Origin: Candidatus Latescibacterota bacterium
Lineage (GTDB): Bacteria; Latescibacterota; UBA2968; UBA8231
Length of the DNA: 64,000 nt
Reading direction: 5' to 3'
NCBI GenBank assembly: GCA_965197905.1
Contig: CBDAOB010000003.1
Location: 1,136,349-1,200,348, forward strand
Shown here: one piece after another, positions 1-64,000 of the stretch
How positions within the stretch are numbered: position 1 is the stretch's first letter
Layout: every line of letters begins with the position of its first letter
The notes under the pieces: generated by a model
The model's input: only the letters and a program-made list of their open reading frames with translations
Database searches by the model: none
What the model was told of the DNA's origin: nothing
Program-made: the position numbers and the translations under genes

Positions 1-242
1 CCCAACGGTCGTAAGGCAAAATAAATCAAACCTTTAAGGTCGATCGATGAAGTCGTGCAACTAGAATTTCAGTTTGGCAGGTCGGGCGATTTGTCCTCCA
101 TGTAAACCGGATTCTTTGGCGGGATCTTAGAATCTTCTTACCGTACCCGATCAGGCGACACAGCGCCAAACTACAAGTCGCATCGAATACCACCAAGCTT
201 GTGGTAGAAAAGGCAGAGTGAACTCCAGGAAGGACTAACCGA

Positions 243-1409
243 ATGCGTATCTACAAAGTCGGCATTCTCGGCTGTCGAGCTCGAGGTTCCAGTGCCGCCC
301 GTGCCTATCACGCTCATCCTCGCACCGAAGTGGTAGGCCTTTGTGACCTGGTGCCGGAGCTTCTTTCTACGCTCGGTGACGAGCTGGGGGTGAGCGCGCG
401 GTTCTCGGACTACCACGAGATGATCCGCGCTACCGAGCCTGACATCGTCGCTATTCCAACGGGAACGGAGTTTCACTACGAGCTCGCCATGGGGGTTCTG
501 GAACATGGTGTGAACATCGACATCGAGAAGCCGATCTGCGTCAATCTCCAACAGGCCGACGAAGTAGTCGCCAAAGCCCGCCAGAAGGGTGTTCGCATCG
601 CGGTGCACCACCAACATCGCCTCAACGCCTGGATGCTGGCGGCACACCAGGCCTACCGCGAGGGCCGCACTGGCGATTTGCTCTACGTCTACACCCGCGA
701 CAAGGGGTATTACGGCGGGTTCGGCGTGATGAACGTTGCCACCCACAAGGTGAACAACATCCAGAAGTTCGCGGGTCCTTGTCGAGCGGTGAACGCATCG
801 GCGACCACCGATGGGCGGCCGCTAACACCACAAGATGTGATCCAGTCGCCGTCAGGGATGGGTGTCATCGCCGGCGAATACATCAACGCTACCCTCGAAT
901 TCGACGACAACGTAACGGCCACTCTGTTGCAGCAGCGTTTGCCGGGAAAGACGACTCTGGCGGCTTCGGTAATCGAGCTTTTCGGCACCGAGGGACGATT
1001 GTTGTGGCGTCAAAAGAATGCCTGGCATCTGCCGACGCCGCATCTGTTGCCCGACGGGGAACACGATTGCTGGGAACCTTTGGAGCCGATATTTCCGGAA
1101 CACTACGACGAATCGTCACCGGCAAGCCAGGATGACTACTGGTTCGTGGAGGAGTACGTGCAGGCGCTGGACGAGGGTCGCGACCATGAGTGCGATGGGG
1201 CAGACGGGCTGAGGGTCATGGAGACCTTGATGGCGATCTTCGAGTCGGCGGCGTACGGCAGGCGCGTGGCCTTGCCGCAAAAGGAGCGCGAGCATCCGCT
1301 CTTGCGCTGGCGCCGGGAGCATGGTCTCGGCGAGCCGGATCCGGTGCCGCGGGAGTACGGCGCGTGGCTGGCGCAGGAAGACGCGCGACTCGGCCGCGAC
1401 GCGTCCTAG
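243..1409 (+). CDS. Gfo/Idh/MocA family NAD(P)-dependent oxidoreductase
   Basis: N-terminal Rossmann KVGILGCRARG, VVGLCD, PDIVAI..TEFHYE, EKP motif; SD-like AGGAAGGA upstream. Confidence 0.9.
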   Translation: MRIYKVGILGCRARGSSAARAYHAHPRTEVVGLCDLVPELLSTLGDELGVSARFSDYHEMIRATEPDIVAIPTGTEFHYELAMGVLEHGVNIDIEKPICVNLQQADEVVAKARQKGVRIAVHHQHRLNAWMLAAHQAYREGRTGDLLYVYTRDKGYYGGFGVMNVATHKVNNIQKFAGPCRAVNASATTDGRPLTPQDVIQSPSGMGVIAGEYINATLEFDDNVTATLLQQRLPGKTTLAASVIELFGTEGRLLWRQKNAWHLPTPHLLPDGEHDCWEPLEPIFPEHYDESSPASQDDYWFVEEYVQALDEGRDHECDGADGLRVMETLMAIFESAAYGRRVALPQKEREHPLLRWRREHGLGEPDPVPREYGAWLAQEDARLGRDAS

Positions 1410-1464
1410 TTGTAGGTCTACGTGATTGATCAACCACGCGACAGAATCTGGAGAAACAGCGTCG

Positions 1465-2532
1465 ATGCCTGAAAACTCATTGGATTGGTACGATGTGACC
1501 GCCTGGGAGCTCGAAGGCAAGGGTTGGACGGACACCGACAGCCACTTCGCCAGATTGCCGGTTCGAGCCAAAGAAACGGTGCGGGACTGGATCTGGATGT
1601 TAGCTCATCACACGGCGGGGCTTATTGTCCGCTTCGAAAGCGACGCGCAGGAGATATGGGTGCGTTATACCCTGCTGCGAAAGCGATTCCCGCCGTCCAA
1701 GGCGCCCGAAACGCTGGCCAAACCGGGCATGCCGGCAACCGGAAAGAGTGGTCTGGATTTCTATGCGCAGGATGATAGCGGCCACTGGTGCTGGTTGGCG
1801 GTGGTCGAACCGACGGACCAGACCATGGAAGTGCGGGCGATCGGTGACCTGGATCCCGGTCGGCGCGGCTACATGGTCTACCTACCGTTGCGCAATGGTG
1901 TCGAGTCACTCGAAATCGGATTCTCAGCCGGTGCCGCGGTGAACTCGATGGCGCCGCGGGCGGAGCAGCCGCTGGTCTTTTACGGCACTTCGATTACCCA
2001 GGGCACCGGGGCCTCCCGTCCGGGCATGGCGTATCCCGCTATCCTGGGGCGCCGCTTCGATCGCCCCGTCATCAACCTGGGTTTCTGCGGCACGGGACAG
2101 ATGGATCTCGAAGTGGGGGCCTTGCTCTGGGAGCTGGATGCAGCGGTCTACATCATCGACTGTCTGCCGAACATGACCGGCGACATGGTGGCGGAGCGGG
2201 CAGAGCCTTTGGTGCGCCAGTTGCGCCAGGCGCGACCGGAGGTCCCCATCGTGCTGGTCGAAGAGCGCCATTACGACAACGAGCGATTCGTCGCTGCCTA
2301 TCGAGCCCGGCATACCGCCAACAACAACGCCCTGCGGTCGGCGTACGAGGGGTTGATCGAGGCAGGGGTGCAAGGGCTCTATTACGTAGAGGGCGACCAC
2401 CTTTGGGGCGACGACGGGGAGGCCACCTCCTACGGCGGGCATCCGTCCGATTTGGGCATGATGCGCACCGCCGATGCGCTCGAGCCGGTGTTGCGCCCGC
2501 TGGTGAGTCGCGTGTTGAGCACATCAACCTGA
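1465..2532 (+). CDS. SGNH/GDSL-type hydrolase with GxDLY-like N-terminal domain (esterase)
   Basis: SGLDFYA (GxDLY-like), FYGTSITQG, NLGFCGTG, DCLPN, GHPSDLG; ATG at 1465 follows GGAG (ORF track starts at 1426). Confidence 0.85.
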   Translation: MPENSLDWYDVTAWELEGKGWTDTDSHFARLPVRAKETVRDWIWMLAHHTAGLIVRFESDAQEIWVRYTLLRKRFPPSKAPETLAKPGMPATGKSGLDFYAQDDSGHWCWLAVVEPTDQTMEVRAIGDLDPGRRGYMVYLPLRNGVESLEIGFSAGAAVNSMAPRAEQPLVFYGTSITQGTGASRPGMAYPAILGRRFDRPVINLGFCGTGQMDLEVGALLWELDAAVYIIDCLPNMTGDMVAERAEPLVRQLRQARPEVPIVLVEERHYDNERFVAAYRARHTANNNALRSAYEGLIEAGVQGLYYVEGDHLWGDDGEATSYGGHPSDLGMMRTADALEPVLRPLVSRVLSTST

Positions 2533-2547
2533 CAAGGTGGAATTCCC

Positions 2548-3705
2548 ATGCAGGTGAACAACAAACCCTTCTTCCTGATTGGCGCCCGCCACATGCCCGA
2601 CGGGGGGACGCCGGCATTGTTGGCGCAGGCAGGGTTCAACGCCTATCGCCATTTGCCCTGGGGGACGGAGACCAGCGAACCGGAACCGCCGCCGGCGCGG
2701 GACGAGGGCATCCTCTATTGGTCCTACCTTTGGAATCGGACCGCTTTCGAGCTTTCGCCCCACTTCCAAACAGAGCTCACCGAGTATGTTCGACGGGTGA
2801 AGGCCGATCCGGCCCTGTTGTGTTATGAAAACCTGAACGAACCGATCATGCCCGGGCAGCAGAAGGCGACGCCCGAACAGCTGGGCGTCGGGGTGGACCT
2901 CTTGCGGCAGCTGGACCCCGATCACCCCATATGGCTGGCGCACAGCTGCCACAACATGGTGGAGACTTTGGCCACCTACAATCGCTGCGCCGACATCCTG
3001 GGGGCCAATCCGTATCCGGTGGTGCCGACGGGCATGCGTCCGCACCACGTGGCAGCCCGTACCGATGGCCGCATGCTCGACTGTCCGGACCAGACACTCC
3101 ACGGTGCCGGCAAGTACACCCGGAAGATGCTGCAGGTTGGGGGCGGGCGCCTACCGGTCTGGATGTTCGTTCAGGGAATGGCGAACGAGCGCTGGTTCAA
3201 TCCCACGGAGCTGCCGGAGCTGGCCGATCAATCCATCGACGAGTCCAAGATCCTTTATCCCACCTACGAGGAGCTGCGTTTCATGGTCTTCGACGAGATC
3301 ATCTGTGGCGCTACCGGTCTGGCATTTTCCATGTACGGAACTCCGATCCGAAGCCAGATGTGGCGTGACATCGAACGCGTAGTCAGCGAGCTCAACGGCT
3401 TGCACGACGCCCTGGCGGCTCCGCGGGCGTCCGGAAACGTCGACCTGGCCTACACCGACCTGGGGCACACCATATGGGACGGAGTGGGAACGATGGCGAG
3501 GCTCCTAGGCGATGATATCTATCTCTTCGCCGCCAACACCGCCTTCGATCCGGCGCGGGTTTCAATTGGAATCGAAGGGGTCGAAGCCACGGGGGCGGCC
3601 GTTGTCGAGGGAGAGGACCGAGAGCTGCCGGTGACCGGCGGCAGGATCGAGGACGACTTCGAGCCGTACGGTGTCCACGTCTACCGGTTCAAGGGCGAGT
3701 GGTAA
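2548..3705 (+). CDS. Hypothetical glycoside-hydrolase-like TIM-barrel protein
   Basis: MQVNNKPFFLIG start, YENLNEP (clan GH-A-like NEP), DPDHPIW, DILGANPYPV, C-terminal beta-sandwich ending FEPYGVHVYRF. Confidence 0.6.
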   Translation: MQVNNKPFFLIGARHMPDGGTPALLAQAGFNAYRHLPWGTETSEPEPPPARDEGILYWSYLWNRTAFELSPHFQTELTEYVRRVKADPALLCYENLNEPIMPGQQKATPEQLGVGVDLLRQLDPDHPIWLAHSCHNMVETLATYNRCADILGANPYPVVPTGMRPHHVAARTDGRMLDCPDQTLHGAGKYTRKMLQVGGGRLPVWMFVQGMANERWFNPTELPELADQSIDESKILYPTYEELRFMVFDEIICGATGLAFSMYGTPIRSQMWRDIERVVSELNGLHDALAAPRASGNVDLAYTDLGHTIWDGVGTMARLLGDDIYLFAANTAFDPARVSIGIEGVEATGAAVVEGEDRELPVTGGRIEDDFEPYGVHVYRFKGEW

Positions 3706-3843
3706 ACCCCGGGAAGGACCGGCACTTGCGGCACACGACCAGATATCCAGGACGAAGACCATGCCGCCTGAATCACCACCTGAAACGGGTAAAGTAGCGT
3801 TTCCCGCGTCAATTCCACCCTCCGAGTTCCTTCCCATTCTTTC

Positions 3844-3872
3844 TTGACACAGTTTTCTCGTCCAGTTACCGT
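3844..3872 (+). promoter_or_regulatory. Sigma70-type promoter of the mutasome cassette
   Basis: TTGACA (3844-3849), 17-nt spacer, TACCGT (3867-3872), 42 nt before the ATG at 3915. Confidence 0.55.
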
Positions 3873-3914
3873 TCTATCTCGGTATAGTGCACATTTGAGC
3901 AGTATATTTAAGAG

Positions 3915-5063
3915 ATGTCGACCTGGATTGTCTGTTTTCACATCCCGGATCTAGCAGTTCGGACATTGACCGAAAATCCCCAGGAAAAGGTGGTGGTCTC
4001 CTGGGCAGGTCAGGTCTGGTCCTGGAGCGAGACCGTGGAGAAAAGCCGGCTCCGCACCGGTGATTCCCTGCAGCGGGCTCGGGCACTCTGTCCCGACGCG
4101 CTGCTACTGGAACGGGATCTGCATCGCGAGGTCATGATGCGGGAGCGTCTGCTTAATCAACTCTACTCGGCCTCCCCCCGAGTGATGATGCTCCATGAGA
4201 CCTCTCTCCACGGGGCATGGGGGTTGTTGCAGAATCCGCTGGGGGATCGGCTACGGCACCTGACAACGGAATTGCGGGCAAAGGTAGGTGTCGCCCAGCA
4301 TCGATCTTATGCCATGTTGGCCGCGGCCAAAGCGGCCTTCGGTGAGCTTGTAGTAATAAAGCCGGCCGACCTGATGCCGTTTTTGCGGGAAACCTCGGTA
4401 GCGGTGTTGATCCCCTTGGGATACCCCAAGGTGGTTGATGCTCTGTCGCTGTTCGGCCTGCGCTCCCTGCAGCAGGTGTATCAATTGACCCGACGCCATC
4501 TGGAAGCCCAGTTCGAAGAGCAGGGCAGGTCACTCTACGCCTTGCTACATCCCAACGATGAACCTCCCATCCCCGTGTACGAACCGGGTGTAATCCAGAC
4601 CGGGTTCGAGTTAGACGCATCCATTCTCGAAACCCTGGATCTCGCTCCTCAGCTCACTTACCTGGTGGATCAAGCAATCGATCAATTAAAGGGCAAGTGT
4701 GCTCAGTATCTGGAGCTGCAGTTGCAGACGGAAAAGGGCAAGGTGGAAGCCTGCCGGCTGTTGAAAGAGCCCGTATCCGACCAACGCAGCCTCATCCATG
4801 CGGCTCGGTATCTGCTCTCCAATCTATTGCCAAAGGCAGGTGAGGTTTGCGGTCTGGGAGTTTCTCTTGGCGGCCTGGTCGACACCCCGTTCAGGCAGGA
4901 GTCTTTGTTCCCTCAGCGAAAACCGGTTCTGAGCGCTTTGAGAGCGGTAGAACGGCGATTTCCCTCCAAGCTGCTGCGGGGTATCGTGGCGGATCCACAA
5001 CCTATTTTCCACGAAGAGCAAACCAGATTCGAACCCATTTTCCCGGGGAAACCAGCCACCTGA
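3915..5063 (+). CDS. ImuB/ImuY-like Y-family DNA polymerase homologue (probably catalytically inactive)
   Basis: LQRARALCP, KVGVAQHRSYAMLAA, LSLFGLRSL..L.AQF, C-terminal RQESLF beta-clamp motif; no catalytic acidic motifs; upstream of dnaE2. Confidence 0.75.
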   Translation: MSTWIVCFHIPDLAVRTLTENPQEKVVVSWAGQVWSWSETVEKSRLRTGDSLQRARALCPDALLLERDLHREVMMRERLLNQLYSASPRVMMLHETSLHGAWGLLQNPLGDRLRHLTTELRAKVGVAQHRSYAMLAAAKAAFGELVVIKPADLMPFLRETSVAVLIPLGYPKVVDALSLFGLRSLQQVYQLTRRHLEAQFEEQGRSLYALLHPNDEPPIPVYEPGVIQTGFELDASILETLDLAPQLTYLVDQAIDQLKGKCAQYLELQLQTEKGKVEACRLLKEPVSDQRSLIHAARYLLSNLLPKAGEVCGLGVSLGGLVDTPFRQESLFPQRKPVLSALRAVERRFPSKLLRGIVADPQPIFHEEQTRFEPIFPGKPAT

Positions 5064-5305
5064 AGCTCTACGACGAACAGATAGAGGTTGTATCGGGCAG
5101 CGATTCAAAACCGATACGGCTGAGCTGGCGCAAACGATGGTATGAGGTAGCTGCCATCCAGGATGAGTGGAAGGTGCGCGGAAGGCATTGGTACCAAGAA
5201 GAGAGTCGTCGGTATTTCCAGATCCAAACCGCTGACAACCGGATCATGACTGTATGTCAAAAGGAAACGAAGGATGACTGGCTCCTGGTGAGAGTGGTCG
5301 ATTGA
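5060..5305 (+). CDS. Small DUF6504-like protein of the mutasome cassette
   Basis: KLYDEQIEV...PIRLSWRKRWYEVAAIQDEWKVRGRHW...RRYFQI...WLLVRVVD; probable CTG start overlapping the upstream TGA (CTGA). Confidence 0.65.
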   Translation: MKLYDEQIEVVSGSDSKPIRLSWRKRWYEVAAIQDEWKVRGRHWYQEESRRYFQIQTADNRIMTVCQKETKDDWLLVRVVD

Positions 5306-8300
5306 ACTTCGCTCATCTGCACGTACGCTCCTGGTTCTCGTTTTTAGGTGGGGGATCGCCCCCTGAAAAACTGGTCCAGCGTGCTGCGCAACTTGGGTTT
5401 AAAGCCCTTGCTCTTACCGACCGGAACGGAGTCTACGGTGCGGTCCGGTTTCAACAGGCCTGCAGAGATGCCGGCGTTCACGGGGTCATCGGCGCCGAGG
5501 TTACGGTAGAGGACACGGCCCTGGTGCTTCTCTGCATGAGCCGGAAAGGGTATGCCAACCTCAATCGCCTGCTGACCACCGCCCACCTGGCTGATAGGGA
5601 CAGCCCTTCCGCAACCCTGGAGTCGGTGAAGAAGTACCATGAGGAGCTGTACTGTCTTACCAATGGGAGGGATGGAAGACTGTGGGAGCTGGTCTCGCGG
5701 CGCAAAACACGGGAAGCAGATCTGTGGTTGCAGCAGTGGCACTCCATTTTTCGCGAGCGCCTGTACGTGGAGCTGTGTCACGGTCAGCACCAGGGAGACA
5801 GTTTCGTGGTGCAGCGAATCTATCGCCTGGCCAACCGACACGGCATTGCCACTGTCGCTACCAACGACGTGCGTTTTTGCCGCCCGGACGATTACCGGGT
5901 CTACGATCTGTTCACCTGTATTCGGCACAACATCCGCATCTCCGATCCCCATCCTGATCGACCCCACAATGCGGAACAGTATCTGAAAAGCGAGGCTGAG
6001 CTGCGCCGATGGATCCCTTTCCCCGAGGCGTTCGCCAGTGCCGCCGAGATTGCAGCCAACTGTAGCGTCGATCTCCTTCCGGAAGAGATCACCCCGCCCG
6101 CTGCCCATCTCCCAGATGGGATCAGTGGCAAAAAATATCTCACCTCCCTCTGCCGCGAGGCGCTTCCGGTAAAATACCTGGAGCGCAAAAATGAGGCGAT
6201 CGCGCAACTGGAAAAAGAGCTGCAGGTCATCGCCGATCTCGACCTCCAAGAGTTTTTCCTGGTGGTACGCGAGGTGGTTGCGGAAGCAAGGCGCCGGGGA
6301 ATTCGCTGCGCCGGCCGCGGTTCGGCGGCCAACAGCATCGTCGCCTATCTATTGGATATCACCGCAGTGGATCCGATCGAACACAATCTCCTGTTCGAAC
6401 GTTTCCTGCACGGCGGCCGCAAGGGTACCCCCGACATCGACATCGACTTCGACTCCGATCGCCGTGACGAGGTGATCGAGTGGATGGAAGAGCGGTTCGG
6501 GCTGTCGCAAACCGCCATGACCGCAACCTTGGTGACTTACCGCGCCCGTTCCGCTTTGCGGGACGTGGCCAAAACCCTCGGCTGGCCTCTCGCGCTAATA
6601 AACGAGCTTACCAAGCTGGTACCGGGCTTTGGCATAGGAGTCATTCCCGAGTTTACCGAGCAGATCACCGCCCTTTTGGGGGAATCGCCCCTGGTTCATT
6701 ACCTGCTGCATACAGTGCGACAGCTGGAAGGGTGCCCGCGTCATCTCGGGTTGCATTCGGGGGGGATGGTGCTCTCGAGAAAGTGTCTGACCTACTTCAG
6801 CCCAACCCAGGTGAGTGCCAACGGGGTGAAGGTGCTGCAGTTCGACAAGTACGACATCGAAGCGCTGGGGCTGGTCAAACTCGATGTGCTCGGTCTGCGT
6901 ATGCTGGCCACCCTCAGTGAGGCCGAAGAGCTGGTGCGGCGTCACGAAGATCCGCAATTCGACATCGATACGCTGCAGTTGGACGATCCACGGGTATACG
7001 AGCTTATGTGCTCAGGCCGCACCATCGGTCTGTTCCAGATCGAATCCCAGGGCCAGATGCACATGTTGGCGGTCAATCAACCCAGCTGTTTCGACGATGT
7101 GATCGTGGAGGTGGCGATCTTTCGTCCCGGTCCCCTGCAGTCGGGTATGGTCCATCCTTACATCCGGCGGCGCCAGGGGAAGGAGGAAGTGGTGTACGAC
7201 CATCCCATCCTGGAGGAGATCCTCGAAGACACCTACGGCATCATCCTGTTCCAGGAGCAGGTGCTGGAGATAGCGCACCGCTTTGCCCACATGAGTCTCG
7301 AAGAGGCGGACGATTTCCGCGCTTTAATGTCCAAGTTCAGAGACCCGGGAGAGATGGAACGGATGCGGGGCAAATTCGTTGCGGGAGCTATGGGGCGAGG
7401 GGTACCCGAAGAGATTGCTCAAAAGGTGTTTGATCAGGTTTCCCACTTCGTCGGTTACGGATTTTGCCGTTCCCACGCGGCGGCCTTCGCGCGTACGGTG
7501 TATCACTCCGCCTATCTGAAACGATACAACCCGGCTTGTTACATGGCTGCCGTTATGGAGCATCGTCCCGGATTTTACGATCAGGGTACGCTGGAAGAGG
7601 AAGCGAAACGCTTCGGTGTCGACATTCTGCCGCCCGACATCAACTGCTCCCAAATCCGTTTTGATGTGGAGCCGGTAAAGAAGGGGGCTCTGGCGATTCG
7701 CAAACCTTTGACCTCCGTGCGCAACGTATCCGAAGAGGATGCAACGCGTATCGTCTGGGGTCGCCTGGCAGGAGCGTACAAAAGCGTCGAGGATCTGATC
7801 ACCAGAGTTGCCCTCGATCGCGACGTGCTCGAACCTCTCGCCCTTGCCGGCGCTCTGGACAAGCTTGCCACTTCCAGCCGCGATGCTTTATGGCAGATTG
7901 GAGTACTGATGAATCGCATCGACTTGATCCGCGATCACGCTCCAGCCCACTCGCTGTTTACCTTGCCGGTGATCTCCTCGATTGATATTCCAACGCTCCC
8001 CGATCTGACTCAGGTCGAACGAATGACCTGGGATCACCACGCCCATGAAGCAAGCCGGGTACACCCCATGTCGTTGATTCGTCGTACCCTGAAGAGGCTT
8101 GGAGTGATGCCGGTCAGCGGCTGCTTCCGTATCGTTCCCTTAGAGCAAGAAGGCAAAGCAGCGGAGCCGATGGTGACCATCGCCGGCCGCGTCATCCTGC
8201 GCCAGCGTCCCGCCACCGCCAAGGGAGTTATGTTTATAACCCTTGAGGACGAAACCGGGTATATCCAGGGGGTGGCGTTTCAACAGATCCAAGAGCAGTT

Positions 8301-8496
8301 CGGTGAGGTGCTGAGACAACCGGAGCTGATCGTCAGAGGTCGTCTGCAAGCCAGCGGGGGATGGAGGGGGCTGGTCATGCAGGAAGCCTGGCCCATCGAA
8401 GGAATGTTTGGCGGTTATTCCGGTTTTGCCTCGCAGAGTGGGGGAAGAGACCAGGTGGATGAAGCTCCGATCTCGGCACAACGACAGATGCGGTAG
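5302..8496 (+). CDS. dnaE2: Error-prone DNA polymerase III alpha subunit (DnaE2/ImuC)
   Basis: PHP domain HLHVRSWFSF/ALTDRN, GRGSAANS, TPDIDIDFD, YGFCRSHAAAFA, OB fold RQRPATAKGVMFITLEDETG; 1064 aa. Confidence 0.93.
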   Translation: MNFAHLHVRSWFSFLGGGSPPEKLVQRAAQLGFKALALTDRNGVYGAVRFQQACRDAGVHGVIGAEVTVEDTALVLLCMSRKGYANLNRLLTTAHLADRDSPSATLESVKKYHEELYCLTNGRDGRLWELVSRRKTREADLWLQQWHSIFRERLYVELCHGQHQGDSFVVQRIYRLANRHGIATVATNDVRFCRPDDYRVYDLFTCIRHNIRISDPHPDRPHNAEQYLKSEAELRRWIPFPEAFASAAEIAANCSVDLLPEEITPPAAHLPDGISGKKYLTSLCREALPVKYLERKNEAIAQLEKELQVIADLDLQEFFLVVREVVAEARRRGIRCAGRGSAANSIVAYLLDITAVDPIEHNLLFERFLHGGRKGTPDIDIDFDSDRRDEVIEWMEERFGLSQTAMTATLVTYRARSALRDVAKTLGWPLALINELTKLVPGFGIGVIPEFTEQITALLGESPLVHYLLHTVRQLEGCPRHLGLHSGGMVLSRKCLTYFSPTQVSANGVKVLQFDKYDIEALGLVKLDVLGLRMLATLSEAEELVRRHEDPQFDIDTLQLDDPRVYELMCSGRTIGLFQIESQGQMHMLAVNQPSCFDDVIVEVAIFRPGPLQSGMVHPYIRRRQGKEEVVYDHPILEEILEDTYGIILFQEQVLEIAHRFAHMSLEEADDFRALMSKFRDPGEMERMRGKFVAGAMGRGVPEEIAQKVFDQVSHFVGYGFCRSHAAAFARTVYHSAYLKRYNPACYMAAVMEHRPGFYDQGTLEEEAKRFGVDILPPDINCSQIRFDVEPVKKGALAIRKPLTSVRNVSEEDATRIVWGRLAGAYKSVEDLITRVALDRDVLEPLALAGALDKLATSSRDALWQIGVLMNRIDLIRDHAPAHSLFTLPVISSIDIPTLPDLTQVERMTWDHHAHEASRVHPMSLIRRTLKRLGVMPVSGCFRIVPLEQEGKAAEPMVTIAGRVILRQRPATAKGVMFITLEDETGYIQGVAFQQIQEQFGEVLRQPELIVRGRLQASGGWRGLVMQEAWPIEGMFGGYSGFASQSGGRDQVDEAPISAQRQMR

Positions 8497-8528
8497 TGTG
8501 GGATCATGCGCCTGTCCGAGTGTGCTAC

Positions 8529-9194
8529 CTACCCGTGCCGCTCCTCTTTCCAAGGGTCCCCCCGCCGATGATATCCGCGCTGTTCCCAATAGCCCGGCTG
8601 GTCGACCGGGCTGAAGATCAGCTTGCGCAGAAACTTCGCCGACTTCCAGGCATACAGCTTGGGAACGATGAGGCGCATGGGTCCGCCATGCTCGCGGGAA
8701 AGGGGTTCCCCAAAAAGCTCATCTGCAAGGATCACGTCCTCATCTAGGCAGTCCGCGAGTGGCAGATTGGTGGTGTAATAGTCCGCTCCTTCCGCAATTA
8801 CGAATCGGGCGGTCGACTTGGGCCGAGCCATGGCGGCGAGATCGACGAACCTGACACCGTTCCACTTCACGTCGAATTTTGACCAGGTAGTAACGCAATG
8901 AAAATCGGAAACCTGCTCGCAGCGGGGTAGCTGACGGAACTGCTCCCAGTCCAACTCCAGCGTCTCTTCCACTTCCCCTTCAACCTTCAAACGCCACCGA
9001 GGTTCGTAGAATTTGGGCCGCACGCCCAGATCCAGGACCGGAAACCCGGTCGTCACGTGCTGACCGGGCGGCAGTCGTTCCACGTCCGGATCGGCCTGAC
9101 GGGGAGCCTGCTTCTTGAACCGCTCCAGCAGTTTCCTCTTGGCCTCGATCATTTTCTGGTTGTATTCCACGTTCCGAATTTTTCGATGATGCAA
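8529..9194 (-). CDS. Sulfite-oxidase-like molybdopterin-dependent oxidoreductase
   Basis: RLPPGQH..FPVL, DFHCVTTWS, EHGGPMRLIVPKLYAWKSAK, GYWEQRGYH; true start may be a few codons downstream. Confidence 0.88.
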   Translation of the reverse strand: MHHRKIRNVEYNQKMIEAKRKLLERFKKQAPRQADPDVERLPPGQHVTTGFPVLDLGVRPKFYEPRWRLKVEGEVEETLELDWEQFRQLPRCEQVSDFHCVTTWSKFDVKWNGVRFVDLAAMARPKSTARFVIAEGADYYTTNLPLADCLDEDVILADELFGEPLSREHGGPMRLIVPKLYAWKSAKFLRKLIFSPVDQPGYWEQRGYHRRGDPWKEERHG

Positions 9195-9196
9195 CA

Positions 9197-9229
9197 GAAA
9201 ACCCCCGTCATCGCGGCGACGGGGGTTTC
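9197..9229 (-). terminator. Rho-independent terminator after the DUF5343-like gene
   Basis: AAACCCCCGTC / GACGGGGGTTT stem; on the minus strand it runs into TTTTCTGTT. Confidence 0.75.
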
Positions 9230-9253
9230 AGTTTTGTCGTAAGCGCGTGTCTT

Positions 9254-10036
9254 TCAGGCGCGCCGAATTCGATCCAGGAGCCGTTCCAAGCGGTCGAACG
9301 CCACGCGCATCATCTCTTCGTCCCAGTCGCCGTCCACGTTGATGCTGACGATTTTCTGCACCGCTTCCAAATACGCCTTCTGCGACTCCGTCAACACGCG
9401 AGCGAATGACGCGCGATCTTGCCCCCTGTCCGCGGAGCGATCGTTTCCTCCAGAGCGCTCGTTTCCTCCGGACCGCTCAGGTTGCGGCTGGCCCCGCCCC
9501 TCCCCGCGGCTCGGCTCCGAGCTTGCTCTCGCCGGTTCGGGCGGTGGCGAATCGGCGGTTTCTGCATCGCCGCCCCCGTTCTGCGAGCCATAGTTGGACT
9601 CAGTGATCAAGTATTTGAAAAACATCTTCATCTTGTTGGCGGAATCTCGACCCACCCCAGTGCGTTCGGTGAAAAAGGAGACGATGTTGTTGTCGGAAAC
9701 CTTGCCGTTTCCTTCGTTCCACTGTTCCAGCAATTCGGGATACAGATCCTGGAGAACCTCGATCAGCGCCTGTTTTCGCGACTCCTGATCCACCAGGCGC
9801 TGCAAAAGATCGGTGGGCTGCTGGTCGCGGTCGATCAGATTCATCGCTTCGATGCCCCGTAAAAAACGGTGGATCATGGAGGGGGTGCGAATGATAGCCT
9901 GCATATAGTCGCGATCGATCTGCTCGGGAATATTGCGCTCCAGTCGCGACAGGAACTTGTCGAACTGGACCTTGGTCACGTAGGGATACCAGGTTCGGCT
10001 CGCTTTATCCTGGCCTTCGCCGCTGTCTTCAGTCAT
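9254..10036 (-). CDS. DUF5343-like (winged-helix-type) protein with low-complexity linker
   Basis: YPYVT..FDKFL...IPEQIDRDYM...MNLIDRDQQPT N-terminus resembles DUF5343; ERSGGN repeats in the linker. Confidence 0.55.
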   Translation of the reverse strand: MTEDSGEGQDKASRTWYPYVTKVQFDKFLSRLERNIPEQIDRDYMQAIIRTPSMIHRFLRGIEAMNLIDRDQQPTDLLQRLVDQESRKQALIEVLQDLYPELLEQWNEGNGKVSDNNIVSFFTERTGVGRDSANKMKMFFKYLITESNYGSQNGGGDAETADSPPPEPARASSEPSRGEGRGQPQPERSGGNERSGGNDRSADRGQDRASFARVLTESQKAYLEAVQKIVSINVDGDWDEEMMRVAFDRLERLLDRIRRA

Positions 10037-10107
10037 TTTCGTTTCTCCGCATTTGTGCTCGACACGCCCTCCCTTGTCGCAGACGTTCTGCGCTCAATCT
10101 ACCTTCG

Positions 10108-10461
10108 TTAGCCCGGGTGTCTCGCTGTTACAATCGTCTTGATGCCGCCGCGCACGTTGAATTCGCCGACGACAGTCATATTGTGCGGTGCGCAAGCGGC
10201 CACGAGATCGTCCAGGATCTTGTTGGTGACCGCTTCGTAGAATATCCCTTCCTGGCGGTACGACCAGAGATACAGCTTCAGTGATTTGAGCTCGATACAG
10301 CTGCGGTCAGGGATGTAACTGATGCGTATGATGCCGAAATCCGGCTGTCCGGTATTGGGGCAGACCGAAGTGAATTCCGGGCACTCTGCATCGATGGAAT
10401 ACTCCCGATTGGGATTGGGATTGGGGAAGGTCTCAAGGATACCGGCAGCGGCCGAACTCAT
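10108..10461 (-). CDS. queF: NADPH-dependent 7-cyano-7-deazaguanine (preQ0) reductase, type 1
   Basis: LETFPNP, PEFTSVCPNTGQPDFG, ELKSLKLY, FNVRGGI. Confidence 0.95.
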   Translation of the reverse strand: MSSAAAGILETFPNPNPNREYSIDAECPEFTSVCPNTGQPDFGIIRISYIPDRSCIELKSLKLYLWSYRQEGIFYEAVTNKILDDLVAACAPHNMTVVGEFNVRGGIKTIVTARHPG

Positions 10462-10521
10462 GAATTTCTTGCCTCGATCCAAAGGTAGTCGTTTTGCGGC
10501 GGTCCACAAGCGGATCGCGAC

Positions 10522-11199
10522 TCACGCGTAGCGGATCGGGTCGGCTATTCCGGCCCGCTCGAAACCCGCACGGCGCAACCGACAGCTGTGGCAACGGCCA
10601 CACGCCAGATCTTCTCTCTGGTAACACGACCAGGTGAGATGGAGTGGGGCTTCCAGCTCGACCCCCCGCCGGACGATCCCCTCTTTATCCAGGGCAAGCA
10701 GGGGTGTCATCACCTCAATTTTTGTTTGTGGCCTGGTACCGGTCTCAATGAGATGGTTGAAGGACACGAAGAACTCCGGCCGGCAGTCGGGGTAGATGTT
10801 TTCGGCGGCGTGTGCACCTATGAAGATCTCGCGGCATTCGAGCGTTTCTGCCCAAGCTACCGCAATGCCCAGTAGGTTGGCGTTGCGAAACGGAACGTAG
10901 GTGTTGGGATTCTCTTCTGGTGCGGAACCTTGAGGGATTTCCATCGCGTGATCAACGAGGCTAGAACCGCCGATCTGCCGCATGAACGAGACGTCGGTTG
11001 TAAGACGGTGCTGCACTTCGTAATGCTCCGCCAAATCGGAAAATGACTGCAGCTCCCGGCGCTCGGTGCGTTGGCCGTAATTCAGATGGAGGAAAGCCAT
11101 CGTGTGGGAGCGGGCGGCGATGGCGGCGGCTACACAGCTGTCCAGGCCGCCGCTGATGAGAACGACCGCCGTTGGTGCCGATGAAGGATTGCCAATCAT
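10522..11199 (-). CDS. queC: 7-cyano-7-deazaguanine synthase
   Basis: SGGLDS, YGQR, TYVPFRN, YPDCRPEF, TWSCY, CGRCHSCRLR. Confidence 0.95.
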   Translation of the reverse strand: MIGNPSSAPTAVVLISGGLDSCVAAAIAARSHTMAFLHLNYGQRTERRELQSFSDLAEHYEVQHRLTTDVSFMRQIGGSSLVDHAMEIPQGSAPEENPNTYVPFRNANLLGIAVAWAETLECREIFIGAHAAENIYPDCRPEFFVSFNHLIETGTRPQTKIEVMTPLLALDKEGIVRRGVELEAPLHLTWSCYQREDLACGRCHSCRLRRAGFERAGIADPIRYA

Positions 11200-11347
11200 G
11201 GTAATATCTGGGTGAGGCGGGGAGAATAAACGAGGGTCGAGTACGGGTCAACATCGGGACACCAGGCTCTCACTGCGATCGTATTGACTTTCGGTTGCCC
11301 GGCGGTAGATTCTCAAGGGCTCACCAGTTATCCCGTCCTGGAGTTCG

Positions 11348-12622
11348 ATGGCATTCTCCCAGTTCGATCGCGTTCCAAATCATTACGCCGGCACCATTAT
11401 CCAACGGGTGAAGGAAATGCGCCTGGAACACGGCAAGCGATCTTTGCTCCCTACTGTGCTCCGGGTCGGCGAGCTGGAATTCCTGATCCCCCGTTACTTC
11501 GGCTTTTGCTTCGGCGTCGAGCGCGCGATTCATATGGCGTTTGCTGCCCTCGACAAGAACCCTGATCGCCACATCAACCTGGTCAGCCAGATCATCCACA
11601 ATCCGGTGGTCAACAACGACCTCCAGGAACGTGGGATTCGTTTCGTTTACGACGAGAATGGGAAACGCAACATTCCCGAGGGTGAGATCTCTGACGAAGA
11701 CGTGGTGCTGATCCCGGCGTTCGGGACGACACTGGAAATCGAATCGTCTCTGCGGCAAAGCGGCATCGATACCTCGTCTAGGGAGTTTCGCGAGAATTAC
11801 GACACCACCTGCCCGTTCGTTTCAAAGGTCTGGGACCGGGGCGAGGAGCTGGCTCTCGAGGGTTATACCATTATAATCCACGGCAAGTTCCGCCATGAAG
11901 AAACCCAGGCGACCCAGTCCCATACCAAGACCCACGGCCATACCCTGGTGGTCTTCAACGAGGCGGAAGCAGCTCAGGTCCATGATTTCATTGTTGGGAA
12001 GTTGAAGCTGGAGGATTTCCGTGAAACTTTCGACGGCAAGTCGTCCGCCGATTTCGATCCCGAGCGGGATTTGGAGCGGGTCGCCGTGGTCAACCAGACT
12101 ACCATGCTGGCAGAGGAGACCCGCGAGGTGGCGTCGATCGTTCGCGCCGCGATGGTGGAAAAGTACGGTGATGAGAATCTGGAATATCACTTCGCCGACA
12201 CCAACGACACCTTGTGTTACGCCACCAACCAGAATCAGAACGCCACCAAGAGCGTTCTAGATGCCGGCGCCGACGTAGCGGTCATCGTCGGCGGATACAA
12301 CAGTTCGAATACTTCCCACCTGGTGGAAATCTGCTCACAGGTCATGCCCAGCTACCTTATCGCCAGCAGCGCCGAGCTGCTCTCCAACCGGCGCCTGCGC
12401 CATTTCGACATCGAAACGAAGGAAGTTGTCGAAACCGAGGGCTGGCTTCCCCAAGATCCCAGCACTCGCATCGTGGTCACCTCGGGGGCTTCCTGTCCCG
12501 ACGTGCTGATGAACGAGGTGGTCGAAAAGATCGCCGGTTTCTACGGCTACGGCCGCGAAGCGATCGAGCAGGGTCTCAAGAATCTGAGCCTGCTGGATGT
12601 GGGCAATACGCAAACGGCATAA
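11348..12622 (+). CDS. ispH: 4-hydroxy-3-methylbut-2-enyl diphosphate reductase
   Basis: FGFCFGVERA, IIHNP, DTTCPFV, NQTTM, DTLCYAT, GGYNSSNT, TSGASCPD. Confidence 0.95.
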   Translation: MAFSQFDRVPNHYAGTIIQRVKEMRLEHGKRSLLPTVLRVGELEFLIPRYFGFCFGVERAIHMAFAALDKNPDRHINLVSQIIHNPVVNNDLQERGIRFVYDENGKRNIPEGEISDEDVVLIPAFGTTLEIESSLRQSGIDTSSREFRENYDTTCPFVSKVWDRGEELALEGYTIIIHGKFRHEETQATQSHTKTHGHTLVVFNEAEAAQVHDFIVGKLKLEDFRETFDGKSSADFDPERDLERVAVVNQTTMLAEETREVASIVRAAMVEKYGDENLEYHFADTNDTLCYATNQNQNATKSVLDAGADVAVIVGGYNSSNTSHLVEICSQVMPSYLIASSAELLSNRRLRHFDIETKEVVETEGWLPQDPSTRIVVTSGASCPDVLMNEVVEKIAGFYGYGREAIEQGLKNLSLLDVGNTQTA

Positions 12623-12747
12623 CGCAGCCGGGCGCGCAGCGATTGATCTCCGCGCATCGATTCCCCATACCTTCGAACAGCCGTAAACAGTTTGCCCAGT
12701 TACCCTTAACGCGCCAGCTGGGGTGGCTTCGGGAGCATGCCACCACC

Positions 12748-12777
12748 TTGACAGGCATGGGGAGGTATGGCTAATAT
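12748..12777 (+). promoter_or_regulatory. Sigma70-type promoter of the BMC operon
   Basis: TTGACA (12748-12753), 18-nt spacer, TAATAT (12772-12777). Confidence 0.55.
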
Positions 12778-12789
12778 GAAGGCGGCGTT

Positions 12790-12801
12790 CCCCCCCCCCC
12801 C
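12790..12801 (+). repeat. C12 homopolymer in the BMC operon leader
   Basis: 12 consecutive C between the putative -10 box and the ATG at 12820. Confidence 0.85.
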
Positions 12802-12819
12802 AATCTCACTCTACGGAAC

Positions 12820-13122
12820 ATGCTTCTCGCACAGGTCAAAGGCCACGTTGTATCCAGTGCCAAGATCGACAGTTTGACGGGAAAAAAGCTGTTGCTCGTA
12901 GAGATCGTTACCGTGCGCGACGAGGGTTTGGAGCGCACCGAGCGCCACATGGTTTGCGTCGATGCGGTGGGAGCTGGAGAACGGGAACTGGTGCTGGTCG
13001 TCATGGGAAGCTCAGCTCGCGTCGCCCCCCATCTCGGCGACGTACCCACGGATGCGGTCATCGTCGGCATCATCGATTCGCTCCAGGCGTTCGGTCGCGA
13101 CATGGAGTTGGCGGACGCATGA
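12820..13122 (+). CDS. BMC vertex pentamer protein (EutN/CcmL family)
   Basis: MLLAQVKGHVVSSAK..LTGKKLLLV, VDAVGAGERELVLVVMGSSAR, PTDAVIVGIID. Confidence 0.93.
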   Translation: MLLAQVKGHVVSSAKIDSLTGKKLLLVEIVTVRDEGLERTERHMVCVDAVGAGERELVLVVMGSSARVAPHLGDVPTDAVIVGIIDSLQAFGRDMELADA

Positions 13123-13373
13123 AGCGGTGCCGCGTGATTGGCAACGTGGTTTCCAGTTCTAAACATCCGGCGCTGGCTGGCAAGAAGCTTTTGTTGGTCA
13201 GACATCACGAAGAGACCGGCGATCCTGACCCCGGGATTGGCCTCGCCGTGGATGGTGCTGGTGCCGGGATCGGCGATGATGTGATCGTCAGCGAATCCGG
13301 CGAAGCGGGCCGCGCCGTTACGCGTATCGAATATCCTCCCCTGCGCAGTGTAATCGTCGGCATTGTGGACTGA
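13119..13373 (+). CDS. BMC vertex pentamer protein (EutN/CcmL family)
   Basis: MKRCRVIGNVVSSSKHPALAGKKLLLV, AVDGAGAGIGDDVIV, SVIVGIVD; ATGA overlap with the previous gene. Confidence 0.9.
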   Translation: MKRCRVIGNVVSSSKHPALAGKKLLLVRHHEETGDPDPGIGLAVDGAGAGIGDDVIVSESGEAGRAVTRIEYPPLRSVIVGIVD

Positions 13374-13376
13374 TCA

Positions 13377-13661
13377 ATGAAGCTTAATAGGGTCATTGGC
13401 ACGGTGGTCCTGTCACGGTGCATCGAGCCGTTCAAGGGCAGGACCCTACACGTGACGCAGGATCTGAACGAGAGGCTCGAGCTGGTGGGCGATGCGGATG
13501 TCAGCATGGCCTGGGAACCGGTTCGCGAAGGGGAACTGGCCATTGTCGAGATCGCGCGGGAAAGCGCCAATGCGTTCGATCCCCCCGTGCCCACCGACTC
13601 CGTTATTCTCGGCAGGGTCGACCGGGTTCACATCGATGAGAGATATAGCGGAGGTAAGTAG
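13377..13661 (+). CDS. Divergent BMC vertex pentamer protein (EutN/CcmL family)
   Basis: MKLNRVIGTVVLSR, ARESANAFDPPVPTDSVILGRVD. Confidence 0.8.
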   Translation: MKLNRVIGTVVLSRCIEPFKGRTLHVTQDLNERLELVGDADVSMAWEPVREGELAIVEIARESANAFDPPVPTDSVILGRVDRVHIDERYSGGK

Positions 13662-14219
13662 ATGGCAGACGCAATCGGAATGGTAGAAACGGTCGGGTTC
13701 GTTGGGGCGGTGGAAGCGGGTGACGCGATGAGCAAAGCGGCGCAAGTTACGTTGACCGGATGGGACAAGATTGGGGCGGGTCTGACGTCGGTGTTCTGCG
13801 AAGGTGACGTGGCGGCGGTCAAATCGGCGGTCGATGCGGGGGCGCAGGCGGCGGCAAAGGTGGGAACGGTGCACAGCGCTCACGTGATTCCGCGGCCGCA
13901 CTCCGAGTTGGAGTCGGTCTTGCCTTCAGCGTCCAAGGGAAACGGGGTGGTGGTTCAGGCGCTGGGGCTGGTGGAGACGCGGGGCTCGACCGGCGTGATC
14001 GAGGCGGCGGACGCCATGAGCAAAGCGGCAGATGTAGAGGTGGTGAAGATCGCCGAGATTGGCGGCGGTTATATCACGGTGTTGGTGACCGGGGATGTGG
14101 GATCGGTAAAATCGGCGGTGAGTGCTGGATCGGAAGCAGCGGAACGTGTCGGCGAGCTGGTCTCTCAACACGTTATCCCGCGCCCGTCGGACGAGGTCGC
14201 CTCGTTGTATCTAAGTTGA
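13662..14219 (+). CDS. BMC shell protein with two tandem BMC (PF00936-type) domains
   Basis: AIGMVETVG..DAMSKAA..GDVAAVKSAV..HVIPRPH followed by ALGLVETRG..DAMSKAA..HVIPRPS. Confidence 0.92.
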   Translation: MADAIGMVETVGFVGAVEAGDAMSKAAQVTLTGWDKIGAGLTSVFCEGDVAAVKSAVDAGAQAAAKVGTVHSAHVIPRPHSELESVLPSASKGNGVVVQALGLVETRGSTGVIEAADAMSKAADVEVVKIAEIGGGYITVLVTGDVGSVKSAVSAGSEAAERVGELVSQHVIPRPSDEVASLYLS

Positions 14220-14233
14220 AAGGGAAGGATTAG

Positions 14234-14497
14234 ATGAAGGCACTAGGTATGGTGGAGACCAAGGGTCTTGCGTGTATGGTAGAGGCGCTGGATGCGATGT
14301 TGAAGACCGCTGATGTCAAATACGTAGCTCAAAAACGAGTAGGAGCGGGTCTTGTGATGGTGATGGTGGAAGGCGATGTGGCGGCGGTGAAGGCAGCCGT
14401 GGATGCGGGCGCGCAAGCGGCGCAGCGAATCGGCGAACTGCGTAGCGTGCACGTCATTCCACGGCCGATCGAAGGACTCCGGGCGCAGCTGAATTGA
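14234..14497 (+). CDS. BMC hexamer shell protein (EutM/PduA-like)
   Basis: [32 protein letters not shown]; 87 aa. Confidence 0.95.
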
Positions 14498-14526
14498 TGT
14501 GCACGCCCTGCTGAGAGTGCACTAGC

Positions 14527-15954
14527 GTGACCCAGAAGGTGAACGAAGACCAGGTCAGGGAGATCGTCGCCGAGGTCGTCAGCCGGGTGCTTGCGGCGCA
14601 CAGCACTGAACCTGACTCGGGGTTATCGTCCCAGGTGGGCGGCGTTTTCGGGGACGCGGATGCGGCAGTGGCTGCTGCCCGCCGGGCTCAGGGGCAGTTG
14701 CTGTCGATGACGCTGGTAGACCGGAAGCGGATCATCGAAGCCATTCGCGATACTCTGCACTCAGAGGCGGAGAGTTTCGCTCGGCGCACCCTCGAAGAGA
14801 CCGGCATGGGCCGGCTCGAGGACAAGATCCGCAAACACCATGTGGCCGCAGATACGACGCCCGGGGTCGAAGACCTGCATGCTGTTTCGTGGACCGGGGA
14901 TCACGGCCTCACGGTGGTGGAGATGGCGCCGTATGGCGTAATCGCGGCGATAACGCCATCCACCCATCCGGTGCCCACCATGGCAAGCAATGCCATCGGC
15001 ATTGTCGCGGCGGGCAACGCGGCGGTTTTCAATGCTCACCCTGCCGCCAAAAAGATCTCCGCTGCCGCAGTCCAACAGCTAAACACCGCCATCGTAGAAG
15101 CGGGCGGCCCTGCCAACCTGATTACCATCATCGAACATCCAACCGTCGAGAGTGCTACTGAACTGTTCAACCACGCCGGCGTCGACGTCATACTGGTAAC
15201 CGGCGGTCCCGCCGTCGCTCGAGCGGCCATGAGCTGTCCCAAGAAGGCGATCGTAGCGGGGCCCGGCAACCCACCTGTTGTCGTCGACGAAACGGCAGAC
15301 CTGGAACGGGCGGCCCGGGACATCGTCGACGGCGCATCCTTCGACAACAATCTGCTCTGCATCGGCGAGAAGCAGGTGTTCGTCGTGGATTCGGTGGCTG
15401 ACAGCCTGAAATCGCTCATGGTGCGGTACAGCGCTTACGAGCTCAACCCGGAGCAGATCGAACAACTCGTGCGGGAGGCGTTCGTCAGCGAGGGGAGCGG
15501 CGAACCCCGCGTGAATCGCGAGCTGGTGGGGCGCGACGCCGCGGTGCTGGGTGCCCGCATCGGTTTGCAGCTGGAAGACTCGCTGCGACTATTGATCGGC
15601 GAAACCGATGCCGGCCACATCTTCGTGCGGGAAGAGCAGATGATGCCGTTCGTGCCGATCGTCCGGGTGCCCAACGTAGATCAGGGGATTCGCGCCGCGG
15701 TCGAATCGGAGCATGGCTACCGACACACGGCGGTCATTCACTCGCGCAACATCGAGAACATGCACAACATGGCCCGCGCCGCGGATACGACGGTGTTCGT
15801 CAAGAACGGCCCTTCTTACGCGGGATTGGGCATCGGTGGCGAAGGGTTCGGCACCTACTCCATCGCCGGTCCCACCGGAGAAGGGCTGACGTCGGCGAGC
15901 ACCTTTACGCGCCAACGACGCTGCAGCCTCGTAGACTATTTCCGCATCACCTGA
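14527..15954 (+). CDS. CoA-acylating aldehyde dehydrogenase (EutE/PduP family) with N-terminal encapsulation peptide
   Basis: ETGMGRLEDK, TGGPAV, AGPGNPP, SFDNNLLCIGEK, EQMMP, PTGEGLTSA..FTRQRRC; N-terminal helix EDQVREIVAEVVSRVL. Confidence 0.92.
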   Translation: MTQKVNEDQVREIVAEVVSRVLAAHSTEPDSGLSSQVGGVFGDADAAVAAARRAQGQLLSMTLVDRKRIIEAIRDTLHSEAESFARRTLEETGMGRLEDKIRKHHVAADTTPGVEDLHAVSWTGDHGLTVVEMAPYGVIAAITPSTHPVPTMASNAIGIVAAGNAAVFNAHPAAKKISAAAVQQLNTAIVEAGGPANLITIIEHPTVESATELFNHAGVDVILVTGGPAVARAAMSCPKKAIVAGPGNPPVVVDETADLERAARDIVDGASFDNNLLCIGEKQVFVVDSVADSLKSLMVRYSAYELNPEQIEQLVREAFVSEGSGEPRVNRELVGRDAAVLGARIGLQLEDSLRLLIGETDAGHIFVREEQMMPFVPIVRVPNVDQGIRAAVESEHGYRHTAVIHSRNIENMHNMARAADTTVFVKNGPSYAGLGIGGEGFGTYSIAGPTGEGLTSASTFTRQRRCSLVDYFRIT

Positions 15955-15962
15955 ACGGTCCC

Positions 15963-16673
15963 ATGTCCCAATCGAACCGGCAACCGCTCTCCGTGGATCG
16001 CGGCACCATTGAAACCATGGTTCGCGAGATCCTGGGGCGCTACTCGCCCGCCGAGGGTATGGACAAATCTGTAGCCGCCAGGATTCCGCGCCTGGTGGCG
16101 AACATCTCGGCTCGCCATCTCCACCTGAACCGCCAAACACTCGAAACCCTGTTCGGCTCAGGTGCTGAGCTGACGGTGCAGAAAGAGCTATACCAGGAAG
16201 GTGCGTTCGCCGCGGAACAGATGGTCACCGTATTCGGACCGCGGCAGCAGATGATCGCCAACGTTCGCGTTCTGGGTCCGCTGCGCGATTACAACCAGGT
16301 GGAGCTTTCCTTCAGTGATGCGCGTTTCCTGGGCATCGATGCACCCGTTCGCCTGAGTGGCGATCACACCGACACCCCCGGGTGTTACCTGGTAGGTCCC
16401 GCCGGCGGTCTCGAACTGAAAGCGGGAGTGATACGGGCGGCCAGGCACGTCCACATGAGTTCCGACGAAGGCGATTTCTACGGGGTAAAGGCGGGCGACC
16501 TGATGCGGCTCGTGGTAGACAGCGAACAAGGGGGAACACTGAGCGGACTGATCTGCCGGGTCAGTGACCGCGAGAAGCTCGAGGTGCATCTGGACACCGA
16601 CGAAGGCAACGCCGTCGATCTGGCGCGGGCCCGCAAGGTTCACCTGGAGAAAGAAACCGCTGATTCCACATGA
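15963..16673 (+). CDS. pduL: Phosphate propanoyltransferase / phosphotransacylase with N-terminal encapsulation peptide
   Basis: ISARHLHL, VRVLGPLR, PVRLSGD, ARHVHM, EVHLDTDEGNA; N-terminal DRGTIETMVREILGRY. Confidence 0.92.
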   Translation: MSQSNRQPLSVDRGTIETMVREILGRYSPAEGMDKSVAARIPRLVANISARHLHLNRQTLETLFGSGAELTVQKELYQEGAFAAEQMVTVFGPRQQMIANVRVLGPLRDYNQVELSFSDARFLGIDAPVRLSGDHTDTPGCYLVGPAGGLELKAGVIRAARHVHMSSDEGDFYGVKAGDLMRLVVDSEQGGTLSGLICRVSDREKLEVHLDTDEGNAVDLARARKVHLEKETADST

Positions 16674-17152
16674 GCTCCGTACTCCACATACAGGAGATGG
16701 TTGTCACCGGGGACGATCTTGCCCGGGCGCACCAGGGCCAGGAAGTGCTGTGTGTCGTTGCCGCGGCGGTGCTTACGCCGACGGCCTGGGATTACATTCG
16801 CGACCAGCGTTTGCGGCTGACTCGAGGGGAAAGCGCGTCCGTGTCCGAGTCTGTGGCACCGTCGGCGTCGACCAACCTGGTCAACGAGGCGCAGATGGTG
16901 CCCCATGCGCAGTGCGACCAACCGGGAAGTTCCTGCGGATGCACAACCGAGGAGTTTGGCTCCGGTTTTGTTCAACCCGAAAGTTGTGGGGTGTGTGCCA
17001 TACATCAGCTCAAGGTCGCCGGCCAGGCGAACCCCGGATGCGAGGGCTGTAATCTGAACGGGCGCTGCGACGGCGAATCAGGGTCCGCCGCCGCGACGGA
17101 GTCACTCGTGGCACAGATCACCGAGCAGATTGTGGAGCAGCTACGCCGATGA
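16670..17152 (+). CDS. Hypothetical Cys-rich BMC-associated protein with C-terminal encapsulation-peptide-like helix
   Basis: N-terminal VVTGDDL...AVLTPTAWDY domain; CxxxxxxCxC, CxxC, CxxC, C cluster; C-terminal ESLVAQITEQIVEQLRR. Confidence 0.7.
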   Translation: MSSVLHIQEMVVTGDDLARAHQGQEVLCVVAAAVLTPTAWDYIRDQRLRLTRGESASVSESVAPSASTNLVNEAQMVPHAQCDQPGSSCGCTTEEFGSGFVQPESCGVCAIHQLKVAGQANPGCEGCNLNGRCDGESGSAAATESLVAQITEQIVEQLRR

Positions 17153-17712
17153 GCGGCGCGCTAGGTATCATCGAGGCAGAGGGGGTCGCCGGCATCATCG
17201 CCGCCTCGGACGTTGTCGGCAAAACCGCCGACGTCGAGCTGCTTGGCTGGGAGTCGATCGGCGGAATCACCTCCATCTTTTTCCGCGGGACCGTCGCGGA
17301 GGTGGCCGCCTCACTTGAAAGCGGCCGCGAGGCCGCCGCGGCGCTCGCGGACAAGGTTGTGGCGGCCCCGTTGTATCAGCCCGAAGCGGTCTGCAGCGAT
17401 TTCATTGGGCATCCGATGCCGGACGAGATCGAGGTTCCGGATGGCGCACTGGGCTTGCTCGAGTCTCGCGGCTACGGTGCTCACGTGCTGGCTAACGACC
17501 GCATGGTGAAGGCGGCTCCGGTCCGGGTCTACAATCTTCTGGCAGTGCACGATCGCGTCGTTTGCACCCTGATCAACGGCGAGGAGGGTGCGGTTCGAGA
17601 GGCGATTGCCAGCGGCCGCGAACTGTTCGCTCGCGACGTGCGCTTCCGCTGTTCCACCGTTATCTCGCGCCCGTTACCGCACGTGCTGCGGGCGTTCGCG
17701 CCGGGCTGTTAG
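17149..17712 (+). CDS. Divergent BMC shell protein with two tandem BMC domains
   Basis: ALGIIEAEG..DVVGKTADV and ALGLLESRG..DRMVKAAPV..GAVREAI..VISRP. Confidence 0.85.
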   Translation: MSGALGIIEAEGVAGIIAASDVVGKTADVELLGWESIGGITSIFFRGTVAEVAASLESGREAAAALADKVVAAPLYQPEAVCSDFIGHPMPDEIEVPDGALGLLESRGYGAHVLANDRMVKAAPVRVYNLLAVHDRVVCTLINGEEGAVREAIASGRELFARDVRFRCSTVISRPLPHVLRAFAPGC

Positions 17713-17874
17713 TGCCCTGTATCGATAATATGCCTGTATTAATTCGCCGACTCATCCCGACCTGCTTCGTTACGCTCACTCGGCGTATTTCACCAATACG
17801 CCTCGATCGCGCGCCTTGCAGGACGGGCGACTCGGCGCCTTCATTGCACAGGCCTACTTCCGATACAGGGCACT
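17711..17874. mobile_element. MITE-like element with 14-bp perfect terminal inverted repeats
   Basis: AGTGCCCTGTATCG (17711-17724) / CGATACAGGGCACT (17861-17874); internal hairpin GGCGTATT-TCACC-AATACGCC (17782-17802); no ORF. Confidence 0.7.
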
Positions 17875-17887
17875 GAGGAGGCTGCAG

Positions 17888-19045
17888 GTGGCGCAACCAA
17901 GCGCATTCGGGGTGTTGGAGACCCGAGGAGTAACGGCTCAAGTGGCTGCGACCGACGCCATGGTCAAAACTGCTGATGTTCGGGTGTGCGGACGCCAGGC
18001 GATCGGCTCGGGATGGGTAACGGTGGTAGTGGAGGGTGAGGTCGGGGCCGTGCAAGCCGCGGTGGCAAGCGGCGAGCGCGAAGCCGGCAAGTACGGCGAG
18101 CTGATCGGCGCGGACGTCCTGACCGCGCCGGACATGGCGGCCGCCGACATCATGCCACATGCCAGTGGGCTGAGCCCTGCTACCCTCAAACCCCAGCAAG
18201 CTCTCGGCGTCCTCGAGACTCGGGGTTTTGCCCAGCTGGTCGTTGGGGGTGACGCCGCGACCAAGGCGGCGGCGGTAAGTGTCTGCGGCTGGGCTTCTGC
18301 CGGCGGTGCACTGTGCCATCTGGTGGTTCAGGGCGAAGTGGCCAGCGTGTACACTGCCCTGCGCGAAGGTCGCATCGCAGCCGAGACCGCCGGCGAGGTG
18401 TATGCGGCCCTGGTTATTCCACAGCCAGCGGTGGACGTGGCCGGCGTGTTGCCCGTGCCCGCAGGCGCTCAGCCAGCAGAGGTCGGTGCCCTCGGAATAC
18501 TGGAGACCACCGGATATACCGGTTCGGTGGCGGCTGCGGACGCGATGGCCAAAACGGCTGAGATCGGAGTGGCGCGTTTCAATATTGGAAGTGGTGGACG
18601 CACCGCTGTTATGACCACGGGAAAACTGGACGATGTCCAGGCCGGCATCGAGCCCGGTGTTGCCGCGGCCAAACTGGCTGGTGGATTCGAGAACGCCCGT
18701 GTCGTCACCCGGCCCGACCCGGATATCGTGGCCTGTTTCGCGCAGGCAACAACCAGTGCCGCACCGAAGGGGCTGGCCCTCGGATTAATCGAAACCCGCA
18801 GCACCGTGGCTCTGGTGAAGGCGATGGACGAGATGCTCAAAGGGGCCGACGTGGAGTACGAAGGCCGGGTGAAGGTGGGGTTCTATCTCACCGCCGGTGC
18901 GATTCGCGGTGACGTGGGCGCCGTCAGAGTGGCATTGGATCTGGGTGCGAAAGAGGCTCGTCGCCATGGGGAACTGGTCGCAACGCACTTGATACCGCAA
19001 CCCGACCGGGGTATGGAGCCACCGCTACCACATCGAGGAACGTAA
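17888..19045 (+). CDS. BMC shell protein with four tandem BMC domains
   Basis: Four units starting AFGVLETRG, ALGVLETRG, ALGILETTG and ALGLIETRS, each with D-x3-K and a terminal P-x-P-like motif; GTG at 17888 follows GAGGAG. Confidence 0.88.
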   Translation: MAQPSAFGVLETRGVTAQVAATDAMVKTADVRVCGRQAIGSGWVTVVVEGEVGAVQAAVASGEREAGKYGELIGADVLTAPDMAAADIMPHASGLSPATLKPQQALGVLETRGFAQLVVGGDAATKAAAVSVCGWASAGGALCHLVVQGEVASVYTALREGRIAAETAGEVYAALVIPQPAVDVAGVLPVPAGAQPAEVGALGILETTGYTGSVAAADAMAKTAEIGVARFNIGSGGRTAVMTTGKLDDVQAGIEPGVAAAKLAGGFENARVVTRPDPDIVACFAQATTSAAPKGLALGLIETRSTVALVKAMDEMLKGADVEYEGRVKVGFYLTAGAIRGDVGAVRVALDLGAKEARRHGELVATHLIPQPDRGMEPPLPHRGT

Positions 19046-19065
19046 TCACCAGGAAGAGAACAAAC

Positions 19066-20226
19066 ATGGTACGCATCGCAGCTAGAGTGATCACGGGTCC
19101 GATGCTGGAGGAACAGCTCGCTGGCTCCGGCTCTGTGCAGATCGACAGGGGAGCGGTACTGACGCCCTCGGCGTTGGACTACCTAAAGGCTCACGAGGTC
19201 TCGGTGGTGCGCGACGGAGATGTGCCGCCTGCTGCCGCGAAGGGGGAGAAGCAAAACAGCCCCGTCGCGGGAGCGAAGCGGTTTCAAGGAATTTTTGTGC
19301 CCAACGTCGTCATCTTCGACGCTGACGGAAACATCAACTTCGGCGAAATGGAGCGTTACATCGCCTGGTTGATCGACGCTGGCATTCACGGACTCTACCC
19401 CAACGGAAGCACCGGCGAATTCGTGCGGCTTTCCGCCGAGGAGCGGCGGGAGGTGGTGCGCATCATCGCAAATGTAAACCAGGGGCGAGTTCCGATTCTG
19501 GCCGGTGCCAGCGAAGCGAATGTGCGCGACGTGCTGGATACGGCGGAGTATTACGCGCGTTTGGATGTGGATGCCATCTCCCTGGTGCCTCCGTACTACT
19601 ACAAGATCTCCGAACGCAGCCTGTTCGAGTATTTCGCCGAGATCGCCCGCAACTCGCCCCTCGATATCTTGCTCTACAACATTCCCCAGTTCACCCAGGA
19701 GCTCACCCTGGATATCATGGAGGAGCTGCTCCCGTTCGAGCGCATCTTCGGCACCAAGGACTCGAGCCGAGACCTGCCACGGATCGTAAATACAATCCAC
19801 CGGTTGCGCCCCCAGCGTCCCGACTACGTGGTGCTCAACGGCTGTGAGGAGATCCTGCTGCCTGCTATCATCATGGGCGCAGACGGCGGCACCATCGCCA
19901 CCGCTGGCATCATACCCGAGGTAATCGCCGAGTTGTACCGGTGCTCTCTCGAGGGAGAAATCGAGCGCGCCCGCATGCTGCAGTATCGCATCATCGACCT
20001 CATAAACCTGATGCTGTTGGGTGCCAGTTTCCCCCAGGGGTTCAAGACAGGTGTGGCGGTGCGCGGGTTTGACGTAGGTCCACCCCGCCAGGTCATGAGC
20101 ACCCAGGAGCGCGAAGTCCTGTCGCAACTGGAGGCGCAGATTACCTGTCTGCTGGACGACATGGGATACGAGGTGGACGGAGCAAGCAGCTGCCCCGTGA
20201 CCAATACACCCCCCATTGTCAACTAG
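19066..20226 (+). CDS. DapA/NAL-family class I aldolase with an extra N-terminal BMC-associated domain
   Basis: NGSTGEF, PPYYY, LYNIP, Schiff-base KDSS; N-terminal ~50 aa VITGPMLEE...AVLTPSALDYLK. Confidence 0.88.
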   Translation: MVRIAARVITGPMLEEQLAGSGSVQIDRGAVLTPSALDYLKAHEVSVVRDGDVPPAAAKGEKQNSPVAGAKRFQGIFVPNVVIFDADGNINFGEMERYIAWLIDAGIHGLYPNGSTGEFVRLSAEERREVVRIIANVNQGRVPILAGASEANVRDVLDTAEYYARLDVDAISLVPPYYYKISERSLFEYFAEIARNSPLDILLYNIPQFTQELTLDIMEELLPFERIFGTKDSSRDLPRIVNTIHRLRPQRPDYVVLNGCEEILLPAIIMGADGGTIATAGIIPEVIAELYRCSLEGEIERARMLQYRIIDLINLMLLGASFPQGFKTGVAVRGFDVGPPRQVMSTQEREVLSQLEAQITCLLDDMGYEVDGASSCPVTNTPPIVN

Positions 20227-20232
20227 AGGACC

Positions 20233-21327
20233 GTGACGGGGCTCCGCAGCGGACCGAAGGTCGCGGTCATTGGCGCCGGAGTCATCGGCCGTTTCATAGC
20301 CTACCAGCTTACCGCACGGGGAATCCCCGTCGACCTTCTCGACCCCGGTCCCGATCCCTCATCCACTACCGCCGCCTCTCTTGGGGTGTTGACCCACTTC
20401 AACGGGGGCGACGATCCATATTCGCTGCTCTACCGGGACAGCTACCACAGTTATTGCGAGCTGGCGGTCCAACTGGAGCACCAGACGGGCATCGATATCG
20501 GCTGGCGCCCGCTGGGGGGAATCGATCTGATATTCGACGAGGACGATGAGGCCGCGGCTGCCGCAACAGTCGCGTTCAATCGCTCGCGACACTGCGTCGT
20601 CGAACAGCTGGACCGTGACCGCGTACACGAACTGGAACCGGCCATATCCGAGAAGGTCCAGGGAGGATTGTATTTCCCCGACGACCAGCGCGTCGACCCG
20701 GCGAAGCTGGCCGCCGCGCTTATCAAGGCCATCGAACAGCAGGGTGGGGTCGCCCACTTCGGGGTCCGGGTGCTCGGTTTCGGCGACGTGACACGGCAGG
20801 GAGTTTCCCTGCAGACGACTTCGAGCACATTCGAGGCTGATGTGGTAGTGCTGGCAGCAGGTTGCTGGACCGGCGAGCTCGGCCGCATGCTCGGCGCCCA
20901 CATCCCCGTTCGACCGATCAGGGGGCAGCATTGCCGTTTTTCAGGGGCCGCCGTCGAGCACGTGGTGCGCTACGACGGTCGGCACCTCCTCGCCTCCGAT
21001 GAGTTCACGGTCGTGGGGGCAACCGTGGAGGACGTCGGTTTCGACGTGGAGGTATCGGCGTTGGCGCGTCAGGAGCTGTCCACTTTCGTGGGGGCAACCG
21101 TCAAACCCCATATGAGTTTTCACCAGCAGCGCGCGGGGCTGCGGCCCAAACCCAAGGGGGGTCGTCCCCTGATCGGACCACTGGAGGAATACCCGCAGGT
21201 ATTCGTCGCAACGGGTCACTATAAGAACGGAATTCAGCTGGGGCCGGGGACGGGGGAGGCGGTGGCACGATGGATCGTTGATGGGGACCCTGGCCGGCAG
21301 ATGGGGCGGTTCAAGCCGGAAAGGTAG
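20233..21327 (+). CDS. FAD-dependent oxidoreductase, glycine oxidase (ThiO)/D-amino acid oxidase family
   Basis: VIGAGVIG, AASLGVL, VVLAAGCW, RPIRGQ, AGLRP, ATGHYKNGI. Confidence 0.85.
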   Translation: MTGLRSGPKVAVIGAGVIGRFIAYQLTARGIPVDLLDPGPDPSSTTAASLGVLTHFNGGDDPYSLLYRDSYHSYCELAVQLEHQTGIDIGWRPLGGIDLIFDEDDEAAAAATVAFNRSRHCVVEQLDRDRVHELEPAISEKVQGGLYFPDDQRVDPAKLAAALIKAIEQQGGVAHFGVRVLGFGDVTRQGVSLQTTSSTFEADVVVLAAGCWTGELGRMLGAHIPVRPIRGQHCRFSGAAVEHVVRYDGRHLLASDEFTVVGATVEDVGFDVEVSALARQELSTFVGATVKPHMSFHQQRAGLRPKPKGGRPLIGPLEEYPQVFVATGHYKNGIQLGPGTGEAVARWIVDGDPGRQMGRFKPER

Positions 21328-21401
21328 CCAAACCGAATTCGACTTTGTATTATTAAGCCGCAGATTGGATACCGACGGCACAGAATTCAAGGGGTTGAGC
21401 C

Positions 21402-21600
21402 ATGCCCAGACACCGCCGCCATCGACAACGTCAGCCCATGAAGATATACGTGATCATTTTCATGGTGTGTGGCGGGACTGGCGCTTCTGATGCACCTCAT
21501 ATCCGACGTCTCTGACGATGTCAGTGAGTACGCCGACGAGCGGGTGAACGCCGCCATGCGCAAGGCGGTAGAATCGGAACTGAAGAAAGCGGTCAAGTAG
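21402..21600 (+). pseudogene. Small single-TM protein, apparently frameshifted at a GT repeat
   Basis: MPRHRRHRQRQPMKIYVIIFMV continues in another frame as VAGLALLMHLISD...KKAVK*; the shift is at GGTGTGTGG (~21464-21472). Confidence 0.5.
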
Positions 21601-21636
21601 CCGGACCAGCCCGGCACCAAGCTGCGTTGAATCCGA

Positions 21637-21939
21637 TCAGGCTTCCTTTCCGAGACGTTCCAGGTATTCTTCCCATTCCACTGGCAGCAGATAATCTTTC
21701 TGGCTGTTGCATTCCTTGCAGCATGTCACCACGTTAGACCGGGAGCTCTTGCCACCGCGCACCAGCGGCACCACGTGGTCCATGGTTAGCTCGGAAGGAT
21801 GATAAGGGCGCTGGCAGTACTTGCACTGACCGCGGGCGAGTTGGTTTTTCCACCATTGCGACCGGCGCAACTCTTTGGCCTTGTTTTTTTCCCGCTTCAT
21901 CTCTTCCTCGGAAACGGGCGAGAAGAACTCTTCAGCCAT
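21637..21939 (-). CDS. Small HNH endonuclease
   Basis: CKYC, LTMDHVVPLVRGGKS, NVVTCCKECN. Confidence 0.9.
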   Translation of the reverse strand: MAEEFFSPVSEEEMKREKNKAKELRRSQWWKNQLARGQCKYCQRPYHPSELTMDHVVPLVRGGKSSRSNVVTCCKECNSQKDYLLPVEWEEYLERLGKEA

Positions 21940-21981
21940 GGCTCAATGGTAGGAGATTAACTTGCAACCTGCAATTTTACC

Positions 21982-22617
21982 ATGACAGATTCCGTAATTC
22001 CGTTGTTCCCGCTCTCCATCGTCGTCTTCCCGGAGCAGGCGGTTCCGCTGCACATTTTCGAGGAAGGGTATAAAGCGATGATAGCCGATTGCCGTGGTGC
22101 GGAGATCGGGGGCGAAACAAGCCCGTTTGGCATATCCCTTCAAGGTGAAGAGAGCGTGCATCAGGTCGGATGCTCGGTATTGCTTCACCAGGTTTTGCGC
22201 GAGTATGAGGACGGTCGGCTCGACATCATCTGCATGGGTTCCAGGCGTTACCGATGTCTCGAGGTCTTCGAGGACAAACCTTATTTCACGGCTGCCGTCG
22301 AATACTTCGAAGACGAACCGGAGGAACCGCAGCCTGAGCTCGCCGAAAATACCCAGGCAATGTTCATGGAACTGCTAACTGCGCTGAAGGAGCACGGCGA
22401 TAAGCCGACAGAGAAGGATATGCCGCCAGGTTCGTTTCAGCTGGCGATGCGGATCGCGCTAACGCCCGCGCAGAAACAGGAACTGCTGGAGATCACCAGC
22501 GAAAGCCAGCGCCTGGAGGTTTTGACGGGTCACCTGGAGAATCTCATTCCCGCTGTACACGAACATCAGGAGAATCTGCGCAAGGTACGCGCCAACGGGC
22601 GACCTAAGAAAAGCTGA
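21982..22617 (+). CDS. LON peptidase substrate-binding domain protein
   Basis: IPLFPLSIVVFP..PLHIFEEGYKAM, DGRLDI, KQELLE..RL. Confidence 0.88.
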   Translation: MTDSVIPLFPLSIVVFPEQAVPLHIFEEGYKAMIADCRGAEIGGETSPFGISLQGEESVHQVGCSVLLHQVLREYEDGRLDIICMGSRRYRCLEVFEDKPYFTAAVEYFEDEPEEPQPELAENTQAMFMELLTALKEHGDKPTEKDMPPGSFQLAMRIALTPAQKQELLEITSESQRLEVLTGHLENLIPAVHEHQENLRKVRANGRPKKS

Positions 22618-22644
22618 TCGAGCGTCGCTGTTCCGCCTGCGGAA

Positions 22645-23316
22645 CTACGCCTGCTCCACAAATATGTGGCGGGCGACCTCCAACCCCAGTGAGCAATCCC
22701 GACCCTCTCCGACCTTGAGCTGCAGCGGCCCCTTGAACGGCGCCTTGCTGCGGACCTCCACATCGGTTCCAAGTTGCAGTCCCATCTCCTCCATGTAGCG
22801 CAGCATCTCAGGATTGCGGTCGCTGACCTCGCGAATCACTGCCGCCGAACCGACATCGAGATCGGACAAGGGACTGTAGGCGTTGGTCCTTACGTCTCCC
22901 TGCTTGCTGGGAATCGCCTCGCCATGCGCCCCCACTGTCGGAAATCCGAGAGCGGCGTCGATGCGGTCCTCGAACTCCTCGGAAATGGCGTGTTCCAGCC
23001 TGTCCGCCTCGGCATCTACCTCGTCCCAGCCGTAGCCCAGAGCCTGGGTCAGATAGAGCTCTAACAAGCGGTGGTGGCGAATCGTTTCAAGTGCAACTTT
23101 GGCGCCGGAGCTGGTGAGCTCGACACCCTTGTACGGGGCATGTACCAGCAGTTTCATCTCCGCCAGCTTCTTGATCATGTTGGTGGCTGACGCCGGCGCC
23201 ACGTCCATCTTTTCGGCAATCAACGACGTAGTTACCGGTCCGCCCTCGTGACGCTGACCCAATTTGTAGATCGTGCGCAGGTAATGTTCCATGGACTGGC
23301 TGATCACTTCTTCCAT
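22645..23316 (-). CDS. DtxR/MntR-family metal-dependent transcriptional regulator
   Basis: EHYLRTIYKL, ASATNMIKKL, RHHRLLELYL, EADRLEHAIS, HGEAIP, C-terminal FeoA/SH3-like domain. Confidence 0.92.
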   Translation of the reverse strand: MEEVISQSMEHYLRTIYKLGQRHEGGPVTTSLIAEKMDVAPASATNMIKKLAEMKLLVHAPYKGVELTSSGAKVALETIRHHRLLELYLTQALGYGWDEVDAEADRLEHAISEEFEDRIDAALGFPTVGAHGEAIPSKQGDVRTNAYSPLSDLDVGSAAVIREVSDRNPEMLRYMEEMGLQLGTDVEVRSKAPFKGPLQLKVGEGRDCSLGLEVARHIFVEQA

Positions 23317-23320
23317 TGCG

Positions 23321-24748
23321 CTATCCCCATATCAACCGTGCTAGCTGTGCCACGAAGAAACAGAGCACGAGGCCCATTGCGACCGGTAGCAGCGACGCGA
23401 ATGTGGTCCATTTGGCGCTCTTGGTTTCCTTGTAAATCGTGTAGATCGTCGTCGAACAGGGATTGTGCACCAGGCTGAACAGCATAAGGTTGACCGCCGT
23501 CAGCAGCGTCCACCCCCCGGCGCGAAATATATCGGCGGTAGCTACTTCCGAATCCAGTTCGAACATGACCCCGGCGCCATCCCCCAACCCCGCCAGGCGC
23601 GCGCTGAGAACCGTAAGCATGAGGATGGTGGGAATGATGATCTCGTTGGCTGGAATGGCGACGATGTAGGCGAGCAGGATGACGCCGTTCAACCCGATCA
23701 ACAGGCCAAATCCATTGGTATTGTTGATGAAGTGTTCCGCCAGGCTGAGATCGCCCACGTGGATGTTGGAGAGCAACCAGATGACCGCTCCGGCCGGAAT
23801 GGCGAATATTACAGCGCGCCACAGAACGATAAGGGTGCGGTCGATCACCGAGGTGTAGATCGTCTGCAATACTCTGGGTGGCCGGTACGGCGGTAGTTCG
23901 AGGCTGAAAGCAGAAGCCTCCCCCTTCAGAACGGAATGGGAAAGGCCCCAGGAAACCACCAGAGAAAGCACGATGCCCAATACCGCCACAAAAACAACCG
24001 CCGCCGCCGATACAAGCCCGGCCAGATGGGCGGGAGCCAGTGCCCCGATAAAAATAGTGGCTACAAGGATCTGGGTCGGCCAGCGACCGTTGCACAGGGC
24101 GAAATTGTTGGTGATGATGGCGATCAACCGCTCTCGCGGACTGTCGATGACCCGGGTCGATACTATGGCTGCGGCATTGCAGCCGAATCCCATAGTCATG
24201 GTCAACGCCTGTTTGCCGTGGGCCCCGGCTCGCTTGAACAGATTGTCCAGATTGAAGGCGACCCGCGGCAAATAACCGAAATCCTCCAAAAGGGTGAACA
24301 GTGGGAAAAAGATCGCCATGGGTGGCAGCATGACCGCGATGACCCAGGCCATGGCCAGGTAGATCCCGTCGATCAGCAGACCGTCCAGCCACCAGGGCAG
24401 GCTGATGGATTGCGCGCCGGCTTTCAGAAGCGGGTGAGTGGTGTCAATCAGCAATGTGGCCAGCATCCCCGACGGCACGTTGGCTCCCTCGATGGTTACC
24501 CAGAACACCACGGCGAGCATGAGCAGCATCAGCGGGAATCCGAGCCAGCTGCTGGTAACCAGGCGGTCGATGGTGCGATCCATGTCGAAGCGCGGGACCT
24601 CGTCCCCTCTGGTTACGGCGCGGTCGGCGATGTCGGCGGCATCGGCGTAGATCGATTCCATCAGCGAATCGTGAAAGTTACGACCCGCTTCCCAACGCAG
24701 GGTGTTGGCGGCGGTGAGTAGCTGTTCCGATTGATCTCTGACGTTCAT
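23321..24748 (-). CDS. feoB: FeoB membrane (gate) half of a split ferrous iron transporter
   Basis: [36 protein letters not shown]; multiple TM helices. Confidence 0.88.
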
Positions 24749-25578
24749 CAGTGCGCCTCCGAGGCTGTGGCAAGTGTATTTTCCCGGTCCAGGCCGCCAT
24801 CCTGATTCAGAGACCCCAGGTCGCCGGTGCGCACCGCCTCGACGATACGTCGGTCCCCTTCCAGAAGCCGTAGCGCCACCCAGCGGGCGTTGGGCAGATG
24901 GGGAAACGCCGTTTCTACCTGGTCCTCCAGGCGGTCGAGGGCGCTCTTGAGCGAGGCAGGTTCACTCTTTGTGCGGCGAGGTTTGCAGACGACGCGGCCG
25001 GCAGCAACGTCGCTTATCGTCTGCAGCAACGATGGAATCCCTTCCCCACTGCGGGCGGCGGTAGGCACCACGGGAACCCCCAGGTCTCGCGCCAGGCGCC
25101 GTTCGTCTACCGACACATTATGGCGTTTCGCCTCGTCAATGAGGTTGAGGCAAACCACGGCGCGATCGGTAATCTGCAGCACCTGCAGCACCAGGTTCAA
25201 ATTGCGCTCCAAGCGGGTGGCATCGACCACGACAACAGTTACATCCGGTTGGCCGAAGAGAATGAAATCCCGCGCCACCTCCTCGTCGGTGCTGGTGGAC
25301 AGCAGCGAATAGGTGCCCGGCAGATCCACGAGTTTGAACCGGGCGTCCTGATACGAGAACCCCCCCTCGGCCCGGACTACCGTCTTCCCCGGCCAGTTGC
25401 CGGTGTGCTGGCGCAACCCGGTGAGGCTGTTGAACACCGTGCTCTTGCCGGTGTTAGGATTACCCGCCAGCGCCACGACGTAATCCCAGTTCTTCATGTT
25501 GACCCCCAGCTTGATCAAGTTGCCGGCATTGTGGGCCGGGCAAGCTTCACAAGCGCTGGAAGAAACCTGGTTGCTCAT
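24748..25578 (-). CDS. feoB: FeoB N-terminal GTPase half
   Basis: [40 protein letters not shown] overlap with the downstream half. Confidence 0.9.
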
Positions 25579-26606
25579 CTTGCGCTCTCCATGTTGAGGG
25601 CTATCTGCACGTGTTCGGCCTGCTCTTTGCGCAGGGCGATAGCAGCCCCGCGAATTCGATATGCCGTGGGATCCCCCGTTGGGCTCCTCATCTCCACCTC
25701 GATCACCGTTCCCGGAACGATGCCGAGATCCATAAGACGGCGGCGCTCCAGGCCGCGGCAGGCCGGCGAGATACGCACCACCTGACCCCGCTCCCTCACC
25801 CCGAGGCCGGCCAGGGTTTCGAAAGGCCCTTCCATCTCCTCTTCTTCCGGCAAGGCGGCGACGAAGATGTTGGCGGCGTCCACCGGGGTGAGCTGACGTT
25901 GTTGCCCGTCGGCGAGCAGCTCCACCGTTTCCGGGGTCACGCGGCCGATCTCCACCCGCATGCCCAAATGCAAGCCGGCTTCGACGATACGGCTGAATAC
26001 GTCTCCGGGCTCGTCTTCGATGTGGACGATGGTGGCCACATGTCCCTCAGCAAGGGACGCGACCGGCTGTCCCCCCTTTGGCGCAATCTCTCCCGTCGCG
26101 GTGGGAATCGGATCGCCATGGGGATCGTAGACCGGGAATCCCATCAGCTCATCCAGCTCGTCCGCCTCGGTGGCGGAGATGCTATGCTCGCGATCTTCGG
26201 CCTCCCGGTGCCACGAATCGGCGGTGTGGCCGGTCTCTTCCGCCAGATAGTGCTCCCAGAGCCGATGGACGCGAATGATGCGCAGGGCGCCGGCCTTGCC
26301 TTCGGATGTGAGACGGAGTTCACCGCTATCGGACTGCAGCAGTTTCAGGCTTTCCAGCCGCCCCAGAAGCTCGGCGGCTCGATTCTGGCCGATACCTAGA
26401 GCTCCGGACAGGCTTTCCACGGTGGCGGTGCGCTTGAGGTATTCGTATTTGAAAAAGTGTTTGAGAGCATCCTCGATCATCACCCGCTCACCCAACTGGT
26501 GGAGCTGTTGCCAGCGCCAAAACAGGCCCCGTGAAGGCCAAAATAGCAACGCGAGAACGCCGGCGATCAATCCGGCCACGATTAACGCCGTCTGAGGTTC
26601 CGTCAT
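25575..26606 (-). CDS. TM-anchored DtxR-family regulator fused to two FeoA domains
   Basis: N-terminal hydrophobic helix, [32 protein letters not shown] and [29 protein letters not shown]. Confidence 0.85.
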
Positions 26607-26689
26607 AACGCTTCCTTTGATAATCACAGATCGGCCCGGCTATGCCACTGTGGTCCTACCGGGCTCTATTATGCTCCGAAAAATTATTA

Positions 26690-26705
26690 TTTAGTCGTGC
26701 CTAAA
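26690..26705. promoter_or_regulatory. Putative DtxR/MntR operator
   Basis: Palindrome TTTAG-TCGTGC-CTAAA in the AT-rich region upstream of the feo operon. Confidence 0.55.
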
Positions 26706-26771
26706 GATAGCGTGATCAACTCATCTGTCAACGGCGAAAGCAGTTGATTCCCGCTGATCTTATCATATATT

Positions 26772-26798
26772 CAATTGAACAGTTCTTCAGATGTTTGA
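26772..26798. promoter_or_regulatory. Putative SmtB/ArsR operator
   Basis: TGAACAGTTCTTCA core (26776-26789) closely resembles the smtA-type operator; just upstream of the ArsR gene. Confidence 0.65.
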
Positions 26799-26821
26799 TT
26801 TGCAGCGTACGGAGGAGATGA

Positions 26822-27190
26822 ATGACCGAGTTGGTGCGAGAGGAGGATCTCTGCGACGACCACCATATCGTCGATCGAGAGCGGGTTCTGCAGGTCGCGC
26901 GGGGGATGCCGGATAGCGGCAACCTGACAAGGCTGTCAGAGACTTTCAAGGTGCTCAGCCACCCCACCCGGCTGAAGATCATCCACGCCCTGTCCGAAGC
27001 TGAGTTCTGTGTCTGCGACCTGGCCGCTCTGCTGGGCAGCACCGAGTCTGCCGTAAGCCACCAGTTGCGCCTGCTGCGTGGGATGCGACTGGTGAAATAC
27101 CGCCGCGACGGCAAACTCGCCTATTATTCTCTCGACGATCAGCACGTGCATCAACTGTTCGCCGCAGGCCTCGAACACATGGAAGAGTAA
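26822..27190 (+). CDS. ArsR/SmtB (CadC-like) metal-sensing repressor
   Basis: FKVLSHPTRLKII, EFCVCDLA, SAVSHQLRLLR, YYSLDDQHV..LEH..E alpha-5 site. Confidence 0.92.
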   Translation: MTELVREEDLCDDHHIVDRERVLQVARGMPDSGNLTRLSETFKVLSHPTRLKIIHALSEAEFCVCDLAALLGSTESAVSHQLRLLRGMRLVKYRRDGKLAYYSLDDQHVHQLFAAGLEHMEE

Positions 27191-27198
27191 GGTGTCGC

Positions 27199-29124
27199 AT
27201 GTCCGACGATTGTTGCCACGAAGAGAGCTGCTGCAACGAAGATAGCGGGGCGAAGAAGCGCACCCTGATCTCAGGGGTGTTGATCGTCGCTGCTCTTGCT
27301 TGGAAGCTGCTGTGGCCCGAAACCTATCACGGCACTCTATGGCAGGGGCACCTTGGGGTGTCCGATGGTTTGCTGGTAGCTGCTTCTTTCGTGGGCGGAT
27401 ACAATTTCTTCCCCTACGCCTTGCGCGCTGTGCGACGGTTTTCCCTGGATATGGACTTCCTGATGACCGCCGCTATCCTCGGAGCCATCGCCATCGGCGA
27501 ATACGCCGAGGCAGCGGCGATCGCCTTCCTCTTTTCCTGCGCCGAGCTCCTGGAGGCGTACGCCGTCGACCGGGCGCGGAACTCCTTGAACGAGCTGATG
27601 GAGCTGGCGCCGGAAACCGCCACGGTGCGCCGCGACGGACGCGAGATCACACTGCCGGCGGCCGCGGTCGTTGTGGGAGACACGGTGTTGATTCGGCCCG
27701 GCGAACGTGTGGCCGTGGATGGCAAGGTCGCCGCCGGCGACTCGACCATCGATCAGTCGACCATCACCGGAGAATCGATGCCGGCCACCAAAAAGGCGGG
27801 TGACGAGGTCTTTGCAGGTACCATGAACCACGAAGGGTACCTGGAAGTGGAAGCGAGCCACCTGGCTTCGCAGAGCATTCTCAGCCGCATCATCAAAATG
27901 GTAGAAGAGGCGGAGGAACGCCGCGCCCCCATCGAGCAGTTTGTTCGACGTTTTGCCCGTTTTTACACGCCGGCAGTGACTCTGCTGGCGCTGGCGGTGA
28001 TGCTGGTGCCGCCCTTGCTCATGGATGCCTCCTTCAATGAATGGTTCGTTCGCGGGTTGACCTTGCTGGTAATTGCCTGTCCATGCGCCCTGGTCATCTC
28101 GACTCCGGTGGCGGTGGTGAGCGGTATAACCAGTGCCGCCCGCAACGGAGTCCTTATCAAAGGGGGCAATCACTTGGAGGCGTTGGGCAACGTGCGGGCC
28201 GTCGCTTTCGACAAAACCGGAACCCTGACGTTTGGCCGACCCGAAGTCACTGACATCGTGCGTTTCAACGGTTATTCCGAGGACGAGATCCTGACCGTGG
28301 CCGCCGCCCTCGAGCAACGCTCCGGTCATCCGATCGCGGGCGCCATTCGACGCCGGGCGGAGGGCCTTGAGGTTCCCGAGGTAGAGCAGTTCGAATCATT
28401 GACCGGACAAGGAGTGCGAGCGCGGATCGGCGGAAAGGTGTACAAGGTGGGCAAACCTGGGCTGTTCGAGAACGGCGCCCAGCCGAACATCGGCGAGATC
28501 CAGAGCGCCGGCCAGACTGCCGTGCTGGTGGGAACAGAGTCGGAGCTGCTGGGTGCGGTCACCGTGGCCGACACGGTGCGGGACAATGCGGCAGCCGCCG
28601 TAGCAGCGCTACGCGAGCAAGGCATCGAGAAGGTGGTCATGCTGACCGGCGACAGCGAAGAGACGGCGCGAACCATCGCTCGCCGGCTGGGCGTCGACGA
28701 GTGGCGGGCGGAGCTGTTACCCGAGGACAAAATGGCTGCCGTCGAAGAGCTCAAACAACAGTACGGTCAGATCGCGATGATCGGTGACGGGGTAAACGAC
28801 GCGCCGGCCCTGGCGACGTCGACGGTCGGAATCGCCATGGGTGCCGCCGGCTCGGACACGGCGTTGGAAACGGCGGACGTGGCGCTCATGTCCGACGACC
28901 TCTCGAAGCTGCCCTACCTGTTCGAACTCTCCCGCGCCTCCCGCCGGGTAATTCGGCAGAACGTATGGGCTTCCATCCTGCTGAAAATTGCGCTGGCGGC
29001 GGGGGTCTTCCCCGGACTGGTGACCCTGATCGTGGCAGTGCTGGTCGGGGATATGGGCACGTCGCTCGGCGTGACCGGCAACGCCCTGCGCCTGGCTCGC
29101 ATCAAGCCGCGGGCCGGCGATTAG
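27199..29124 (+). CDS. Heavy-metal (Zn/Cd/Pb) P1B-type ATPase, ZntA/CadA-like
   Basis: TGES, CPC, DKTGTLT, HP, GDGVNDAP; short Cys-rich N-terminus. Confidence 0.93.
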   Translation: MSDDCCHEESCCNEDSGAKKRTLISGVLIVAALAWKLLWPETYHGTLWQGHLGVSDGLLVAASFVGGYNFFPYALRAVRRFSLDMDFLMTAAILGAIAIGEYAEAAAIAFLFSCAELLEAYAVDRARNSLNELMELAPETATVRRDGREITLPAAAVVVGDTVLIRPGERVAVDGKVAAGDSTIDQSTITGESMPATKKAGDEVFAGTMNHEGYLEVEASHLASQSILSRIIKMVEEAEERRAPIEQFVRRFARFYTPAVTLLALAVMLVPPLLMDASFNEWFVRGLTLLVIACPCALVISTPVAVVSGITSAARNGVLIKGGNHLEALGNVRAVAFDKTGTLTFGRPEVTDIVRFNGYSEDEILTVAAALEQRSGHPIAGAIRRRAEGLEVPEVEQFESLTGQGVRARIGGKVYKVGKPGLFENGAQPNIGEIQSAGQTAVLVGTESELLGAVTVADTVRDNAAAAVAALREQGIEKVVMLTGDSEETARTIARRLGVDEWRAELLPEDKMAAVEELKQQYGQIAMIGDGVNDAPALATSTVGIAMGAAGSDTALETADVALMSDDLSKLPYLFELSRASRRVIRQNVWASILLKIALAAGVFPGLVTLIVAVLVGDMGTSLGVTGNALRLARIKPRAGD

Positions 29125-29969
29125 CCCTTGGCTCGCTCGCGGGATTTTTCCTGCAGCTGATAAAGCGAGCGCGCCTCTTCCCGGTAAAGCGGTACGGGGA
29201 ATTGGGTCATGGTGAAACGCGCCATGCGCGGATGATTGCCGCGCACAAGCACCGCGTTCTCTTCGATGATCGGCGTGACTCCGGTGAGCAGCGGCACGGC
29301 GTCGGCGGCCCGATAGCTGAGAATAAGGGTTCGCCGAGAACGGTTGGAGCGATTGGTGACCGAGGCGTGCGGCGTCATCGCGTGCATGAAGATGGCGGTG
29401 CCAGCCGCCGCCGGCACCGAAACTGCTGCGGTATCATCGAGGTTGTCGACAACACGACCTTGAAAATACCCGTCGGTGCTGTGTTCGAAGGTGCCCCCAA
29501 GGTGTTGCCCGGGTATCATCTGCAGGCAGCCGTTCTCCTCATCGGTGTCATCCAGGTAAAAAAGAACGGCCAATGAATCGCGGTTGGTGAGCGGGTAGTA
29601 GGTCAGGTCCTGGTGCCACTCCACCACTGATCCGATCTTCGCCGGCTTCATGTTGACCTTACTGTAATGAAAGATGATGTCGGGCCCCACCAACTGTTCG
29701 ACGCAGTCGAGCACATGGTCCGCTCTCGCAAGGTTCTTGAAACTCTCGTAGTTCGTGCACGGCTCGTAGAGCCGGCGCACCTGAGTCCCCTCCGGAGGTT
29801 GATCCGGCTCCATTTCCATCAACGTTGAATCGTGGTTTGACAGAGTGTTTCCGCTACTGATCTCCTCGATCTCGGCAAGGTAGGCGGCCACCACGCCGGT
29901 ATCGAGCAGGTTCGGATACACGGTGAAACCGTTCTCGCGGTATTCGTCGACCTGGATCTGTGTTAGCAT
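29121..29969 (-). CDS. Phytanoyl-CoA dioxygenase (PhyH) family protein
   Basis: YRENGF, WHQD, NGCLQMIPGQH, HAMTPHAS..NRS..RR. Confidence 0.9.
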   Translation of the reverse strand: MLTQIQVDEYRENGFTVYPNLLDTGVVAAYLAEIEEISSGNTLSNHDSTLMEMEPDQPPEGTQVRRLYEPCTNYESFKNLARADHVLDCVEQLVGPDIIFHYSKVNMKPAKIGSVVEWHQDLTYYPLTNRDSLAVLFYLDDTDEENGCLQMIPGQHLGGTFEHSTDGYFQGRVVDNLDDTAAVSVPAAAGTAIFMHAMTPHASVTNRSNRSRRTLILSYRAADAVPLLTGVTPIIEENAVLVRGNHPRMARFTMTQFPVPLYREEARSLYQLQEKSRERAKG

Positions 29970-30067
29970 AACATCTGTTCCTGTGGAGGATTGTTGTTTG
30001 TAGAATAAAGGTTGAGGTGGTTAGATTCAATAGACATTATTGCTGCACTACCCCTCAGGATCACATC

Positions 30068-30847
30068 ATGGCGAACCTCCCGAAATTCATCGCGTGCGCA
30101 ACGCTTGTCATGATTCTTTGGCCGGCGGAGTCTGAGGGCGACGTTGGCCTCAACGTTTATACCGGGGGCGGCACGTTGCCCGTCACGACGGACGGGTTTG
30201 CCGATCTTCACGTCTCCGACTGGGAGAAATACGGGACCGGGGGTGCGGAAGGCCGCGTTTATCTGCCCTTTGGCGACGTGAACGTAGACGGCCAGCAACC
30301 CACCTTCTTTCTTGGAGTCGAAGGGACGGAAGTGCCGGCCCTGTTCGAGATTCAGATGACCTCGAAGGACGGTCTGGACTACGGGCAGCTCTTGTTGGGC
30401 TGGCGTTTCCATTTGAAGCAAGGCTCCAGTTATTCGTTCGACTTCATACCGAAGCTTGGAGCGGGCGTAGGCTTGGTTGAGTTCGGGAAAGTCGAGATTC
30501 TCGAAGGCAAGACCCCACCTGTGATCCTCGACAAGGGCACCGTCCACGTCGGCGACGAGATTCGCGCCGAGCTTTTCGGAGGTGTCTTGCAGGCCGTTGT
30601 CAGCGCCAATATTACGTTGGCCGGCGGGGTCAATATTCTGGCTCAGGGTGGGTGGAATCTGGCGTTTCTCCCCGATCTGGACCTTCGCACCGATCCGAAA
30701 GATTCCGAATTCGATGAGGTCAAGCTCAACGGCGACGACGAGGCGTTGGTCAAGCCCGAGATCGGCAGCACCGAACAAGCCGGCGTGGAACCCAAGGTCA
30801 AGTCGAACGGGTATGTCGCTATGCTGTCGGTGGGATACCGATTCTAA
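30068..30847 (+). CDS. Hypothetical exported protein, probable outer-membrane beta-barrel
   Basis: Signal peptide MANLPKFIACATLVMILWPAESEG, amphipathic strands, C-terminal LSVGYRF. Confidence 0.6.
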   Translation: MANLPKFIACATLVMILWPAESEGDVGLNVYTGGGTLPVTTDGFADLHVSDWEKYGTGGAEGRVYLPFGDVNVDGQQPTFFLGVEGTEVPALFEIQMTSKDGLDYGQLLLGWRFHLKQGSSYSFDFIPKLGAGVGLVEFGKVEILEGKTPPVILDKGTVHVGDEIRAELFGGVLQAVVSANITLAGGVNILAQGGWNLAFLPDLDLRTDPKDSEFDEVKLNGDDEALVKPEIGSTEQAGVEPKVKSNGYVAMLSVGYRF

Positions 30848-31837
30848 GTGCCCCTCGCCCGCGGTGAAAGAGCGCCCGACTTCGTTCTGCCCATCCAGGA
30901 TGGAGGCCCGACGCGATTCTACGGACATGCAGGCGGCCGGCCTACACTTCTCGTTTTCGCCGACGAAAGGCAACTCGACCACCTGATCCGGATCTACCCG
31001 GTTCAGTCGGATTTCGATCTGTTTGCGGTGGTTCGCAATCCGCCGGCGGTTTCGACCCCACCTTTCACTCTGTTCATCGATGACGACGGCTCGATTGCAT
31101 CCGCCTTCAAGGTAGAAGACCAAGGCGTGGTGGCTTACGTGCTGGATCTCAATCTGCGCGTGCTTTATACCTTCGAGCTGGACGACTCCTCAGATTCGAT
31201 CCAGCTCACCCAGGCTGCGCTGGATGAGCACGCGACCTACCATAGAGCCCGGTCGATAACTCACGCTGCTCCTGTTCTCATGATCCCGAACGCGTTGGAT
31301 GCCGAGATCTGCGAACATCTCATAGAGGTCTGGGAATGCGGGGAGACTGAGTTAACCGGTGTGGAACAATCCGCGGCGGGTCGGCGTGAGGAAAACGTTG
31401 CTGATGACCTGAAACGCCGGCGGGATCTCACCGTGAACGACGGGTCGCTGATCAAGCTACTTAGTTCGAATGTCGGCCGACGGGTGATCCCGGAGCTGCG
31501 CAAAGCGTTCGCCTATCACGCAACCAGATTCGAGGGTTTCAAGATCGTCTGTTATGAGGCGGAGGTTGGGGGTTTCTTCCATGCCCACCGCGACAACCTG
31601 AGTCCGTCTACGGCACATCGCCGTTTCGCCATGAGCCTAAATTTGAACCAGGAATACGATGGTGGGCAGCTCCGCTTTCCCGAGTACGGTGAGGAACTAT
31701 ACAGACCCGATTCGGGGGCGGCGGTCCTCTTTTCATGTTCCCATCTACACGAGGTGCTGCCGGTTACGGCGGGTCAACGATTCGCGCTGCTGTCGTTTCT
31801 GTTTGGAGATGAGGTCGAGAGGGGAGAAAAGAATTGA
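30848..31837 (+). CDS. Redoxin-fold + 2OG-Fe(II) oxygenase fusion protein
   Basis: GERAPDFVLP..GRPTLLVF N-terminus; HRD, YDGGQLRF, HEVLPVTAGQRF. Confidence 0.82.
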   Translation: MPLARGERAPDFVLPIQDGGPTRFYGHAGGRPTLLVFADERQLDHLIRIYPVQSDFDLFAVVRNPPAVSTPPFTLFIDDDGSIASAFKVEDQGVVAYVLDLNLRVLYTFELDDSSDSIQLTQAALDEHATYHRARSITHAAPVLMIPNALDAEICEHLIEVWECGETELTGVEQSAAGRREENVADDLKRRRDLTVNDGSLIKLLSSNVGRRVIPELRKAFAYHATRFEGFKIVCYEAEVGGFFHAHRDNLSPSTAHRRFAMSLNLNQEYDGGQLRFPEYGEELYRPDSGAAVLFSCSHLHEVLPVTAGQRFALLSFLFGDEVERGEKN

Positions 31838-31859
31838 CAGAGGGTTCGAGGCACTGGCA

Positions 31860-33065
31860 CTACCCCGCTCTGCGCTCACCACCGATCTTGCTCGCCTCGG
31901 GCAGCTGCCGCAAGCGGTACATCGACCATGCTCCAAACGCCGGCCCGATGGCTAGGACCGCAAACGCCCATTCCCAACCCAACCGCTCGACGCAGACCGG
32001 CAATAACCGGATGGACCCCATCGTCAAGAGGAATCCAATGCAGGTCTGCAGCGTCAGCGCGGTTCCCACGTAGGCTGGCTCCGACAGTTCGGTAATGCTG
32101 GCTGAAAACTGCGCCGAGTCGGCGACGATGACGAACCCCCACAGCAGACAAAGGGCAACGAGCGCCCAGGCAGGTCCGTTAAACAGCAATCCCACCACCA
32201 GACAGCAGCCGCCGCTGATCACCATGGAGACGATGGTGATCGTGGTCCGTCCGTACCGATCGGCCAGCAAACCCGCAATCACACATCCGATTCCACCAAT
32301 GCCCACCACAGCAAAGGTGGCGATCGCCGAGGTCATGGCGGCATCCTTCATCTGCATCTGCTGAAAGCTGGCCAGGAAGAACAGGGATATCCAGGTCCAG
32401 ACGGCGTAGAGCTCCCACTGGTGGCCAAGGTATCCGAAGTTCGCCAAACGCACTCCCCGGTCGGCCCAGGCGCGGCCGATGTAGCGCCAGTCGAAACGGG
32501 CGCCGCCGGCCTGGTGTGGCCCGTCCTTCACAAACACGAGACAGATGAGGCCGGCGAGAAGCGACGATGCGGAAGCGATGAGCATCAGGCTGCGCCAATC
32601 GGGTCCGCCCAGCACCTTGAACAAGTGGGGTGAGGCGGAGCCCAGGGTCAGGGCGCCGACCAGCATACCGATCGCCATGCCTCGCCCTTCCTTGAACCAG
32701 CTGGCCATGATCTTCATGCCCGGGGGGTAGACGCCGGCGAGGCAAACGCCGGTCAGGAAACGGAGCACTAGCGCCGGGCTCAGCGCGTCGGCGAACAATC
32801 CAATGGCCCCGTTGAAGAGGGCACCAAGGAGTGCGCAGAGAGCAAACAGATAGCGGGCGTTGAAGATGTCGGGAAGATTGAAGAAAGCGCTGAAGAAGGT
32901 TCCGAACACAAAACCTATCTGCACCGACATGGTCAGCCAGGCCTGGTCGCCGTCGTCCAATGCCCATTCCGCCGCCAGCGAGGGTATTACCGCGGTGGCG
33001 GAGAACCACAGGGATAGACCCAGGAGCTCAGCAAGGGACAGCGAAAAGAGAACTCGCCACTTCAT
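31860..33065 (-). CDS. MFS transporter
   Basis: ~12 TM helices, LAGVYPPGMK, LADRYGR, ADSAQFS. Confidence 0.9.
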   Translation of the reverse strand: MKWRVLFSLSLAELLGLSLWFSATAVIPSLAAEWALDDGDQAWLTMSVQIGFVFGTFFSAFFNLPDIFNARYLFALCALLGALFNGAIGLFADALSPALVLRFLTGVCLAGVYPPGMKIMASWFKEGRGMAIGMLVGALTLGSASPHLFKVLGGPDWRSLMLIASASSLLAGLICLVFVKDGPHQAGGARFDWRYIGRAWADRGVRLANFGYLGHQWELYAVWTWISLFFLASFQQMQMKDAAMTSAIATFAVVGIGGIGCVIAGLLADRYGRTTITIVSMVISGGCCLVVGLLFNGPAWALVALCLLWGFVIVADSAQFSASITELSEPAYVGTALTLQTCIGFLLTMGSIRLLPVCVERLGWEWAFAVLAIGPAFGAWSMYRLRQLPEASKIGGERRAG

Positions 33066-33429
33066 CGAAACATCGGCTCAACCGGTTTGTGCCGCAATAT
33101 TAGGTGAAAACAGATACATATACCTAGGTTTGTATAAATATTGATCCCAAATACAGTTCAATATTTCTGGTTTTTTATTCTGAAATGTGGAGCCAAAAGG
33201 ATTACATTCTGAGATTCTGTCAAGTGTCGAATCTACAATCTCTTATGACGACTGAAGTTTTCTTTGATCACGTGACTCGCATCACACATTCTCCTCTCTT
33301 CACTAGTTATGATAGGCACGTCGACAGCGCCCTAGCCGAACCTCCAGTGGATCGACAGCCCACATTATAGTTAAGCTGCGGCCAAATGGACCAGAAGATC
33401 CTGCACCGATTTATCTCCAACGGTATGGA

Positions 33430-36400
33430 ATGTCCGTAACTGGTAGCTCGAAGATTCGCAACGCCAGCTTGCCCGCCCGGGTTGCTGTCGGAGCCGTTTC
33501 TCTCGCGCTTCTGTTGTGTGCTGTCTCACCACTGTCAGCACAGACTTGCCAGGTGAAAAGCGTCCAGAAGATCGCCGACAACACCGGCGGTTTTGGCGTT
33601 ACCCTCACGAACAGTGACAATTTCGGGGTCTCCGTTGTCGCCATCGGCGATCTGGATAACGACGGCGTCGAAGACCTTGCCGTGGGGGCGCACAACGACG
33701 ACACCGGTGGCGCCGGTCGGGGCGCACTGTATGTGCTGTTGATGAACAGCAACGGCACGGTAAAGAGCCACCAGAAGATCGCCGACAACACCGGCGGCTT
33801 CGGCGTCACTCTCACCAACAGCGATTTCTTCGGTGTCTCGGTAGCTGCATTGGGGGACCTGGACGACGATGGGGTGAAGGACCTGGCTGTGGGTGCGTTC
33901 TTCGATGACACCGGCGGCACCGGTCGTGGCGCCGTCTACGTACTGTTCATGAACACAAACGGCACGGTAAAGAGCCACCAGAAGATCGCCGACAACACCG
34001 GGGGATTCGGCGTGACACTCACAGACAGCGACGCTTTCGGGGCAGCTGTTGTGGGTCTCGGGGATCTGGACAACGACGGGGTAGAAGATCTGGCCATAGG
34101 AGCAAAAAGTGACGACACCGGAGGCACTGATCGCGGCGCGGTCTACGTTCTGTTCATGAACACCAATGGCACGGTCAAGAGCTCGCAGAAGATTGCCGAC
34201 AATACTGGTGGGTTCGGGGTAACCCTTGCAGACAGTGACTTCTTCGGCGGCAGGCTGGCCGCCCTGGGCGATTTCGATGGGGACGGGATCGAAGACCTGG
34301 CGTCGGGCGCACAGAACGACGATACAGGTGGCACCGACCGCGGTGCGTTCTATGTGCTGCTGTTGAACAGCGACGGTACGGTGAAGAGCCACCAGAAGAT
34401 TGCTGACAATACAGGAGGTTTCAACGTTACGCTCACCGACAGTGACGTCTTCGGAGGATCTTCGGTAACGAACCTGGGCGACCTTGATGGAGACGGAGTG
34501 GCGGATCTCGCCGCCGGGGCAATGCTCGACGACACCGGCGGTACCGACAGGGGCGCGCTGTATCTGCTGTTGATGAACAGCAACAGCACCGTCAAGAGCA
34601 ACTTCAAGATCGCCGACAATACCGGGGGCTTTGACTTCGCTCTGACGAATACGGCTCGTTTCGGAATCGCGGCGGTGGGCTTGGGGGATCTCGACGGTGA
34701 CGGTGTCGGAGACCTGGCGATAGGAGCCGACAAGGACGATACCGGCGGCACCGATCGCGGTGCTCTATGGGTGGTGTTCCTGACCAAGGTACCCACCATC
34801 ACTGCCATCAGTCCGAAGACAGGCAAGGTAGGTGATTCGGTAACCATCACCGGCACCGAGTTCGATGCCACCGCAGCGAACAACAAAGTGTTCTTCGGGG
34901 CGACGAAAGCGACGGTGACGGCGGCGTCGCTTTCGTCGCTGACCGTCACCGTGCCGACGGGTGCGACATTCGGCCCCTTGCAGGTGATCGTGCACAACCG
35001 CACCGCAGAGTCGGACGATTTCTTTCAACCCACCTTCTCCGGCGAGTTCCCTACCATAGACGCTTCGACTCTGGCGGCCAAGGTAGACTTTGCCACCGGC
35101 ACCGATCCGGTCAGCGTCCACCTGGCTGATTTCGATGGCGACGGCAAGGTAGACATGGCGGTGTCCAACTCGACAACCAACAACGTTTCAGTCTTTGAGA
35201 ACACCAGCTCCGGTTCCATTACCTTCGCCGCCAAGGCCGATTTTGCCGCGGGCACGAGTCCTTGGGGTATGGACGTAGGCGACCTGGATGGAGACGGGCT
35301 TCTGGATATGGCCGCGCCCAACAACACGACCAACAACGTCTCGGTCTTTCGCAACACCAGCTCCGGATCCATATCGTTCGCGGCGAAGGTGGATTTCGCG
35401 TCGGGCACGGTTCCCAACGACCTCGCCTTCGCCGACTTCGACGGCGACGGAAAACTGGACATGGTGACAGCGAACAACACCGCTACCACCGCCTCCGTTT
35501 TCCGAAATACAAGCACCTCGGGTAGCATCACCGCTGCCTCCTTCAGCGCCAAAGTCGATTTCACGACGGGAACGACGCCATCTGCGGTCGAAGTGGCAGA
35601 CATAGACGGAGATGGGGAAACGGATTTCGTGGTCACCAACTTTGCCACCGACAACGTCTCCGTGTTCCGAAACACCAGCACAGCTGGGACGATCGATGCC
35701 GCTTCATTCGCTGCCAAGGTGGATTTTGCTTCGGGCACAGGTCCACGCTTCTTGGCCTTGGGGGACGTGGATGGCAATGGCAAACCAGAGATGGTGGTCG
35801 CCAACGAAACCGCAAACACCATCTCGATCTTTCGCAATACTGCAGTTTCCGGCATGATCACCGGGGGATCGTTTGCCGCCAAAGTCGACTACACCGTTCA
35901 AACCGACCCTTACAACATAGCTTTCGGAGACCTCGATGGAGACAACAAGCCCGATATTGCCGTTTCTCATCGAACCACCGCAGCCTTCTCCCTCTTTCGC
36001 AACAAGAGCGTTTCAGGAACCATCGACGCCAATTCGCTCGACACCAGAGTGGATTTTACCACGGCCAACGACTTGAGGGGTGTAGCGATCGGCGACCTCG
36101 ACGGAGATCAAAAACCCGATGTGGTGGTGACCGATTTTACCGCGAACAACCTGTCGGTATTTCGCAATCTGACTCCAACGACGCTGGCGCCGACGATCAC
36201 GTCCGTTTCGCCGCTGCTCGGAAAGATCGGTGATACGATAACGATCACCGGCACGAACTTCGACGCTACGACAACCAACAACACCGTCTACATCGGCGGC
36301 ATCAAGGCGACAGTGGTTACCGCTTCGGCCACGACGTTGACAGTTACGATGCCGGCGGGTGCGACGGTCGGGCCAGTGCGGGTCACGGTAAAAGAGCGGA

Positions 36401-39400
36401 CAGCGGTATCCAATAAGATCCTGGGAGCCACTTATTCGGGGGCCGATCAGACGATCACAGCCGGCGTTTTGGCAGAAGCCGTCGACTTCACAGCGGGCAC
36501 AGGACCAACCGGTGCCATTGCAGCCGACATAGACGGCAATGGCGTGACCGACATCGTGCTCTCCAACTTTACCTCCAACACGCTATCCGTGCATCGGAAC
36601 ACCAGCACCGCCGGCGCCATCAATGCAGGTTCGTTCGCCGCCAAGGTGGACGTCAACACCGGAACCACTCCAAGATGGCTGACTGTTCACGACTTCGACG
36701 GTGACGGTCTGCTCGACCTGGCGACTGCGGCCGGCGGTACGGACAATCTTGAGGTCTACCGCAACACCAGTATGGTTGCCTCCGTATCGTTTGCCGGGGC
36801 CGTCACCTTCGCTACCAACAATGACCCGAACGTGGTGGCGGCGAGCGACATAGACGGGGATGGAAAGCTCGATATCGGGGTCACGACCTGGAACGGTGGT
36901 GCGGGGACGACTGTTTCGCTGTACCGCAACGAGAGCTCCAATGGAGTGATCAACTTCGCGGCAAAGTCCGACGTCACTACGGGCACGGGCCCCGAGCGTG
37001 TCGCTTTCGGGGACGTGGACGGCGACGGCAAGCATGACATGGCGGTTGCTAACAGCGCCGGCAACAACGTCTCCGTTTATCGGAACACCAGTACCGCGGG
37101 CACGATCGACGGATCCACCTTTGCCGCGGCGGTGAACTTCGCTGTTGGTACAACGCCTCAAGATGTACGACTCGCCGATGTGGACGGTGGTGGGGCTCTG
37201 GATCTGCTCGTTACCAATACGGCGTCCAATTCGTTTTCGGTTCTGAGAAATACCGCTATTTCAGGTGTCATCAATGCTTCCTCCTTCGCCGCAAAGCAGG
37301 ATTTCACGACCGGTACACTTCCCAGAGCGCTCGCGATCGGTGACCTGTCGGGTAACGGCAGGCCGGATCTCGTCACGTCCAACGGCACAGCGAATACGAC
37401 CTCGTTGTTTCGCAACAACGGCTCTTCAGGCTCCGTCTCGTTCGCCGCAAAGGTGGACCTCACGACGGGGACCGGTCCGTATGGAAACGTCATCGCCGAT
37501 TTCGATGGCGACGGGCGACCAGAGCTGGCGCATACGAACTTCACCGACAACGACGTTTCGGTATTGCACAATATCGCCGACCCGCCGAGGATTACGTCCG
37601 GCAGTCCACAGACCGGGAAGGTGGGTGACGCCGTCGCCATCAACGGCGAAAATTTCGATCCGACCTTCGGCAACAACACCGTCTACTTCGGCCCGACGAA
37701 AGCGACCGTTACTGCCGGATCGGCCACTTCACTGACGACATCGGTTCCGACGGGTGCCACCTTCGGACCGATCAGTGTTACTGCCAAACAACGGACCGCC
37801 ATATCGGACAAACCCTTTCTGCCCACCTTCGGCGGCGAGTTCCCGACGATTGATGCATCCACCTTCGCGGCAAAGCAGGACTTCACGGCGGGGACAGGTC
37901 CGCAGTATGTCGCCACGGGTGACCTGGACGGCGATGGAAAGACCGACATGGTTGTTGGGAACTTCACCGCAGCAACGGTATCGGTGTTCCGAAATACCAG
38001 CACTAGCGGCACCATCGACGGCTCCTCGTTTGCCGCGAAGGTTGACCTGACGGCTGACACGCAAACTCGCGGCGTAGCAGTAGGTGATCTGGACGGCGAC
38101 GGCAAGCTCGACATCGCCGTGACCAACTCGGGGGCCAATTCGGTATCGTTGTTCCACAACATGAGCTCTGTTGGTTCGATCTCATTTGCGGCGAAGGTGG
38201 ACTTCACCACCGGCGCCGCACCGTTCGCTGTTGAAATCAATGATCTGGACGGCGACGGAAAACCGGACCTGGCAGTAGCCAACAAGACCGCGAACACGGT
38301 TTCCGTTTTTCGCAACTTAAGTGTAAGCGGTACCATCGATGCTTCGTCGTTCGCGGCCAAGGTAGATTACACGCCTGGAACGGATCTCCGGTTGTTAGCT
38401 CTGGGGGATTTGGATGGCGATGGTGCACCGGACATGGCTGTTGCCAATCGAACGTCGAATAATCTGTCAGTGTTCCGGAACACAGCTACAGCCGGTACGA
38501 TTGACGCTTCTTCATTTGCCGCAAAGGTCGACTTCACGACCGGTACGAATCCGAACGGAGTCGCGATAGGCGATCTTGACGGCAATGGACAGCCGGAGCT
38601 GGTCGTTTCGAACGAAGCGAACAATCTATCTGTTTTTCGCAATACGGCCGTGTCCGGTGTCATCAACGCTGGCTCGTTTGCCGCAAAGATTGATTATACC
38701 ACCGCCGTAGGGCCGAGCGGTCTGGCCATGGGTGATATCGACGGTGACGGCAAGCTGGACATCGCAACCGCCATAGGTGGTGGGGCCGACGTTGTATCGG
38801 TTTTTCGAAATACCAGTGTGACGGGAACGATCGACGCGAATTCACTTGCGCCCAAAGTCGATTTTGCTACTACCTCCGACGTGATCGGTCTGGCGATCGC
38901 AGACCTCGATGGCGACGAAAAGCCCGAAATTGCTGTGGTAAACAATACCGGAGCTGCGGTGTCGGTTTTTCATAATATCACGCCCACCGTACCGGCGCCG
39001 ACTATCACCTCCTTTACACCCACGTCTGCGAAACCAGGTGAGTTGGTCACGATCACCGGCACCAACTTCGACACGACACCTGGGAACAACACGGTGTTCT
39101 TCGATCCAATCAAAGCGACGGTGACCTCGGCTTCAGCGACGTCACTCACGGTCACGGTGCCGGACGGCGCGGGTTACGGTCCCTTGACCGTGACCCGCAA
39201 AGAACGCACGGCGATATCGGACGATTATTTTCTGCCTACCTACGGTGGTGTAGCTCAGACGATCGCGGACGGCACCCTGGCAAGTCAGATTACCTTCGCG
39301 ACCGGCGTGAATCCAAATGGGACTGGAACGGCCGATATCGATGGCGACGGGCTGCCGGAGCTCGTAACGGTGAACTTCGGCGGCAACAGTATTTCCGTTT

Positions 39401-42400
39401 TCCTCAATACGGGTACTGCCGGGGGGTTCAACGGCAGCTCTTTCGCCGCCAAGTCCGACTTCACCGTGGGTACGGGACCGGGTTACGCCGCCATAGGTGA
39501 CATCGACGGAGACGGTCTCCCCGATGTGGCGACATCGAATCTGTCGGCAAGCACCGCGTCGGTGCTGCGGAACATGAGCACAACGGGATCGCTCGCCTTC
39601 GACGCCAAGGTCGATTTCACGACTGGCACGTCACCTTCCGGCGTCGCCCTGGGTGATATAGACGGCGATGGCAAGCCGGACCTGGCCACACCGAACTTCG
39701 GCACCACAACAGTTTCTGTATTCCGGAATACGAGCAAGAGTGGCGCGATCGACGCAACATCATTCTCGCCGAAGGTGGATTTCACTGTTCTCACGCAACC
39801 GCACAATGTGGCTTTCGGTGATATCGATCAGGACGGTAAGCTCGATATGGTGGTGGTCAACCGTGGCTCCAACATGATCTCGGCTTTCCGCAATACGGCG
39901 ACGGCTGGCGAAATCACTGCTTCCTCCTTCGCAGCAAAGGTGGATGTCGCCACTGGAGCAACGCCGTTCACCGTAACACTCTCGGACTTCGACGGTGACG
40001 GCCTACTGGATGCGGCCGTTCCCAACAACGGGGCCGGCAATTTCTCGACGCTGCGCAACACCAGTATGACCGGTTCGATCTCCTTCGCCGCCGCCGTCGA
40101 CTTCACGGCAGGGACGGGACCATACGGATCGGCCGCTGGCGATATCGACGGCGATGGGCTTCCAGACGTGGCTATTCCAAACAACACTTCCAATACTACC
40201 TCGGTCTTCGAGAATACGAGTGTCTCTGGAACCATAAGTTTCGCAACCAAGGTCGACCTGACGACAGCCACCGGGCCACAAGGTGCTGCCATCGCCGATT
40301 TCGATGGCGACGATCGGCCCGATATTGCCATCTCCAGCTCGTCGAACAACCTGTCGATCTTTCACAACATCGCCGATCCGCCGACGATCAGCTCGTTTAC
40401 GCCCACGTCAGGGCACGTCACTAAGTCGATAACCGTAACCGGCGCCAACTTCGACACTACGCCGGCAAACAACATCCTCTTCTTCGGCGCCACCAAGGCG
40501 AATATAACGGCAGCAACTGCCACTTCGTTGACCGCAGATGCGCCACTGGGTGCCACGTTCTCGCCGCTGCACCTGGAAGTCAACGGGCGCACGGCGTTTT
40601 CAGACAAGCCGTACCTGCCAACCTACGCGGGCACGGCCACCATCGACGCGTCCTCATTCGTGGCGAAGGTAGACTTCGCCACCGGAACCACACCACAACC
40701 GTTGGTCGTTGGAGACATGGACGGTGACGGCAAGCCAGATCTGGTGATCTCCAACGATCCCGACATCGTGTCGGTACTGCGCAATACGAGCTCCACCGGC
40801 TCGATCACCGCAGGCTCGTTCGCGGCAAAAGTCGATTTCGCCACCTCTTCCACCCCCGTCGGCCTAGATCTGGGAGATCTGGACGGGGACGGAAAATTGG
40901 ACGTGGCTATCGCCAACAATCTCTCCACCTCCGTATCTCTGTTCAGAAACCTGAGCAGCTCGGGCAGTATTTCCTTGGCCGCCAAGGTCGATCACACGAC
41001 GGGTACTCAACCGACGGACGTGGCGATTGACGACCTGGACGGCGACGGCAAAGCCGACCTGGCGATTTCGAATCTGTCAACCAACAACGCATCGGTACTT
41101 CGCAACATCAGCGTCGAAGGTACCATCGACGCCAATTCCTTCGCGGCCAAACAGGACTATGCTACGGCTACCAGTCCCCAGGCGATCGCGGTGGCAGACA
41201 TCGACGGCGACGGAAAGCCGGATCTTCTGGTACCCGGATTCGGCACGAACCAGCTTTCGGTGCTGCGCAATACCTCAACTGCCGGCACGGTCGATGCGTC
41301 CTCGTTTGCCGCCAAGGTCGACTTTGCTACGGCCTCGATTCCAACCGACGTGATCACAGCCGATATCGATGGTGACACGAAACCTGATGTGATCGTACCT
41401 AACTTCAGTTCCACCTCGGTGTCGGTTTTCCGGAACAAGAGCATTAGCGGCACGATCGACGGCACATCGCTTGCCGCCAAGGTGGATTACACCCTAGGCG
41501 CGAGTCCGATAGCGGCGACTGCGGGAGATATGGACGGCGACGGTAAGATTGACCTGGCGGTTGCCAGCCAGGGATCTGATTTCGTTTCGGTGCTGCGCAA
41601 CCAAGCTGTGAGTGGGACTATCAACGCCGCGTCACTGGCGACCCGTGTCGATTACACCACCGGCGATCAGCCCTCTGGAACGGCCATGGGAGATCTGGAC
41701 GGGGATGGGAGATCCGACCTGGTAGTCACCAACAAAAACGACAATAATCTCTCGATCTTTCGCAATAAGTCCACGCTCAAAACCACAGGCTTGGCCGGCA
41801 CCTCAACCATGGCTCCAGGCGCCGAGGTGCAGCTGTTCCGCATAGGACTGGCCAGCTACGGCACCTACACCCTCAACAGCATCGCATTGGCCTTGTCGGA
41901 TTTGTCCACGGCGACGGGGATTACTTCGGGCGACCTGGATGTGCGACTCTACAAGAGTACCGATGAAACCTTCGACAGTGGCGACACCCACATCGGCACC
42001 CAGACCACGATCAATTTCGGCGGTACTACAACGATAACGCCGACGGCGACGGAGACGCCGCTCAATCATTCCTTTTACATTGTCACCGCCCGCATCAGCA
42101 CCACCCCGATCGATAAACACGCTTTCAAGCTCGGATTTACCCTCGACGGAGTAACCACTTCCGTCGGCTCCGAAGGTTTGGCGATCACGGCAAGTGATGC
42201 CAACAACGTGACCATCGACGTGGTGGCGACGAAATGGATATTTGTTTCTATCCCCACCGGAGGAACTCACCTTCAGGAACTGACGCCGCAACCGGGAATG
42301 GAAGCTCACGATGCTGCCGGCAACGTGGATCGGGATATCAACGGCACCGTAACGCTGACACTGAATCCATCCGGATCGCTCTCTCGCACCGCATTCACAG

Positions 42401-45400
42401 CCACTGAAGGGGGTGCGCCCACCTGGTTCCTCACCATCTCTGGAGCGGGTAGCGGCCGCACTCTCACCGTCTCTGGACTGGGTCCCGCTGACGCGACGAC
42501 GCCGGCCTTCGATATTGCCAAGGCCGACGCTACCGTAACCCTTAACAACCTGAACGCCGAATTCGATGGCAATGTAAAGGCGGGTGGTGCTACGACCGAT
42601 CCTTCTGGTCTAGCCGTGGCCTTTAGCTACAACGTATTCGGCACGCCGTTACCGGGTCCCCTTTCCGCGCCCGGCAGCTTCGGCGTTACGGCTACCGTGA
42701 GCGACCCGAACTACCAGGGCAGCGCGACCGGAACCATCACCATCACCGCGCCGGCGCCCCCGGCTGCGGCTCTGGACGTTTCGCCGACGTCGGGTAATCC
42801 GCCGCTGAGCGTGACCTTCACCGATCGCTCGACGGGTGACATCAGTTCCTGGTTTCTCGAACCGCAAGCAGATGGAGGAAGGGTCTTCGAGGATCTTTCC
42901 TCGCCGGTGACGGTGACCTATTCCACGCCCGGCACCCATACCATTTTTCTGACCGTGAGCGGGGCGGGCGGTCGCTCACAGATCGAAACCACCATCTCGG
43001 TGAACAGTCCGCCAGCTGTGGGCACGATTGGTGCCGCGTCGACGAACGAGGACGAAAAGCTGGTGCTGGATCTGAGCACTCTGGATCCCGCCACCGGCAC
43101 GTGGAGTGTAAGTGGCACCGACGGGGCACTGATCGCTGCGGTCGCGGTGGAAATGGATGCGATCACCTTCACGCCGGTGGCCAATACCAGTGGCAGCGAT
43201 GTGGTGACGATCACCCGCACCAGCAGCAACGGCTTGAGCAGCTCCCAGGAGGTGACGTTGACCTGGACGGCGGTGGACGATCCGCCCGCTATCGTCGATC
43301 TGGCGGGCAGTTTCAGTGCCGCTGAAGAAGAGACGATTCACGTGGGCGGTTCGGGCAACGCCAGCGACATCGATTCGGACCCCGGTTCTTTCAGCTGGTC
43401 CGCATCAGGATTCGACGGTGGCCTGGTAGCCGTCGCCGCCGGCGGAGCTGGAGGAGTCGACTTCACTCCGGTGACCCACGCCCATGGCGAAACTGGGGCG
43501 ACGATCACTCTAACCGATCCGGTATCGGGCGCAACGGCCTCGCAAGCGGTCACCCTGACCTGGACTCCGGTCAACGATGTGCCCTCGGTGCCGGTGGCTG
43601 GTTTCCCGGCAAACGGGGTTACCGATGTGCCACTGGCGCCATTGATATCGTGGTCTGCCAGCGACGCCGACAACGACGACCTGGTCTACGATCTCGCGCT
43701 CGGGTTGGCCGGATCGGCGGCTACCGTTTCCAGCGGACAAACGGGTACGACGTTCAGCGCTTCGGGCCTGGCGCCCGGCGCTACCTACGAATGGAAGGTG
43801 GTTGCCCGCGATCCCGCTGGCGCGACCTCGGAAGCCAGTTTCACCTTCACCACCGAAGCGGATCTTCGCGGCCCCGTGATCTCGGGGGTCGGAGTGGCGG
43901 CGACCGAAAGCTCGGCGACCTTCGGCTGGGATACCGACGAGCCGGCTACAAGCTTTGTAAGGTTGGTACCCGAGGAGGGCGCCGCGGCAAAAACCGTCGC
44001 GATGGCGCAACAGGTCGCAGTGCCGGTGGAGATCGCTTCCAACGAACTGGTCACCCGCCATCAGCTCATCGCCTCCGACCTAGTGCCCGGCACCTCCTAC
44101 AGCTACGAGCTCAGTTCCTCCGATGCCCGGGGGAACAGCTCCGAGCTATTTACCGGACGCTTGCTCACCCTTGCCGCCCCGGACCGGGTCGCGCCCATGT
44201 TCCTGGTAGATCCCTACGTCGAGGGTGTAACGCAGCAAAGTGCGGTGGTCAGGTGGCAGACGGACGAGCAGGGAGACAGCCGCGTGAGCTATGCACTCGT
44301 GGCGGCCGCTAAGGCGACTGCTGCAAGCCAGGCTTCAGGTGGCGAGATCGTCCTGGACGAGCTGGTGGAAGAACACAGTGTGCGCCTCTCTGGTCTGGTG
44401 GCCGCTACGGAATACAGCTTTCAGGTCAGCTCGCGGGATGCTGCCGGCAACCTGTCGGATGGGCGGGGTGGCAGCTTCAGCACCGACGCGGCAGCCGATC
44501 TCACCGCACCCGAGTTTACCAGCGGGCCGGCGGCTTCCAGCGTGACCGATGTTTCGGCCGTCGTTGTATTGAGCGCCGACGAGCTGGTTACAGCCGAGAT
44601 CCGCTTCGACACCGACGATAACCTCAACGACGGTCGTCTGGCTGCGGCCGGCCAGGCGCAGACCGAACACAGTATCGAGCTGACCGGCTTGGAGGCGGCA
44701 ACGACCTACAGCTTCCAGGTCGCGATCCGTGACGAAGGCGGCAATGAACACCTTTCCGGGTTGCGCAGCTTCACCACGCTGCTCGCGCCCGACGCGGTGC
44801 CGCCGTTGTTCCTTGCCGGTCCCGCGGTCGAAGGGCTCACCGACCAGAGCGCGGTGCTGGTGCTGACCGCTAACGAACCGGTCCGAATGCAGGTTCTGTT
44901 TTCTTCCGACCCGAACCTCGACGGAGCGACGCTGAAGGCGAACAACGAGCTGCAGCTGACCCACACCGTTCAGCTTACCAACCTGGAGCCAGACACGGAA
45001 TACTTCTTTGAGGTGGCGATTCGCGACGGCAGTGACAACGAAACCGAACCGGTACGGGGGAATTTTCTCACCGAGGATGAGGAGGACATCACCCCGCCGC
45101 AGATTGTCGAGCTTTTCGCCGAAGGGGTCGGATTTGAGCGCGCCACCGTGGTGTGGCGGACCACTGAGCTGACCACCGGATTTCTGGAGTTCAACCTCGC
45201 GGCTGCCGCCAAGATTGCCGCCGCCACCGAACGCGGCCGCATCCAGCTCACTGATCCGGCGCGGGAGCACCGGGTACAGCTCACCAACCTCAAGCCGGGC
45301 AGCGGCTACGGTCTCCACGTCGTCATGCAGGATGCCCAGGGCAACAGGGGTGAACGCACCGGGTTTATCAAGACTCTTATAGAGGAAGATCTGCTGCCGC

Positions 45401-46860
45401 CTCTGGTCGAGACCGGCCCCGCGGTGCAGGGCATCAGCACCTCCGGCGCTCAGGTGGAGGTCACCTACAACGAACCGGTCGAGTTGTCGCTGCGGTTCAG
45501 CACACAATCCGATCTCAGCGGGGCCTCGGTCATTTCGGTGGTCGAACGCAAACGCCCCCACAGTGTCGAGCTCACCGGATTGGAGCCGGGTACGGTCTAT
45601 TACGTGGGCCTTGAGGCGCGGGACCGGGCGGGCAACAGCGCCGATCACAGTGTCTCCTTCGAAACGGCAAACGAAGCGGATGTCACACCACCCAATTTTA
45701 CCACCTTGCCGTTTGCAACGGACATCGGTTCCGCCAGTGCGCGGGTGCTCTGGTCCCTCGATGAACCTGCGGACGGCGAGCTCGTCTTCAGTACGGATTC
45801 AGGTGAGCAGACGGTTTTGCGGCAGTTGTTGCGACAGCAAGCGCACGCATTCGATCTAACCGATCTGCAGCCGGAAACCGACTACCTCTTTCAGGCGACC
45901 TCGGTGGACGGCAGTGGTAACAGCAGCTCGACCTCTTCCAACTTCCGCACCCTGGTGGAACAGGTCCACCCGGTCCAGATCACCGCCGGGCCGATGCTGG
46001 TGCGCGCGGACAACACCAGCGCCACCATCTTTGTTCGACTCGATCGCGCGGCAGAAGCTCAGATCCTCTACTGGCCGGCCGGGTCTCCCAATCTCAGCCG
46101 CACCGAGGATCGCGGCCTGAACACCGAGCACAGCGTCGTCCTCACGAACCTGGAGCCGGGGACAGGTTATCAGTACACCGTGACCGCCGGCGGCACCACC
46201 GAGGCGTCTGGAAGTTTCGATACCGAAGCCGAAGCCGACACCGATGCCCCCGAGTTTATTGGACCGCCGGTGGTGGCGGATCGTCAGCACGACCGTGCCC
46301 GCATCGAGTGGACAACGAACGAGGTGGCAGACAGCGAGGTCCACTTCAACCTTGCGGGCGGCGACACCCGGCAAGTGATCCTACCCGAGGATGCCCGCGA
46401 TCATGGTGTCGTGCTAACGAACCTGGAACCCAACAGCAGTTATTCTTATCGCGCCTTCAGCACCGATCCCGCCGGCAACCGCGCTTCCGGGCCGCAATCA
46501 TCCTTCGATACACCGGCGGGACCAGACCTGATGCCGCCGGCCATCACCGGTCATCCCATCGTTCGCGGCCTCACCCACAACAGCGTTGTCCTGGCATTGT
46601 CTACCAACGAACCGACCACCGCGAGTGTGCGCTCCGCGGACCCTCGCCGATCTGCAACGCGGAACCACCTACAACGTCATCGTCACCAGCAACGACCTGG
46701 CAGGAAACCAGGTGAGCACCGATCCATCCGGAACCGAGCTTCACAGCCAGGAACATCGTTTCAACACGCGTGGCAATGCCGACAACGAACCGCCGGTGTT
46801 CGCGGTAAATCCCACGGTGGACTGGACCAACGCCACTGCGGTAGTGGCATGGGGGACTAA
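33430..46860 (+). CDS. Giant secreted repeat protein A, main ORF (signal peptide, 6 FG-GAP repeats, 5x IPT/TIG + VCBS propeller modules, MBG/PKD/cadherin-like and FN3-like repeats); continues after a frameshift
   Basis: 4476-aa ORF; six KIADNTGGF..GDLDNDG units; PTITSxSP..GDxVTITGTNF domains; dozens of DxDGDGKxD repeats; W.TDE..H...L.P.T.Y units; frame lost at ~46635. Confidence 0.88.
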   Translation: MSVTGSSKIRNASLPARVAVGAVSLALLLCAVSPLSAQTCQVKSVQKIADNTGGFGVTLTNSDNFGVSVVAIGDLDNDGVEDLAVGAHNDDTGGAGRGALYVLLMNSNGTVKSHQKIADNTGGFGVTLTNSDFFGVSVAALGDLDDDGVKDLAVGAFFDDTGGTGRGAVYVLFMNTNGTVKSHQKIADNTGGFGVTLTDSDAFGAAVVGLGDLDNDGVEDLAIGAKSDDTGGTDRGAVYVLFMNTNGTVKSSQKIADNTGGFGVTLADSDFFGGRLAALGDFDGDGIEDLASGAQNDDTGGTDRGAFYVLLLNSDGTVKSHQKIADNTGGFNVTLTDSDVFGGSSVTNLGDLDGDGVADLAAGAMLDDTGGTDRGALYLLLMNSNSTVKSNFKIADNTGGFDFALTNTARFGIAAVGLGDLDGDGVGDLAIGADKDDTGGTDRGALWVVFLTKVPTITAISPKTGKVGDSVTITGTEFDATAANNKVFFGATKATVTAASLSSLTVTVPTGATFGPLQVIVHNRTAESDDFFQPTFSGEFPTIDASTLAAKVDFATGTDPVSVHLADFDGDGKVDMAVSNSTTNNVSVFENTSSGSITFAAKADFAAGTSPWGMDVGDLDGDGLLDMAAPNNTTNNVSVFRNTSSGSISFAAKVDFASGTVPNDLAFADFDGDGKLDMVTANNTATTASVFRNTSTSGSITAASFSAKVDFTTGTTPSAVEVADIDGDGETDFVVTNFATDNVSVFRNTSTAGTIDAASFAAKVDFASGTGPRFLALGDVDGNGKPEMVVANETANTISIFRNTAVSGMITGGSFAAKVDYTVQTDPYNIAFGDLDGDNKPDIAVSHRTTAAFSLFRNKSVSGTIDANSLDTRVDFTTANDLRGVAIGDLDGDQKPDVVVTDFTANNLSVFRNLTPTTLAPTITSVSPLLGKIGDTITITGTNFDATTTNNTVYIGGIKATVVTASATTLTVTMPAGATVGPVRVTVKERTAVSNKILGATYSGADQTITAGVLAEAVDFTAGTGPTGAIAADIDGNGVTDIVLSNFTSNTLSVHRNTSTAGAINAGSFAAKVDVNTGTTPRWLTVHDFDGDGLLDLATAAGGTDNLEVYRNTSMVASVSFAGAVTFATNNDPNVVAASDIDGDGKLDIGVTTWNGGAGTTVSLYRNESSNGVINFAAKSDVTTGTGPERVAFGDVDGDGKHDMAVANSAGNNVSVYRNTSTAGTIDGSTFAAAVNFAVGTTPQDVRLADVDGGGALDLLVTNTASNSFSVLRNTAISGVINASSFAAKQDFTTGTLPRALAIGDLSGNGRPDLVTSNGTANTTSLFRNNGSSGSVSFAAKVDLTTGTGPYGNVIADFDGDGRPELAHTNFTDNDVSVLHNIADPPRITSGSPQTGKVGDAVAINGENFDPTFGNNTVYFGPTKATVTAGSATSLTTSVPTGATFGPISVTAKQRTAISDKPFLPTFGGEFPTIDASTFAAKQDFTAGTGPQYVATGDLDGDGKTDMVVGNFTAATVSVFRNTSTSGTIDGSSFAAKVDLTADTQTRGVAVGDLDGDGKLDIAVTNSGANSVSLFHNMSSVGSISFAAKVDFTTGAAPFAVEINDLDGDGKPDLAVANKTANTVSVFRNLSVSGTIDASSFAAKVDYTPGTDLRLLALGDLDGDGAPDMAVANRTSNNLSVFRNTATAGTIDASSFAAKVDFTTGTNPNGVAIGDLDGNGQPELVVSNEANNLSVFRNTAVSGVINAGSFAAKIDYTTAVGPSGLAMGDIDGDGKLDIATAIGGGADVVSVFRNTSVTGTIDANSLAPKVDFATTSDVIGLAIADLDGDEKPEIAVVNNTGAAVSVFHNITPTVPAPTITSFTPTSAKPGELVTITGTNFDTTPGNNTVFFDPIKATVTSASATSLTVTVPDGAGYGPLTVTRKERTAISDDYFLPTYGGVAQTIADGTLASQITFATGVNPNGTGTADIDGDGLPELVTVNFGGNSISVFLNTGTAGGFNGSSFAAKSDFTVGTGPGYAAIGDIDGDGLPDVATSNLSASTASVLRNMSTTGSLAFDAKVDFTTGTSPSGVALGDIDGDGKPDLATPNFGTTTVSVFRNTSKSGAIDATSFSPKVDFTVLTQPHNVAFGDIDQDGKLDMVVVNRGSNMISAFRNTATAGEITASSFAAKVDVATGATPFTVTLSDFDGDGLLDAAVPNNGAGNFSTLRNTSMTGSISFAAAVDFTAGTGPYGSAAGDIDGDGLPDVAIPNNTSNTTSVFENTSVSGTISFATKVDLTTATGPQGAAIADFDGDDRPDIAISSSSNNLSIFHNIADPPTISSFTPTSGHVTKSITVTGANFDTTPANNILFFGATKANITAATATSLTADAPLGATFSPLHLEVNGRTAFSDKPYLPTYAGTATIDASSFVAKVDFATGTTPQPLVVGDMDGDGKPDLVISNDPDIVSVLRNTSSTGSITAGSFAAKVDFATSSTPVGLDLGDLDGDGKLDVAIANNLSTSVSLFRNLSSSGSISLAAKVDHTTGTQPTDVAIDDLDGDGKADLAISNLSTNNASVLRNISVEGTIDANSFAAKQDYATATSPQAIAVADIDGDGKPDLLVPGFGTNQLSVLRNTSTAGTVDASSFAAKVDFATASIPTDVITADIDGDTKPDVIVPNFSSTSVSVFRNKSISGTIDGTSLAAKVDYTLGASPIAATAGDMDGDGKIDLAVASQGSDFVSVLRNQAVSGTINAASLATRVDYTTGDQPSGTAMGDLDGDGRSDLVVTNKNDNNLSIFRNKSTLKTTGLAGTSTMAPGAEVQLFRIGLASYGTYTLNSIALALSDLSTATGITSGDLDVRLYKSTDETFDSGDTHIGTQTTINFGGTTTITPTATETPLNHSFYIVTARISTTPIDKHAFKLGFTLDGVTTSVGSEGLAITASDANNVTIDVVATKWIFVSIPTGGTHLQELTPQPGMEAHDAAGNVDRDINGTVTLTLNPSGSLSRTAFTATEGGAPTWFLTISGAGSGRTLTVSGLGPADATTPAFDIAKADATVTLNNLNAEFDGNVKAGGATTDPSGLAVAFSYNVFGTPLPGPLSAPGSFGVTATVSDPNYQGSATGTITITAPAPPAAALDVSPTSGNPPLSVTFTDRSTGDISSWFLEPQADGGRVFEDLSSPVTVTYSTPGTHTIFLTVSGAGGRSQIETTISVNSPPAVGTIGAASTNEDEKLVLDLSTLDPATGTWSVSGTDGALIAAVAVEMDAITFTPVANTSGSDVVTITRTSSNGLSSSQEVTLTWTAVDDPPAIVDLAGSFSAAEEETIHVGGSGNASDIDSDPGSFSWSASGFDGGLVAVAAGGAGGVDFTPVTHAHGETGATITLTDPVSGATASQAVTLTWTPVNDVPSVPVAGFPANGVTDVPLAPLISWSASDADNDDLVYDLALGLAGSAATVSSGQTGTTFSASGLAPGATYEWKVVARDPAGATSEASFTFTTEADLRGPVISGVGVAATESSATFGWDTDEPATSFVRLVPEEGAAAKTVAMAQQVAVPVEIASNELVTRHQLIASDLVPGTSYSYELSSSDARGNSSELFTGRLLTLAAPDRVAPMFLVDPYVEGVTQQSAVVRWQTDEQGDSRVSYALVAAAKATAASQASGGEIVLDELVEEHSVRLSGLVAATEYSFQVSSRDAAGNLSDGRGGSFSTDAAADLTAPEFTSGPAASSVTDVSAVVVLSADELVTAEIRFDTDDNLNDGRLAAAGQAQTEHSIELTGLEAATTYSFQVAIRDEGGNEHLSGLRSFTTLLAPDAVPPLFLAGPAVEGLTDQSAVLVLTANEPVRMQVLFSSDPNLDGATLKANNELQLTHTVQLTNLEPDTEYFFEVAIRDGSDNETEPVRGNFLTEDEEDITPPQIVELFAEGVGFERATVVWRTTELTTGFLEFNLAAAAKIAAATERGRIQLTDPAREHRVQLTNLKPGSGYGLHVVMQDAQGNRGERTGFIKTLIEEDLLPPLVETGPAVQGISTSGAQVEVTYNEPVELSLRFSTQSDLSGASVISVVERKRPHSVELTGLEPGTVYYVGLEARDRAGNSADHSVSFETANEADVTPPNFTTLPFATDIGSASARVLWSLDEPADGELVFSTDSGEQTVLRQLLRQQAHAFDLTDLQPETDYLFQATSVDGSGNSSSTSSNFRTLVEQVHPVQITAGPMLVRADNTSATIFVRLDRAAEAQILYWPAGSPNLSRTEDRGLNTEHSVVLTNLEPGTGYQYTVTAGGTTEASGSFDTEAEADTDAPEFIGPPVVADRQHDRARIEWTTNEVADSEVHFNLAGGDTRQVILPEDARDHGVVLTNLEPNSSYSYRAFSTDPAGNRASGPQSSFDTPAGPDLMPPAITGHPIVRGLTHNSVVLALSTNEPTTASVRSADPRRSATRNHLQRHRHQQRPGRKPGEHRSIRNRASQPGTSFQHAWQCRQRTAGVRGKSHGGLDQRHCGSGMGD

Positions 46861-48622
46861 CGAACGGGCGAGCTCGCGAGTGGACTGGCGCGGTGGCGGA
46901 AAGTCGGGCTTCGTGGAGGACAACGCTCTGGTGCGCGAGCACAGCCGGACGGTCACCGGGCTGATACCTCGCACCGGTTATCGCTTCATGATCACGTCGG
47001 TGGATCGGGCGGGCAACGCATTGACCTGGGGCTCGGTCGACGGCCCGATGAAAGCGATCGAAGGAGCGGCCAAGATCTTGCAGCCGCCCGGGGGCGGCGG
47101 ATTCTTCGTGACCGACAACGTCGCGGACACCCAGCTGCCGTTGATCACCCGCGGGCCCGAGGTGAGCGAGAAAACGGCGGAAACATTGACGATTTTCTGG
47201 GAAACGAACGAGCTGGCCGACAGCTTCGTACGATTTGGCACGACCTCCCAGCTCGACGAGGTGGTGGGCACCGCCCAGGACGTGCAGACGCACACGGTAA
47301 CCCTGACCAATCTCGACGCGGGGGCTCAATACCATTATAAAGTCGAATCCACCGATCCCTCCGGGAATGGAGCCACCGAAAGCATCGTCGCGGTCACCGC
47401 TACCGCCGCAGAGGTGGACCTGGTGCCGCCGCGTTTCATTACCGAACCGGAAGTGGAGGCGCGTACCGATCAGGAGATCGTCCTGGAGTGGCGCACCGAC
47501 GAGGCCGGCGCCGCACGCATCGAATATGAGACCCCGGACGGTGAGCGCTTGACTCGCAATGTGGAGAGCAGGCAAACCGCCCAACAGATCAGTCTGGTCA
47601 ACCTCGAAGCCGATACCGAGTACGATCTTTCCATCTATGTCAGTGATGCCAGCCAGAACGAGATTCCCGAGCCATTCCTGCTCACTGCGCGAACCGACGG
47701 CGAACCCGACCTGGAGCCGCCGCGAATCCTCAATGGTCCCGCGGTGGAGGCAGTGACCGATCGCGGCGCGACGGTCGTCTGGACCACCGACGAGCTGTCG
47801 GACTCTTACGTCGATTACGACAGCAAGCCGTACCTGGGAGCGGTGGTAGGCGTACCCCTCTACACCCGCGATCATCGAGTCACGCTCACCAATCTGAATG
47901 CGTCCACCTCCTACTTCTTTCGCGTCGGCTCCACCGATCGAGCGAACAACGGCCCGGAGGTCAGCGATGTGCTGAGCTTCGAGACTCTCGCCGGTGCCGA
48001 TGAAACCCCACCTGACGCACCTGAAGATCTTCAGGTAGTGGCAGGGGCCACCTCGAATCTGGTGCAGTGGACTGCGAACACGGAGCCGGATCTGGGCGGG
48101 TATTCAGTTTTCAGGGAAACCGACGAGGGCGGCTTCGAGACCGTGGCGAGTCAGCTGCAGGAACCGGTGTATTTGGATGAAGGGCTGGAGAGCGGAGAGA
48201 CCTACCGTTATCGGGTAACCGCGAGTGACCGTGAAACGCCACCGAATGAGAGCAAGCCAAGCGAGATCGCCGATGGCACCCCCGACGACGAAAACGTGGC
48301 GAGCGCGCCGGCGATTCTGGGATTGGAACAGGGCGCCACGTTGAGTCGACCCATCCTGGTGATTCAGAACGCCATTCCGGTGGGTGCGGCGGACGAGCTG
48401 ACCTACACGGTGCAGGTGTCCACAGCTTCCACGTTTAGAAGCATCGTGGCACGCGGGGGCAACATCGCCGAAGGGTTCGGCGGAGCAACCCGCTGGCGAG
48501 TGAACAGGGCGTTGACCACGACCCGCTCCTATTGGTGGCGGGCACGTGCGTTCGACGGGCGTTTCAAAGCGGGTGGAGCCGGCCGGTGCGGTTGCGACCG
48601 AACCAGGCAAGCGTGCCGCTGA
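46586..48622 (+). CDS. Giant protein A, middle fragment (FN3-like repeats)
   Basis: Same W.TNE/TDE...H.VTL.NL...T.Y units, plus WTANTEPDLGGY FN3; entered by a frameshift at ~46635 and exits at ~48566. Confidence 0.75.
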   Translation: MSWHCLPTNRPPRVCAPRTLADLQRGTTYNVIVTSNDLAGNQVSTDPSGTELHSQEHRFNTRGNADNEPPVFAVNPTVDWTNATAVVAWGTNERASSRVDWRGGGKSGFVEDNALVREHSRTVTGLIPRTGYRFMITSVDRAGNALTWGSVDGPMKAIEGAAKILQPPGGGGFFVTDNVADTQLPLITRGPEVSEKTAETLTIFWETNELADSFVRFGTTSQLDEVVGTAQDVQTHTVTLTNLDAGAQYHYKVESTDPSGNGATESIVAVTATAAEVDLVPPRFITEPEVEARTDQEIVLEWRTDEAGAARIEYETPDGERLTRNVESRQTAQQISLVNLEADTEYDLSIYVSDASQNEIPEPFLLTARTDGEPDLEPPRILNGPAVEAVTDRGATVVWTTDELSDSYVDYDSKPYLGAVVGVPLYTRDHRVTLTNLNASTSYFFRVGSTDRANNGPEVSDVLSFETLAGADETPPDAPEDLQVVAGATSNLVQWTANTEPDLGGYSVFRETDEGGFETVASQLQEPVYLDEGLESGETYRYRVTASDRETPPNESKPSEIADGTPDDENVASAPAILGLEQGATLSRPILVIQNAIPVGAADELTYTVQVSTASTFRSIVARGGNIAEGFGGATRWRVNRALTTTRSYWWRARAFDGRFKAGGAGRCGCDRTRQACR

Positions 48623-49509
48623 CCTCGGAAGACTTTGACGGCGACGGCGCGGTCTCTTTCTCCGACTTCTTCATCCTGGCCAACGGTTTTGGCAGCGGTG
48701 ATCCGATTCTTGACCTAGATCGGGATGGCCGCGTTGGTGCGGGTGATCTGAGTCAGTTCAAAACACAGTTCGGCAAGCAGGTTGCTAGCAAGCTGCTGTT
48801 CTCGCAGGGCGCGGAGGTGGCCGAAGGATCTGTGGTGGATGTGGCGGCGGAAGCCGTGGGTGATCAGGTGCGCCTGCGGTTGCGGTTTGCCGGCGTGCCG
48901 AGGTTGAGCGGTTACGGGCTGTCGGTCTACGCGGATCCGCCGGTTTTGCGGTATGTGGACCGCGTCGATTCATCGACCGTTCTGGCGCTGGACCGTTCTC
49001 TGTCGCTGGTGCACGAAACGGGTGGCACGCTCAACTTCGCCGACCACCTGAAGGGTAGGGTGGCCGGTGTGGACCTGGAAGAGGAATCGACGCTGGAGTT
49101 ATTGTTCGCGCTGGACGGTCCGCCGCAGAACGTGGAGCTGTTTGTGCAGGAAGGGTTTCTCGGGCGCGGCGCCGGCCGCGCCTGGAGCGTGGAGCAGCTG
49201 GGCAGCGCGCGGGTATTACCCACGACCTATGCCCTGTTTCCCAACTACCCGAATCCGTTCAATCCTTCAACCATGATACCTGTTGGTGTTCCGGCGGTAG
49301 CCGCGTCCCGGCGGCTTGAGCTTCGCCTGTTCAATCTCCTTGGGCAGGTGATTCGTCGATGGGACATGGACGGATGGAATCCCGGCTTCTACCGGGTGAT
49401 GTGGGACGGTCGGGACGGCGAGGGCCGGCCGGTGGCCAGCGGGGTGTACCTGGTGCAGTTCGACGCGGGCGAGATGGTGTCCACCCGGAAGCTGATGCTA
49501 CTTCGGTAG
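48532..49509 (+). CDS. Giant protein A, C-terminal fragment (EF-hand/dockerin-like + FlgD Ig/T9SS-CTD-like domain)
   Basis: DFDGDGAVSFSDF..DLDRDGRVGAGD; NYPNPFNPST..WDGRDGEGRPVASGVY..RKLMLLR. Confidence 0.82.
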   Translation: MVAGTCVRRAFQSGWSRPVRLRPNQASVPLTSEDFDGDGAVSFSDFFILANGFGSGDPILDLDRDGRVGAGDLSQFKTQFGKQVASKLLFSQGAEVAEGSVVDVAAEAVGDQVRLRLRFAGVPRLSGYGLSVYADPPVLRYVDRVDSSTVLALDRSLSLVHETGGTLNFADHLKGRVAGVDLEEESTLELLFALDGPPQNVELFVQEGFLGRGAGRAWSVEQLGSARVLPTTYALFPNYPNPFNPSTMIPVGVPAVAASRRLELRLFNLLGQVIRRWDMDGWNPGFYRVMWDGRDGEGRPVASGVYLVQFDAGEMVSTRKLMLLR

Positions 49510-49633
49510 ACAAGAGTTAGCGGAAATTCGATGTCCCTCGTGGCAGATATAGCGAGGCGGAGGAATTGTATATTATTAGGATGTCGAAGCTAATGGCTGC
49601 CCGGTGGCGGCCTGCACTAAGGAGATCGTGTCG

Positions 49634-49831
49634 ATGAAATACAAAGTTGCCTTGGTCGAGTCTGATGAAGGATACAGTGTTTCTGTTCCTGGGCTTCCTG
49701 GCTGTTGGTCACAGGGAGTAACCGAGGTGGAGGCACTTGCAAACATTGAGGTAGCCATCCGCGAATACCTTGCAGCTGTCGACGAGCTACTGGATGATGC
49801 TGAAGTTCGAGAGGTCGAGTTGACGTTATAG
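49634..49831 (+). CDS. hicB: HicB-family antitoxin
   Basis: GYSVSVPGLPGCWSQG.T..EALANI..AI. Confidence 0.9.
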   Translation: MKYKVALVESDEGYSVSVPGLPGCWSQGVTEVEALANIEVAIREYLAAVDELLDDAEVREVELTL

Positions 49832-50047
49832 ATGCCAAAGATCCCAGGCGTCAATCACCTGCGGGCTGTTAGTGCCCTGGAAAAGGCTGGATTCCAGGTC
49901 GTTCGACAAGGAAAACACATTGTAATGAGCGATGGTACACGGATATTGACGATTCCCCGAAGCAACCCAATCAATGCGTTCACATTAGGTGGTATTGTTC
50001 GAGACGCTGGCCTCACAGTTGAGCAGTTCCGCGATTTCTTGAAATAG
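49832..50047 (+). CDS. hicA: HicA-family toxin
   Basis: ALEKAGF..RQGKHIVM...TIP...TLGGIVRDAGLTVEQF. Confidence 0.88.
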   Translation: MPKIPGVNHLRAVSALEKAGFQVVRQGKHIVMSDGTRILTIPRSNPINAFTLGGIVRDAGLTVEQFRDFLK

Positions 50048-50076
50048 TTCAAACTTCCGCTAACACCGTGTTTACG

Positions 50077-50825
50077 GTGCGCCGTGCTAAGGCGCACATC
50101 TTCAGTGGGTGCGAATCCCACCCGGCAAGGGTCGCTCCAGCCGGTAGCAATCGGAGCAGTGGTGGAGGCGACGAAGCCGCTGAAGCCTCCGGTGTAGAGG
50201 GTCGCCTTGGGCGACTTGGCGAGCACACAGGCCGTAACGTGAGTAAACGCTGAGCAGGCCTCGAAAAGTGTAATGCGGAAGCCGACCTGCCCGTAAACCA
50301 GGGAAGGCCGCTGCAGCTGGGGAAGTCGAGCGACAAGCGCACTCAGCTGTTCCGCCGGGGTAGTGGCGACAGCATGTGTGTAAGAGGAGATGTGGCGCAA
50401 CACGGGAAGCCTCATCCGGTGGAAGCAGCGAGTGCCTCCAACCGGTAACCCGCGAGGGCCAGACTGGGCTGGATGAGGTGGCGGACAGGCGCGTAGTACC
50501 GAGGAAGCCGGGTAACTCCGGTGGAGGGAAGGGGCCTGACTTCGGACATGCTGCGGAAGTGCAGAGGGTTGGAGAGTGGCGTGAGCCTATTGCCTCCAGC
50601 AGTAAGACTAGTATGCATCGGAAGCAGCTTGACTACCAGGTGAAGTCCTTGTGGCGTGTGCCTGGATGTGACGTTCGTCGGGAAGCCGGATGCGGGAGAT
50701 CCGCACGTCCGGTTTGAGGCGGCGGGAACTGGAAACGTAGCGATGGGAGTCGGACTGAGGGCTATGGCGAAAGCCATGGGGAACCCACCGAACCCTAAGG
50801 CTGGCGCGCCAGTTCTCGACCCTAC
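50077..50825 (+). mobile_element. ORF-less group II (IIB-like) intron
   Basis: 5' GTGCG; domain V AAGCCGGATGCGGGAGATCCGCACGTCCGGTTT (~50683-50716); 3' end CGACCCTAC; EBS1/EBS2 match the upstream exon; domain IV holds only a short ORF remnant. Confidence 0.88.
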
Positions 50826-52810
50826 GTGCGCCGTGCTAAGGCGCACATCTTCAGTGGGTGCGAATCCCACCCGGCAAGGGTCGCTCCAGCCGGTAGCAAT
50901 CGGAGCAGTGGTGGAGGCGACGAAGCCGCTGAAGCCTCCGGTGTAGAGGGTCGCCTTGGGCGACTTGGCGAGCACACAGGCCGTAACGTGAGTAAACGCT
51001 GAGCAGGCCTCGAAAAGTGTAATGCGGAAGCCGACCTGCCCGTAAACCAGTGAAGGCCGCTGTCGTTGGTGAAGAGAGCGATGCATGCAACCAACGATTC
51101 CGCCGGGGTAGTGGCGACGGCATGTATGGAAGAGGAGATGTGACGCAACACGGGAAGCCTCATCCGGCAGAAGCGGCGTGCTTCACCTGGTAACCCGCGA
51201 GGGCCAGACCGGGCTGGATGAGGTGGCGGAGAGGTCCGTAGTACCGCTGAAGCCGGGTAATGCCGGTGGAGGGAAGGGACCTTAGTTCAAGGGCAACGTC
51301 CCCAGGAGAGAGAGCCAGGAGATTGGCATGGGCCTAGCAACTCCGGAAACGGTTAGAAAACTCCAGCAGGCGTTGCATGCCAAAGCGAAGGAGTCGCCGA
51401 CTTTTCGTTTCTACTCACTGTATGACAAGGTGTATCGCGAAGACGTACTGGCACACGCCTATCAGTGCAGCAAAGCCAAAGGCGGAGCAGCAGGTATAGA
51501 CGGCCAGACGTTCTCAGATATCGAGTCGTATGGGGTAGATCGATGGTTGGGCGAACTGGCGGAAGCGCTCAGGAAGAAGACGTATCGCCCTCAGGCGATT
51601 CGCCGGGTATACATACCCAAACGCGACGGGACGCAGCGTCCACTGGGCATAGCCACGGTGCGAGACCGGGTAGCGCAGACAGCGGTGGTGGTGGTATTGG
51701 CCTCAATCATCGAAGCCGATCTGCCTCCGGAGCAATACGCGTATCGCCCGGGTCGCAACGCCCTGGACGCGGTACGCGCGGTGCACGCCCTGCTTACCTC
51801 CGGTCACACGGAGGTGGTGGACGCAGACCTGAGCGGGTATTTCGACAGCATTCCCCATGCAGAGCTGATGACATCGGTGGCCCGTCGTGTCAGCGACAAA
51901 CACCTACTGCATCTGATCAAGATGTGGTTGGTAGCCCCGGTGGAGGAACGCGATGAGCGGGGAAGAATCCGTCGAACGACCCAGAGCAAGGATCAGCGTC
52001 GCGGCATACCACAGGGCTCGCCACTGTCGCCGCTGCTGGCCAACCTGTACATGCGCCGATTCATCAAGGGTTGGAAGCAGCGCGGGCACGAGAAGCAGTT
52101 GGATGCCCACATCGTCAACTATGCCGACGACTATGTGATCTGCTGTCGTGGTACGGCGTCCACAGCCCGGGGTGTCATGACCGCGCTGATGGCTCGTCTA
52201 AAGTTGACGGTGAACCAGGGTAAGACCAAGTGCTGCTCGGTGCCGGACTCGTCGTTCAACTTCCTGGGATACACCATCGGTCGTTGCTACTCTCCACGGA
52301 CGGGGAGAGCGTACATTGGTACCCGACCGTCGAAGCAGGTGATTCGGCGGCTTTGTAGGGAAATCAGTGAGGCGACGCAGCGGCGTAGGTTTCGGGTGGA
52401 TGCAGGTGAGGTAGTGAACCACCTCAATGACATGATGACGGGGTGGGCGGACTACTTCTGTTTGGGTCCAGTCAGTAAGGCCTATACCGTGGTGGATCGT
52501 CACGCGCGCTATCGGCTGCGCCAGTGGTTATGTGGGAAGCATCACCGATCGGGACAAGGTTTGACACGCTACTCGGAGGAGTATCTCGATCAGCGGCTGG
52601 GGTTAGTCAGACTGCAGATGCGGACCCGTAACCTTCCGTGGGCGAACGCATGAATCCTTGTCCGGAAGCCGGATGCGGGAGATCCGCACGTCCGGTTTGA
52701 GGCGGCGGGGAACCTGAAAACGCGGCTATGGGAGCCGGACTGAGGGCCACGGCGAAAGCCCTGGACAACCCACCGGACCCTGAGGCAGGCGCGTCAGTCC
52801 TCGACCCTAC
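50826..52810 (+). mobile_element. Full-length group II intron encoding an RT/maturase
   Basis: 5' GTGCG directly after the first intron; domain V at ~52666-52699; 3' end CGACCCTAC. Confidence 0.92.
51328..52653 (+). CDS. ltrA: Group II intron reverse transcriptase/maturase (no endonuclease domain)
   Basis: AAGIDG, RRVYIPK..RPLGI..RDRVAQ, DADLSGYFDSI, PQGSPLSPLLAN, YADD, FNFLGY, maturase GWADYF; 441 aa. Confidence 0.95.
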   Translation: MGLATPETVRKLQQALHAKAKESPTFRFYSLYDKVYREDVLAHAYQCSKAKGGAAGIDGQTFSDIESYGVDRWLGELAEALRKKTYRPQAIRRVYIPKRDGTQRPLGIATVRDRVAQTAVVVVLASIIEADLPPEQYAYRPGRNALDAVRAVHALLTSGHTEVVDADLSGYFDSIPHAELMTSVARRVSDKHLLHLIKMWLVAPVEERDERGRIRRTTQSKDQRRGIPQGSPLSPLLANLYMRRFIKGWKQRGHEKQLDAHIVNYADDYVICCRGTASTARGVMTALMARLKLTVNQGKTKCCSVPDSSFNFLGYTIGRCYSPRTGRAYIGTRPSKQVIRRLCREISEATQRRRFRVDAGEVVNHLNDMMTGWADYFCLGPVSKAYTVVDRHARYRLRQWLCGKHHRSGQGLTRYSEEYLDQRLGLVRLQMRTRNLPWANA

Positions 52811-52820
52811 CCGCGTCGCA

Positions 52821-53098
52821 ATGTCCCCGATTCACCCAGGAGAGCTCCTGCTCGAGGAGTTTCTCGAGCCATTGGGGCTTAGCCAAGATCGCTTGGCAAA
52901 GGACATCTCGGTGCCGCCCCGGCGGATCAATGAGATAGTACAAGGCAAGCGTGTACAGCTCTTCGACTAGCGCGTTACTTCGGTACCACGGACCGGTTTT
53001 GGCTCAACCTACAATCCCGATACGATCTGGAATTGGAGAAGGATCGTCTCGGTGAGAGATTGGAAACTGAGGTGCTGGTTCTGGAGCGGACCGAGTAG
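52821..53098 (+). pseudogene. higA: HigA-family antitoxin, frameshifted by a small internal deletion
   Basis: [30 protein letters not shown], then in another frame [25 protein letters not shown]...; the usual SITAD-like segment is missing. Confidence 0.8.
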
Positions 53099-53341
53099 GT
53101 TTTAAGTTGTGATCAGGTTAGGCGGCTGAATCTGGTGTGAGCTTAAATCGAATCGCAAGCGCTGAACTGAGCAAGTAGTACACGCCTACTCAACACCGGC
53201 ACCAAGCCGCTAGACGTTGCGACCAGCGAATCAGGACGGCATTGGCAAGCCGGAACCGGGACCACCAACAATGCCGGAGCCACAAAGCGGAACCGTAAAT
53301 CTCTGGCGTTGATCGCAAAGTCCAGCTTGGTGGGATTACGC

Positions 53342-53602
53342 TCAGGCCGCCGTAGTCTGCCTGACCTCCCATCCAGGAAAAACCAGAACCGCTGGATGGC
53401 ACTGTAGTGCTTGAGCCAGAGCTTTCGCACGTTCCACTCCCAGCTTCACTCGATCGTTCTCAATGGCAGAAATAGTGGATTGAGAAATCCCAGTTCGACG
53501 AGACAACTCGTTCTGGCTCAATTCCTGCAGTTCTCTGACTATCCGAACGGACTCACCAACAGATACTTCAATCCGCTTCTTGGCTGGACGGTAGTTCTCC
53601 AT
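53342..53602 (-). CDS. XRE-family HTH antitoxin/regulator
   Basis: SVGESVRIVRELQELSQNELS..TGISQSTISAIEND...LGVERAK.LA.AL.CHPAVLVFPGW. Confidence 0.85.
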   Translation of the reverse strand: MENYRPAKKRIEVSVGESVRIVRELQELSQNELSRRTGISQSTISAIENDRVKLGVERAKALAQALQCHPAVLVFPGWEVRQTTAA

Positions 53603-53603
53603 T

Positions 53604-53665
53604 TCACTTTCTACGGTAATCGTGTGCTGTAATATCGACTACCTTCACAAGGTACGAGAAAATAG
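53604..53665 (-). pseudogene. 3' remnant of a RelE/StbE-like toxin gene
   Basis: Minus strand reads ...YLVKVVDITAHDYRRK* immediately before the XRE start; the 5' part is absent. Confidence 0.5.
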
Positions 53666-53744
53666 GCGAGACGTCTGAACAAGCGGAGTTATACGTCATT
53701 GCTCAAGACCTGTTTCTTCCCCCATTCGGCGCCTCCTCTTGCCT

Positions 53745-53767
53745 ATATATGCATAATATGCATATAT
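53745..53767. promoter_or_regulatory. Putative BrnA operator
   Basis: Perfect 11-1-11 palindrome ATATATGCATA-A-TATGCATATAT, 7 nt before the brnT start. Confidence 0.65.
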
Positions 53768-53774
53768 TCCAGCA

Positions 53775-54048
53775 ATGGACGTTGTGTGGGATCCGAGCAA
53801 AGCCAGAAGCAATCGCGCCAAGCACGGAGTGTCATTCCCGGACGCTGAACCAGTCCTTTTCGACCCGTATGCGCTGACGGTTGAAGACGATCGTGACGCT
53901 AACGAGGATCGATTCGTTTCTGTTGGCATGGATGCGTCGGGCCGGATACTCGTTGTTGCAATACGCCGTTCATGAGGAATCCATCCGGATTATCTCTGCG
54001 AGACCAGCGACCCGAGGAGAGGTGGAAACATATGAAAAAGGAATATGA
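53775..54048 (+). pseudogene. brnT: BrnT-family toxin with a +1 frameshift near 53960
   Basis: WDPSKARSNRAKHGVSF.DAE.V..DP..EDRFVSVG..GRILVV, continuing in another frame as YAVHEESIRIISARPATRGEVETYEKGI*. Confidence 0.8.
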
Positions 54049-54283
54049 CTTCAGCCAGGGGAAACGGGGCAAAGTGATGCCTCAAACAGGCAAAACGCGA
54101 ATTACGATGTATCTGGACAACGACGTCCTGGATTCCTTCCGCTCACTGTCTGAAGAATCCGGCAGAGGATACCAGACCATAATCAATGAAGCATTGAGGG
54201 ATTGCCTCAACGCCGCCAAGGCCCCAGTCGACGAGGACACATTGCGCCGCGTCATACGAGAAGAACTCCACGCTACGGAGTAG
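54032..54283 (+). CDS. brnA: BrnA-family antitoxin
   Basis: MKKEYDFSQGKRG..KTRITMYLD.DVL..F...GRGYQT.IN.AL. Confidence 0.9.
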   Translation: MKKEYDFSQGKRGKVMPQTGKTRITMYLDNDVLDSFRSLSEESGRGYQTIINEALRDCLNAAKAPVDEDTLRRVIREELHATE

Positions 54284-54339
54284 CGATTCACCCTACTTCT
54301 CGCTAGCAATTTCAGCGACTTTCTGGGCGTGGCTTCAGG

Positions 54340-54576
54340 GTGATACCTGTCGGCATACCCGCGATAGCCGCCTCCCGGCGGCTGGAGCTGCGTCTGTTCA
54401 ATCTCCTAGGACAGGTGATTCGGCGGTGGGATATGGACGGGTGGAATCCCGGTTTTTACCAGGTGATGTGGGATGGGAGGGACGGCCAGGGACGTGCCGT
54501 GGCCAGCGGCGTATACCTAGTAAAGTTCGATGCCGGACAGAAGATTTCCACCCGGAAGCTGATGTTGTTGCGGTAA
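54340..54576 (+). pseudogene. Orphan copy of the giant-protein C-terminal FlgD-like domain
   Basis: 69/78 aa identical to 49273-49509; lacks the upstream NYPNPFNP part and a signal peptide. Confidence 0.8.
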
Positions 54577-54594
54577 TCTCGGCGTTACGAGTTA

Positions 54595-54945
54595 CTAAGC
54601 GGCTCGCAACAAGAACTCGATCTTGATTGTGTCGAACGGAAAAACGATGCCCCCATCCTCGGAGCGATCGAGCACCCCGGCGTTTAATAATGCTGTGATG
54701 TCGCCGTGAACGGCCTTGACATCTCGTTTTACGCGGCGAGCAGCTTCTCTAATGGACATCGATTCTGCCCCACAAAGAATCTTGAGCAATTCCCAGCGTT
54801 TGGCGGTCAACACCTTCCAAAGCAACTCAGGGGTCGCAAAACCGATACGCGCCGATTTCTGAGCTTTGCCGCTTTTCCAGCTTTGGAGGAAATCTTCCAT
54901 CCCTTCATCAGGTGGGCGCACTTCAAGTATCAGCATTTTCATCAT
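54595..54945 (-). CDS. HVO_A0114-like HTH antitoxin (TumA-type)
   Basis: F.TPELLWKVLTAKRWELL...SIREAARRVKRDVKAVHGD..AL. Confidence 0.8.
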   Translation of the reverse strand: MMKMLILEVRPPDEGMEDFLQSWKSGKAQKSARIGFATPELLWKVLTAKRWELLKILCGAESMSIREAARRVKRDVKAVHGDITALLNAGVLDRSEDGGIVFPFDTIKIEFLLRAA

Positions 54946-55219
54946 TCCACCTCGCAATATCGCGTTGGAAATCGGCAATTAATTGATCTGGACTCATGAA
55001 TTGGTAGTTACTCTCTTCTCCGTCGAAATGGCGATGATCACCCTTTCCGGCCTCATTGTCGTAGCGCAATACGCATTCCTCGCGAATCGCATAGGCAAGG
55101 CGATACTTGAATCGGTGGGCGCAGCCTGCGATCGGTCGCGGCACCCGCCAGAGCACCAGTTCGGCAAAGGCTGTCTCTGAGAAGATAATGCGGGTGCGAA
55201 CAAGAAGGGTCGCCTTCAC
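54923..55219 (-). CDS. DUF6516-family (TumE-type) toxin
   Basis: ELVLWRVP.P..GC.H.FKYRLAY...LRYDNEAGKGDHRH...QLIADF; overlaps the antitoxin start. Confidence 0.8.
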   Translation of the reverse strand: MKATLLVRTRIIFSETAFAELVLWRVPRPIAGCAHRFKYRLAYAIREECVLRYDNEAGKGDHRHFDGEESNYQFMSPDQLIADFQRDIARWNDENADT

Positions 55220-55445
55220 GTTGGAGAAAACAACAACACATCTACGGTGTTGTCAAACGCTCCAACAGTTGGAATGAAGGGTGCAATTTCTACTCAAATG
55301 TTGATCCGCATCACAATTCTTGGTCGTTTTTTGGTTATTGTATAACAACCAGTCGGGCTGGATCGGCCGAAGAGCAAAAGGACCGTAGTATTTGCCTGTG
55401 AACGAGATTCGGATACCCAGAGCTGTGCTCAATTCCCCGTATACG

Positions 55446-57434
55446 ATGGCAAGATATCTGTGCCTGGTCGGCTGTTTGGTCGCGTGGCCACTCGCTGCCC
55501 AGACCATACAGGTCAAGAGCAGTCAGAAGATCGCCGACAATACCGGCGGTTTCGGCGTTACCCTTACCGACAGCGAGTTTTTCGGCAGTGGGATGGCCGC
55601 TGTGGGCGATCTCGACAATGACGGAGTGGAAGATCTCGCCGTCGGCGCGCCTTTCGATGATACGGGCGGCACCAATCGTGGCGCCGTCTATGTGCTATTC
55701 ATGAACAGCAACGGCACGGTGAAGAGCACCACGATTAGTGCCGCCGGTGTCATCCAGGTCCGCTCCGACTACTATGTCTTCGACGCCGTCGTTGTCCAAG
55801 TCTCCCACACCCGCCACTCGGGGCGCGTAAAGCTTGGTGACGTCGACAGCGACGGGAAGCTCGATCTGGCTGCTCTCAACTCGCCAGACAACACCGTCTC
55901 GGTCCTGCGAAACACCGGCTCCATTGGCACTGTATCATTCGCAGCGAAGGTCGATTTGCCGGTCGGCACACTACCGTCGGGCGTGGGGATAGACGACCTC
56001 GACGGCGATGGTAAAATCGATCTGGTTACAAGCAATCGCACCACTGACAACGTATCGCTCCTCCGCAATAAGAGTACCCCTGGAAGTATTGTCTTCAACA
56101 CAAAAGTCGACTTCCCGGCTGGCGACGATCCTTTTGACGTCACCACTGCCGACCTCGACGGCGACGGAAAAGCGGACGTCCTCGTCCCTAACCTCATCGA
56201 CGCCGACCTATCCGTATTTCGCAATCGGACGTTGACTACACCAGCGCCGAGGGTGACGTCCATCAGTCCGTTGTCTGGCAAGGTAGGTGATGCGGTAACG
56301 ATCACGGGGACGAATTTCAGCACGACGCCGGCGAGTAACGTGGTTCGGTTTGGCGGTGCAGAGGCGACGGTAGCGTCGGCCTCGGCGACGTCGTTGACGG
56401 CGACGGTGCCTGATGGTACGCCTCATGATCGGGTGAGTGTGACCGTCAACAATCGCACCGCCCATTCGGATGAATACTTCAAGCCGACGTTTGACGGCAT
56501 GTTTCCGGCGATCGACGCCTCGACGTTTGCAGCCAAGGTAGACTTCGCAACGGGCACCAGTCCTCTGTGGATAGTTTCTGGCGATCTGGATGGCGATGGA
56601 AAGGTCGACTTGGCAGTTCCCAACAGCGTTGCTAATACGGCCTCTGTTTTACGCAATACCAGCACTTCCGGGACTGTAGCTTTCGCGCCGAAAGTAGATT
56701 TCGCTGCCAATACCTTTCCCTATTCCGTCGGTTTTGGAGACATCGATGGTGATGGCGAGCTCGATATGGCGGTTACCAACGATAACAGCAGTAACGTCTC
56801 GGTTTACAAAAATACCAGCACTTCGGGCTCGATTTCTTTCACGGCCAAGGTTGATTTTGCCACGGCGCTCACGCGACCGGACGCGGTTGAGTTAGGGGAC
56901 ATCGACGGTGATGGCAAGATCGACATGGCGATTCCGAGCAATTCGGGATCCAATGCGATTTCGGTTTTTCGCAATACCAGTGTGTTGGGCGCCATCGATG
57001 CGTCCTCGTTTGCTCCGAAAGTTGATTTTACTACGGGTCTGGTGCCGACGGACGTCGCTCTGGGCGATATTGATGGCGACGGCGAGCCTGACATGGCGGT
57101 GGCAAACAACAACGTTGCCACGATTTCAGTCTTTAGATACACCGGTCTGCCCGGGACCATCGACGCGTCGACGTTTGCCGCAAAGGTCGACTTCACAACG
57201 GGCACCAATTCGGGGCGGGTCAGATTAGGAGACATCGATGGCGACGGCAAGCTCGACATGGCTGCCTCAAACGGACCGGACAACACGGTTTCGGTGCTTC
57301 GTAGTACAAGCGCGGTGGGGTCGCCTTCCTTTGCTGCCAAGGTAGACCTTACCGTGGGTCTTCGCCGCGTGACGTTGCCCTTGGGGATGTCGACGGCGAT
57401 GGCAAGCTCGACGTGGTCGCCGGTAACGGCATAA
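55446..57434 (+). CDS. Giant secreted repeat protein B, N-terminal fragment (signal peptide, 1 FG-GAP, partial VCBS propeller, IPT + VCBS)
   Basis: MARYLCLVGCLVAWPLAAQ signal; KIADNTGGF unit as in protein A; frame lost at ~57360. Confidence 0.8.
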   Translation: MARYLCLVGCLVAWPLAAQTIQVKSSQKIADNTGGFGVTLTDSEFFGSGMAAVGDLDNDGVEDLAVGAPFDDTGGTNRGAVYVLFMNSNGTVKSTTISAAGVIQVRSDYYVFDAVVVQVSHTRHSGRVKLGDVDSDGKLDLAALNSPDNTVSVLRNTGSIGTVSFAAKVDLPVGTLPSGVGIDDLDGDGKIDLVTSNRTTDNVSLLRNKSTPGSIVFNTKVDFPAGDDPFDVTTADLDGDGKADVLVPNLIDADLSVFRNRTLTTPAPRVTSISPLSGKVGDAVTITGTNFSTTPASNVVRFGGAEATVASASATSLTATVPDGTPHDRVSVTVNNRTAHSDEYFKPTFDGMFPAIDASTFAAKVDFATGTSPLWIVSGDLDGDGKVDLAVPNSVANTASVLRNTSTSGTVAFAPKVDFAANTFPYSVGFGDIDGDGELDMAVTNDNSSNVSVYKNTSTSGSISFTAKVDFATALTRPDAVELGDIDGDGKIDMAIPSNSGSNAISVFRNTSVLGAIDASSFAPKVDFTTGLVPTDVALGDIDGDGEPDMAVANNNVATISVFRYTGLPGTIDASTFAAKVDFTTGTNSGRVRLGDIDGDGKLDMAASNGPDNTVSVLRSTSAVGSPSFAAKVDLTVGLRRVTLPLGMSTAMASSTWSPVTA

Positions 57435-60211
57435 GCGACAACATTTCGGTGCTCAAGAACAAGAGCACGGTCGGTGCGATTTCTTTTAACACGAAGGCGG
57501 ACTTCACGGCCGGTGATGATGCCTTGGCTTTGGCCATCAATGATTATGACGGTGATGGGAAGTCGGATATTGCGGTCGTAAACTGGGGTGACAGCGACGT
57601 TTCGGTGTATCGCAACCTGACGTTGACCACGCCGGCTCCGACGGTGTCGTCGATCAGTCCATTGTCGGGCAAGGTGGGTGATGCGGTGACGATCACGGGG
57701 ACCAATTTCGATACGACGCCGGCGAGTAACGTGGTGTGGATTGGGGGTGCTCAGGCGACGGTGACGTCGGCCTCGACGACCTCGCTGACGGTCAGTGTGC
57801 CTGCCGGGGCGACGTTTGATCGGGTGAGCGTGACGGTCAACAACCGGACGGCTCAATCAGACGACTTCTTCATGACCACCTTTGATGGTGAATTCCCGAC
57901 GATTGACGCGTCATCGTTGGCCGACAAAGTCGATTTTTCGACGGGGACATTCCCAAGTCTCATGGCTATTGGAGATGTGGACGGCGATGGAAAGCTTGAT
58001 ATGGCGGTTGCCAACGTGAACTCCGACAATGTGTCCGTATTTCTCAACTCGGGTAGTGCGGGTACTGTTTCGTTTGCGACAAAAGTGGATTACGCGGAGA
58101 CCACTGATCCGGTAGACGTGACCTTCGGTGACGTTGACGGAGATGGGGAACTGGATATGGCCGTTTCGGACTGGAGCTCCGGAGCGGGAACTCAGGTTTC
58201 CGTACTCCGTAACTTGAGTACGCTCGGAACTGTGTCCTTTGCTGCAGAGGTGGATTTCACAGCCGGTTCCTCGCCGACCGGCACCGCTATTGGTGACTTG
58301 GATGGAGATGGAAAGCTTGATCTTGCCGTTGCGAAGGACACTGATAACGCGGTCGCTGTATTGCGAAATACTACGACCGCCGGCACTATCGATGCTTCCT
58401 CGTTCGCTGCGAAAGTCGATTTCACAACGGCCAACGGTGCAAATCATGCCGCGATCGGCGATCTTGACGGTGACGGCGTGCCCGATCTAGCAGTCGTGGC
58501 TCGGGCGGGTTCTCAGATCTCCGTCCTTCGCAACACCTCGACGCCCGGAACGATCGATGCCTCCTCATTTGCTGCGAAGGTCGATTTCCTCACGGGTACA
58601 AGTCCAAACGAAGTAGTGATTGCTGACTTTGATGGCGACTCAAAGAACGACATGGCCATCCAGAATCTTGCTTCCATCAACATCTCGGTGTTTCGAAACA
58701 CAAGCACACCGGGAACGATCACCGCCGGATCGTTCGCCGCCAGGGTGAACTTTGCCACGGGAACGGGTCCCCAGGTCGTTGCGACGGGCGACATCGATGG
58801 GGACGGCAAGCTGGATCTGGCAACGCCGAATTTCAACGTCAACACAATTTCGGTTTTCCGGAACACCAGTACATCTGGTACGATTGATGCTTCTTCATTT
58901 TCGCCCAAAGCTGATTTTTCGACGGGAACTGGCCCATCGGGAATCGCCATAGCGGATTTGGACGGGGATGGCAAACCGGACGTGACAGCGACGAACTTCA
59001 ACGCGAACACGGTATCGGTGTATCGCAACCTCACGACCACTATACCGTTACCCACGATCGCCACTTTCAGTCCTCTTTCTGGACGTGTCGGAAAGACCAT
59101 CTCCATTACCGGAACGAACTTCGACGCCATTGCCGGCAATAACTCTGTCTACTTCGGCGCCACAAAAGCGAACGCATCTACAGCTACCAGTACTTCACTT
59201 ACGGTGGACGTGCCGGTGGGCGCCACCTTCAGTCCCATCACGGTGAACAGGAGCAATCGGGTCACCGAGTCGAAGGGATTCTTTGTGCCGACCTTCTCCA
59301 GTGCCGCTGCCACGATCGATGCGTCGACGTTCGCAGCCAAGGTCGACTTCGTAACCGGCACAGATCCATCTTCGCTGACAATTGCCGATTTCGACGGGGA
59401 CGGCAAACCGGATTTGGCGGCGCCCAACCGAACCTCGAACACAGTTTCCGTTCTTCGAAACACCTCCTCAACGGGCTTGATAGACGCTTCATCCTTTGCT
59501 ACCAAGATCGACCTGACATCTGCCGTAAAGCCAGACGGCATTTCTGTGGGTGATCTGGACGGGGACGGAAGCATCGACATTGCTGCTGCGCACGATAATC
59601 CGACCAACGTGGTCTCCGTGTTCAGAAATACCAGTTCCAGCGGCGCCGTCTCCTTCGCTACGAAGGTGGACTTTACGGTGGGAACGAGTGCTCATGGAGT
59701 CGAAATTGCCGATCTGGACGGGGACGGAAAGCTCGATTTTGTAACAGCCAACGGTGGTGCCAATACCGTCTCGGTGATTCGTAACACGAGCGTTAGTGGT
59801 GCCATCACGTCCAATTCGTTCGCGGCCAAAGTTGATTTTGCCACTGACCTGGGCCCACAACGACTGTCCATCGCCGATCTCGATGGCGACGGCAAACCAG
59901 ATCTGGCCGTAGGCACTGCAACTGGAGATGCGGTATCTGTACTGCGAAACACAGCTACCTTCGGCATCGTAGACGGTACTTCATTTGCGGGCAACGTTGA
60001 CTTCGGTGCCGGAGATTTCGCCAATGGTGTGATAATTGCCGACATGGATGGAGACGAGAAATCCGATCTTACCGTCGCCAACAGTTCGGACAACACGTTT
60101 TCCATGATTCGAAACACCAGCACCTCGGGGTCATTAACGGCGCGTCGTTCGCTCCGACGGTGGATGTTGCGACGAATGCAGATCCGCGGCGGCTGTCGGT
60201 CGGAGATCTGA
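57413..60211 (+). CDS. Giant protein B fragment 2 (two IPT/TIG + VCBS propeller modules)
   Basis: PTVSSISPLSGKVGDAVTITGTNF, DxDGDGKxD repeats; frame lost at the G run ~60127-60130. Confidence 0.78.
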   Translation: MVAGNGISDNISVLKNKSTVGAISFNTKADFTAGDDALALAINDYDGDGKSDIAVVNWGDSDVSVYRNLTLTTPAPTVSSISPLSGKVGDAVTITGTNFDTTPASNVVWIGGAQATVTSASTTSLTVSVPAGATFDRVSVTVNNRTAQSDDFFMTTFDGEFPTIDASSLADKVDFSTGTFPSLMAIGDVDGDGKLDMAVANVNSDNVSVFLNSGSAGTVSFATKVDYAETTDPVDVTFGDVDGDGELDMAVSDWSSGAGTQVSVLRNLSTLGTVSFAAEVDFTAGSSPTGTAIGDLDGDGKLDLAVAKDTDNAVAVLRNTTTAGTIDASSFAAKVDFTTANGANHAAIGDLDGDGVPDLAVVARAGSQISVLRNTSTPGTIDASSFAAKVDFLTGTSPNEVVIADFDGDSKNDMAIQNLASINISVFRNTSTPGTITAGSFAARVNFATGTGPQVVATGDIDGDGKLDLATPNFNVNTISVFRNTSTSGTIDASSFSPKADFSTGTGPSGIAIADLDGDGKPDVTATNFNANTVSVYRNLTTTIPLPTIATFSPLSGRVGKTISITGTNFDAIAGNNSVYFGATKANASTATSTSLTVDVPVGATFSPITVNRSNRVTESKGFFVPTFSSAAATIDASTFAAKVDFVTGTDPSSLTIADFDGDGKPDLAAPNRTSNTVSVLRNTSSTGLIDASSFATKIDLTSAVKPDGISVGDLDGDGSIDIAAAHDNPTNVVSVFRNTSSSGAVSFATKVDFTVGTSAHGVEIADLDGDGKLDFVTANGGANTVSVIRNTSVSGAITSNSFAAKVDFATDLGPQRLSIADLDGDGKPDLAVGTATGDAVSVLRNTATFGIVDGTSFAGNVDFGAGDFANGVIIADMDGDEKSDLTVANSSDNTFSMIRNTSTSGSLTARRSLRRWMLRRMQIRGGCRSEI

Positions 60212-63144
60212 ACGGGGATGGCAAGCTGGATCTGGCTGTAGCGAATTTCGGTTCGGGCGCGGGTACGACGGTCTCCGTGTTCCGGAACACCGGGACCCCC
60301 GGTGTGATCGACGCTTCAACAGTAGCTGCGAAGGTGGATTTCACAGCGGCAGCCGGTGCTCTTCGTCCTATTATCGCGGACTTGGATGGCGACGGACGGC
60401 CGGATCTGGCGGTGGCGAATTTAACTGACAACACCATCTCCGTCCTTCGCAACCAATCTACGCTGAAAACCACCGGCCACGTCGGCGCGGCGATCGTAGG
60501 CGCTGGTTCGGAAATCCAGCTTTTCAGCATCGGACTCACCAGCTTCGGAACCTTCACCGTCACCGGCATCGACCTGACCATCTCGGACCTGGACGCGCCC
60601 ACCGGTCTGATTTCCAACGACCTGGATCTGGTGCTCTACCGCAGCAGCGATGAAACCTTCGACAGCGGAGACACCCAGATAGGTCTGCAAAGCACCATCA
60701 ACATCGGTGGTACCACGACGGTGTCGCCCACGTCAACGGAAACACCCACCGGCCACACCTTCTACATCATCACCGCCCGCATGAACACCGTTATAGGCGA
60801 AGAGGGCCACGCCTTCAAGATGGGGTTCGACCTCAACGGGGTGACCACCAGCGCCGGCAATGAGGGGGCCGCAATAGCGGTCAGCGAGTCGAATAAGGTG
60901 ACCTTCGAGGTAGTGGCCACACATTGGGAGTTCACGTCACAGCCAACGAACACGACCCACCTGGAGCTTTTTTCGCCGCAACCCTTCCTTGAAGCCCGTG
61001 ACCAACACGGTAATCGCGACAAGGATTTCAATGGCACGGTGAGCCTGGCGCTGTCACCAGCCGGAACGCTGTCGCAAAGCGACTTTACCGCTGCCGACGG
61101 CCGCGTTGTCATCGACAGTCTGACCGTATCCGGAGCGGGAGATGGTCGCATTCTGAGCGCCACCGGCCTGGGATTGACCGGCACCAGTACCAGCTTCGAC
61201 GTGGCCAAGGCGGATGCCACGGTCACCCTCAACAATCTGGATGCCAAGTCGGACGGCAATCCGCAAGTGGGCGGTGCGACGACAGACCCGCCGGGGCTGG
61301 ATGTGATCTTTACCCATAACGTATTCGGTATACCGCTGGCCAGTCCGCCGATCGATCCGGGGGCCTACGGGGTCACGGCCACCGTGAACGATCCCAACTA
61401 CCAGGGCAGCGCCACCGGCACGCTGACGATTTTCCTTGCAGAGCCACCCAGGGCGGTGTTCTCGGCATCGACGTTGCAAGGCAATCCGCCGCTTACCGTT
61501 ACCTTCTCCAATCAGTCTACCGGACCCGTCGAAACCTGGTTTCTGGAGCCAAAGGCGGACGATAACCGGGTCTACGAAGATCGCAACCAGGAGGTTACGG
61601 TAACCTACTCGACGCCGGGGACTCATACGGTTTTCCTCACGGTTCGGGGTGTGGGCATCACCCATCAGAGCTCACTGGACATCATCGTCAACGGACCGCC
61701 CGACCTTGCCAAGATCGCCGACGCCACCGCCAACGAAGACGAAACACTGGAGCTGGATCTGAACGCCATCGATGCGGAGAGTGGTACCTGGACCCTGGCC
61801 GGCGCGGATCAAACACTCATTTCCGCCTCCTCGATTCAGGGCAACAAGATCGACTTCACTCCGGTGCCCCACGCCAACGGCAGTGACCTGGTGACGATCA
61901 CCCGCACCAATGTCCACGGTTTGACCACAGCTCAGGATGTAACCCTGACCTGGGCGCCGGCAGACGATGCACCCACCATCGTGGATCTGGGATTCCGCTA
62001 TTCCGCGGCGGAAGACAACCCTATTCACGTAGGGGGGACTGGCAACCTCACCGATCTCGATTCCGACATCACGACCATGCTGTGGTCCGCTTCCGGATTC
62101 GACGGCGTGCTGGTCGCAACGGCTACCCAAAGCAATAACGGCGTCGACTTCGCTCCAGTCGCAAACGCGTTCGGCGAGACCCAGGCCGACATCCTAGTGA
62201 CCGATCCGGCGACGGGTGCCACGGCAACCCAGGAGGTGACGCTGATCTGGACGCGGGTGAACGATGCGCCGTCGACCCCGGTCGTCGGATTTCCGGCGGA
62301 TGGAGCGGCGGACACCCCGCTGGCGCCACTGATCTCCTGGTCCGCCCGCGACGTCGACTTCGATCCGCTGGTGTTCGATCTGTTCCTGGGTCCGACCGGT
62401 TCTTCGCTGGTGCAGGTCGCCAGCCGTCAAGACGCCGCGTCCTACAGTTCGTCAGAGCTGGGCCCGGGCACGCCCTACACCTGGAAGGTGGGAGCCCACG
62501 ATCCATCCGGCGCCACCTCGGAAGCGAGCTTCGCTTTCACCACCGAGGCCGATCTCCGGGCACCGCTTATCTCCAACGTGCGCGCCGCTTCCACCGAAAG
62601 CTCGATCGTCTTCAATTGGGACACGGACGAGCCGGCGACGAGCCTGGTGCAGCTGACGGCTGAGGATGGGGGACCCGCGACCGTAAACCCGAACGCCGCC
62701 CAGCTGGATCCGAGCACGGTCGAGATATCTGGAGCTGACCTGAGGCAAGCACATCAGCTGACGTTCGAAGACCTGCGGGCAAGCGTCTTTTTTCGCTACG
62801 AGATTCGCACTACCGATGGGTTGGGGAACGAGTCTGCGTCCCATTCCGGTCGCGTGTTGACCTTGTCGGCGCCGGATGAGGTGGCGCCGCTTTTTCTGGT
62901 GGATCCATATATAGAAAGCACAACTACCGCACGCGCCGTCGTCCGCTGGCGCACCGACGAGCCGGCCGACAGTCGCATCTCTTTTCCCGTCTGGTGGCGT
63001 CGAAGGCTACCCAGGAAAGCGTCAGCGAGATCGTCCTCGACGAGCTCACCGAAGATCACATCGTGGAGCTTAGTGGGCTGGAGGCAGGGGCGGAGTACGG
63101 GTACCAAGCGCAGTCGGCGGATGCCGCGGGTAATCTGTCCATGA
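60160..63144 (+). CDS. Giant protein B fragment 3 (last VCBS repeats, MBG/PKD/cadherin-like, first FN3-like domains)
   Basis: Collinear with protein A (STLKTTG..YRSSDETFDSGDT..KADATVTLNNL..GNPPLTVTF..PLAPLISWSA); frame lost at ~62985. Confidence 0.78.
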   Translation: MDVATNADPRRLSVGDLNGDGKLDLAVANFGSGAGTTVSVFRNTGTPGVIDASTVAAKVDFTAAAGALRPIIADLDGDGRPDLAVANLTDNTISVLRNQSTLKTTGHVGAAIVGAGSEIQLFSIGLTSFGTFTVTGIDLTISDLDAPTGLISNDLDLVLYRSSDETFDSGDTQIGLQSTINIGGTTTVSPTSTETPTGHTFYIITARMNTVIGEEGHAFKMGFDLNGVTTSAGNEGAAIAVSESNKVTFEVVATHWEFTSQPTNTTHLELFSPQPFLEARDQHGNRDKDFNGTVSLALSPAGTLSQSDFTAADGRVVIDSLTVSGAGDGRILSATGLGLTGTSTSFDVAKADATVTLNNLDAKSDGNPQVGGATTDPPGLDVIFTHNVFGIPLASPPIDPGAYGVTATVNDPNYQGSATGTLTIFLAEPPRAVFSASTLQGNPPLTVTFSNQSTGPVETWFLEPKADDNRVYEDRNQEVTVTYSTPGTHTVFLTVRGVGITHQSSLDIIVNGPPDLAKIADATANEDETLELDLNAIDAESGTWTLAGADQTLISASSIQGNKIDFTPVPHANGSDLVTITRTNVHGLTTAQDVTLTWAPADDAPTIVDLGFRYSAAEDNPIHVGGTGNLTDLDSDITTMLWSASGFDGVLVATATQSNNGVDFAPVANAFGETQADILVTDPATGATATQEVTLIWTRVNDAPSTPVVGFPADGAADTPLAPLISWSARDVDFDPLVFDLFLGPTGSSLVQVASRQDAASYSSSELGPGTPYTWKVGAHDPSGATSEASFAFTTEADLRAPLISNVRAASTESSIVFNWDTDEPATSLVQLTAEDGGPATVNPNAAQLDPSTVEISGADLRQAHQLTFEDLRASVFFRYEIRTTDGLGNESASHSGRVLTLSAPDEVAPLFLVDPYIESTTTARAVVRWRTDEPADSRISFPVWWRRRLPRKASARSSSTSSPKITSWSLVGWRQGRSTGTKRSRRMPRVICP

Positions 63145-64000
63145 TTCGCAGCGGCAGTTTTACGACTGGAGTCGAAGCGGATGAGACGGCGCCCGAATTC
63201 ACTGCCGGCCCGGCCGCAACCGCCATCTCCGACGTCTCGGCACTTATCGCGTTGGAAACGGATGAACTGGTCACGGTGCAGGTGCGCTTCGACGCCGATG
63301 ACGAGGTCAGCGACGGCCGTCTCGTGGGGGCGGCGCAGGTCCAGTCCGAACACAAGATCCAGCTTATCGAGCTGGACCCGGGCACCCGCTATTACTTCCA
63401 GGTACTCATGCGCGACGCCAGCGGCAACGAGACCCGCTCCGCTGTACGCGATTTCGAAACCCGGGCAGCTCCCGACGAAATATCTGCGGAGCTGCTCTCC
63501 GGTCCCGCCGTCGAAGGGTTGACCGACCGGAGCGCGGTGGTGGTGCTCACTACCGACGAGCCGGTTCGTGTGCAACTGCTTGTTAGCACCGATCCGGATC
63601 TCGACGACGCCATCCTCGAGGAAAGCGGCGAGCTGCAAATGAGCCACACGCTCCAGCTCACCAATCTGGAAGCGGACACGGAGTACTTCTATGAGGTTTT
63701 GACTCGGGATGGGGCCGATAATCGGACACCCGAGGTGCGCGGATCTTTTCATACCCGGTCCGAGGGGGAAGATCTTCCGCCCGAGATCGTCGAGCTATTC
63801 GCGGAGGGGGTTGGCTTCGAACGGGCTACGGTTATTTGGCGCACTACCGAGTCGACGACGGGGTCGCTGCGTTTGAGGTCGACGCTCCGGCCAAGGTAGC
63901 TGCGTCAGCAGAGGGCGGGCTTATCACGATCGCCAAGCCGGCGCGGCAACACCGGGCGCAGATGACCCAACTGCAACCGAATACGACATACAGCGTCGAT
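62994..64000 (+). CDS. Giant protein B fragment 4 (FN3-like repeats), runs off the window after a further frameshift at ~63872
   Basis: EIVLDEL.E.H..GPAVEGLTD.SAV..IVELFAEGVGFERATV collinear with protein A 44340-45300. Confidence 0.75.

Follow-up and report, generated by a model that had tools for sequence, protein, structure and literature searches.

PVM-type organelles are the known planctomycete route for burning the fucose and rhamnose of algal and plant polysaccharides, and in the SPU metabolosome a DeoC-type class I aldolase of family PF01791 acts on a sugar phosphate. According to excerpts of two accounts of the PVM metabolosome of Planctomycetes and Verrucomicrobia, a main-locus class II aldolase serves as its signature, and the PVM summaries therein name no class I aldolase with an encapsulation peptide (EP) (PMC8217296, PMC4594438). 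A further type, MUF2, was described with a BMC-P triplet drawn from the clades named purple, grey and orange and with an aldehyde dehydrogenase (AldDH) closest to that of PVM; the MUF2 supplement mentions a nearby PF00701 aldolase without assigning it a role (Sutter et al. 2021, PMC8217296).

In the window analysed here, a stretch of 64,000 nucleotides from a Candidatus Latescibacterota genome, an operon of 12 genes occupies 12820..21327 on the + strand, and the presence of the genes was confirmed. All 12 frames are open, and they are 87-99% identical in the congener L004. A search of sequencing runs gave 6 entries, none of them an RNA data set. The features are:

12748..12777, + strand, sigma-70-like promoter candidate (consensus scan only, 10/12 consensus match)
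12820..13122, + strand, BMC-P pentamer 1 (PF03319, 87.8 bits)
13119..13373, + strand, BMC-P pentamer 2 (PF03319, 75.7 bits)
13377..13661, + strand, BMC-P pentamer 3, divergent (PF03319, 34.4 bits)
13662..14219, + strand, T1, a two-domain linear BMC-H fusion (PF00936, twice)
14234..14497, + strand, single-domain BMC-H (PF00936, 94.5 bits)
14527..15954, + strand, CoA-acylating aldehyde dehydrogenase, AldDH (NF011927, 645 bits, cut-off 403)
15963..16673, + strand, PduL-type phosphotransacylase (PF06130, 216 bits; NF011652, 219 bits, cut-off 209)
16670..17152, + strand, MUF2 Cys-rich protein (no Pfam match; agrees with the MUF2 supplement text)
17149..17712, + strand, T2, a two-domain BMC fusion (PF00936, twice)
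17710..17874, no strand, MITE-like insertion, situated at the stop codon of T2 and bearing terminal inverted repeats
17888..19045, + strand, Q4, a four-domain linear BMC-H fusion (PF00936, four times)
19066..20226, + strand, class I aldolase of the DapA/NAL superfamily (PF00701, 196 bits, residues 73-360)
20233..21327, + strand, glycine-oxidase-like FAD enzyme (PF01266), 6 bp 3' of the aldolase gene

The promoter scan found 5 sites, against 2.0 expected in shuffles. The start of Q4 was set at 17888, after the insertion, instead of 17816, on the basis of homologue starts. The gene list of the first-pass annotation (three pentamers, four BMC-domain genes, AldDH, PduL, a Cys-rich protein, a DapA-family enzyme and a ThiO-like oxidase) was recovered in full, and the 12 proteins scanned likewise include no EutBC, dehydratase, glycyl-radical enzyme, class II aldolase, acetate kinase, alcohol dehydrogenase or regulator. 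That annotation had overlooked the two two-domain shell fusions that accompany the four-domain one.

The locus is a MUF2 main locus in variant form. The proposal of a distinct BMC type does not hold, since the gene set, with its PF00701 aldolase and six-Cys protein, has already been described as MUF2 (PMC8217296, supplement file 4). In common with MUF2 are the AldDH and phosphotransacylase in the main locus, the triplet of PF03319 genes, the double and quadruple linear BMC-H fusions, the six-Cys protein whose N-terminal domain also occurs in the nearby PF00701 aldolase, and, at C4:115707-116183, a lone satellite BMC-H that is extended at the C terminus. Unlike MUF2, this genome yielded no satellite PF00596 aldolase with a C-terminal EP, and the locus has one single-domain BMC-H, the rest being fusions, instead of at least two, and no fourth pentamer. 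The pentamer triplet, a related AldDH (47%), PduL and the aldehyde-to-acyl-phosphate logic are also those of PVM, and the N-terminal domain of the aldolase recurs in a protein of a planctomycete locus; in contrast to PVM, the operon holds no PF00596 gene and its closest relatives are Latescibacterota. SPU offers a precedent for encapsulating a class I aldolase to supply the aldehyde, although the Pfam family differs here and the operon has no PF01791 or RpiB gene.

The aldolase consists of an N-terminal domain of about 50 residues of putative BMC-cargo type, a PF00701 core and two conserved C-terminal Cys. The GxxG motif, the Ser/Thr-Tyr-Tyr triad and the Schiff-base Lys of class I aldolases of the DHDPS/NAL superfamily are all present, and the motifs that the first-pass annotation had called intact are kept in 44 aligned homologues (GSTGE, Tyr178, Tyr204, Lys231), T116 being Ser in one of them and C260, C361 and C376 invariant. 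Sequence and fold comparisons with the PDB both point first to E. coli YagE, for which Ser56, Tyr119, Tyr145, Lys174 and Ala221 are named in an excerpt of PMC9795676; these align to S115, Y178, Y204, K231 and A278, all five invariant in the 44 homologues. The catalytic set, with Ala at the 221 position, is thus that of the 2-keto-3-deoxy sugar-acid aldolases YagE and YjhH, which differ in having no targeting extension and in the aldehyde-side loop (GYDD versus GCEE). Since the identity to YagE and to NanA is 30% each and the tree groups the clade with neither, homology does not fix the substrate.

In this genome, the enzyme is the sole organelle-linked aldolase found. The MUF2 class II aldolase was detected neither in this genome (91% complete) nor in the single-contig congener G007; none of the three PF00596 genes present is orthologous to it (best 34%) or near a shell gene. 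Its syntenic slot is occupied by a gene for 566 aa, and a sensitive search there found no aldolase remnant. The class II enzyme occurs in 33 of the 41 related genomes and is absent from eight, and the DapA-family aldolase in 14 of the 41, counts that overstate the pattern as the relatives are kin and not independent. The term signature enzyme, used in the first-pass annotation, is therefore too strong, and the aldolase looks accessory: it is cleanly absent from five similar operons, at three places on the T2 and Q4 tree, and 11 of the 14 relatives that carry it have the class II enzyme as well. Besides this genome, two others yielded it as their sole linked aldolase, and four genomes among the relatives have an AldDH with neither aldolase. 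Its linkage to BMC genes, in turn, is borne out in relatives, a shell gene being adjacent in 51 of 53 aldolase loci and the remaining two being cut by contig ends. A stand-alone T2-Q4-aldolase cassette makes up 14 of the 53 loci; in both cassette genomes that were inspected, the main BMC locus is situated elsewhere. Q4 accompanies the aldolase in all 14 positive relatives and lies directly 3' of T2 in 48 of 50 Q4-bearing loci, the other two being cut by contig ends; T2 and Q4 may form one dedicated six-domain tile. A complex prediction of Q4, T2 and the aldolase N-terminal domain, run without controls, scored 0.00 and counts neither way.

What appears to be new is that, by its sequences, one aldolase clade is BMC-targeted in two ways. 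The Latescibacterota group, which bears the 50-residue N-terminal domain, and a Planctomycetota sister group, which bears a C-terminal EP-like helix, form one clade (UFBoot 100). The EP-like tail was found in 108 of 120 Planctomycetota members, against 0.8 in shuffles, and in 0 of 120 members of the N-domain group. The N-terminal domain is predicted to fold separately, with a disordered linker at residues 52-70, and in 14 of the 19 rows it matches TIGR02536, a family of BMC proteins; a profile of it gave no significant match in the PDB. Only two proteins of this genome contain it, the aldolase and the Cys-rich protein, both in the operon, a sharing that had earlier been overlooked; outside this genome, a protein encoded in a planctomycete BMC locus matches the domain as well (E 8e-11). 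The EP form of the aldolase was present in 10 of 151 Planctomycetota genomes searched, all 10 being among the 13 that have a PVM-type AldDH at E<1e-150 (15 at 1e-100).

The AldDH has Cys in an NLLCIGEK motif and an EP-like helix pattern at its N-terminal residues 10-21, and its 47% identity to a planctomycete BMC AldDH comes from a single pairwise comparison. In PduL, the His motifs are present and the N-terminal helix is EP-like by eye, the strict pattern not being matched. The Cys-rich protein comprises the shared N-terminal domain, a six-Cys middle (C91, C106, C109, C124 and C127 being invariant in 16 rows and C82 nearly so) and a C-terminal helix, again EP-like by eye without a strict match. 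Atlas leads for this protein are all below 0.9, one being a EutQ cluster at 0.77. As a general supplier of EP in trans it was discarded, being absent from both cassette-type genomes searched.

We therefore propose, with a probability of about 0.6, that this MUF2 main locus without a class II aldolase has its acylating core fed from a 2-keto-3-deoxy acid by the DapA-family protein, a predicted accessory, shell-targeted Schiff-base aldolase. From gene content, catalytic residues, linkage, targeting-type sequences and co-occurrence, we infer its encapsulation, reaction direction and substrate. A cytosolically formed 2-keto-3-deoxy (4-hydroxy-2-oxo) acid would enter the shell and be cleaved there by the aldolase to pyruvate and a short aldehyde, which AldDH would convert to acyl-CoA with formation of NADH; PduL would yield the acyl-phosphate and recycle CoA, and an acetate kinase encoded elsewhere, of which a homologue lies on contig C4, would form the acid and ATP. 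Most relatives would have the class I aldolase as a second entry next to a sugar-phosphate aldolase of class II; here it would be the only linked entry found.

Lactaldehyde from L-KDF or L-KDR is the single likeliest product-substrate pair, and even so plausible rather than probable. Cleavage of KDF to pyruvate and lactaldehyde by KDF aldolase is an established reaction, and it is the one that our proposal has in common with the L-KDF aldolase FucH route, a likeness drawn by reaction and not by sequence; the excerpt of the source does not describe that route as encapsulated (PMC11199699). A rhamnonate-dehydratase-like gene, which here scores 322 bits, below the family cut-off of 393, occurs in 36 of 41 relatives regardless of the aldolase and in 0 of 10 aldolase-positive Planctomycetota, so that this co-occurrence test went against KDR. 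A fuconate-dehydratase motif found no match among the ORFs of this genome, and the operon has no sugar dehydrogenase, lactonase, dehydratase, transporter or regulator. A dehydratase family of UxaA/GarD type occurs in all 5 aldolase-positive genomes tested, a count with no negative control, and one planctomycete aldolase copy sits 3' of a RhaT-family symporter gene. The methylpentose link is weak for MUF2 as a whole: of the 41 related genomes, 4 have a strong match to fucose isomerase and 8 have rhamnose isomerase; neither turned up in the genome studied here, and among the 33 with a class II aldolase just 9 have one or the other.

The organelle might instead be decaying in this clade, a cytosolic bifunctional aldolase/short-chain dehydrogenase having replaced the class II step and left the class I aldolase as a remainder. 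The bifunctional gene is found in 5 of the 41 genomes, all among the eight without the BMC class II aldolase and none among the 33 with it; three of these five are also without the class I gene, two of them keeping only one pentamer at the locus, and the operon described here contains a mobile repeat. Against this stand the 12 open frames, conserved in L004, the intact catalytic residues, and the failure to find a rhamnose or fucose isomerase in any of the five genomes, which makes the role of the bifunctional enzyme itself doubtful; moreover, the five belong to two genera, possibly sisters (support 0.6), so the replacement pattern may be one event. Decay is, in our judgement, unlikely. Since aldolases of this kind are reversible, condensation of excess aldehyde with pyruvate inside the shell, as a buffer or overflow route to the 2-keto-3-deoxy acid, was also considered. 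The frequent company of the class II enzyme (11/14) and the failure to find the best-matching upstream dehydratase in the 10 positive planctomycetes would fit, but where the class I enzyme is the sole linked aldolase there is no obvious aldehyde to trap, and the UxaA/GarD-type dehydratases leave a supply route possible; we consider condensation improbable.

Hydroxyproline breakdown provides a model for an oxidase followed by a DapA-family lyase/deaminase, and the FAD oxidase could by analogy make a 2-oxo or imino acid from an amino acid for the DapA-family protein to process. The oxidase gene does lie 3' of the aldolase in 37 of 53 loci, and its place in the operon on the same strand was as first annotated, but an operon role was not upheld: 23 of 41 relatives, all of one family, carry it, and three of these keep it at the site where the BMC operon is absent. 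None of the 14 stand-alone cassettes has it, nor do the planctomycete loci that were read, and it has no terminal extension. On the ThiO model TIGR02352 it scores 197 bits (cut-off 251), another gene of the genome reaching 215. We judge the ThiO-like FAD oxidase to be a bystander, and such a route has a slim chance. An FAH hydrolase (20/53 loci) and a second, divergent DapA-like gene (32/53 loci) were rejected as pathway partners, both persisting with the oxidase in all three genomes where the operon is absent. Homologues are in some cases labelled DHDPS in databases, in line with a true dihydrodipicolinate synthase, or another cytosolic enzyme, merely lying beside shell genes. The protein scores 151 bits on the dapA model TIGR00674 (cut-off 206), a gene scoring 231 adjoins dapB on C5, and the Arg138 column of DHDPS is Phe209 here; hence it is not DHDPS, and with two independent targeting-type extensions in the clade a cytosolic neighbour is highly improbable.

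Extending the proposed feeding of the core by the class I aldolase, we tentatively advance a broader joint reading, which we hold to be possible rather than probable. The DapA-family clade would be a cargo of PVM and MUF2 metabolosomes that has been overlooked and is often unlinked, feeding the organelle non-phosphorylatively and acting as sole entry enzyme in this genome; it would be addressed by an EP or by a small folded domain common to eut_hyp, EutT-like and planctomycete accessory proteins, and in Latescibacterota it would travel with the Q4 and T2 pair, possibly one six-domain tile. An unlinked second aldolase in most sampled PVM-AldDH-positive genomes would add an entry missed by locus-based catalogues, an idea testable in cultured planctomycetes. 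The swap of a peptide for a folded domain on one enzyme clade offers a direct test of a second cargo-addressing device, and a genome with a class I enzyme as its only linked aldolase isolates the role of that enzyme.

The mobile repeat at 17710-17874, of about 165 bp, had escaped the first-pass annotation. The relative L004, 95% identical, has no counterpart of it. The repeat folds into a long hairpin and has 16 blastn matches in the genome, 11 of them of at least 120 bp.

The microcompartment (BMC) operon carries, all on the plus strand, every gene that the first-pass annotation had listed for it: three pentamers, four BMC-domain genes, a CoA-acylating aldehyde dehydrogenase (AldDH), PduL, a Cys-rich protein, a PF00701 enzyme and a PF01266 oxidase. 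The BMC-domain shell genes comprise one single-domain gene, two two-domain genes and one four-domain linear fusion. No other multi-gene BMC locus was found in the genome (6.69 Mb, five contigs, 91% complete), and a solitary BMC-H gene, whose product has a C-terminal extension, is found on a different contig. The closest relative found is a Candidatus Latescibacterota with 95% aldolase identity.

12820-21327, +, the BMC operon
17149-17712, +, T2, two-domain BMC fusion
17888-19045, +, Q4, four-domain linear BMC-H fusion
19066-20226, +, DapA-family (PF00701) class I aldolase
20233-21327, +, PF01266 oxidase

T2 and Q4 (17149-19045) adjoin in 48 of the 50 loci that bear Q4, and their BMC domains total six, which hints at a single heteromeric shell tile. 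Between them, at 17710-17874, a MITE-like repeat of ~165 bp with inverted ends is inserted; the genome holds about ten near-full copies, and the insertion could influence expression of Q4 and of the class I aldolase. The window also contains the following genes.

2548-5063, two ORFs ahead of the DNA polymerase III gene
5302-8496, +, DNA polymerase III alpha-family gene, presumably of the error-prone DnaE2 type
33430-48622, +, FG-GAP/TIG/fibronectin-III repeat protein of 4476 aa, with an FN3 ORF after it
51328-52653, +, group II intron-type reverse transcriptase/maturase
55392-63144, +, second, similar FG-GAP/TIG/fibronectin-III repeat gene, split over three consecutive ORFs

The class I aldolase looks like BMC cargo, a reading that this analysis strengthens. 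Fifty-seven loci with this gene were returned, of which 53 close ones (at least 52%) were counted and four distant ones set aside; a shell gene adjoins the aldolase in 51 of the 53, and the other two end at contig breaks. A bare T2-Q4-aldolase cassette occurs in 14 of the 53 loci, and in the two cassette genomes examined the main locus, with a class II aldolase and acetate kinase, sits elsewhere. The predicted model of the enzyme has a folded N-terminal domain of 50 residues on a disordered linker; for this domain, 14 of 19 rows gave a TIGR02536 match. The wider family of this N-domain takes in proteins with a start resembling an encapsulation peptide (EP) and a weak RpiB-like end, one of which was found within a planctomycete BMC locus.

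The enzyme is not a dihydrodipicolinate synthase: it scores below the dapA cut-off and has Phe in the Arg138 column, and a passing dapA adjoins dapB elsewhere in the genome. Its top PDB match, both by sequence and by fold, is YagE (30% identity), whose active-site residues, as named in PMC9795676, correspond to S115, Y178, Y204, K231 and A278, invariant across 44 aligned homologues. In a 37-sequence tree, the aldolase clade grouped with neither YagE nor NanA. With the YagE residue set kept, yet at 30% identity and in a separate clade, the enzyme probably acts on some 2-keto acid by aldol cleavage. Three cysteines of the enzyme are also invariant (C260, C361 and C376), and the C-terminal pair (C361/C376) is retained in 103 of 120 planctomycete-type orthologues.

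The suggestion of a distinct BMC type does not hold, as the locus is already catalogued as MUF2 in Sutter 2021 (PMC8217296). The supplement passages considered here regard the satellite pfam00596 aldolase of MUF2 as an enzyme like that of PVM, the class II aldolase metabolosome of Planctomycetes and Verrucomicrobia, and assign no function to the class I enzyme. In the literature searched, MUF2 appeared only in Sutter 2021 and its preprint. Nothing beyond Sutter 2021 was found on a microcompartment DapA-type or class I aldolase with an EP or on microcompartments and non-phosphorylative fucose, in a search that most subscription papers lay outside; the sole match for the latter pairing was a SAR202 paper that mentions it once, in the title of a reference. 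Of the first five genomes examined, four carry the MUF2 class II aldolase with its C-terminal helix. The search of the 41 relatives detected it in 33, but not here, in either congener or in five further genomes. In three relatives it lies between two marker genes. The same markers are neighbours on contig C5 here, either side of a 566-residue gene that we take to be a TrkA-domain channel, and no aldolase remnant was found in this syntenic slot, so that an assembly gap is an unlikely cause of the absence. That this lineage lacks the class II aldolase is new and, because this defining feature is missing, the locus is filed as MUF2-derived instead of as a full member. In another MUF2 locus (L021:1063-2939, +), the operon includes a PduS-like Fe-S flavoprotein as well as an additional shell gene with two domains.

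The role of signature enzyme proposed for the class I aldolase is weakened by its occurrence in 14/41 relatives versus 33/41 for class II; AldDH was found in 35 and Q4 in 20, several bins being fragmented. Both aldolases occur in 11 relatives, class I alone in 3, class II alone in 22 and AldDH without either in 4. Absences of class I fall at three places on the T2+Q4 tree (54 loci), and in five operons lacking it the oxidase comes straight after Q4. The class I aldolase is accessory rather than signature. The oxidase, a FAH hydrolase and a divergent second DapA-like gene are neighbours and not organelle parts, because they keep their chromosomal site in all three operon-less genomes checked. 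This divergent family (e.g. L019:12346-13287, +) has no GxxGE motif and comes after the oxidase in 32/53 loci; it gave zero NCBIfam matches, and no member of it was found here.

A sister group at ~52% identity, mostly labelled Planctomycetota, forms one clade with the Latescibacterota aldolase (UFBoot 100). The N-domain is present in 0/120 sister-group sequences versus 119/120 of the N-domain group, and an EP-like C-terminal helix in 108/120 (0.8 in shuffles) versus 0/120; all 20 genomic and metagenomic sister-group copies read have the EP-like tail. Also new is a DapA-family clade across two phyla, predicted to be BMC-targeted, with interchangeable addressing. On metagenome contigs a BMC-H gene follows the aldolase in 8/10, both misses being contig ends; in genomes a shell gene within 1.5 kb is absent in 9/10. 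Among 151 Planctomycetota genomes drawn evenly, the aldolase was found in 10, all within the 13 with a PVM-type AldDH (E<1e-150) and in 0/138 others, kin not being independent; a PVM-like shell locus was confirmed in only one of the 10.

This tie to PVM-type AldDH genomes favours a lactaldehyde-yielding substrate, as do the KDF (2-keto-3-deoxyfuconate) aldolase reaction already known from PMC11199699, a planctomycete aldolase copy located behind a RhaT-family symporter, and rhamnose isomerase in 7/14 aldolase-positive versus 1/27 other relatives. In its favour too, fucose and rhamnose isomerases are absent from this genome, so that only a non-phosphorylative route would remain; an acetate kinase homologue on contig C4 could complete the pathway, and no route of NADH recycling was identified. 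Against lactaldehyde, the operon has no upstream pathway genes, and a rhamnonate-dehydratase-like gene, near-universal among relatives, stays under the cut-off in this genome and went undetected in the 10 aldolase-positive planctomycetes; the 41 enolase-superfamily ORFs of the genome could supply other keto-deoxy acids. MUF2 itself may instead act on a sugar phosphate derived from nucleosides, and most class II-bearing genomes are missing fucose and rhamnose isomerases. In three relatives (L068-L070), a few genes separate the class II aldolase from two ORFs, presumably a PRPP synthetase and an adenine phosphoribosyltransferase. A bifunctional aldolase/short-chain dehydrogenase (NF006196, above cut-off; e.g. 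G000 C5:208875-210857, locus L003) occurs in 5/41 genomes, every one without the class II enzyme, the two being mutually exclusive among the 41; rhamnose isomerase was not found in these five genomes, which belong to two genera and may reflect one single event.

Follow-up and report, generated by a model that had tools for sequence, protein, structure and literature searches.

The locus described here raises the question of what a shell protein with four consecutive BMC domains can assemble into. To our knowledge, every characterised hexagonal shell tile is either a six- or three-fold homo-oligomer or a loose mix of single-domain chains. The window, which is the whole stretch of 64,000 nucleotides that was analysed, encodes a four-domain BMC protein (p4) downstream of a two-domain one (p2). 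Two assemblies were put forward in the sequence-only reading, namely a ring of p2 and p4 in a 1:1 (4+2) ratio, or two stacked or linked rings made from three p4 chains. Features of the locus are given in Table 1.

Table 1. Features of the p2/p4 locus (positions are those of the window)
Feature	Position	Strand	Match or remark
BMC-P (EutN/CcmL) pentamer gene, first of three	12820-13122	+	PF03319, E 6.9e-25
BMC-P (EutN/CcmL) pentamer gene, second of three	~13119-13373	+	PF03319, E 2e-20
BMC-P (EutN/CcmL) pentamer gene, third of three	13377-13661	+	PF03319, E 3.2e-08
Ordinary two-domain BMC protein, 185 aa	13662-14219	+	PF00936, 2 stretches
BMC-H, 87 aa	14234-14497	+	PF00936, 1 stretch
Acylating aldehyde dehydrogenase (AldDh)	14527-15954	+	PF00171; NCBIfam PRK15398, 645.5 bits vs cut-off 403
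Phosphotransacylase PduL/PTAC	15963-16673	+	PF06130
Cys-rich protein, 160 aa	16670..17152	+	No Pfam or NCBIfam match
p2, two-domain BMC shell protein, 187 aa, 19.5 kDa	17149..17712	+	PF00936
p2 domain 1	~17158-17412	+	Starts at residue 4
p2 domain 2	~17446-17700	+	Starts at residue 100
Repeat unit including TAG	17710-17874		27-nt terminal inverted repeats 17711-17737 and 17848-17874
Insertion between p2 and p4, 174 nt	17713..17886	.	MITE-like repeat + 12-13 nt
p4, four-domain BMC shell protein, 385 aa, 38.7 kDa	17888..19045	+	PF00936
p4 domain 1	~17903-18157	+	Starts at residue 6
p4 domain 2	~18200-18457	+	Starts at residue 105
p4 domain 3	~18488-18742	+	Starts at residue 201
p4 domain 4	~18776-19027	+	Starts at residue 297
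DHDPS-family (pfam00701) class I aldolase, 72-aa N-terminal extension	19066-20226	+	PF00701 from residue 73
DAO-family FAD oxidoreductase	20233-21327	+	PF01266

The four complete BMC domains read from the single, uninterrupted frame of p4 were recovered by the PF00936 scan as four stretches (E 2.4e-69, 229.7 bits, against a Pfam gathering cut-off of 24.5), three of which span the entire profile (1-75 of 75). Two stretches were likewise found in p2 (E 5.3e-29, 100.4 bits, same cut-off), and the divergence noted between domains holds for all six, which are 27-43% identical in pairwise comparisons. The source genome carries one copy of each gene. The start codon of p4 is a GTG preceded at 6 nt by GAGGAGG. 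A TTG at 17816 opens the longest ORF, but homologues start where this GTG does, at 17888, and the TTG is therefore not the p4 start. The AF2 model of the p4 monomer is rigid (pLDDT 93.3, pTM 0.90), and DSSP assigns beta-alpha-beta-beta-alpha-beta (E-H-E-E-H-E) to it four times over; as modelled, every p4 domain is canonical in topology and not circularly permuted. On its own, p2 resembles a normal tandem shell protein able to trimerise.

Among the 120 best matches to p4, 119 are 365-393 aa in length (50-97% identity), and the four-domain length persists down to 45-50% identity in named assemblies of Latescibacterota, Gemmatimonadota, Planctomycetota and Handelsmanbacteria. Hence p4 is not the product of a stop codon lost between two separate two-domain genes, an origin that the sequence-only reading had left open. 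Short proteins that match halves of p4 (P0129 and P0132-P0136) are frameshifted or cut fragments rather than split homologues.

Of the 72 related loci fetched, 4 are cut at a contig end, leaving 68 for pairing counts. A p2 orthologue lies immediately upstream of a four-domain gene in all 68, with a gap of -14 to +10 nt and always with a stop codon between the two; the L071 copy of p4 is truncated at 290 aa. Across 168 genomes of the phylum, p2 was found in 84 and p4 in 83, and no genome has p4 without p2. The sole discordant genome, G096, has a p2 match cut at a contig end. The expected co-occurrence and adjacency of the two- and four-domain genes is therefore borne out in relatives. In the source genome the gene order is as had been described, but p2 does not directly abut p4, the p2 stop codon (17710-17712) and the p4 start being separated by a 175-nt spacer.

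The six-domain fusions also envisaged in that reading were not found. The 120 matches listed from a search of 211-674-aa proteins are all 393 aa or shorter, the only fusion detected among proteins of 675-2000 aa joins BMC and AldDh and covers 23% of the query, and an exhaustive profile search yielded no protein with five or six domains. In the 30 top or long profile matches scanned, four stretches were seen in 1, three in 17 and two in 12. An open frame of 581 aa is not a six-domain fusion, as it consists of p2 and p4 in the same frame with one TGA and two codons between them.

The six domain positions are separate orthologous clades. In a tree built from 408 domains (six positions from 68 loci) and 3 other domains from the locus, every position forms an exclusive clade of 68, with support values of 1.0, 1.0, 0.97, 0.67, 0.98 and 0.99. 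The backbone is too weak to serve as a record of duplications, with (p2D1,p4D2) at 0.81 and (p2D2,p4D3) at 0.76, and gives no clean history. Domains recur with a period of 96-99 residues, which is alike at the three p4 linkers and continues across the p2/p4 gene boundary. The lysine of the D-x-x-x-K edge motif serves tile-to-tile contacts in PduA and HO shells. This lysine is invariant in 68 sequences at all six positions (K25 and K121 in p2; K27, K126, K222 and K318 in p4), and the Asp is invariant in five domains, with D218 of p4 retained in at least 90%. Conserved basic residues also occur in predicted pore loops, and these are His134 and Arg136 of p2 domain 2, and Arg36, Arg238 and Lys329 of p4 domains 1, 3 and 4, respectively.

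The genes around p2 and p4 point to a described but uncharacterised organelle type, MUF2. Its main locus is recorded as AldDh and PTAC with a BMC-P triplet (Sutter et al. 2021, Nat Commun 12:3809, supplement), and all of these are present here at most 5 kb upstream of p2/p4. The same supplement also describes an uncharacterised protein that ends in an encapsulation peptide, is Cys-rich in its middle domain and has its N-terminal domain in common with a nearby pfam00701 aldolase. The 160-aa protein, the gene for which overlaps the start of p2 by 4 nt at its 3' end, agrees with this description; its translation has 8 Cys between residues 82 and 133 and ends in an amphipathic helix, and its N-terminus shares 31% identity over 49 aa (E 3e-4) with that of the aldolase. 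Both this aldolase and the DAO oxidoreductase score below every NCBIfam cut-off. MUF2 is further listed with a satellite locus that encodes a pfam00596 aldolase, and with a lone BMC-H satellite extended at its C-terminus (Sutter et al. 2021). Elsewhere in this genome, PF00596 is matched three times on contig C5, and a 166-aa open frame on C4 has a single PF00936 match. The catalogue names "very unusual quadruple linear fusions" (large H_blurple) beside a double "Ts_hazel", and leaves these proteins uncharacterised. The present pair agrees with that entry in domain counts and in the 194-aa length class, so that p2 probably belongs to Ts_hazel and p4 to the quadruple fusions (large H_blurple).

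The reading we prefer is that p2 and p4 would join one-to-one into a single flat, six-domain hexagonal tile, a two-chain pseudohexamer, to which we assign a probability of about 0.7. Modelling of the 4+2 complex, one of the checks proposed from the sequence, gave an ipSAE of 0.88 in three runs, while the best of 3 controls with unrelated proteins, none of them BMC, scored 0.00. At least 98% of contacts are common to the runs, and the partner pLDDT is 92 or higher. The ipSAE mark reached is also attained by 116 of 157 solved complexes and by 2 of 215 mismatched pairs, and with unrelated proteins as controls the score may come merely from BMC hexamers having been solved. The predicted interface pairs p4 residues 7-91 with p2 residues 107-138 and 185, and p4 304-361 with p2 7-85. 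Of the two proposed assemblies, the 1:1 ring is favoured by the constant domain period, by a p4 predicted to be rigid, and by the complex model, in which p2 touches only domains 1 and 4 of p4, sealing the arc at its two open ends.

In such a ring p4 would provide four sixths, and the gap would be filled by p2 with its domain 2 on p4 domain 1 and its domain 1 on p4 domain 4. The predicted order, p2D1-p2D2-p4D1-p4D2-p4D3-p4D4, is collinear with the genes. With six positions that differ from one another and are conserved one by one, the tile would have no internal symmetry, and six different loops would line its pore. Since all six domains keep the D-x-x-x-K lysine, it could sit among ordinary BMC-H hexamers, presumably in the facets of an AldDh/PduL metabolosome of the MUF2 type. 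The asymmetric pore would perhaps pass an anionic metabolite.

It is unlikely that p4 acts without p2, either with twelve domains from three chains split evenly into two linked or stacked rings, or as a staple that places two domains in each of two adjacent tiles, with p2 forming a homotrimer. Twelve domains do divide evenly in this way, and p2 matches standard tandem shell proteins in size and domain count. Covariation between p2 and p4 was also undetectable; with about 21 effective sequences, 0 of the top 200 inter-chain MI-APC pairs fell in the predicted interface (2.1 expected), and Mann-Whitney tests gave p 0.056 relative to all other pairs and 0.36 relative to mismatched faces. As with the covariation, the 1:1 ring gains no support from the predicted inter-chain faces, which do not stand out clearly in conservation; the p4 domain 1 face has an entropy of 0.99 compared with 1.06 for the remainder of the domain, and the other three faces (0.89, 0.76 and 0.51) fall near or within the range for intrachain faces (0.49-0.88). 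However, a p4 that bridges two rings or tiles is not suggested by its middle linker. Domain starts (Table 1) are spaced by 99, 96 and 96 residues, so the linker between domains 2 and 3 has no extra length. Its model is confident (pLDDT blocks of 94 and 86), and the two points together favour one continuous p4 arc. A p4 that acts alone would also leave unexplained the co-occurrence with p2 (83 of 84 genomes), the abutment of the genes in 68 of 68 loci and the separate conservation of all six positions, and the complex model has p2 fitting p4 at either free end.

Less likely again is a p4 ring closed by two copies of the 87-aa BMC-H or by the other two-domain protein at 13662-14219, in which case the pairing with p2 would reflect only a shared operon. 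Both candidates are encoded in the same locus, the required side faces are a feature of any canonical BMC domain, and the controls for the complex contained no BMC protein. Against this, p2 is a specialised, separately conserved lineage, as both of its domains form exclusive clades with support of 1.0. The loop in its domain 2 is unusual and near-invariant, with His134 in 66, Arg136 in 67 and Cys139 in all 68 of 68 sequences. Moreover, the p2 stop codon overlaps or abuts the p4 start in every uncut locus, and p4 never occurs without p2 in the 168 genomes.

That the four-domain frame is an assembly artefact, or arose when a lost stop recently fused two two-domain genes, is scarcely credible, as no support for it was found and, although the window does include a recent rearrangement beside p4 (the 174-nt insertion), this lies outside both the p2 and p4 frames, the half-length matches to p4 are damaged fragments, and conservation of the four-domain length extends to 45-50% identity across named assemblies.

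The insertion separates p2 from p4 in the source genome alone, and is absent from the nearest relative, L001. Nine further near-full copies of the repeat (75-94% identity) and 6 partial copies were found in the source genome. The 12-13 nt that are not found in other copies supply the GAGGAGG upstream of p4. Contigs from three public runs (X2, X4 and X5) join 17712 to 17887 and so do not carry the insertion, and an X1 contig spans 17793-18300, including sequence from within it. The predicted RNA fold of the insertion has an energy of -81.4 kcal/mol (z -5.26), and no promoter-like or terminator-like sites were found at 17000-19200. In relatives, the overlapping or abutting p2 stop and p4 start probably help equal synthesis of the two proteins. 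In the source genome, insertion of the repeat breaks this probable coupling, and p4 has its own strong ribosome-binding site instead. Taken jointly with an obligate asymmetric tile, the evidence leans towards a pair that tolerates uncoupling by a mobile element provided that p4 gains its own ribosome-binding site.

The claim that no characterised shell protein of this kind is known needs qualification, as the quadruple fusion had already been named (Sutter et al. 2021, supplement), though it is uncharacterised there and has no assembly model. That catalogue entry agrees with the present locus in gene content and taxa (Gemmatimonadetes and Handelsmanbacteria). It counts 13 loci, whereas the present analysis found 72 and, within one phylum, p4 in 83 of 168 genomes. 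Its one sentence on the fusions leaves the double and quadruple proteins unconnected, makes no mention of their strict adjacency and proposes no assembly. Literature searches found no paper on proteins with four BMC domains, only the catalogue and its preprint on MUF2, and nothing relevant among the matches listed for BMC pseudohexamers or heterodimers, or for Latescibacter or Gemmatimonad shells. No solved structure with more than two BMC domains was found among the best 60 of 64 sequence matches or among the Foldseek matches listed.

On balance, the p2-p4 pair would be a natural, obligate two-chain tile with six different ring positions fixed in order, and the first fully asymmetric BMC shell building block. 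If so, evolution also fixes six different domains in one ring by covalent linkage, giving one non-symmetric pore and six individually specified edges, each tunable independently. Such a tile could be oriented in a defined way within the facet, or carry just one cargo- or partner-binding site, and it would give shell engineers a natural scaffold with six individually addressable positions. It raises the questions of whether the tile favours a particular place or orientation within the shell, and of what an asymmetric pore transports in an uncharacterised organelle that is widespread in Latescibacterota and Gemmatimonadota.

Among known systems, the BMC-T(s) tandem proteins, such as PduT (3PAC) and H. 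ochraceum BMC-T1 (5DIH), are homotrimeric pseudohexamers. They resemble the proposed tile in that canonical PF00936 domains are fused and a hexamer-sized tile is built from fewer than six chains. The class has exactly two fused PF00936 domains, as does p2, whereas p4 has four. A BMC-T(s) tile has three-fold symmetry and two kinds of position, while that proposed for p2-p4 would have two different chains, no symmetry and six kinds. Consecutive p4 domains superimpose poorly on PduT chains (TM 0.42, rmsd 14.6 A). In both structure and sequence (E 2e-51), the best-matching PDB entry is 6NER, a synthetic tandem fusion of the H. ochraceum BMC-H, with which two consecutive p4 domains align at TM 0.87-0.91 and rmsd 2.5-3.5 A over ~180-185 columns with 40-41% identity. 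In 6NER, which was solved inside a shell, BMC-H domains fused head-to-tail take neighbouring ring positions; unlike p4, it is engineered, has two identical domains and is a homotrimer. CcmK3 and CcmK4 of beta-carboxysomes reportedly form heterohexamers from single-domain chains in variable ratios, and here too one hexameric tile is made from more than one gene product with its six-fold symmetry broken. However, those single-domain chains mix variably, whereas both the stoichiometry and the order of domains in a p2-p4 tile would be fixed by covalent linkage (4+2).

The microcompartment locus lies on the + strand at 11.3-21.3 kb of the window. Nine of the 10 matches to PF00936, the BMC shell domain, in the genome fall at this locus, and the tenth is a lone BMC-H on a different contig. 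The adjoining two-domain and four-domain BMC shell proteins, here p2 and p4, are each encoded by a single-copy gene.

Features of the microcompartment locus and examples of related repeat copies. Coordinates are those of the window, except where a contig (C3 or C4) of the same genome is named.
Feature	Coordinates	Strand	Remarks
Three BMC-P genes	12820-13661	+	
Two-domain BMC protein other than p2	13662-14219	+	
BMC-H	14234-14497	+	
Acylating aldehyde dehydrogenase	14527-15954	+	NCBIfam PRK15398, 645 bits against a cut-off of 403
PduL-type phosphotransacylase	15963-16673	+	
Cys-rich 160-aa protein	16670-17152	+	Without family
p2, 187 aa	17149-17712	+	Two PF00936 stretches
Inserted MITE-like repeat, 165 nt	17710-17874		27-nt terminal inverted repeats
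p4, 385 aa	17888-19045	+	Four PF00936 stretches, E 2.4e-69
pfam00701 aldolase	19066-20226	+	72-aa N-terminal extension
DAO-family flavoprotein	20233-21327	+	
Lone BMC-H domain, 166-aa open frame	C4:115944-116171	-	Distant from the main locus
Repeat copy (example)	C3:100367-100533		
Repeat copy (example)	C4:1409393-1409557		

The sequence-only reading of four BMC domains in one uninterrupted p4 frame was borne out by Pfam. The p4 frame starts with the GTG at 17888, which is preceded by GAGGAGG and is the position at which homologues also begin; a TTG at 17816, giving a longer ORF that extends into inserted DNA, was rejected as the start. A word-indexed search with p4 returned 215 matches, and 119 of the 120 listed are 365-393 aa long (50-97% identity, coverage at least 92%), the remaining one being a 269-aa piece. 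The four-domain form is thus not the result of a stop codon lost in this genome. Short proteins matching the halves of p4 as separate genes were rejected as frameshifted or cut pieces. Run against 1.84 billion representatives, a profile search yielded a single full-length p4 representative (P0124, 387 aa, four stretches) along with fragments, and no BMC protein of five or six domains was seen among the top or long matches scanned. A search with p4 for proteins of 675-2000 aa gave only a BMC+AldDh fusion. Fusions of the pair into one six-domain protein, raised earlier as a possible finding, were not encountered in the profile search, and a stop codon separates p2 and p4 in every uncut locus.

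Among the 30 top or long profile matches scanned with Pfam, four stretches were found in 1, three in 17 (a few of which are p4 fragments) and two in 12. Conserved three-domain BMC proteins thus occur outside the window (P0139, P0142, P0130, P0131, P0137-P0143, P0150, P0171, P0173, P0175 and P0183). Of the 120 best matches to P0139, 65 are 283-345 aa long with coverage of at least 93% and 42-100% identity; some bear the name Sumerlaeia or Hydrogenedentota. Two three-domain chains would likewise total six domains.

With one genome scanned per species, 72 loci were recovered, 4 of them cut at a contig end. In each of the 68 that are uncut, p4 (truncated to 290 aa in one, L071) has a p2 orthologue of 42-94% identity directly upstream, and the p4 start lies -14 to +10 nt from the p2 stop, distances that are approximate to a few codons because start codons were picked by alignment. 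Direct adjacency, first proposed from the window, therefore holds in the relatives and not in the window itself, where the genes are 175 nt apart. Within 168 genomes of the phylum, p2 was detected in 84 (E up to 1e-25) and p4 in 83 (E up to 1e-40), counts that do not represent independent events because the genomes are related. No genome among them carries p4 without p2, and in the sole discordant genome (G096; 980 contigs, 85% complete) the p2 match is cut at a contig end. The co-occurrence anticipated for a 2+4 pair is thus evident. In one genus-level clade (g24), p2 and p4 are in the same frame with just one TGA and two codons between them (185 aa, then the stop, then 386 aa; L083 383-2110 (-), L084 456-2183 (-) and L085 205-1932 (+); also L019 and L028), and readthrough of the TGA would yield a single six-domain chain. 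In other clades the two are in different frames, with overlaps of 1-14 nt.

A maximum-likelihood tree of 408 domains from 68 pairs (67 loci and the window, with L071 dropped), which also took in three other BMC domains of the window's locus, resolved all six positions as exclusive clades of 68 (support 1.0, 1.0, 0.97, 0.67, 0.98 and 0.99), with weak branching order among them. Pairwise identity among the six p2 and p4 domains is only 27-43%. The domains start at residues 4 and 100 of p2 and 6, 105, 201 and 297 of p4, a period of 96-99 residues that roughly carries over the gene boundary, and the linker between p4 domains 2 and 3 is not longer than the other p4 linkers. All six domains have an invariant lysine in the D-x-x-x-K edge motif. 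In p2, the second domain has T-V-H-D/N-R-V-V-C instead of the usual glycine-rich pore loop (p2 residues 134-139, window 17548-17565); in the p2 alignment His134 is present in 66, Arg136 in 67 and Cys139 in all of 68 sequences, and the p2 linker also includes a near-invariant Cys82.

The AlphaFold2 model of p4 (68 sequences) has a pLDDT of 93.3 and each domain in the canonical topology, and its high pTM of 0.90 indicates that the four domains are placed in a defined way relative to one another. In the PDB this model is matched best by chains of 6NER (TM 0.87-0.91, rmsd 2.5-3.5 Å), a synthetic tandem fusion of BMC-H whose structure was determined as part of a shell, whereas PduT-type chains superpose with one domain only (TM 0.42, rmsd about 15 Å). 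No chain with more than two BMC domains was present among the listed sequence and structure matches in the PDB.

The p4+p2 complex was modelled with ESMFold2 using our alignments of each protein, in three runs and with three unrelated, non-BMC proteins as controls. The ipSAE was 0.88 in the three runs and 0.00 for the best control, with contact agreement of at least 98% and partner pLDDT of at least 92; 116 of 157 solved complexes and 2 of 215 mismatched pairs attain the same mark, figures that are only rough when own alignments are used. The predicted interface consists of two similar halves, p4 domain 1 (7-47, 73-91) with p2 domain 2 (107-138, 185) and p4 domain 4 (304-335, 360-361) with p2 domain 1 (7-42, 71-85), such that p2 would complete the four-sixths arc of p4 at both of its open ends, in head-to-tail register. 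The model supports binding of p2 to p4, as the 4+2 proposal had predicted. However, solved structures include many BMC hexamers and the three controls were unrelated proteins, so the model shows the hexamer layout to be possible and does not establish a preference for p2 over other BMC proteins. Three of the four inter-chain faces are about as conserved as the intrachain faces, and that of p4 domain 1 is scarcely above background. With about 21 effective sequences, none of the 200 top covarying pairs fell in the predicted interface (2.1 expected), and Mann-Whitney tests gave p values of 0.056 in comparison with other pairs and 0.36 in comparison with mismatched faces.

The best explanation, with a probability of about 0.7, is that p2 and p4 would form a 1:1 two-chain pseudohexamer of six different domains. 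Assembly of p4 alone, with which the covariation result is compatible, is unlikely given how constantly p2 accompanies p4. The same pairing makes a different partner for p4 slightly less likely still, even if the modelled layout would suit other BMC proteins. An artefact is highly improbable, with so many homologues of matching length. A fully asymmetric tile would surprise a specialist, and is easy to test.

The 175-nt spacing is found in the window only. Relative to the nearest relative (L001, 92-94% protein identity), which reads TAG-G-GTG at the insertion point, the extra DNA lies precisely between the stop of p2 and the start of p4. It is a copy of a MITE-like repeat with TAG-flanked ends and the termini TAGTGCCC...GGGCACTAG, and the 6.69-Mb genome includes nine other near-full copies (75-94% identity, L074-L082) and six partial ones; as the flanks of L077 and L078 are identical, one region was duplicated or assembled twice. 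The repeat's left-hand TAG is the p2 stop codon, and to the right are 12-13 nt without counterpart in other copies, which place GAGGAGG 6 nt ahead of the GTG. A long hairpin (-81.4 kcal/mol, z -5.26) is predicted for the transcript of the insert, and no promoter-like or terminator-like sites were found around p2 and p4. Both reading frames are intact despite the insertion, which shows that the stop-start overlap is dispensable, at least where p4 is supplied with a ribosome-binding site of its own. In public sequencing runs, examined as contigs only, one contig of X1, which may be the sample behind the assembly, spans 17793-18300 with one difference, and contigs of X2 (472 nt, 6 differences), X5 (1945 nt, 37 differences) and X4 run from 17712 straight into 17887. 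Both forms therefore occur in nature.

The shell genes are directly followed by a class I (DHDPS/NanA-like) aldolase and then a glycine/D-amino-acid-oxidase-like flavoprotein (19066-21327), both scoring under all NCBIfam cut-offs (best scores 169 and 197, for cut-offs of 281 and 250.8 respectively). Considered with the aldehyde dehydrogenase and PduL, the two enzymes suggest oxidation of an amino- or keto-acid within the organelle and its cleavage to an aldehyde. The Cys-rich protein has 8 Cys in residues 82-133 and an amphipathic C-terminus, and shares with the aldolase (19066-19281) an N-terminal domain of ~50 aa (31% identity over 49 aa, E 3e-4) that may serve in targeting or docking.

In their supplementary locus descriptions, Sutter et al. 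(2021) already mention, for MUF2 loci, quadruple BMC fusions that are evidently the four-domain protein; there the double ('Ts_hazel') and quadruple proteins are left unlinked, and those descriptions propose no assembly for the four-domain chain. No later paper on this protein was found in the literature outside subscription journals. The MUF2 description fits the window in its aldehyde dehydrogenase, PduL and BMC-P triplet, and in its Cys-rich middle-domain protein, the N-terminal domain of which recurs in the nearby pfam00701 aldolase. The pfam00596 aldolases located elsewhere in the genome may likewise correspond to those of MUF2, and the lone BMC-H to the MUF2 satellite BMC-H with a C-terminal extension (H_darkrose). 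The four-domain protein is thus evidently a catalogued one, and what is new is the assembly model and the comparative support for it.

What the first reader, a model, noticed from the sequence alone, without database searches (positions are those of the whole stretch)
50063..52810. Head-to-tail group II intron pair with no intervening exon and one shared target site
Seen: a 749-nt ORF-less intron ends ...CCTAC at 50825, and a 1985-nt RT-encoding intron starts GTGCG at 50826. Both carry EBS1 CGTAAAC (50292-50298; 51041-51047) and an EBS2 loop CGGTGT (50190-50195 in copy 1). These pair with GTTTACG (50070-50076) and ACACCG (50063-50068) upstream of copy 1 only; copy 2's own flank does not match. 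Inference: the ORF-less intron re-homed, using the RT in trans, into the exon-intron junction of the resident copy. Splicing must then be ordered (copy 1 first, restoring the IBS for copy 2), or both must leave as one unit.
Basis: partly seen in the sequence, partly recalled or inferred. Interest (0 to 1): 0.7.

Follow-up and report, generated by a model that had tools for sequence, protein, structure and literature searches.

The report
Stacked jumping introns sharing one target
A short, gene-less self-splicing intron has landed directly in front of the only related intron that supplies its copying enzyme; such back-to-back stacking is known from laboratory experiments, and it recurs naturally in this intron family in many unrelated bacteria.

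Summary
Observation confirmed. A (749 nt, ORF-less) abuts B (1985 nt, intact RT) with no spacer, and only the exon before A pairs with their shared EBS1. A has 13 near-identical copies in the genome. B is single and encodes the only closely related RT, which groups with class F/g3 references. The target is the left half of an integron attC, top strand; EBS1 equals the attC L' sequence. A congener carries one RT-bearing sister intron and no A at the orthologous site. Best reading (0.7): A re-homed, using B's RT, into the exon-B junction. The EBS3(G)-IBS3(G) mismatch argues against this, but g3 relatives accept any +1 base. Head-to-tail junctions of this family occur in 22 of the 36 assemblies hit by a junction scan, with up to six units, some ORF-less plus RT. 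A and B are identical over nt 1-225, implying recombination, conversion or polishing. No read-level check was obtained. Tandem homing is published for two laboratory systems, and this scan noted a similar array on other DNA (e1-3248358). Not found in my searches: natural family-wide stacking without IBS3 pairing, and attC top-strand targeting by class F. Splicing order matters little, as the site is non-coding.

The parts
49604..49831 (+). hicB-like antitoxin gene upstream (cassette-like)
   Evidence: Pfam HicB_lk_antitox 31.1 bits; orthologous stretch in G002 98% identical
49832..50047 (+). hicA toxin gene upstream; its stop lies 29 nt before the insertion site
   Evidence: Pfam HicA_toxin 34.1 bits
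50060..50076 (+). Left half of an attC-like site, top strand: R''-like CTAAC, IBS2-like ACACCG (50063-50068) and IBS1 GTTTACG (50070-50076, L''-box region)
   Evidence: 16 of 17 nt match the 5' flank of the single intron at the orthologous G002 locus; attC family profile
50077..50825 (+). Intron A: ORF-less, non-autonomous class F/g3-like group II intron; 13 copies in the genome at >=99.6% identity
50131..50136 (+). alpha of A; pairs with alpha' in the loop of a stem-loop in DId
   Evidence: pairs 6 of 6 in 10 of 10 aligned introns, with compensatory changes in 2
50190..50195 (+). Candidate EBS2 of A; partly inside a stem
50292..50298 (+). EBS1 of A; same sequence as the attC L' region
50303..50303 (+). 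EBS3-position G of A; faces G (first base of B) instead of C
   Evidence: position assigned by analogy with RmInt1 (PMC3123198)
50683..50715 (+). Domain V of A (AGC triad, 5-nt terminal loop)
50716..50825 (+). Long domain VI and 3' end of A; candidate branch A at 50819
   Evidence: branch position inferred from its place 7 nt from the end
50826..52810 (+). Intron B: RT-encoding class F/g3 group II intron, single copy
50826..51050 (+). First 225 nt of B, identical to the first 225 nt of A (includes the EBS2 candidate and EBS1)
51051..51051 (+). B-specific U that breaks a base pair of the stem presenting EBS1
   Evidence: (columns 215/231: C-G in 9, C-U in 1)
51328..52653 (+). RT/maturase ORF, 441 aa, no endonuclease domain, AGGAG upstream
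52666..52810 (+). Domains V-VI and 3' end of B
52811..52819 (+). 3' exon: +1 C and 8 more nt of the attC stem; the rest of the attC is deleted
   Evidence: 8 of 9 nt match the 3' flank at the orthologous G002 site
52821..53098 (+). higA antitoxin remnant with an internal deletion, fused to the truncated attC
   Evidence: TIGR02607 52.9 bits; intact paralogue near C3:706000

Best explanation
An RT-bearing class F/g3 intron (B) occupied an attC site. A group II insertion leaves the whole 5' exon intact, so the target (TAAC-like distal motif, IBS2, IBS1) is rebuilt at the exon-B junction, with B's first base as +1. An ORF-less sister intron (A), which spreads through the genome with B's RT acting in trans, reverse-spliced into that junction despite a G-G mismatch at EBS3-IBS3; this class tolerates such mismatches. 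On a transcript, A can splice first and restore a normal B precursor, or A's 5' end can join B's domain V/VI and release both as one 2734-nt unit; B cannot leave first. The shared first 225 nt reflect a separate recombination or conversion event between A and B. SHOWN: anatomy, copy numbers, EBS1 pairing, RT class, orthologous single-intron site, recurrence of arrays, variable +1 in relatives. INFERRED: trans action of B's RT, order of insertion, mechanism, splicing routes.
For: A has 13 copies at >=99.6% identity, the tandem copy is identical to C3:919022, and B is single. The other RTs in the genome are only 30-32% identical to B's and fall outside the g3 clade. EBS1 pairs at 6-7 of 7 at all 13 A sites and at 0 of 7 with B's flank, so B could not have homed behind A. 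At the orthologous locus in congener G002 (same upstream gene end, hicB, hicA and higA remnants) one RT-bearing sister intron sits in the matching site without A. Among 27 distinct natural 3' exons of relatives, +1 is A in 8, C in 7, G in 3 and T in 9, while the EBS3 position is G; the reference Ni.ha.I1 has +1 A. True head-to-tail junctions were found in 57 of 72 loci, in 22 of 36 assemblies, including ORF-less in front of RT (L091, L279). In 8 of 30 array rows the last unit is interrupted while the first is whole. Insertion at the exon-intron junction has been shown in the laboratory (PMC12584367, PMC4075523), and an IBS3 mismatch did not impair RmInt1 excision (PMC3123198).
Against: In this subfamily +1 is C at 11 of 12 intact A copies, at B and at 4 of 4 sister introns, including sites that are not attC, so IBS3 seems to matter here. 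RmInt1 accepted only Watson-Crick IBS3 pairs in 88 selected targets (PMC4075523). A perfect empty attC target near C3:295100 is unoccupied. Homing alone does not explain 0 differences in nt 1-225 against 41 in nt 226-463 (Fisher p 0.003 against the B/outgroup pattern). B and the G002 intron are 86% identical while the hicB/higA flanks are 96-98% identical, so B need not be vertically inherited at this site. Of the 30 array rows, three from one assembly are rearranged or point the other way, many are near-identical and uninformative, and the 8 supportive rows come from 5 assemblies. No read-level or RNA evidence was obtained.
Confidence: 0.7

Rival explanations
1. Homologous recombination made the tandem: a circular cDNA of A (head-to-tail) crossed over with B inside the shared first 225 nt, giving exactly the sequence seen with no need for IBS3 pairing.
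For: A and B share 225 identical nt. It avoids the G-G mismatch, in a subfamily where +1 is otherwise C. One class F intron forms true circles in vitro (PMC3753933, passages). Many arrays elsewhere have identical neighbouring units.
Against: It needs prior identity, which it does not explain. Junctions elsewhere are followed by remnants sharing only 36-126 nt with the upstream unit, or by units 83-94% identical. Relatives insert before G at ordinary sites. No DNA circle was observed.
Confidence: 0.17
2. The tandem, or at least the 225-nt identity, is an assembly artefact: two strains (A-only and B-only at this site) were joined, or reads from the 13-copy A overwrote B's 5' end during correction.
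For: The assembly is 91% complete with 4.5% contamination. A outnumbers B 13 to 1 and identity stops where divergence rises. The junction was not checked in reads; one search shows only that three runs from two studies hold at least 0.75 of the sampled words.
Against: The assembly has five contigs and places 13 copies of a 749-nt repeat in their own flanks (two share a 5' flank). The units differ over most of their length, so this is not a collapsed circle. The two outer flanks match the halves of one site in a congener. The same layout occurs in unrelated assemblies. A polishing artefact remains possible for the 225-nt identity alone.
Confidence: 0.08
3. A and B arrived together as one composite unit, spliced from A's 5' end to B's domain VI and reverse-spliced as a 2734-nt RNA.
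For: The composite has matched outer boundaries (IBS1 7 of 7, +1 C). A nested twintron in G063 occurs at three sites with the same structure, so composites may move.
Against: No second A-B composite exists in the genome. It only moves the origin of the junction elsewhere. The congener has a single RT intron at this site.
Confidence: 0.05

Closest known systems
Tandem retrohoming of EcKTE56.groEL (IIB1) in E. coli (PMC12584367; passages and part 2 of section 5 read)
   Same: [quoted passage not shown]
   Different: Laboratory overexpression with identical copies, explained by an EBS3(U)-IBS3(G) wobble. Here it is natural, the units are two different introns, and the EBS3 position is G, which cannot pair with G.
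Tandem insertions of retargeted RmInt1, class D (PMC4075523; passages read)
   Same: En-minus bacterial intron inserting at its own 5' junction.
   Different: Needed an engineered EBS3 C to pair with the intron's first G; only Watson-Crick IBS3 pairs were selected.
Class F, group g3 introns (Ni.ha.I1, D.a.I1; PMC3552965 parts 1-3 of 4 and Table S2; PMC3753933 passages)
   Same: RT clade (99/97), no En domain, about 1.9-2.0 kb with a 430-440-aa ORF, 5-nt DV loop, alpha' in a stem-loop, long DVI.
   Different: The passages read do not describe tandem arrays, ORF-less families or attC targeting.
Group IIC-attC introns and other integron-associated introns (PMC7923331 passages and section 7; PMC4424553 passages)
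   Same: Insert into attC sites of integron arrays.
   Different: IIC-attC introns enter the bottom strand at R'' (TTGT/T), against cassette orientation, by hairpin recognition. This lineage enters the top strand just after the L'' region by 7-nt EBS1 pairing. PMC7923331 reports one IIC intron in a top strand, one CL1 intron just after an attC, and class E fragments in a CALIN, but no class F.
Bacterial ORF-less introns served in trans, and bacterial/archaeal twintrons (PMC4424553 passages; the Thermosynechococcus TeI3/TeI4 case is recalled and was named in scan note e1-7898469, not read)
   Same: ORF-less introns living beside a related RT donor; repeated homing into intron-rich sites.
   Different: The twintrons described there are nested inside another intron; here the units sit side by side with no exon between them.

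Membership tests
Group II intron (A and B) | GUGYG start, AY end, domains I-VI with DV triad and alpha-alpha' | tested here: met
Group II intron (A and B) | Splices in vivo or in vitro | not testable with these tools
   no RNA data obtained
Class F / g3 | RT groups with g3 references | tested here: met
   99/97 clade with Ni.ha.I1 and the A. caldus g3 fragment (47-48% identity); g1, g2, D and unclassified references 30-35% (22 rows). No class E, g4 or basal-F reference was available, so those were not excluded by the tree.
Class F / g3 | No D/En domain; YADD rather than the FADD of g2 | tested here: met
IIE/IIF RNA type | 5-nt DV loop; alpha' in a terminal stem-loop of DId; long DVI (IIF tendency) | tested here: met
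   against PMC3753933 passages
IIB-type 3' exon recognition | EBS3 pairs with +1 of the 3' exon | tested here: inconclusive
   G-C at 11 of 12 intact A copies and at B; G-G at the tandem; +1 is any base in 27 distinct exons of relatives
IIC-attC introns | Class C RT and RNA | tested here: not met
   RT groups with g3; 7-nt EBS1 and AGC triad; no class C reference was in the tree
IIC-attC introns | Insertion in the attC bottom strand at R'' | tested here: not met
   insertion on the top strand 11-12 nt after TAACA
attC site (target) | R'' AAC and R' GTT boxes, complementary L''/L' boxes, arrayed between cassettes near an integron integrase | tested here: met
   Met for the C2 sites: four reconstructed sites carry both boxes and complementary L regions; 38 profile hits; a full intI at C3:204281 and a partial one beside the C2 array. 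The window site keeps only the left half.
attC site (target) | Bottom strand folds into the recombinogenic hairpin | tested here: inconclusive
   Of 6 reconstructed sites folded, the minimum-energy fold gave the long hairpin only for C2:34699; no integron covariance model was run
Twintron (nested) | One intron lies inside another | tested here: not met
   side-by-side junction
Non-autonomous intron mobilised in trans | The RT of another intron mobilises it | not testable with these tools
   inferred from 13 near-identical copies and one closely related RT; the assembly is 91% complete

The most novel reading that the evidence does not exclude
Class F/g3 introns read almost only the 5' exon, so each insertion rebuilds its own target and natural polar stacks grow at the 5' end, newest first, as a record of insertion order. 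Here a non-autonomous ORF-less parasite has capped the genome's only RT donor. The donor can still be translated but cannot excise until the parasite does, and it has a weakened EBS1 stem, so its RT mostly spreads the parasite (13 copies against 1). This lineage also targets integrons in a new way, with an EBS1 that copies the attC L' sequence and pairs with L'' on the top strand.
Probability: 0.3. Interest if true: 0.75.

Novelty: new variant of a known kind. Interest (0 to 1): 0.55.

Why it matters
Tandem homing has been reported as a laboratory side product that needs a particular EBS3 base. Its natural recurrence across many phyla in a class whose EBS3 position cannot pair with G suggests that class F/g3 ignores the 3' exon. 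That gives a directly testable rule for a class for which I found no mobility study, and it would matter for targetron design (one constraint fewer, but self-stacking). Stacks of similar units also give substrates for swapping the target-specifying 5' module, as the shared 225 nt suggest. An intron lineage that enters attC at the L box could block or reshape integron cassette shuffling by a route different from IIC-attC introns. For the host at this locus the effect is probably nil: the site is non-coding and already decayed.

Tried and rejected
Read-level support: one search listed 24 runs, three of which (two studies) hold at least 0.75 of the sampled words; none was laid, so they say nothing on the junction, and the small-share runs are no evidence of habitat. 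Whole-intron folding of A alone was uninformative (z -1.58). The promoter scan found none and three terminator-like sites, at chance level. A strict attC regex found 0 sites and was replaced by a profile. A first DV regex was too strict. Two later filters each missed some true junctions, so the union is reported. In the metagenome scan 43 of 107 loci passed the filter; one (L172) had too little upstream sequence and was dropped, leaving 42, and these short contigs were not used as evidence because circles or mis-joins cannot be excluded. The 2764-nt last unit in G063 first looked like ORF-less plus cognate RT but is a nested g2 intron, so it was rejected as a parallel and its internal boundary was dropped from the +1 count (28 to 27). 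The close pair in G111 is not head-to-tail. B inserting behind A was rejected (0 of 7 IBS1 pairs). A as a simple deletion of B was rejected: over nt 226-463 A is further from B (197 of 238) than B is from introns in other genera (216 of 237). The direction of the 225-nt transfer could not be settled. Class E was my first guess and was replaced by class F/g3. PMC2525955 (Simon 2008) is not held. PMC6907783's 'tandem insertion' concerns ICEs. Supplements of PMC12584367, PMC7923331 and PMC3753933 were not opened and may bear on the class comparisons.

Full report
Observation. Intron A spans 50077-50825 and intron B spans 50826-52810, with no base between them. Both hit Rfam RF02003 at 106.8 bits. 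B encodes a 441-aa RT/maturase that passes TIGR04416 and shows no endonuclease domain. An alignment of ten family members gives a covarying DI-DIII structure (52 of 122 predicted pairs have a two-sided change), a conserved DV and a long DVI, and alpha-alpha' pairing in 10 of 10. A is therefore a maintained ribozyme and not debris.

Genome context. The window is G000:C3:1136349-1200348. A has 13 copies at 99.6-100% identity: 12 complete and one lacking its last 49 nt. B has one copy. The other RTs in the genome (an 11-copy family and one on C1) are 30-32% identical to B's RT and fall elsewhere in the tree. The tandem copy of A is identical to the copy at C3:919022; these two share a T at nt 267 where the other 11 and the outgroups have C. 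It is inferred that A spreads with B's RT acting in trans; the assembly is 91% complete, so a missing donor cannot be excluded.

Exon pairing. EBS1 pairs at 6-7 of 7 positions with the 5' exon at all 13 A sites, and at 0 of 7 with the sequence before B. Sister RT introns in G002 and G020 (86% identical to B) have EBS1 CGTGAAT and matching targets, which supports the assignment by covariation. The proposed EBS2 pairs fully at 2 of 13 sites and at 3-5 of 6 positions at the rest, and four of its bases lie in a predicted stem. PMC3753933 (passages) found EBS2 dispensable for splicing in the IIE and IIF introns it mutated. The EBS3 position is G (50303). The base at +1 is C after 11 of 12 intact A copies, after B, and after 4 of 4 sister introns, but G at the tandem. 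This mismatch is the main difficulty for simple re-homing.

Target. The shared target is the left half of an attC-like site, top strand. Eight of the 13 A copies lie in such sites, five of them in an array on C2 beside a partial intI; a full intI lies at C3:204281. A profile built from five reconstructed sites gave 38 hits in the genome at E up to 1. In these sites the L' region reads CGTAAAC or close to it, the same as EBS1, so the intron pairs with the L'' region as L' would. Minimum-energy folds gave the canonical hairpin for only 1 of 6 reconstructed sites. At the window site only 9 nt of the right half remain before a higA remnant.

Orthologous site. In congener G002 the same upstream gene end, hicB, a deleted hicA and a higA remnant flank one RT-bearing sister intron, in a site matching ours at 16 of 17 nt upstream and 8 of 9 downstream. 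There is an extra cassette-like stretch before it and no A. This shows that our two outer flanks are halves of one site and favours B as the resident. The caveat is that the introns are 86% identical while hicB and higA are 96-98% identical, so independent insertion or later replacement is possible.

Class. In a 22-row tree B's RT groups at 99/97 with Ni.ha.I1 and the Acidithiobacillus caldus fragment, both listed as g3 (class F) in PMC3552965 Table S2. g1, g2, D and unclassified references are 30-35% identical. Class E, g4 and basal-F references were not available. The intron size, YADD motif, 5-nt DV loop, alpha' position and long DVI fit.

Recurrence. A scan of 185,579 species genomes for an intron-like 3' end directly followed by this family's 5' end gave 72 overlapping loci in 36 assemblies. 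By the union of two filters, 57 loci in 22 assemblies have DV-DVI directly upstream. The rest are mostly single introns, chance matches or partial ends. The titles include Paracoccaceae, Amylibacter, Rhodothermales, Planctomycetota, Acidobacteriota, Longimicrobiales, Acidimicrobiaceae and Gammaproteobacteria. Arrays reach six units (6 x 895 nt; 719, 719, 1999, 1999, 1999 plus a divergent last unit), and L091 repeats our layout (850-nt ORF-less unit before a 1986-nt RT unit). In 8 of 30 array rows, from 5 assemblies, the last unit is interrupted while the first is whole; three rows from one assembly are rearranged or point the other way; many are near-identical and uninformative. Stacking is uneven. 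It is frequent in G061 (48 starts) and G062 (20 starts), but in the window's own phylum ours is the only head-to-tail pair among 112 listed of 113 starts in 18 of 168 genomes. In relatives the +1 base at ordinary sites is A in 8, C in 7, G in 3 and T in 9 of 27 distinct exons, while the EBS3 position stays G; Ni.ha.I1 has +1 A. The class thus tolerates any +1, and our subfamily's preference for C may explain why it stacked once in 13.

The shared 225 nt. A and B are identical over nt 1-225, then match at 197 of 238 and, at the 3' end, 131 of 150. Against an outgroup about 12 differences were expected in nt 1-225 (Fisher p 0.003). The target-specifying module was therefore exchanged or homogenised, or overwritten in assembly; the direction was not settled. 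B also has a U at 51051 that breaks a pair in the EBS1 stem (C-G in the other 9 of 10).

Mechanism. Best reading (0.7): re-homing of A into the rebuilt exon-B junction using B's RT. Rivals: recombination of an A circle through the shared 225 nt (0.17), assembly artefact (0.08), arrival as a composite (0.05). For splicing, B cannot go first. A can go first if the IBS3 mismatch is tolerated, as shown for RmInt1 excision (PMC3123198, passages), or both can leave as one unit. None of this was observed, and the site is non-coding.

What is known. Tandem insertion at the exon-intron junction is published for EcKTE56.groEL through a U-G wobble (PMC12584367) and for retargeted RmInt1 through a C-G pair (PMC4075523), where only Watson-Crick IBS3 pairs were selected. 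ORF-less bacterial introns and nested twintrons are reviewed in PMC4424553 (passages). attC targeting is established for IIC-attC introns on the bottom strand (PMC7923331). PMC8643678 (passages) and the supplement of PMC4028801 added nothing on this class. Nine searches of an open-licence library listed no paper that, from its title, abstract start or the passages read, describes natural side-by-side arrays of class F introns or class F attC targeting; most subscription papers are outside that library. Tandem introns in fungal mitochondria are recalled, not read. This scan noted a five-copy array in a Rhodothermaceae genome (e1-3248358) and another A copy in nuoH of this genome (e1-7898469).

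Verdict. The feature is very probably real, and it is a new variant of a known kind. The single pair is modest. The family-wide stacking without IBS3 pairing, the parasite sitting in front of its only donor, and top-strand attC targeting make it worth a specialist's test. Interest 0.55.

Noticed in passing
G000:C2:5200-37700 and C3:293000-363000: Large attC arrays of one sequence family (38 profile hits genome-wide), a partial intI on the same strand as the C2 array, and a full intI at C3:204281; five A copies sit in the C2 array.
   Followed up: partly
G000:C3:348603-349400 (minus strand): A further ORF-less group II intron with a different 5' half and an A/B-like 3' end, also inside an attC-like site.
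   Followed up: no
G000:C3:277573 and 10 other places: An 11-copy RT-encoding intron family that groups with g1 references; several copies share one target sequence, apparently a repeated element.
   Followed up: partly
G000:C1:176398-177351: A third RT-encoding group II intron, just downstream of an attC-like hit near C1:178024; class not determined.
   Followed up: no
G000:C3:360466-359767: An A copy truncated by 49 nt at its 3' end, with the same 60-nt 5' flank as the C2:7475 copy, suggesting a duplicated cassette.
   Followed up: no
L257, L249, L262 (G063): An ORF-less g3-type intron with a g2 RT intron nested near its 3' end, present at three sites, possibly moving as one unit.
   Followed up: partly
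G061, G063, G065 insertion sites: A TA(A/G)C-like motif near -15 of the 5' exon recurs across the clade; it coincides with the attC R'' box and may pre-adapt the class to attC sites.
   Followed up: partly
L299 and L316 (G002): Two 5' fragments (132 and 122 nt) of related introns; the one in L316 has the A/B-type start and a GTTTACG target.
   Followed up: partly
window 33430-49509 and 55392-63144: Two very large FG-GAP/VCBS-like repeat proteins (label recalled), each broken into several ORFs, on either side of the toxin-antitoxin cluster; the upstream set ends in a C-terminal sorting-like domain that is repeated at 54340-54576.
   Followed up: no
window 49604-55219: Cluster of toxin-antitoxin genes and remnants (hicBA, higA, an HTH gene, brnTA and a further pair), typical of integron cassettes.
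   Followed up: partly
L045, L052, L059 (OZ244148): Highly rearranged stacks of intron pieces at several loci of one Rhodothermales assembly; nested insertion or mis-assembly.
   Followed up: no
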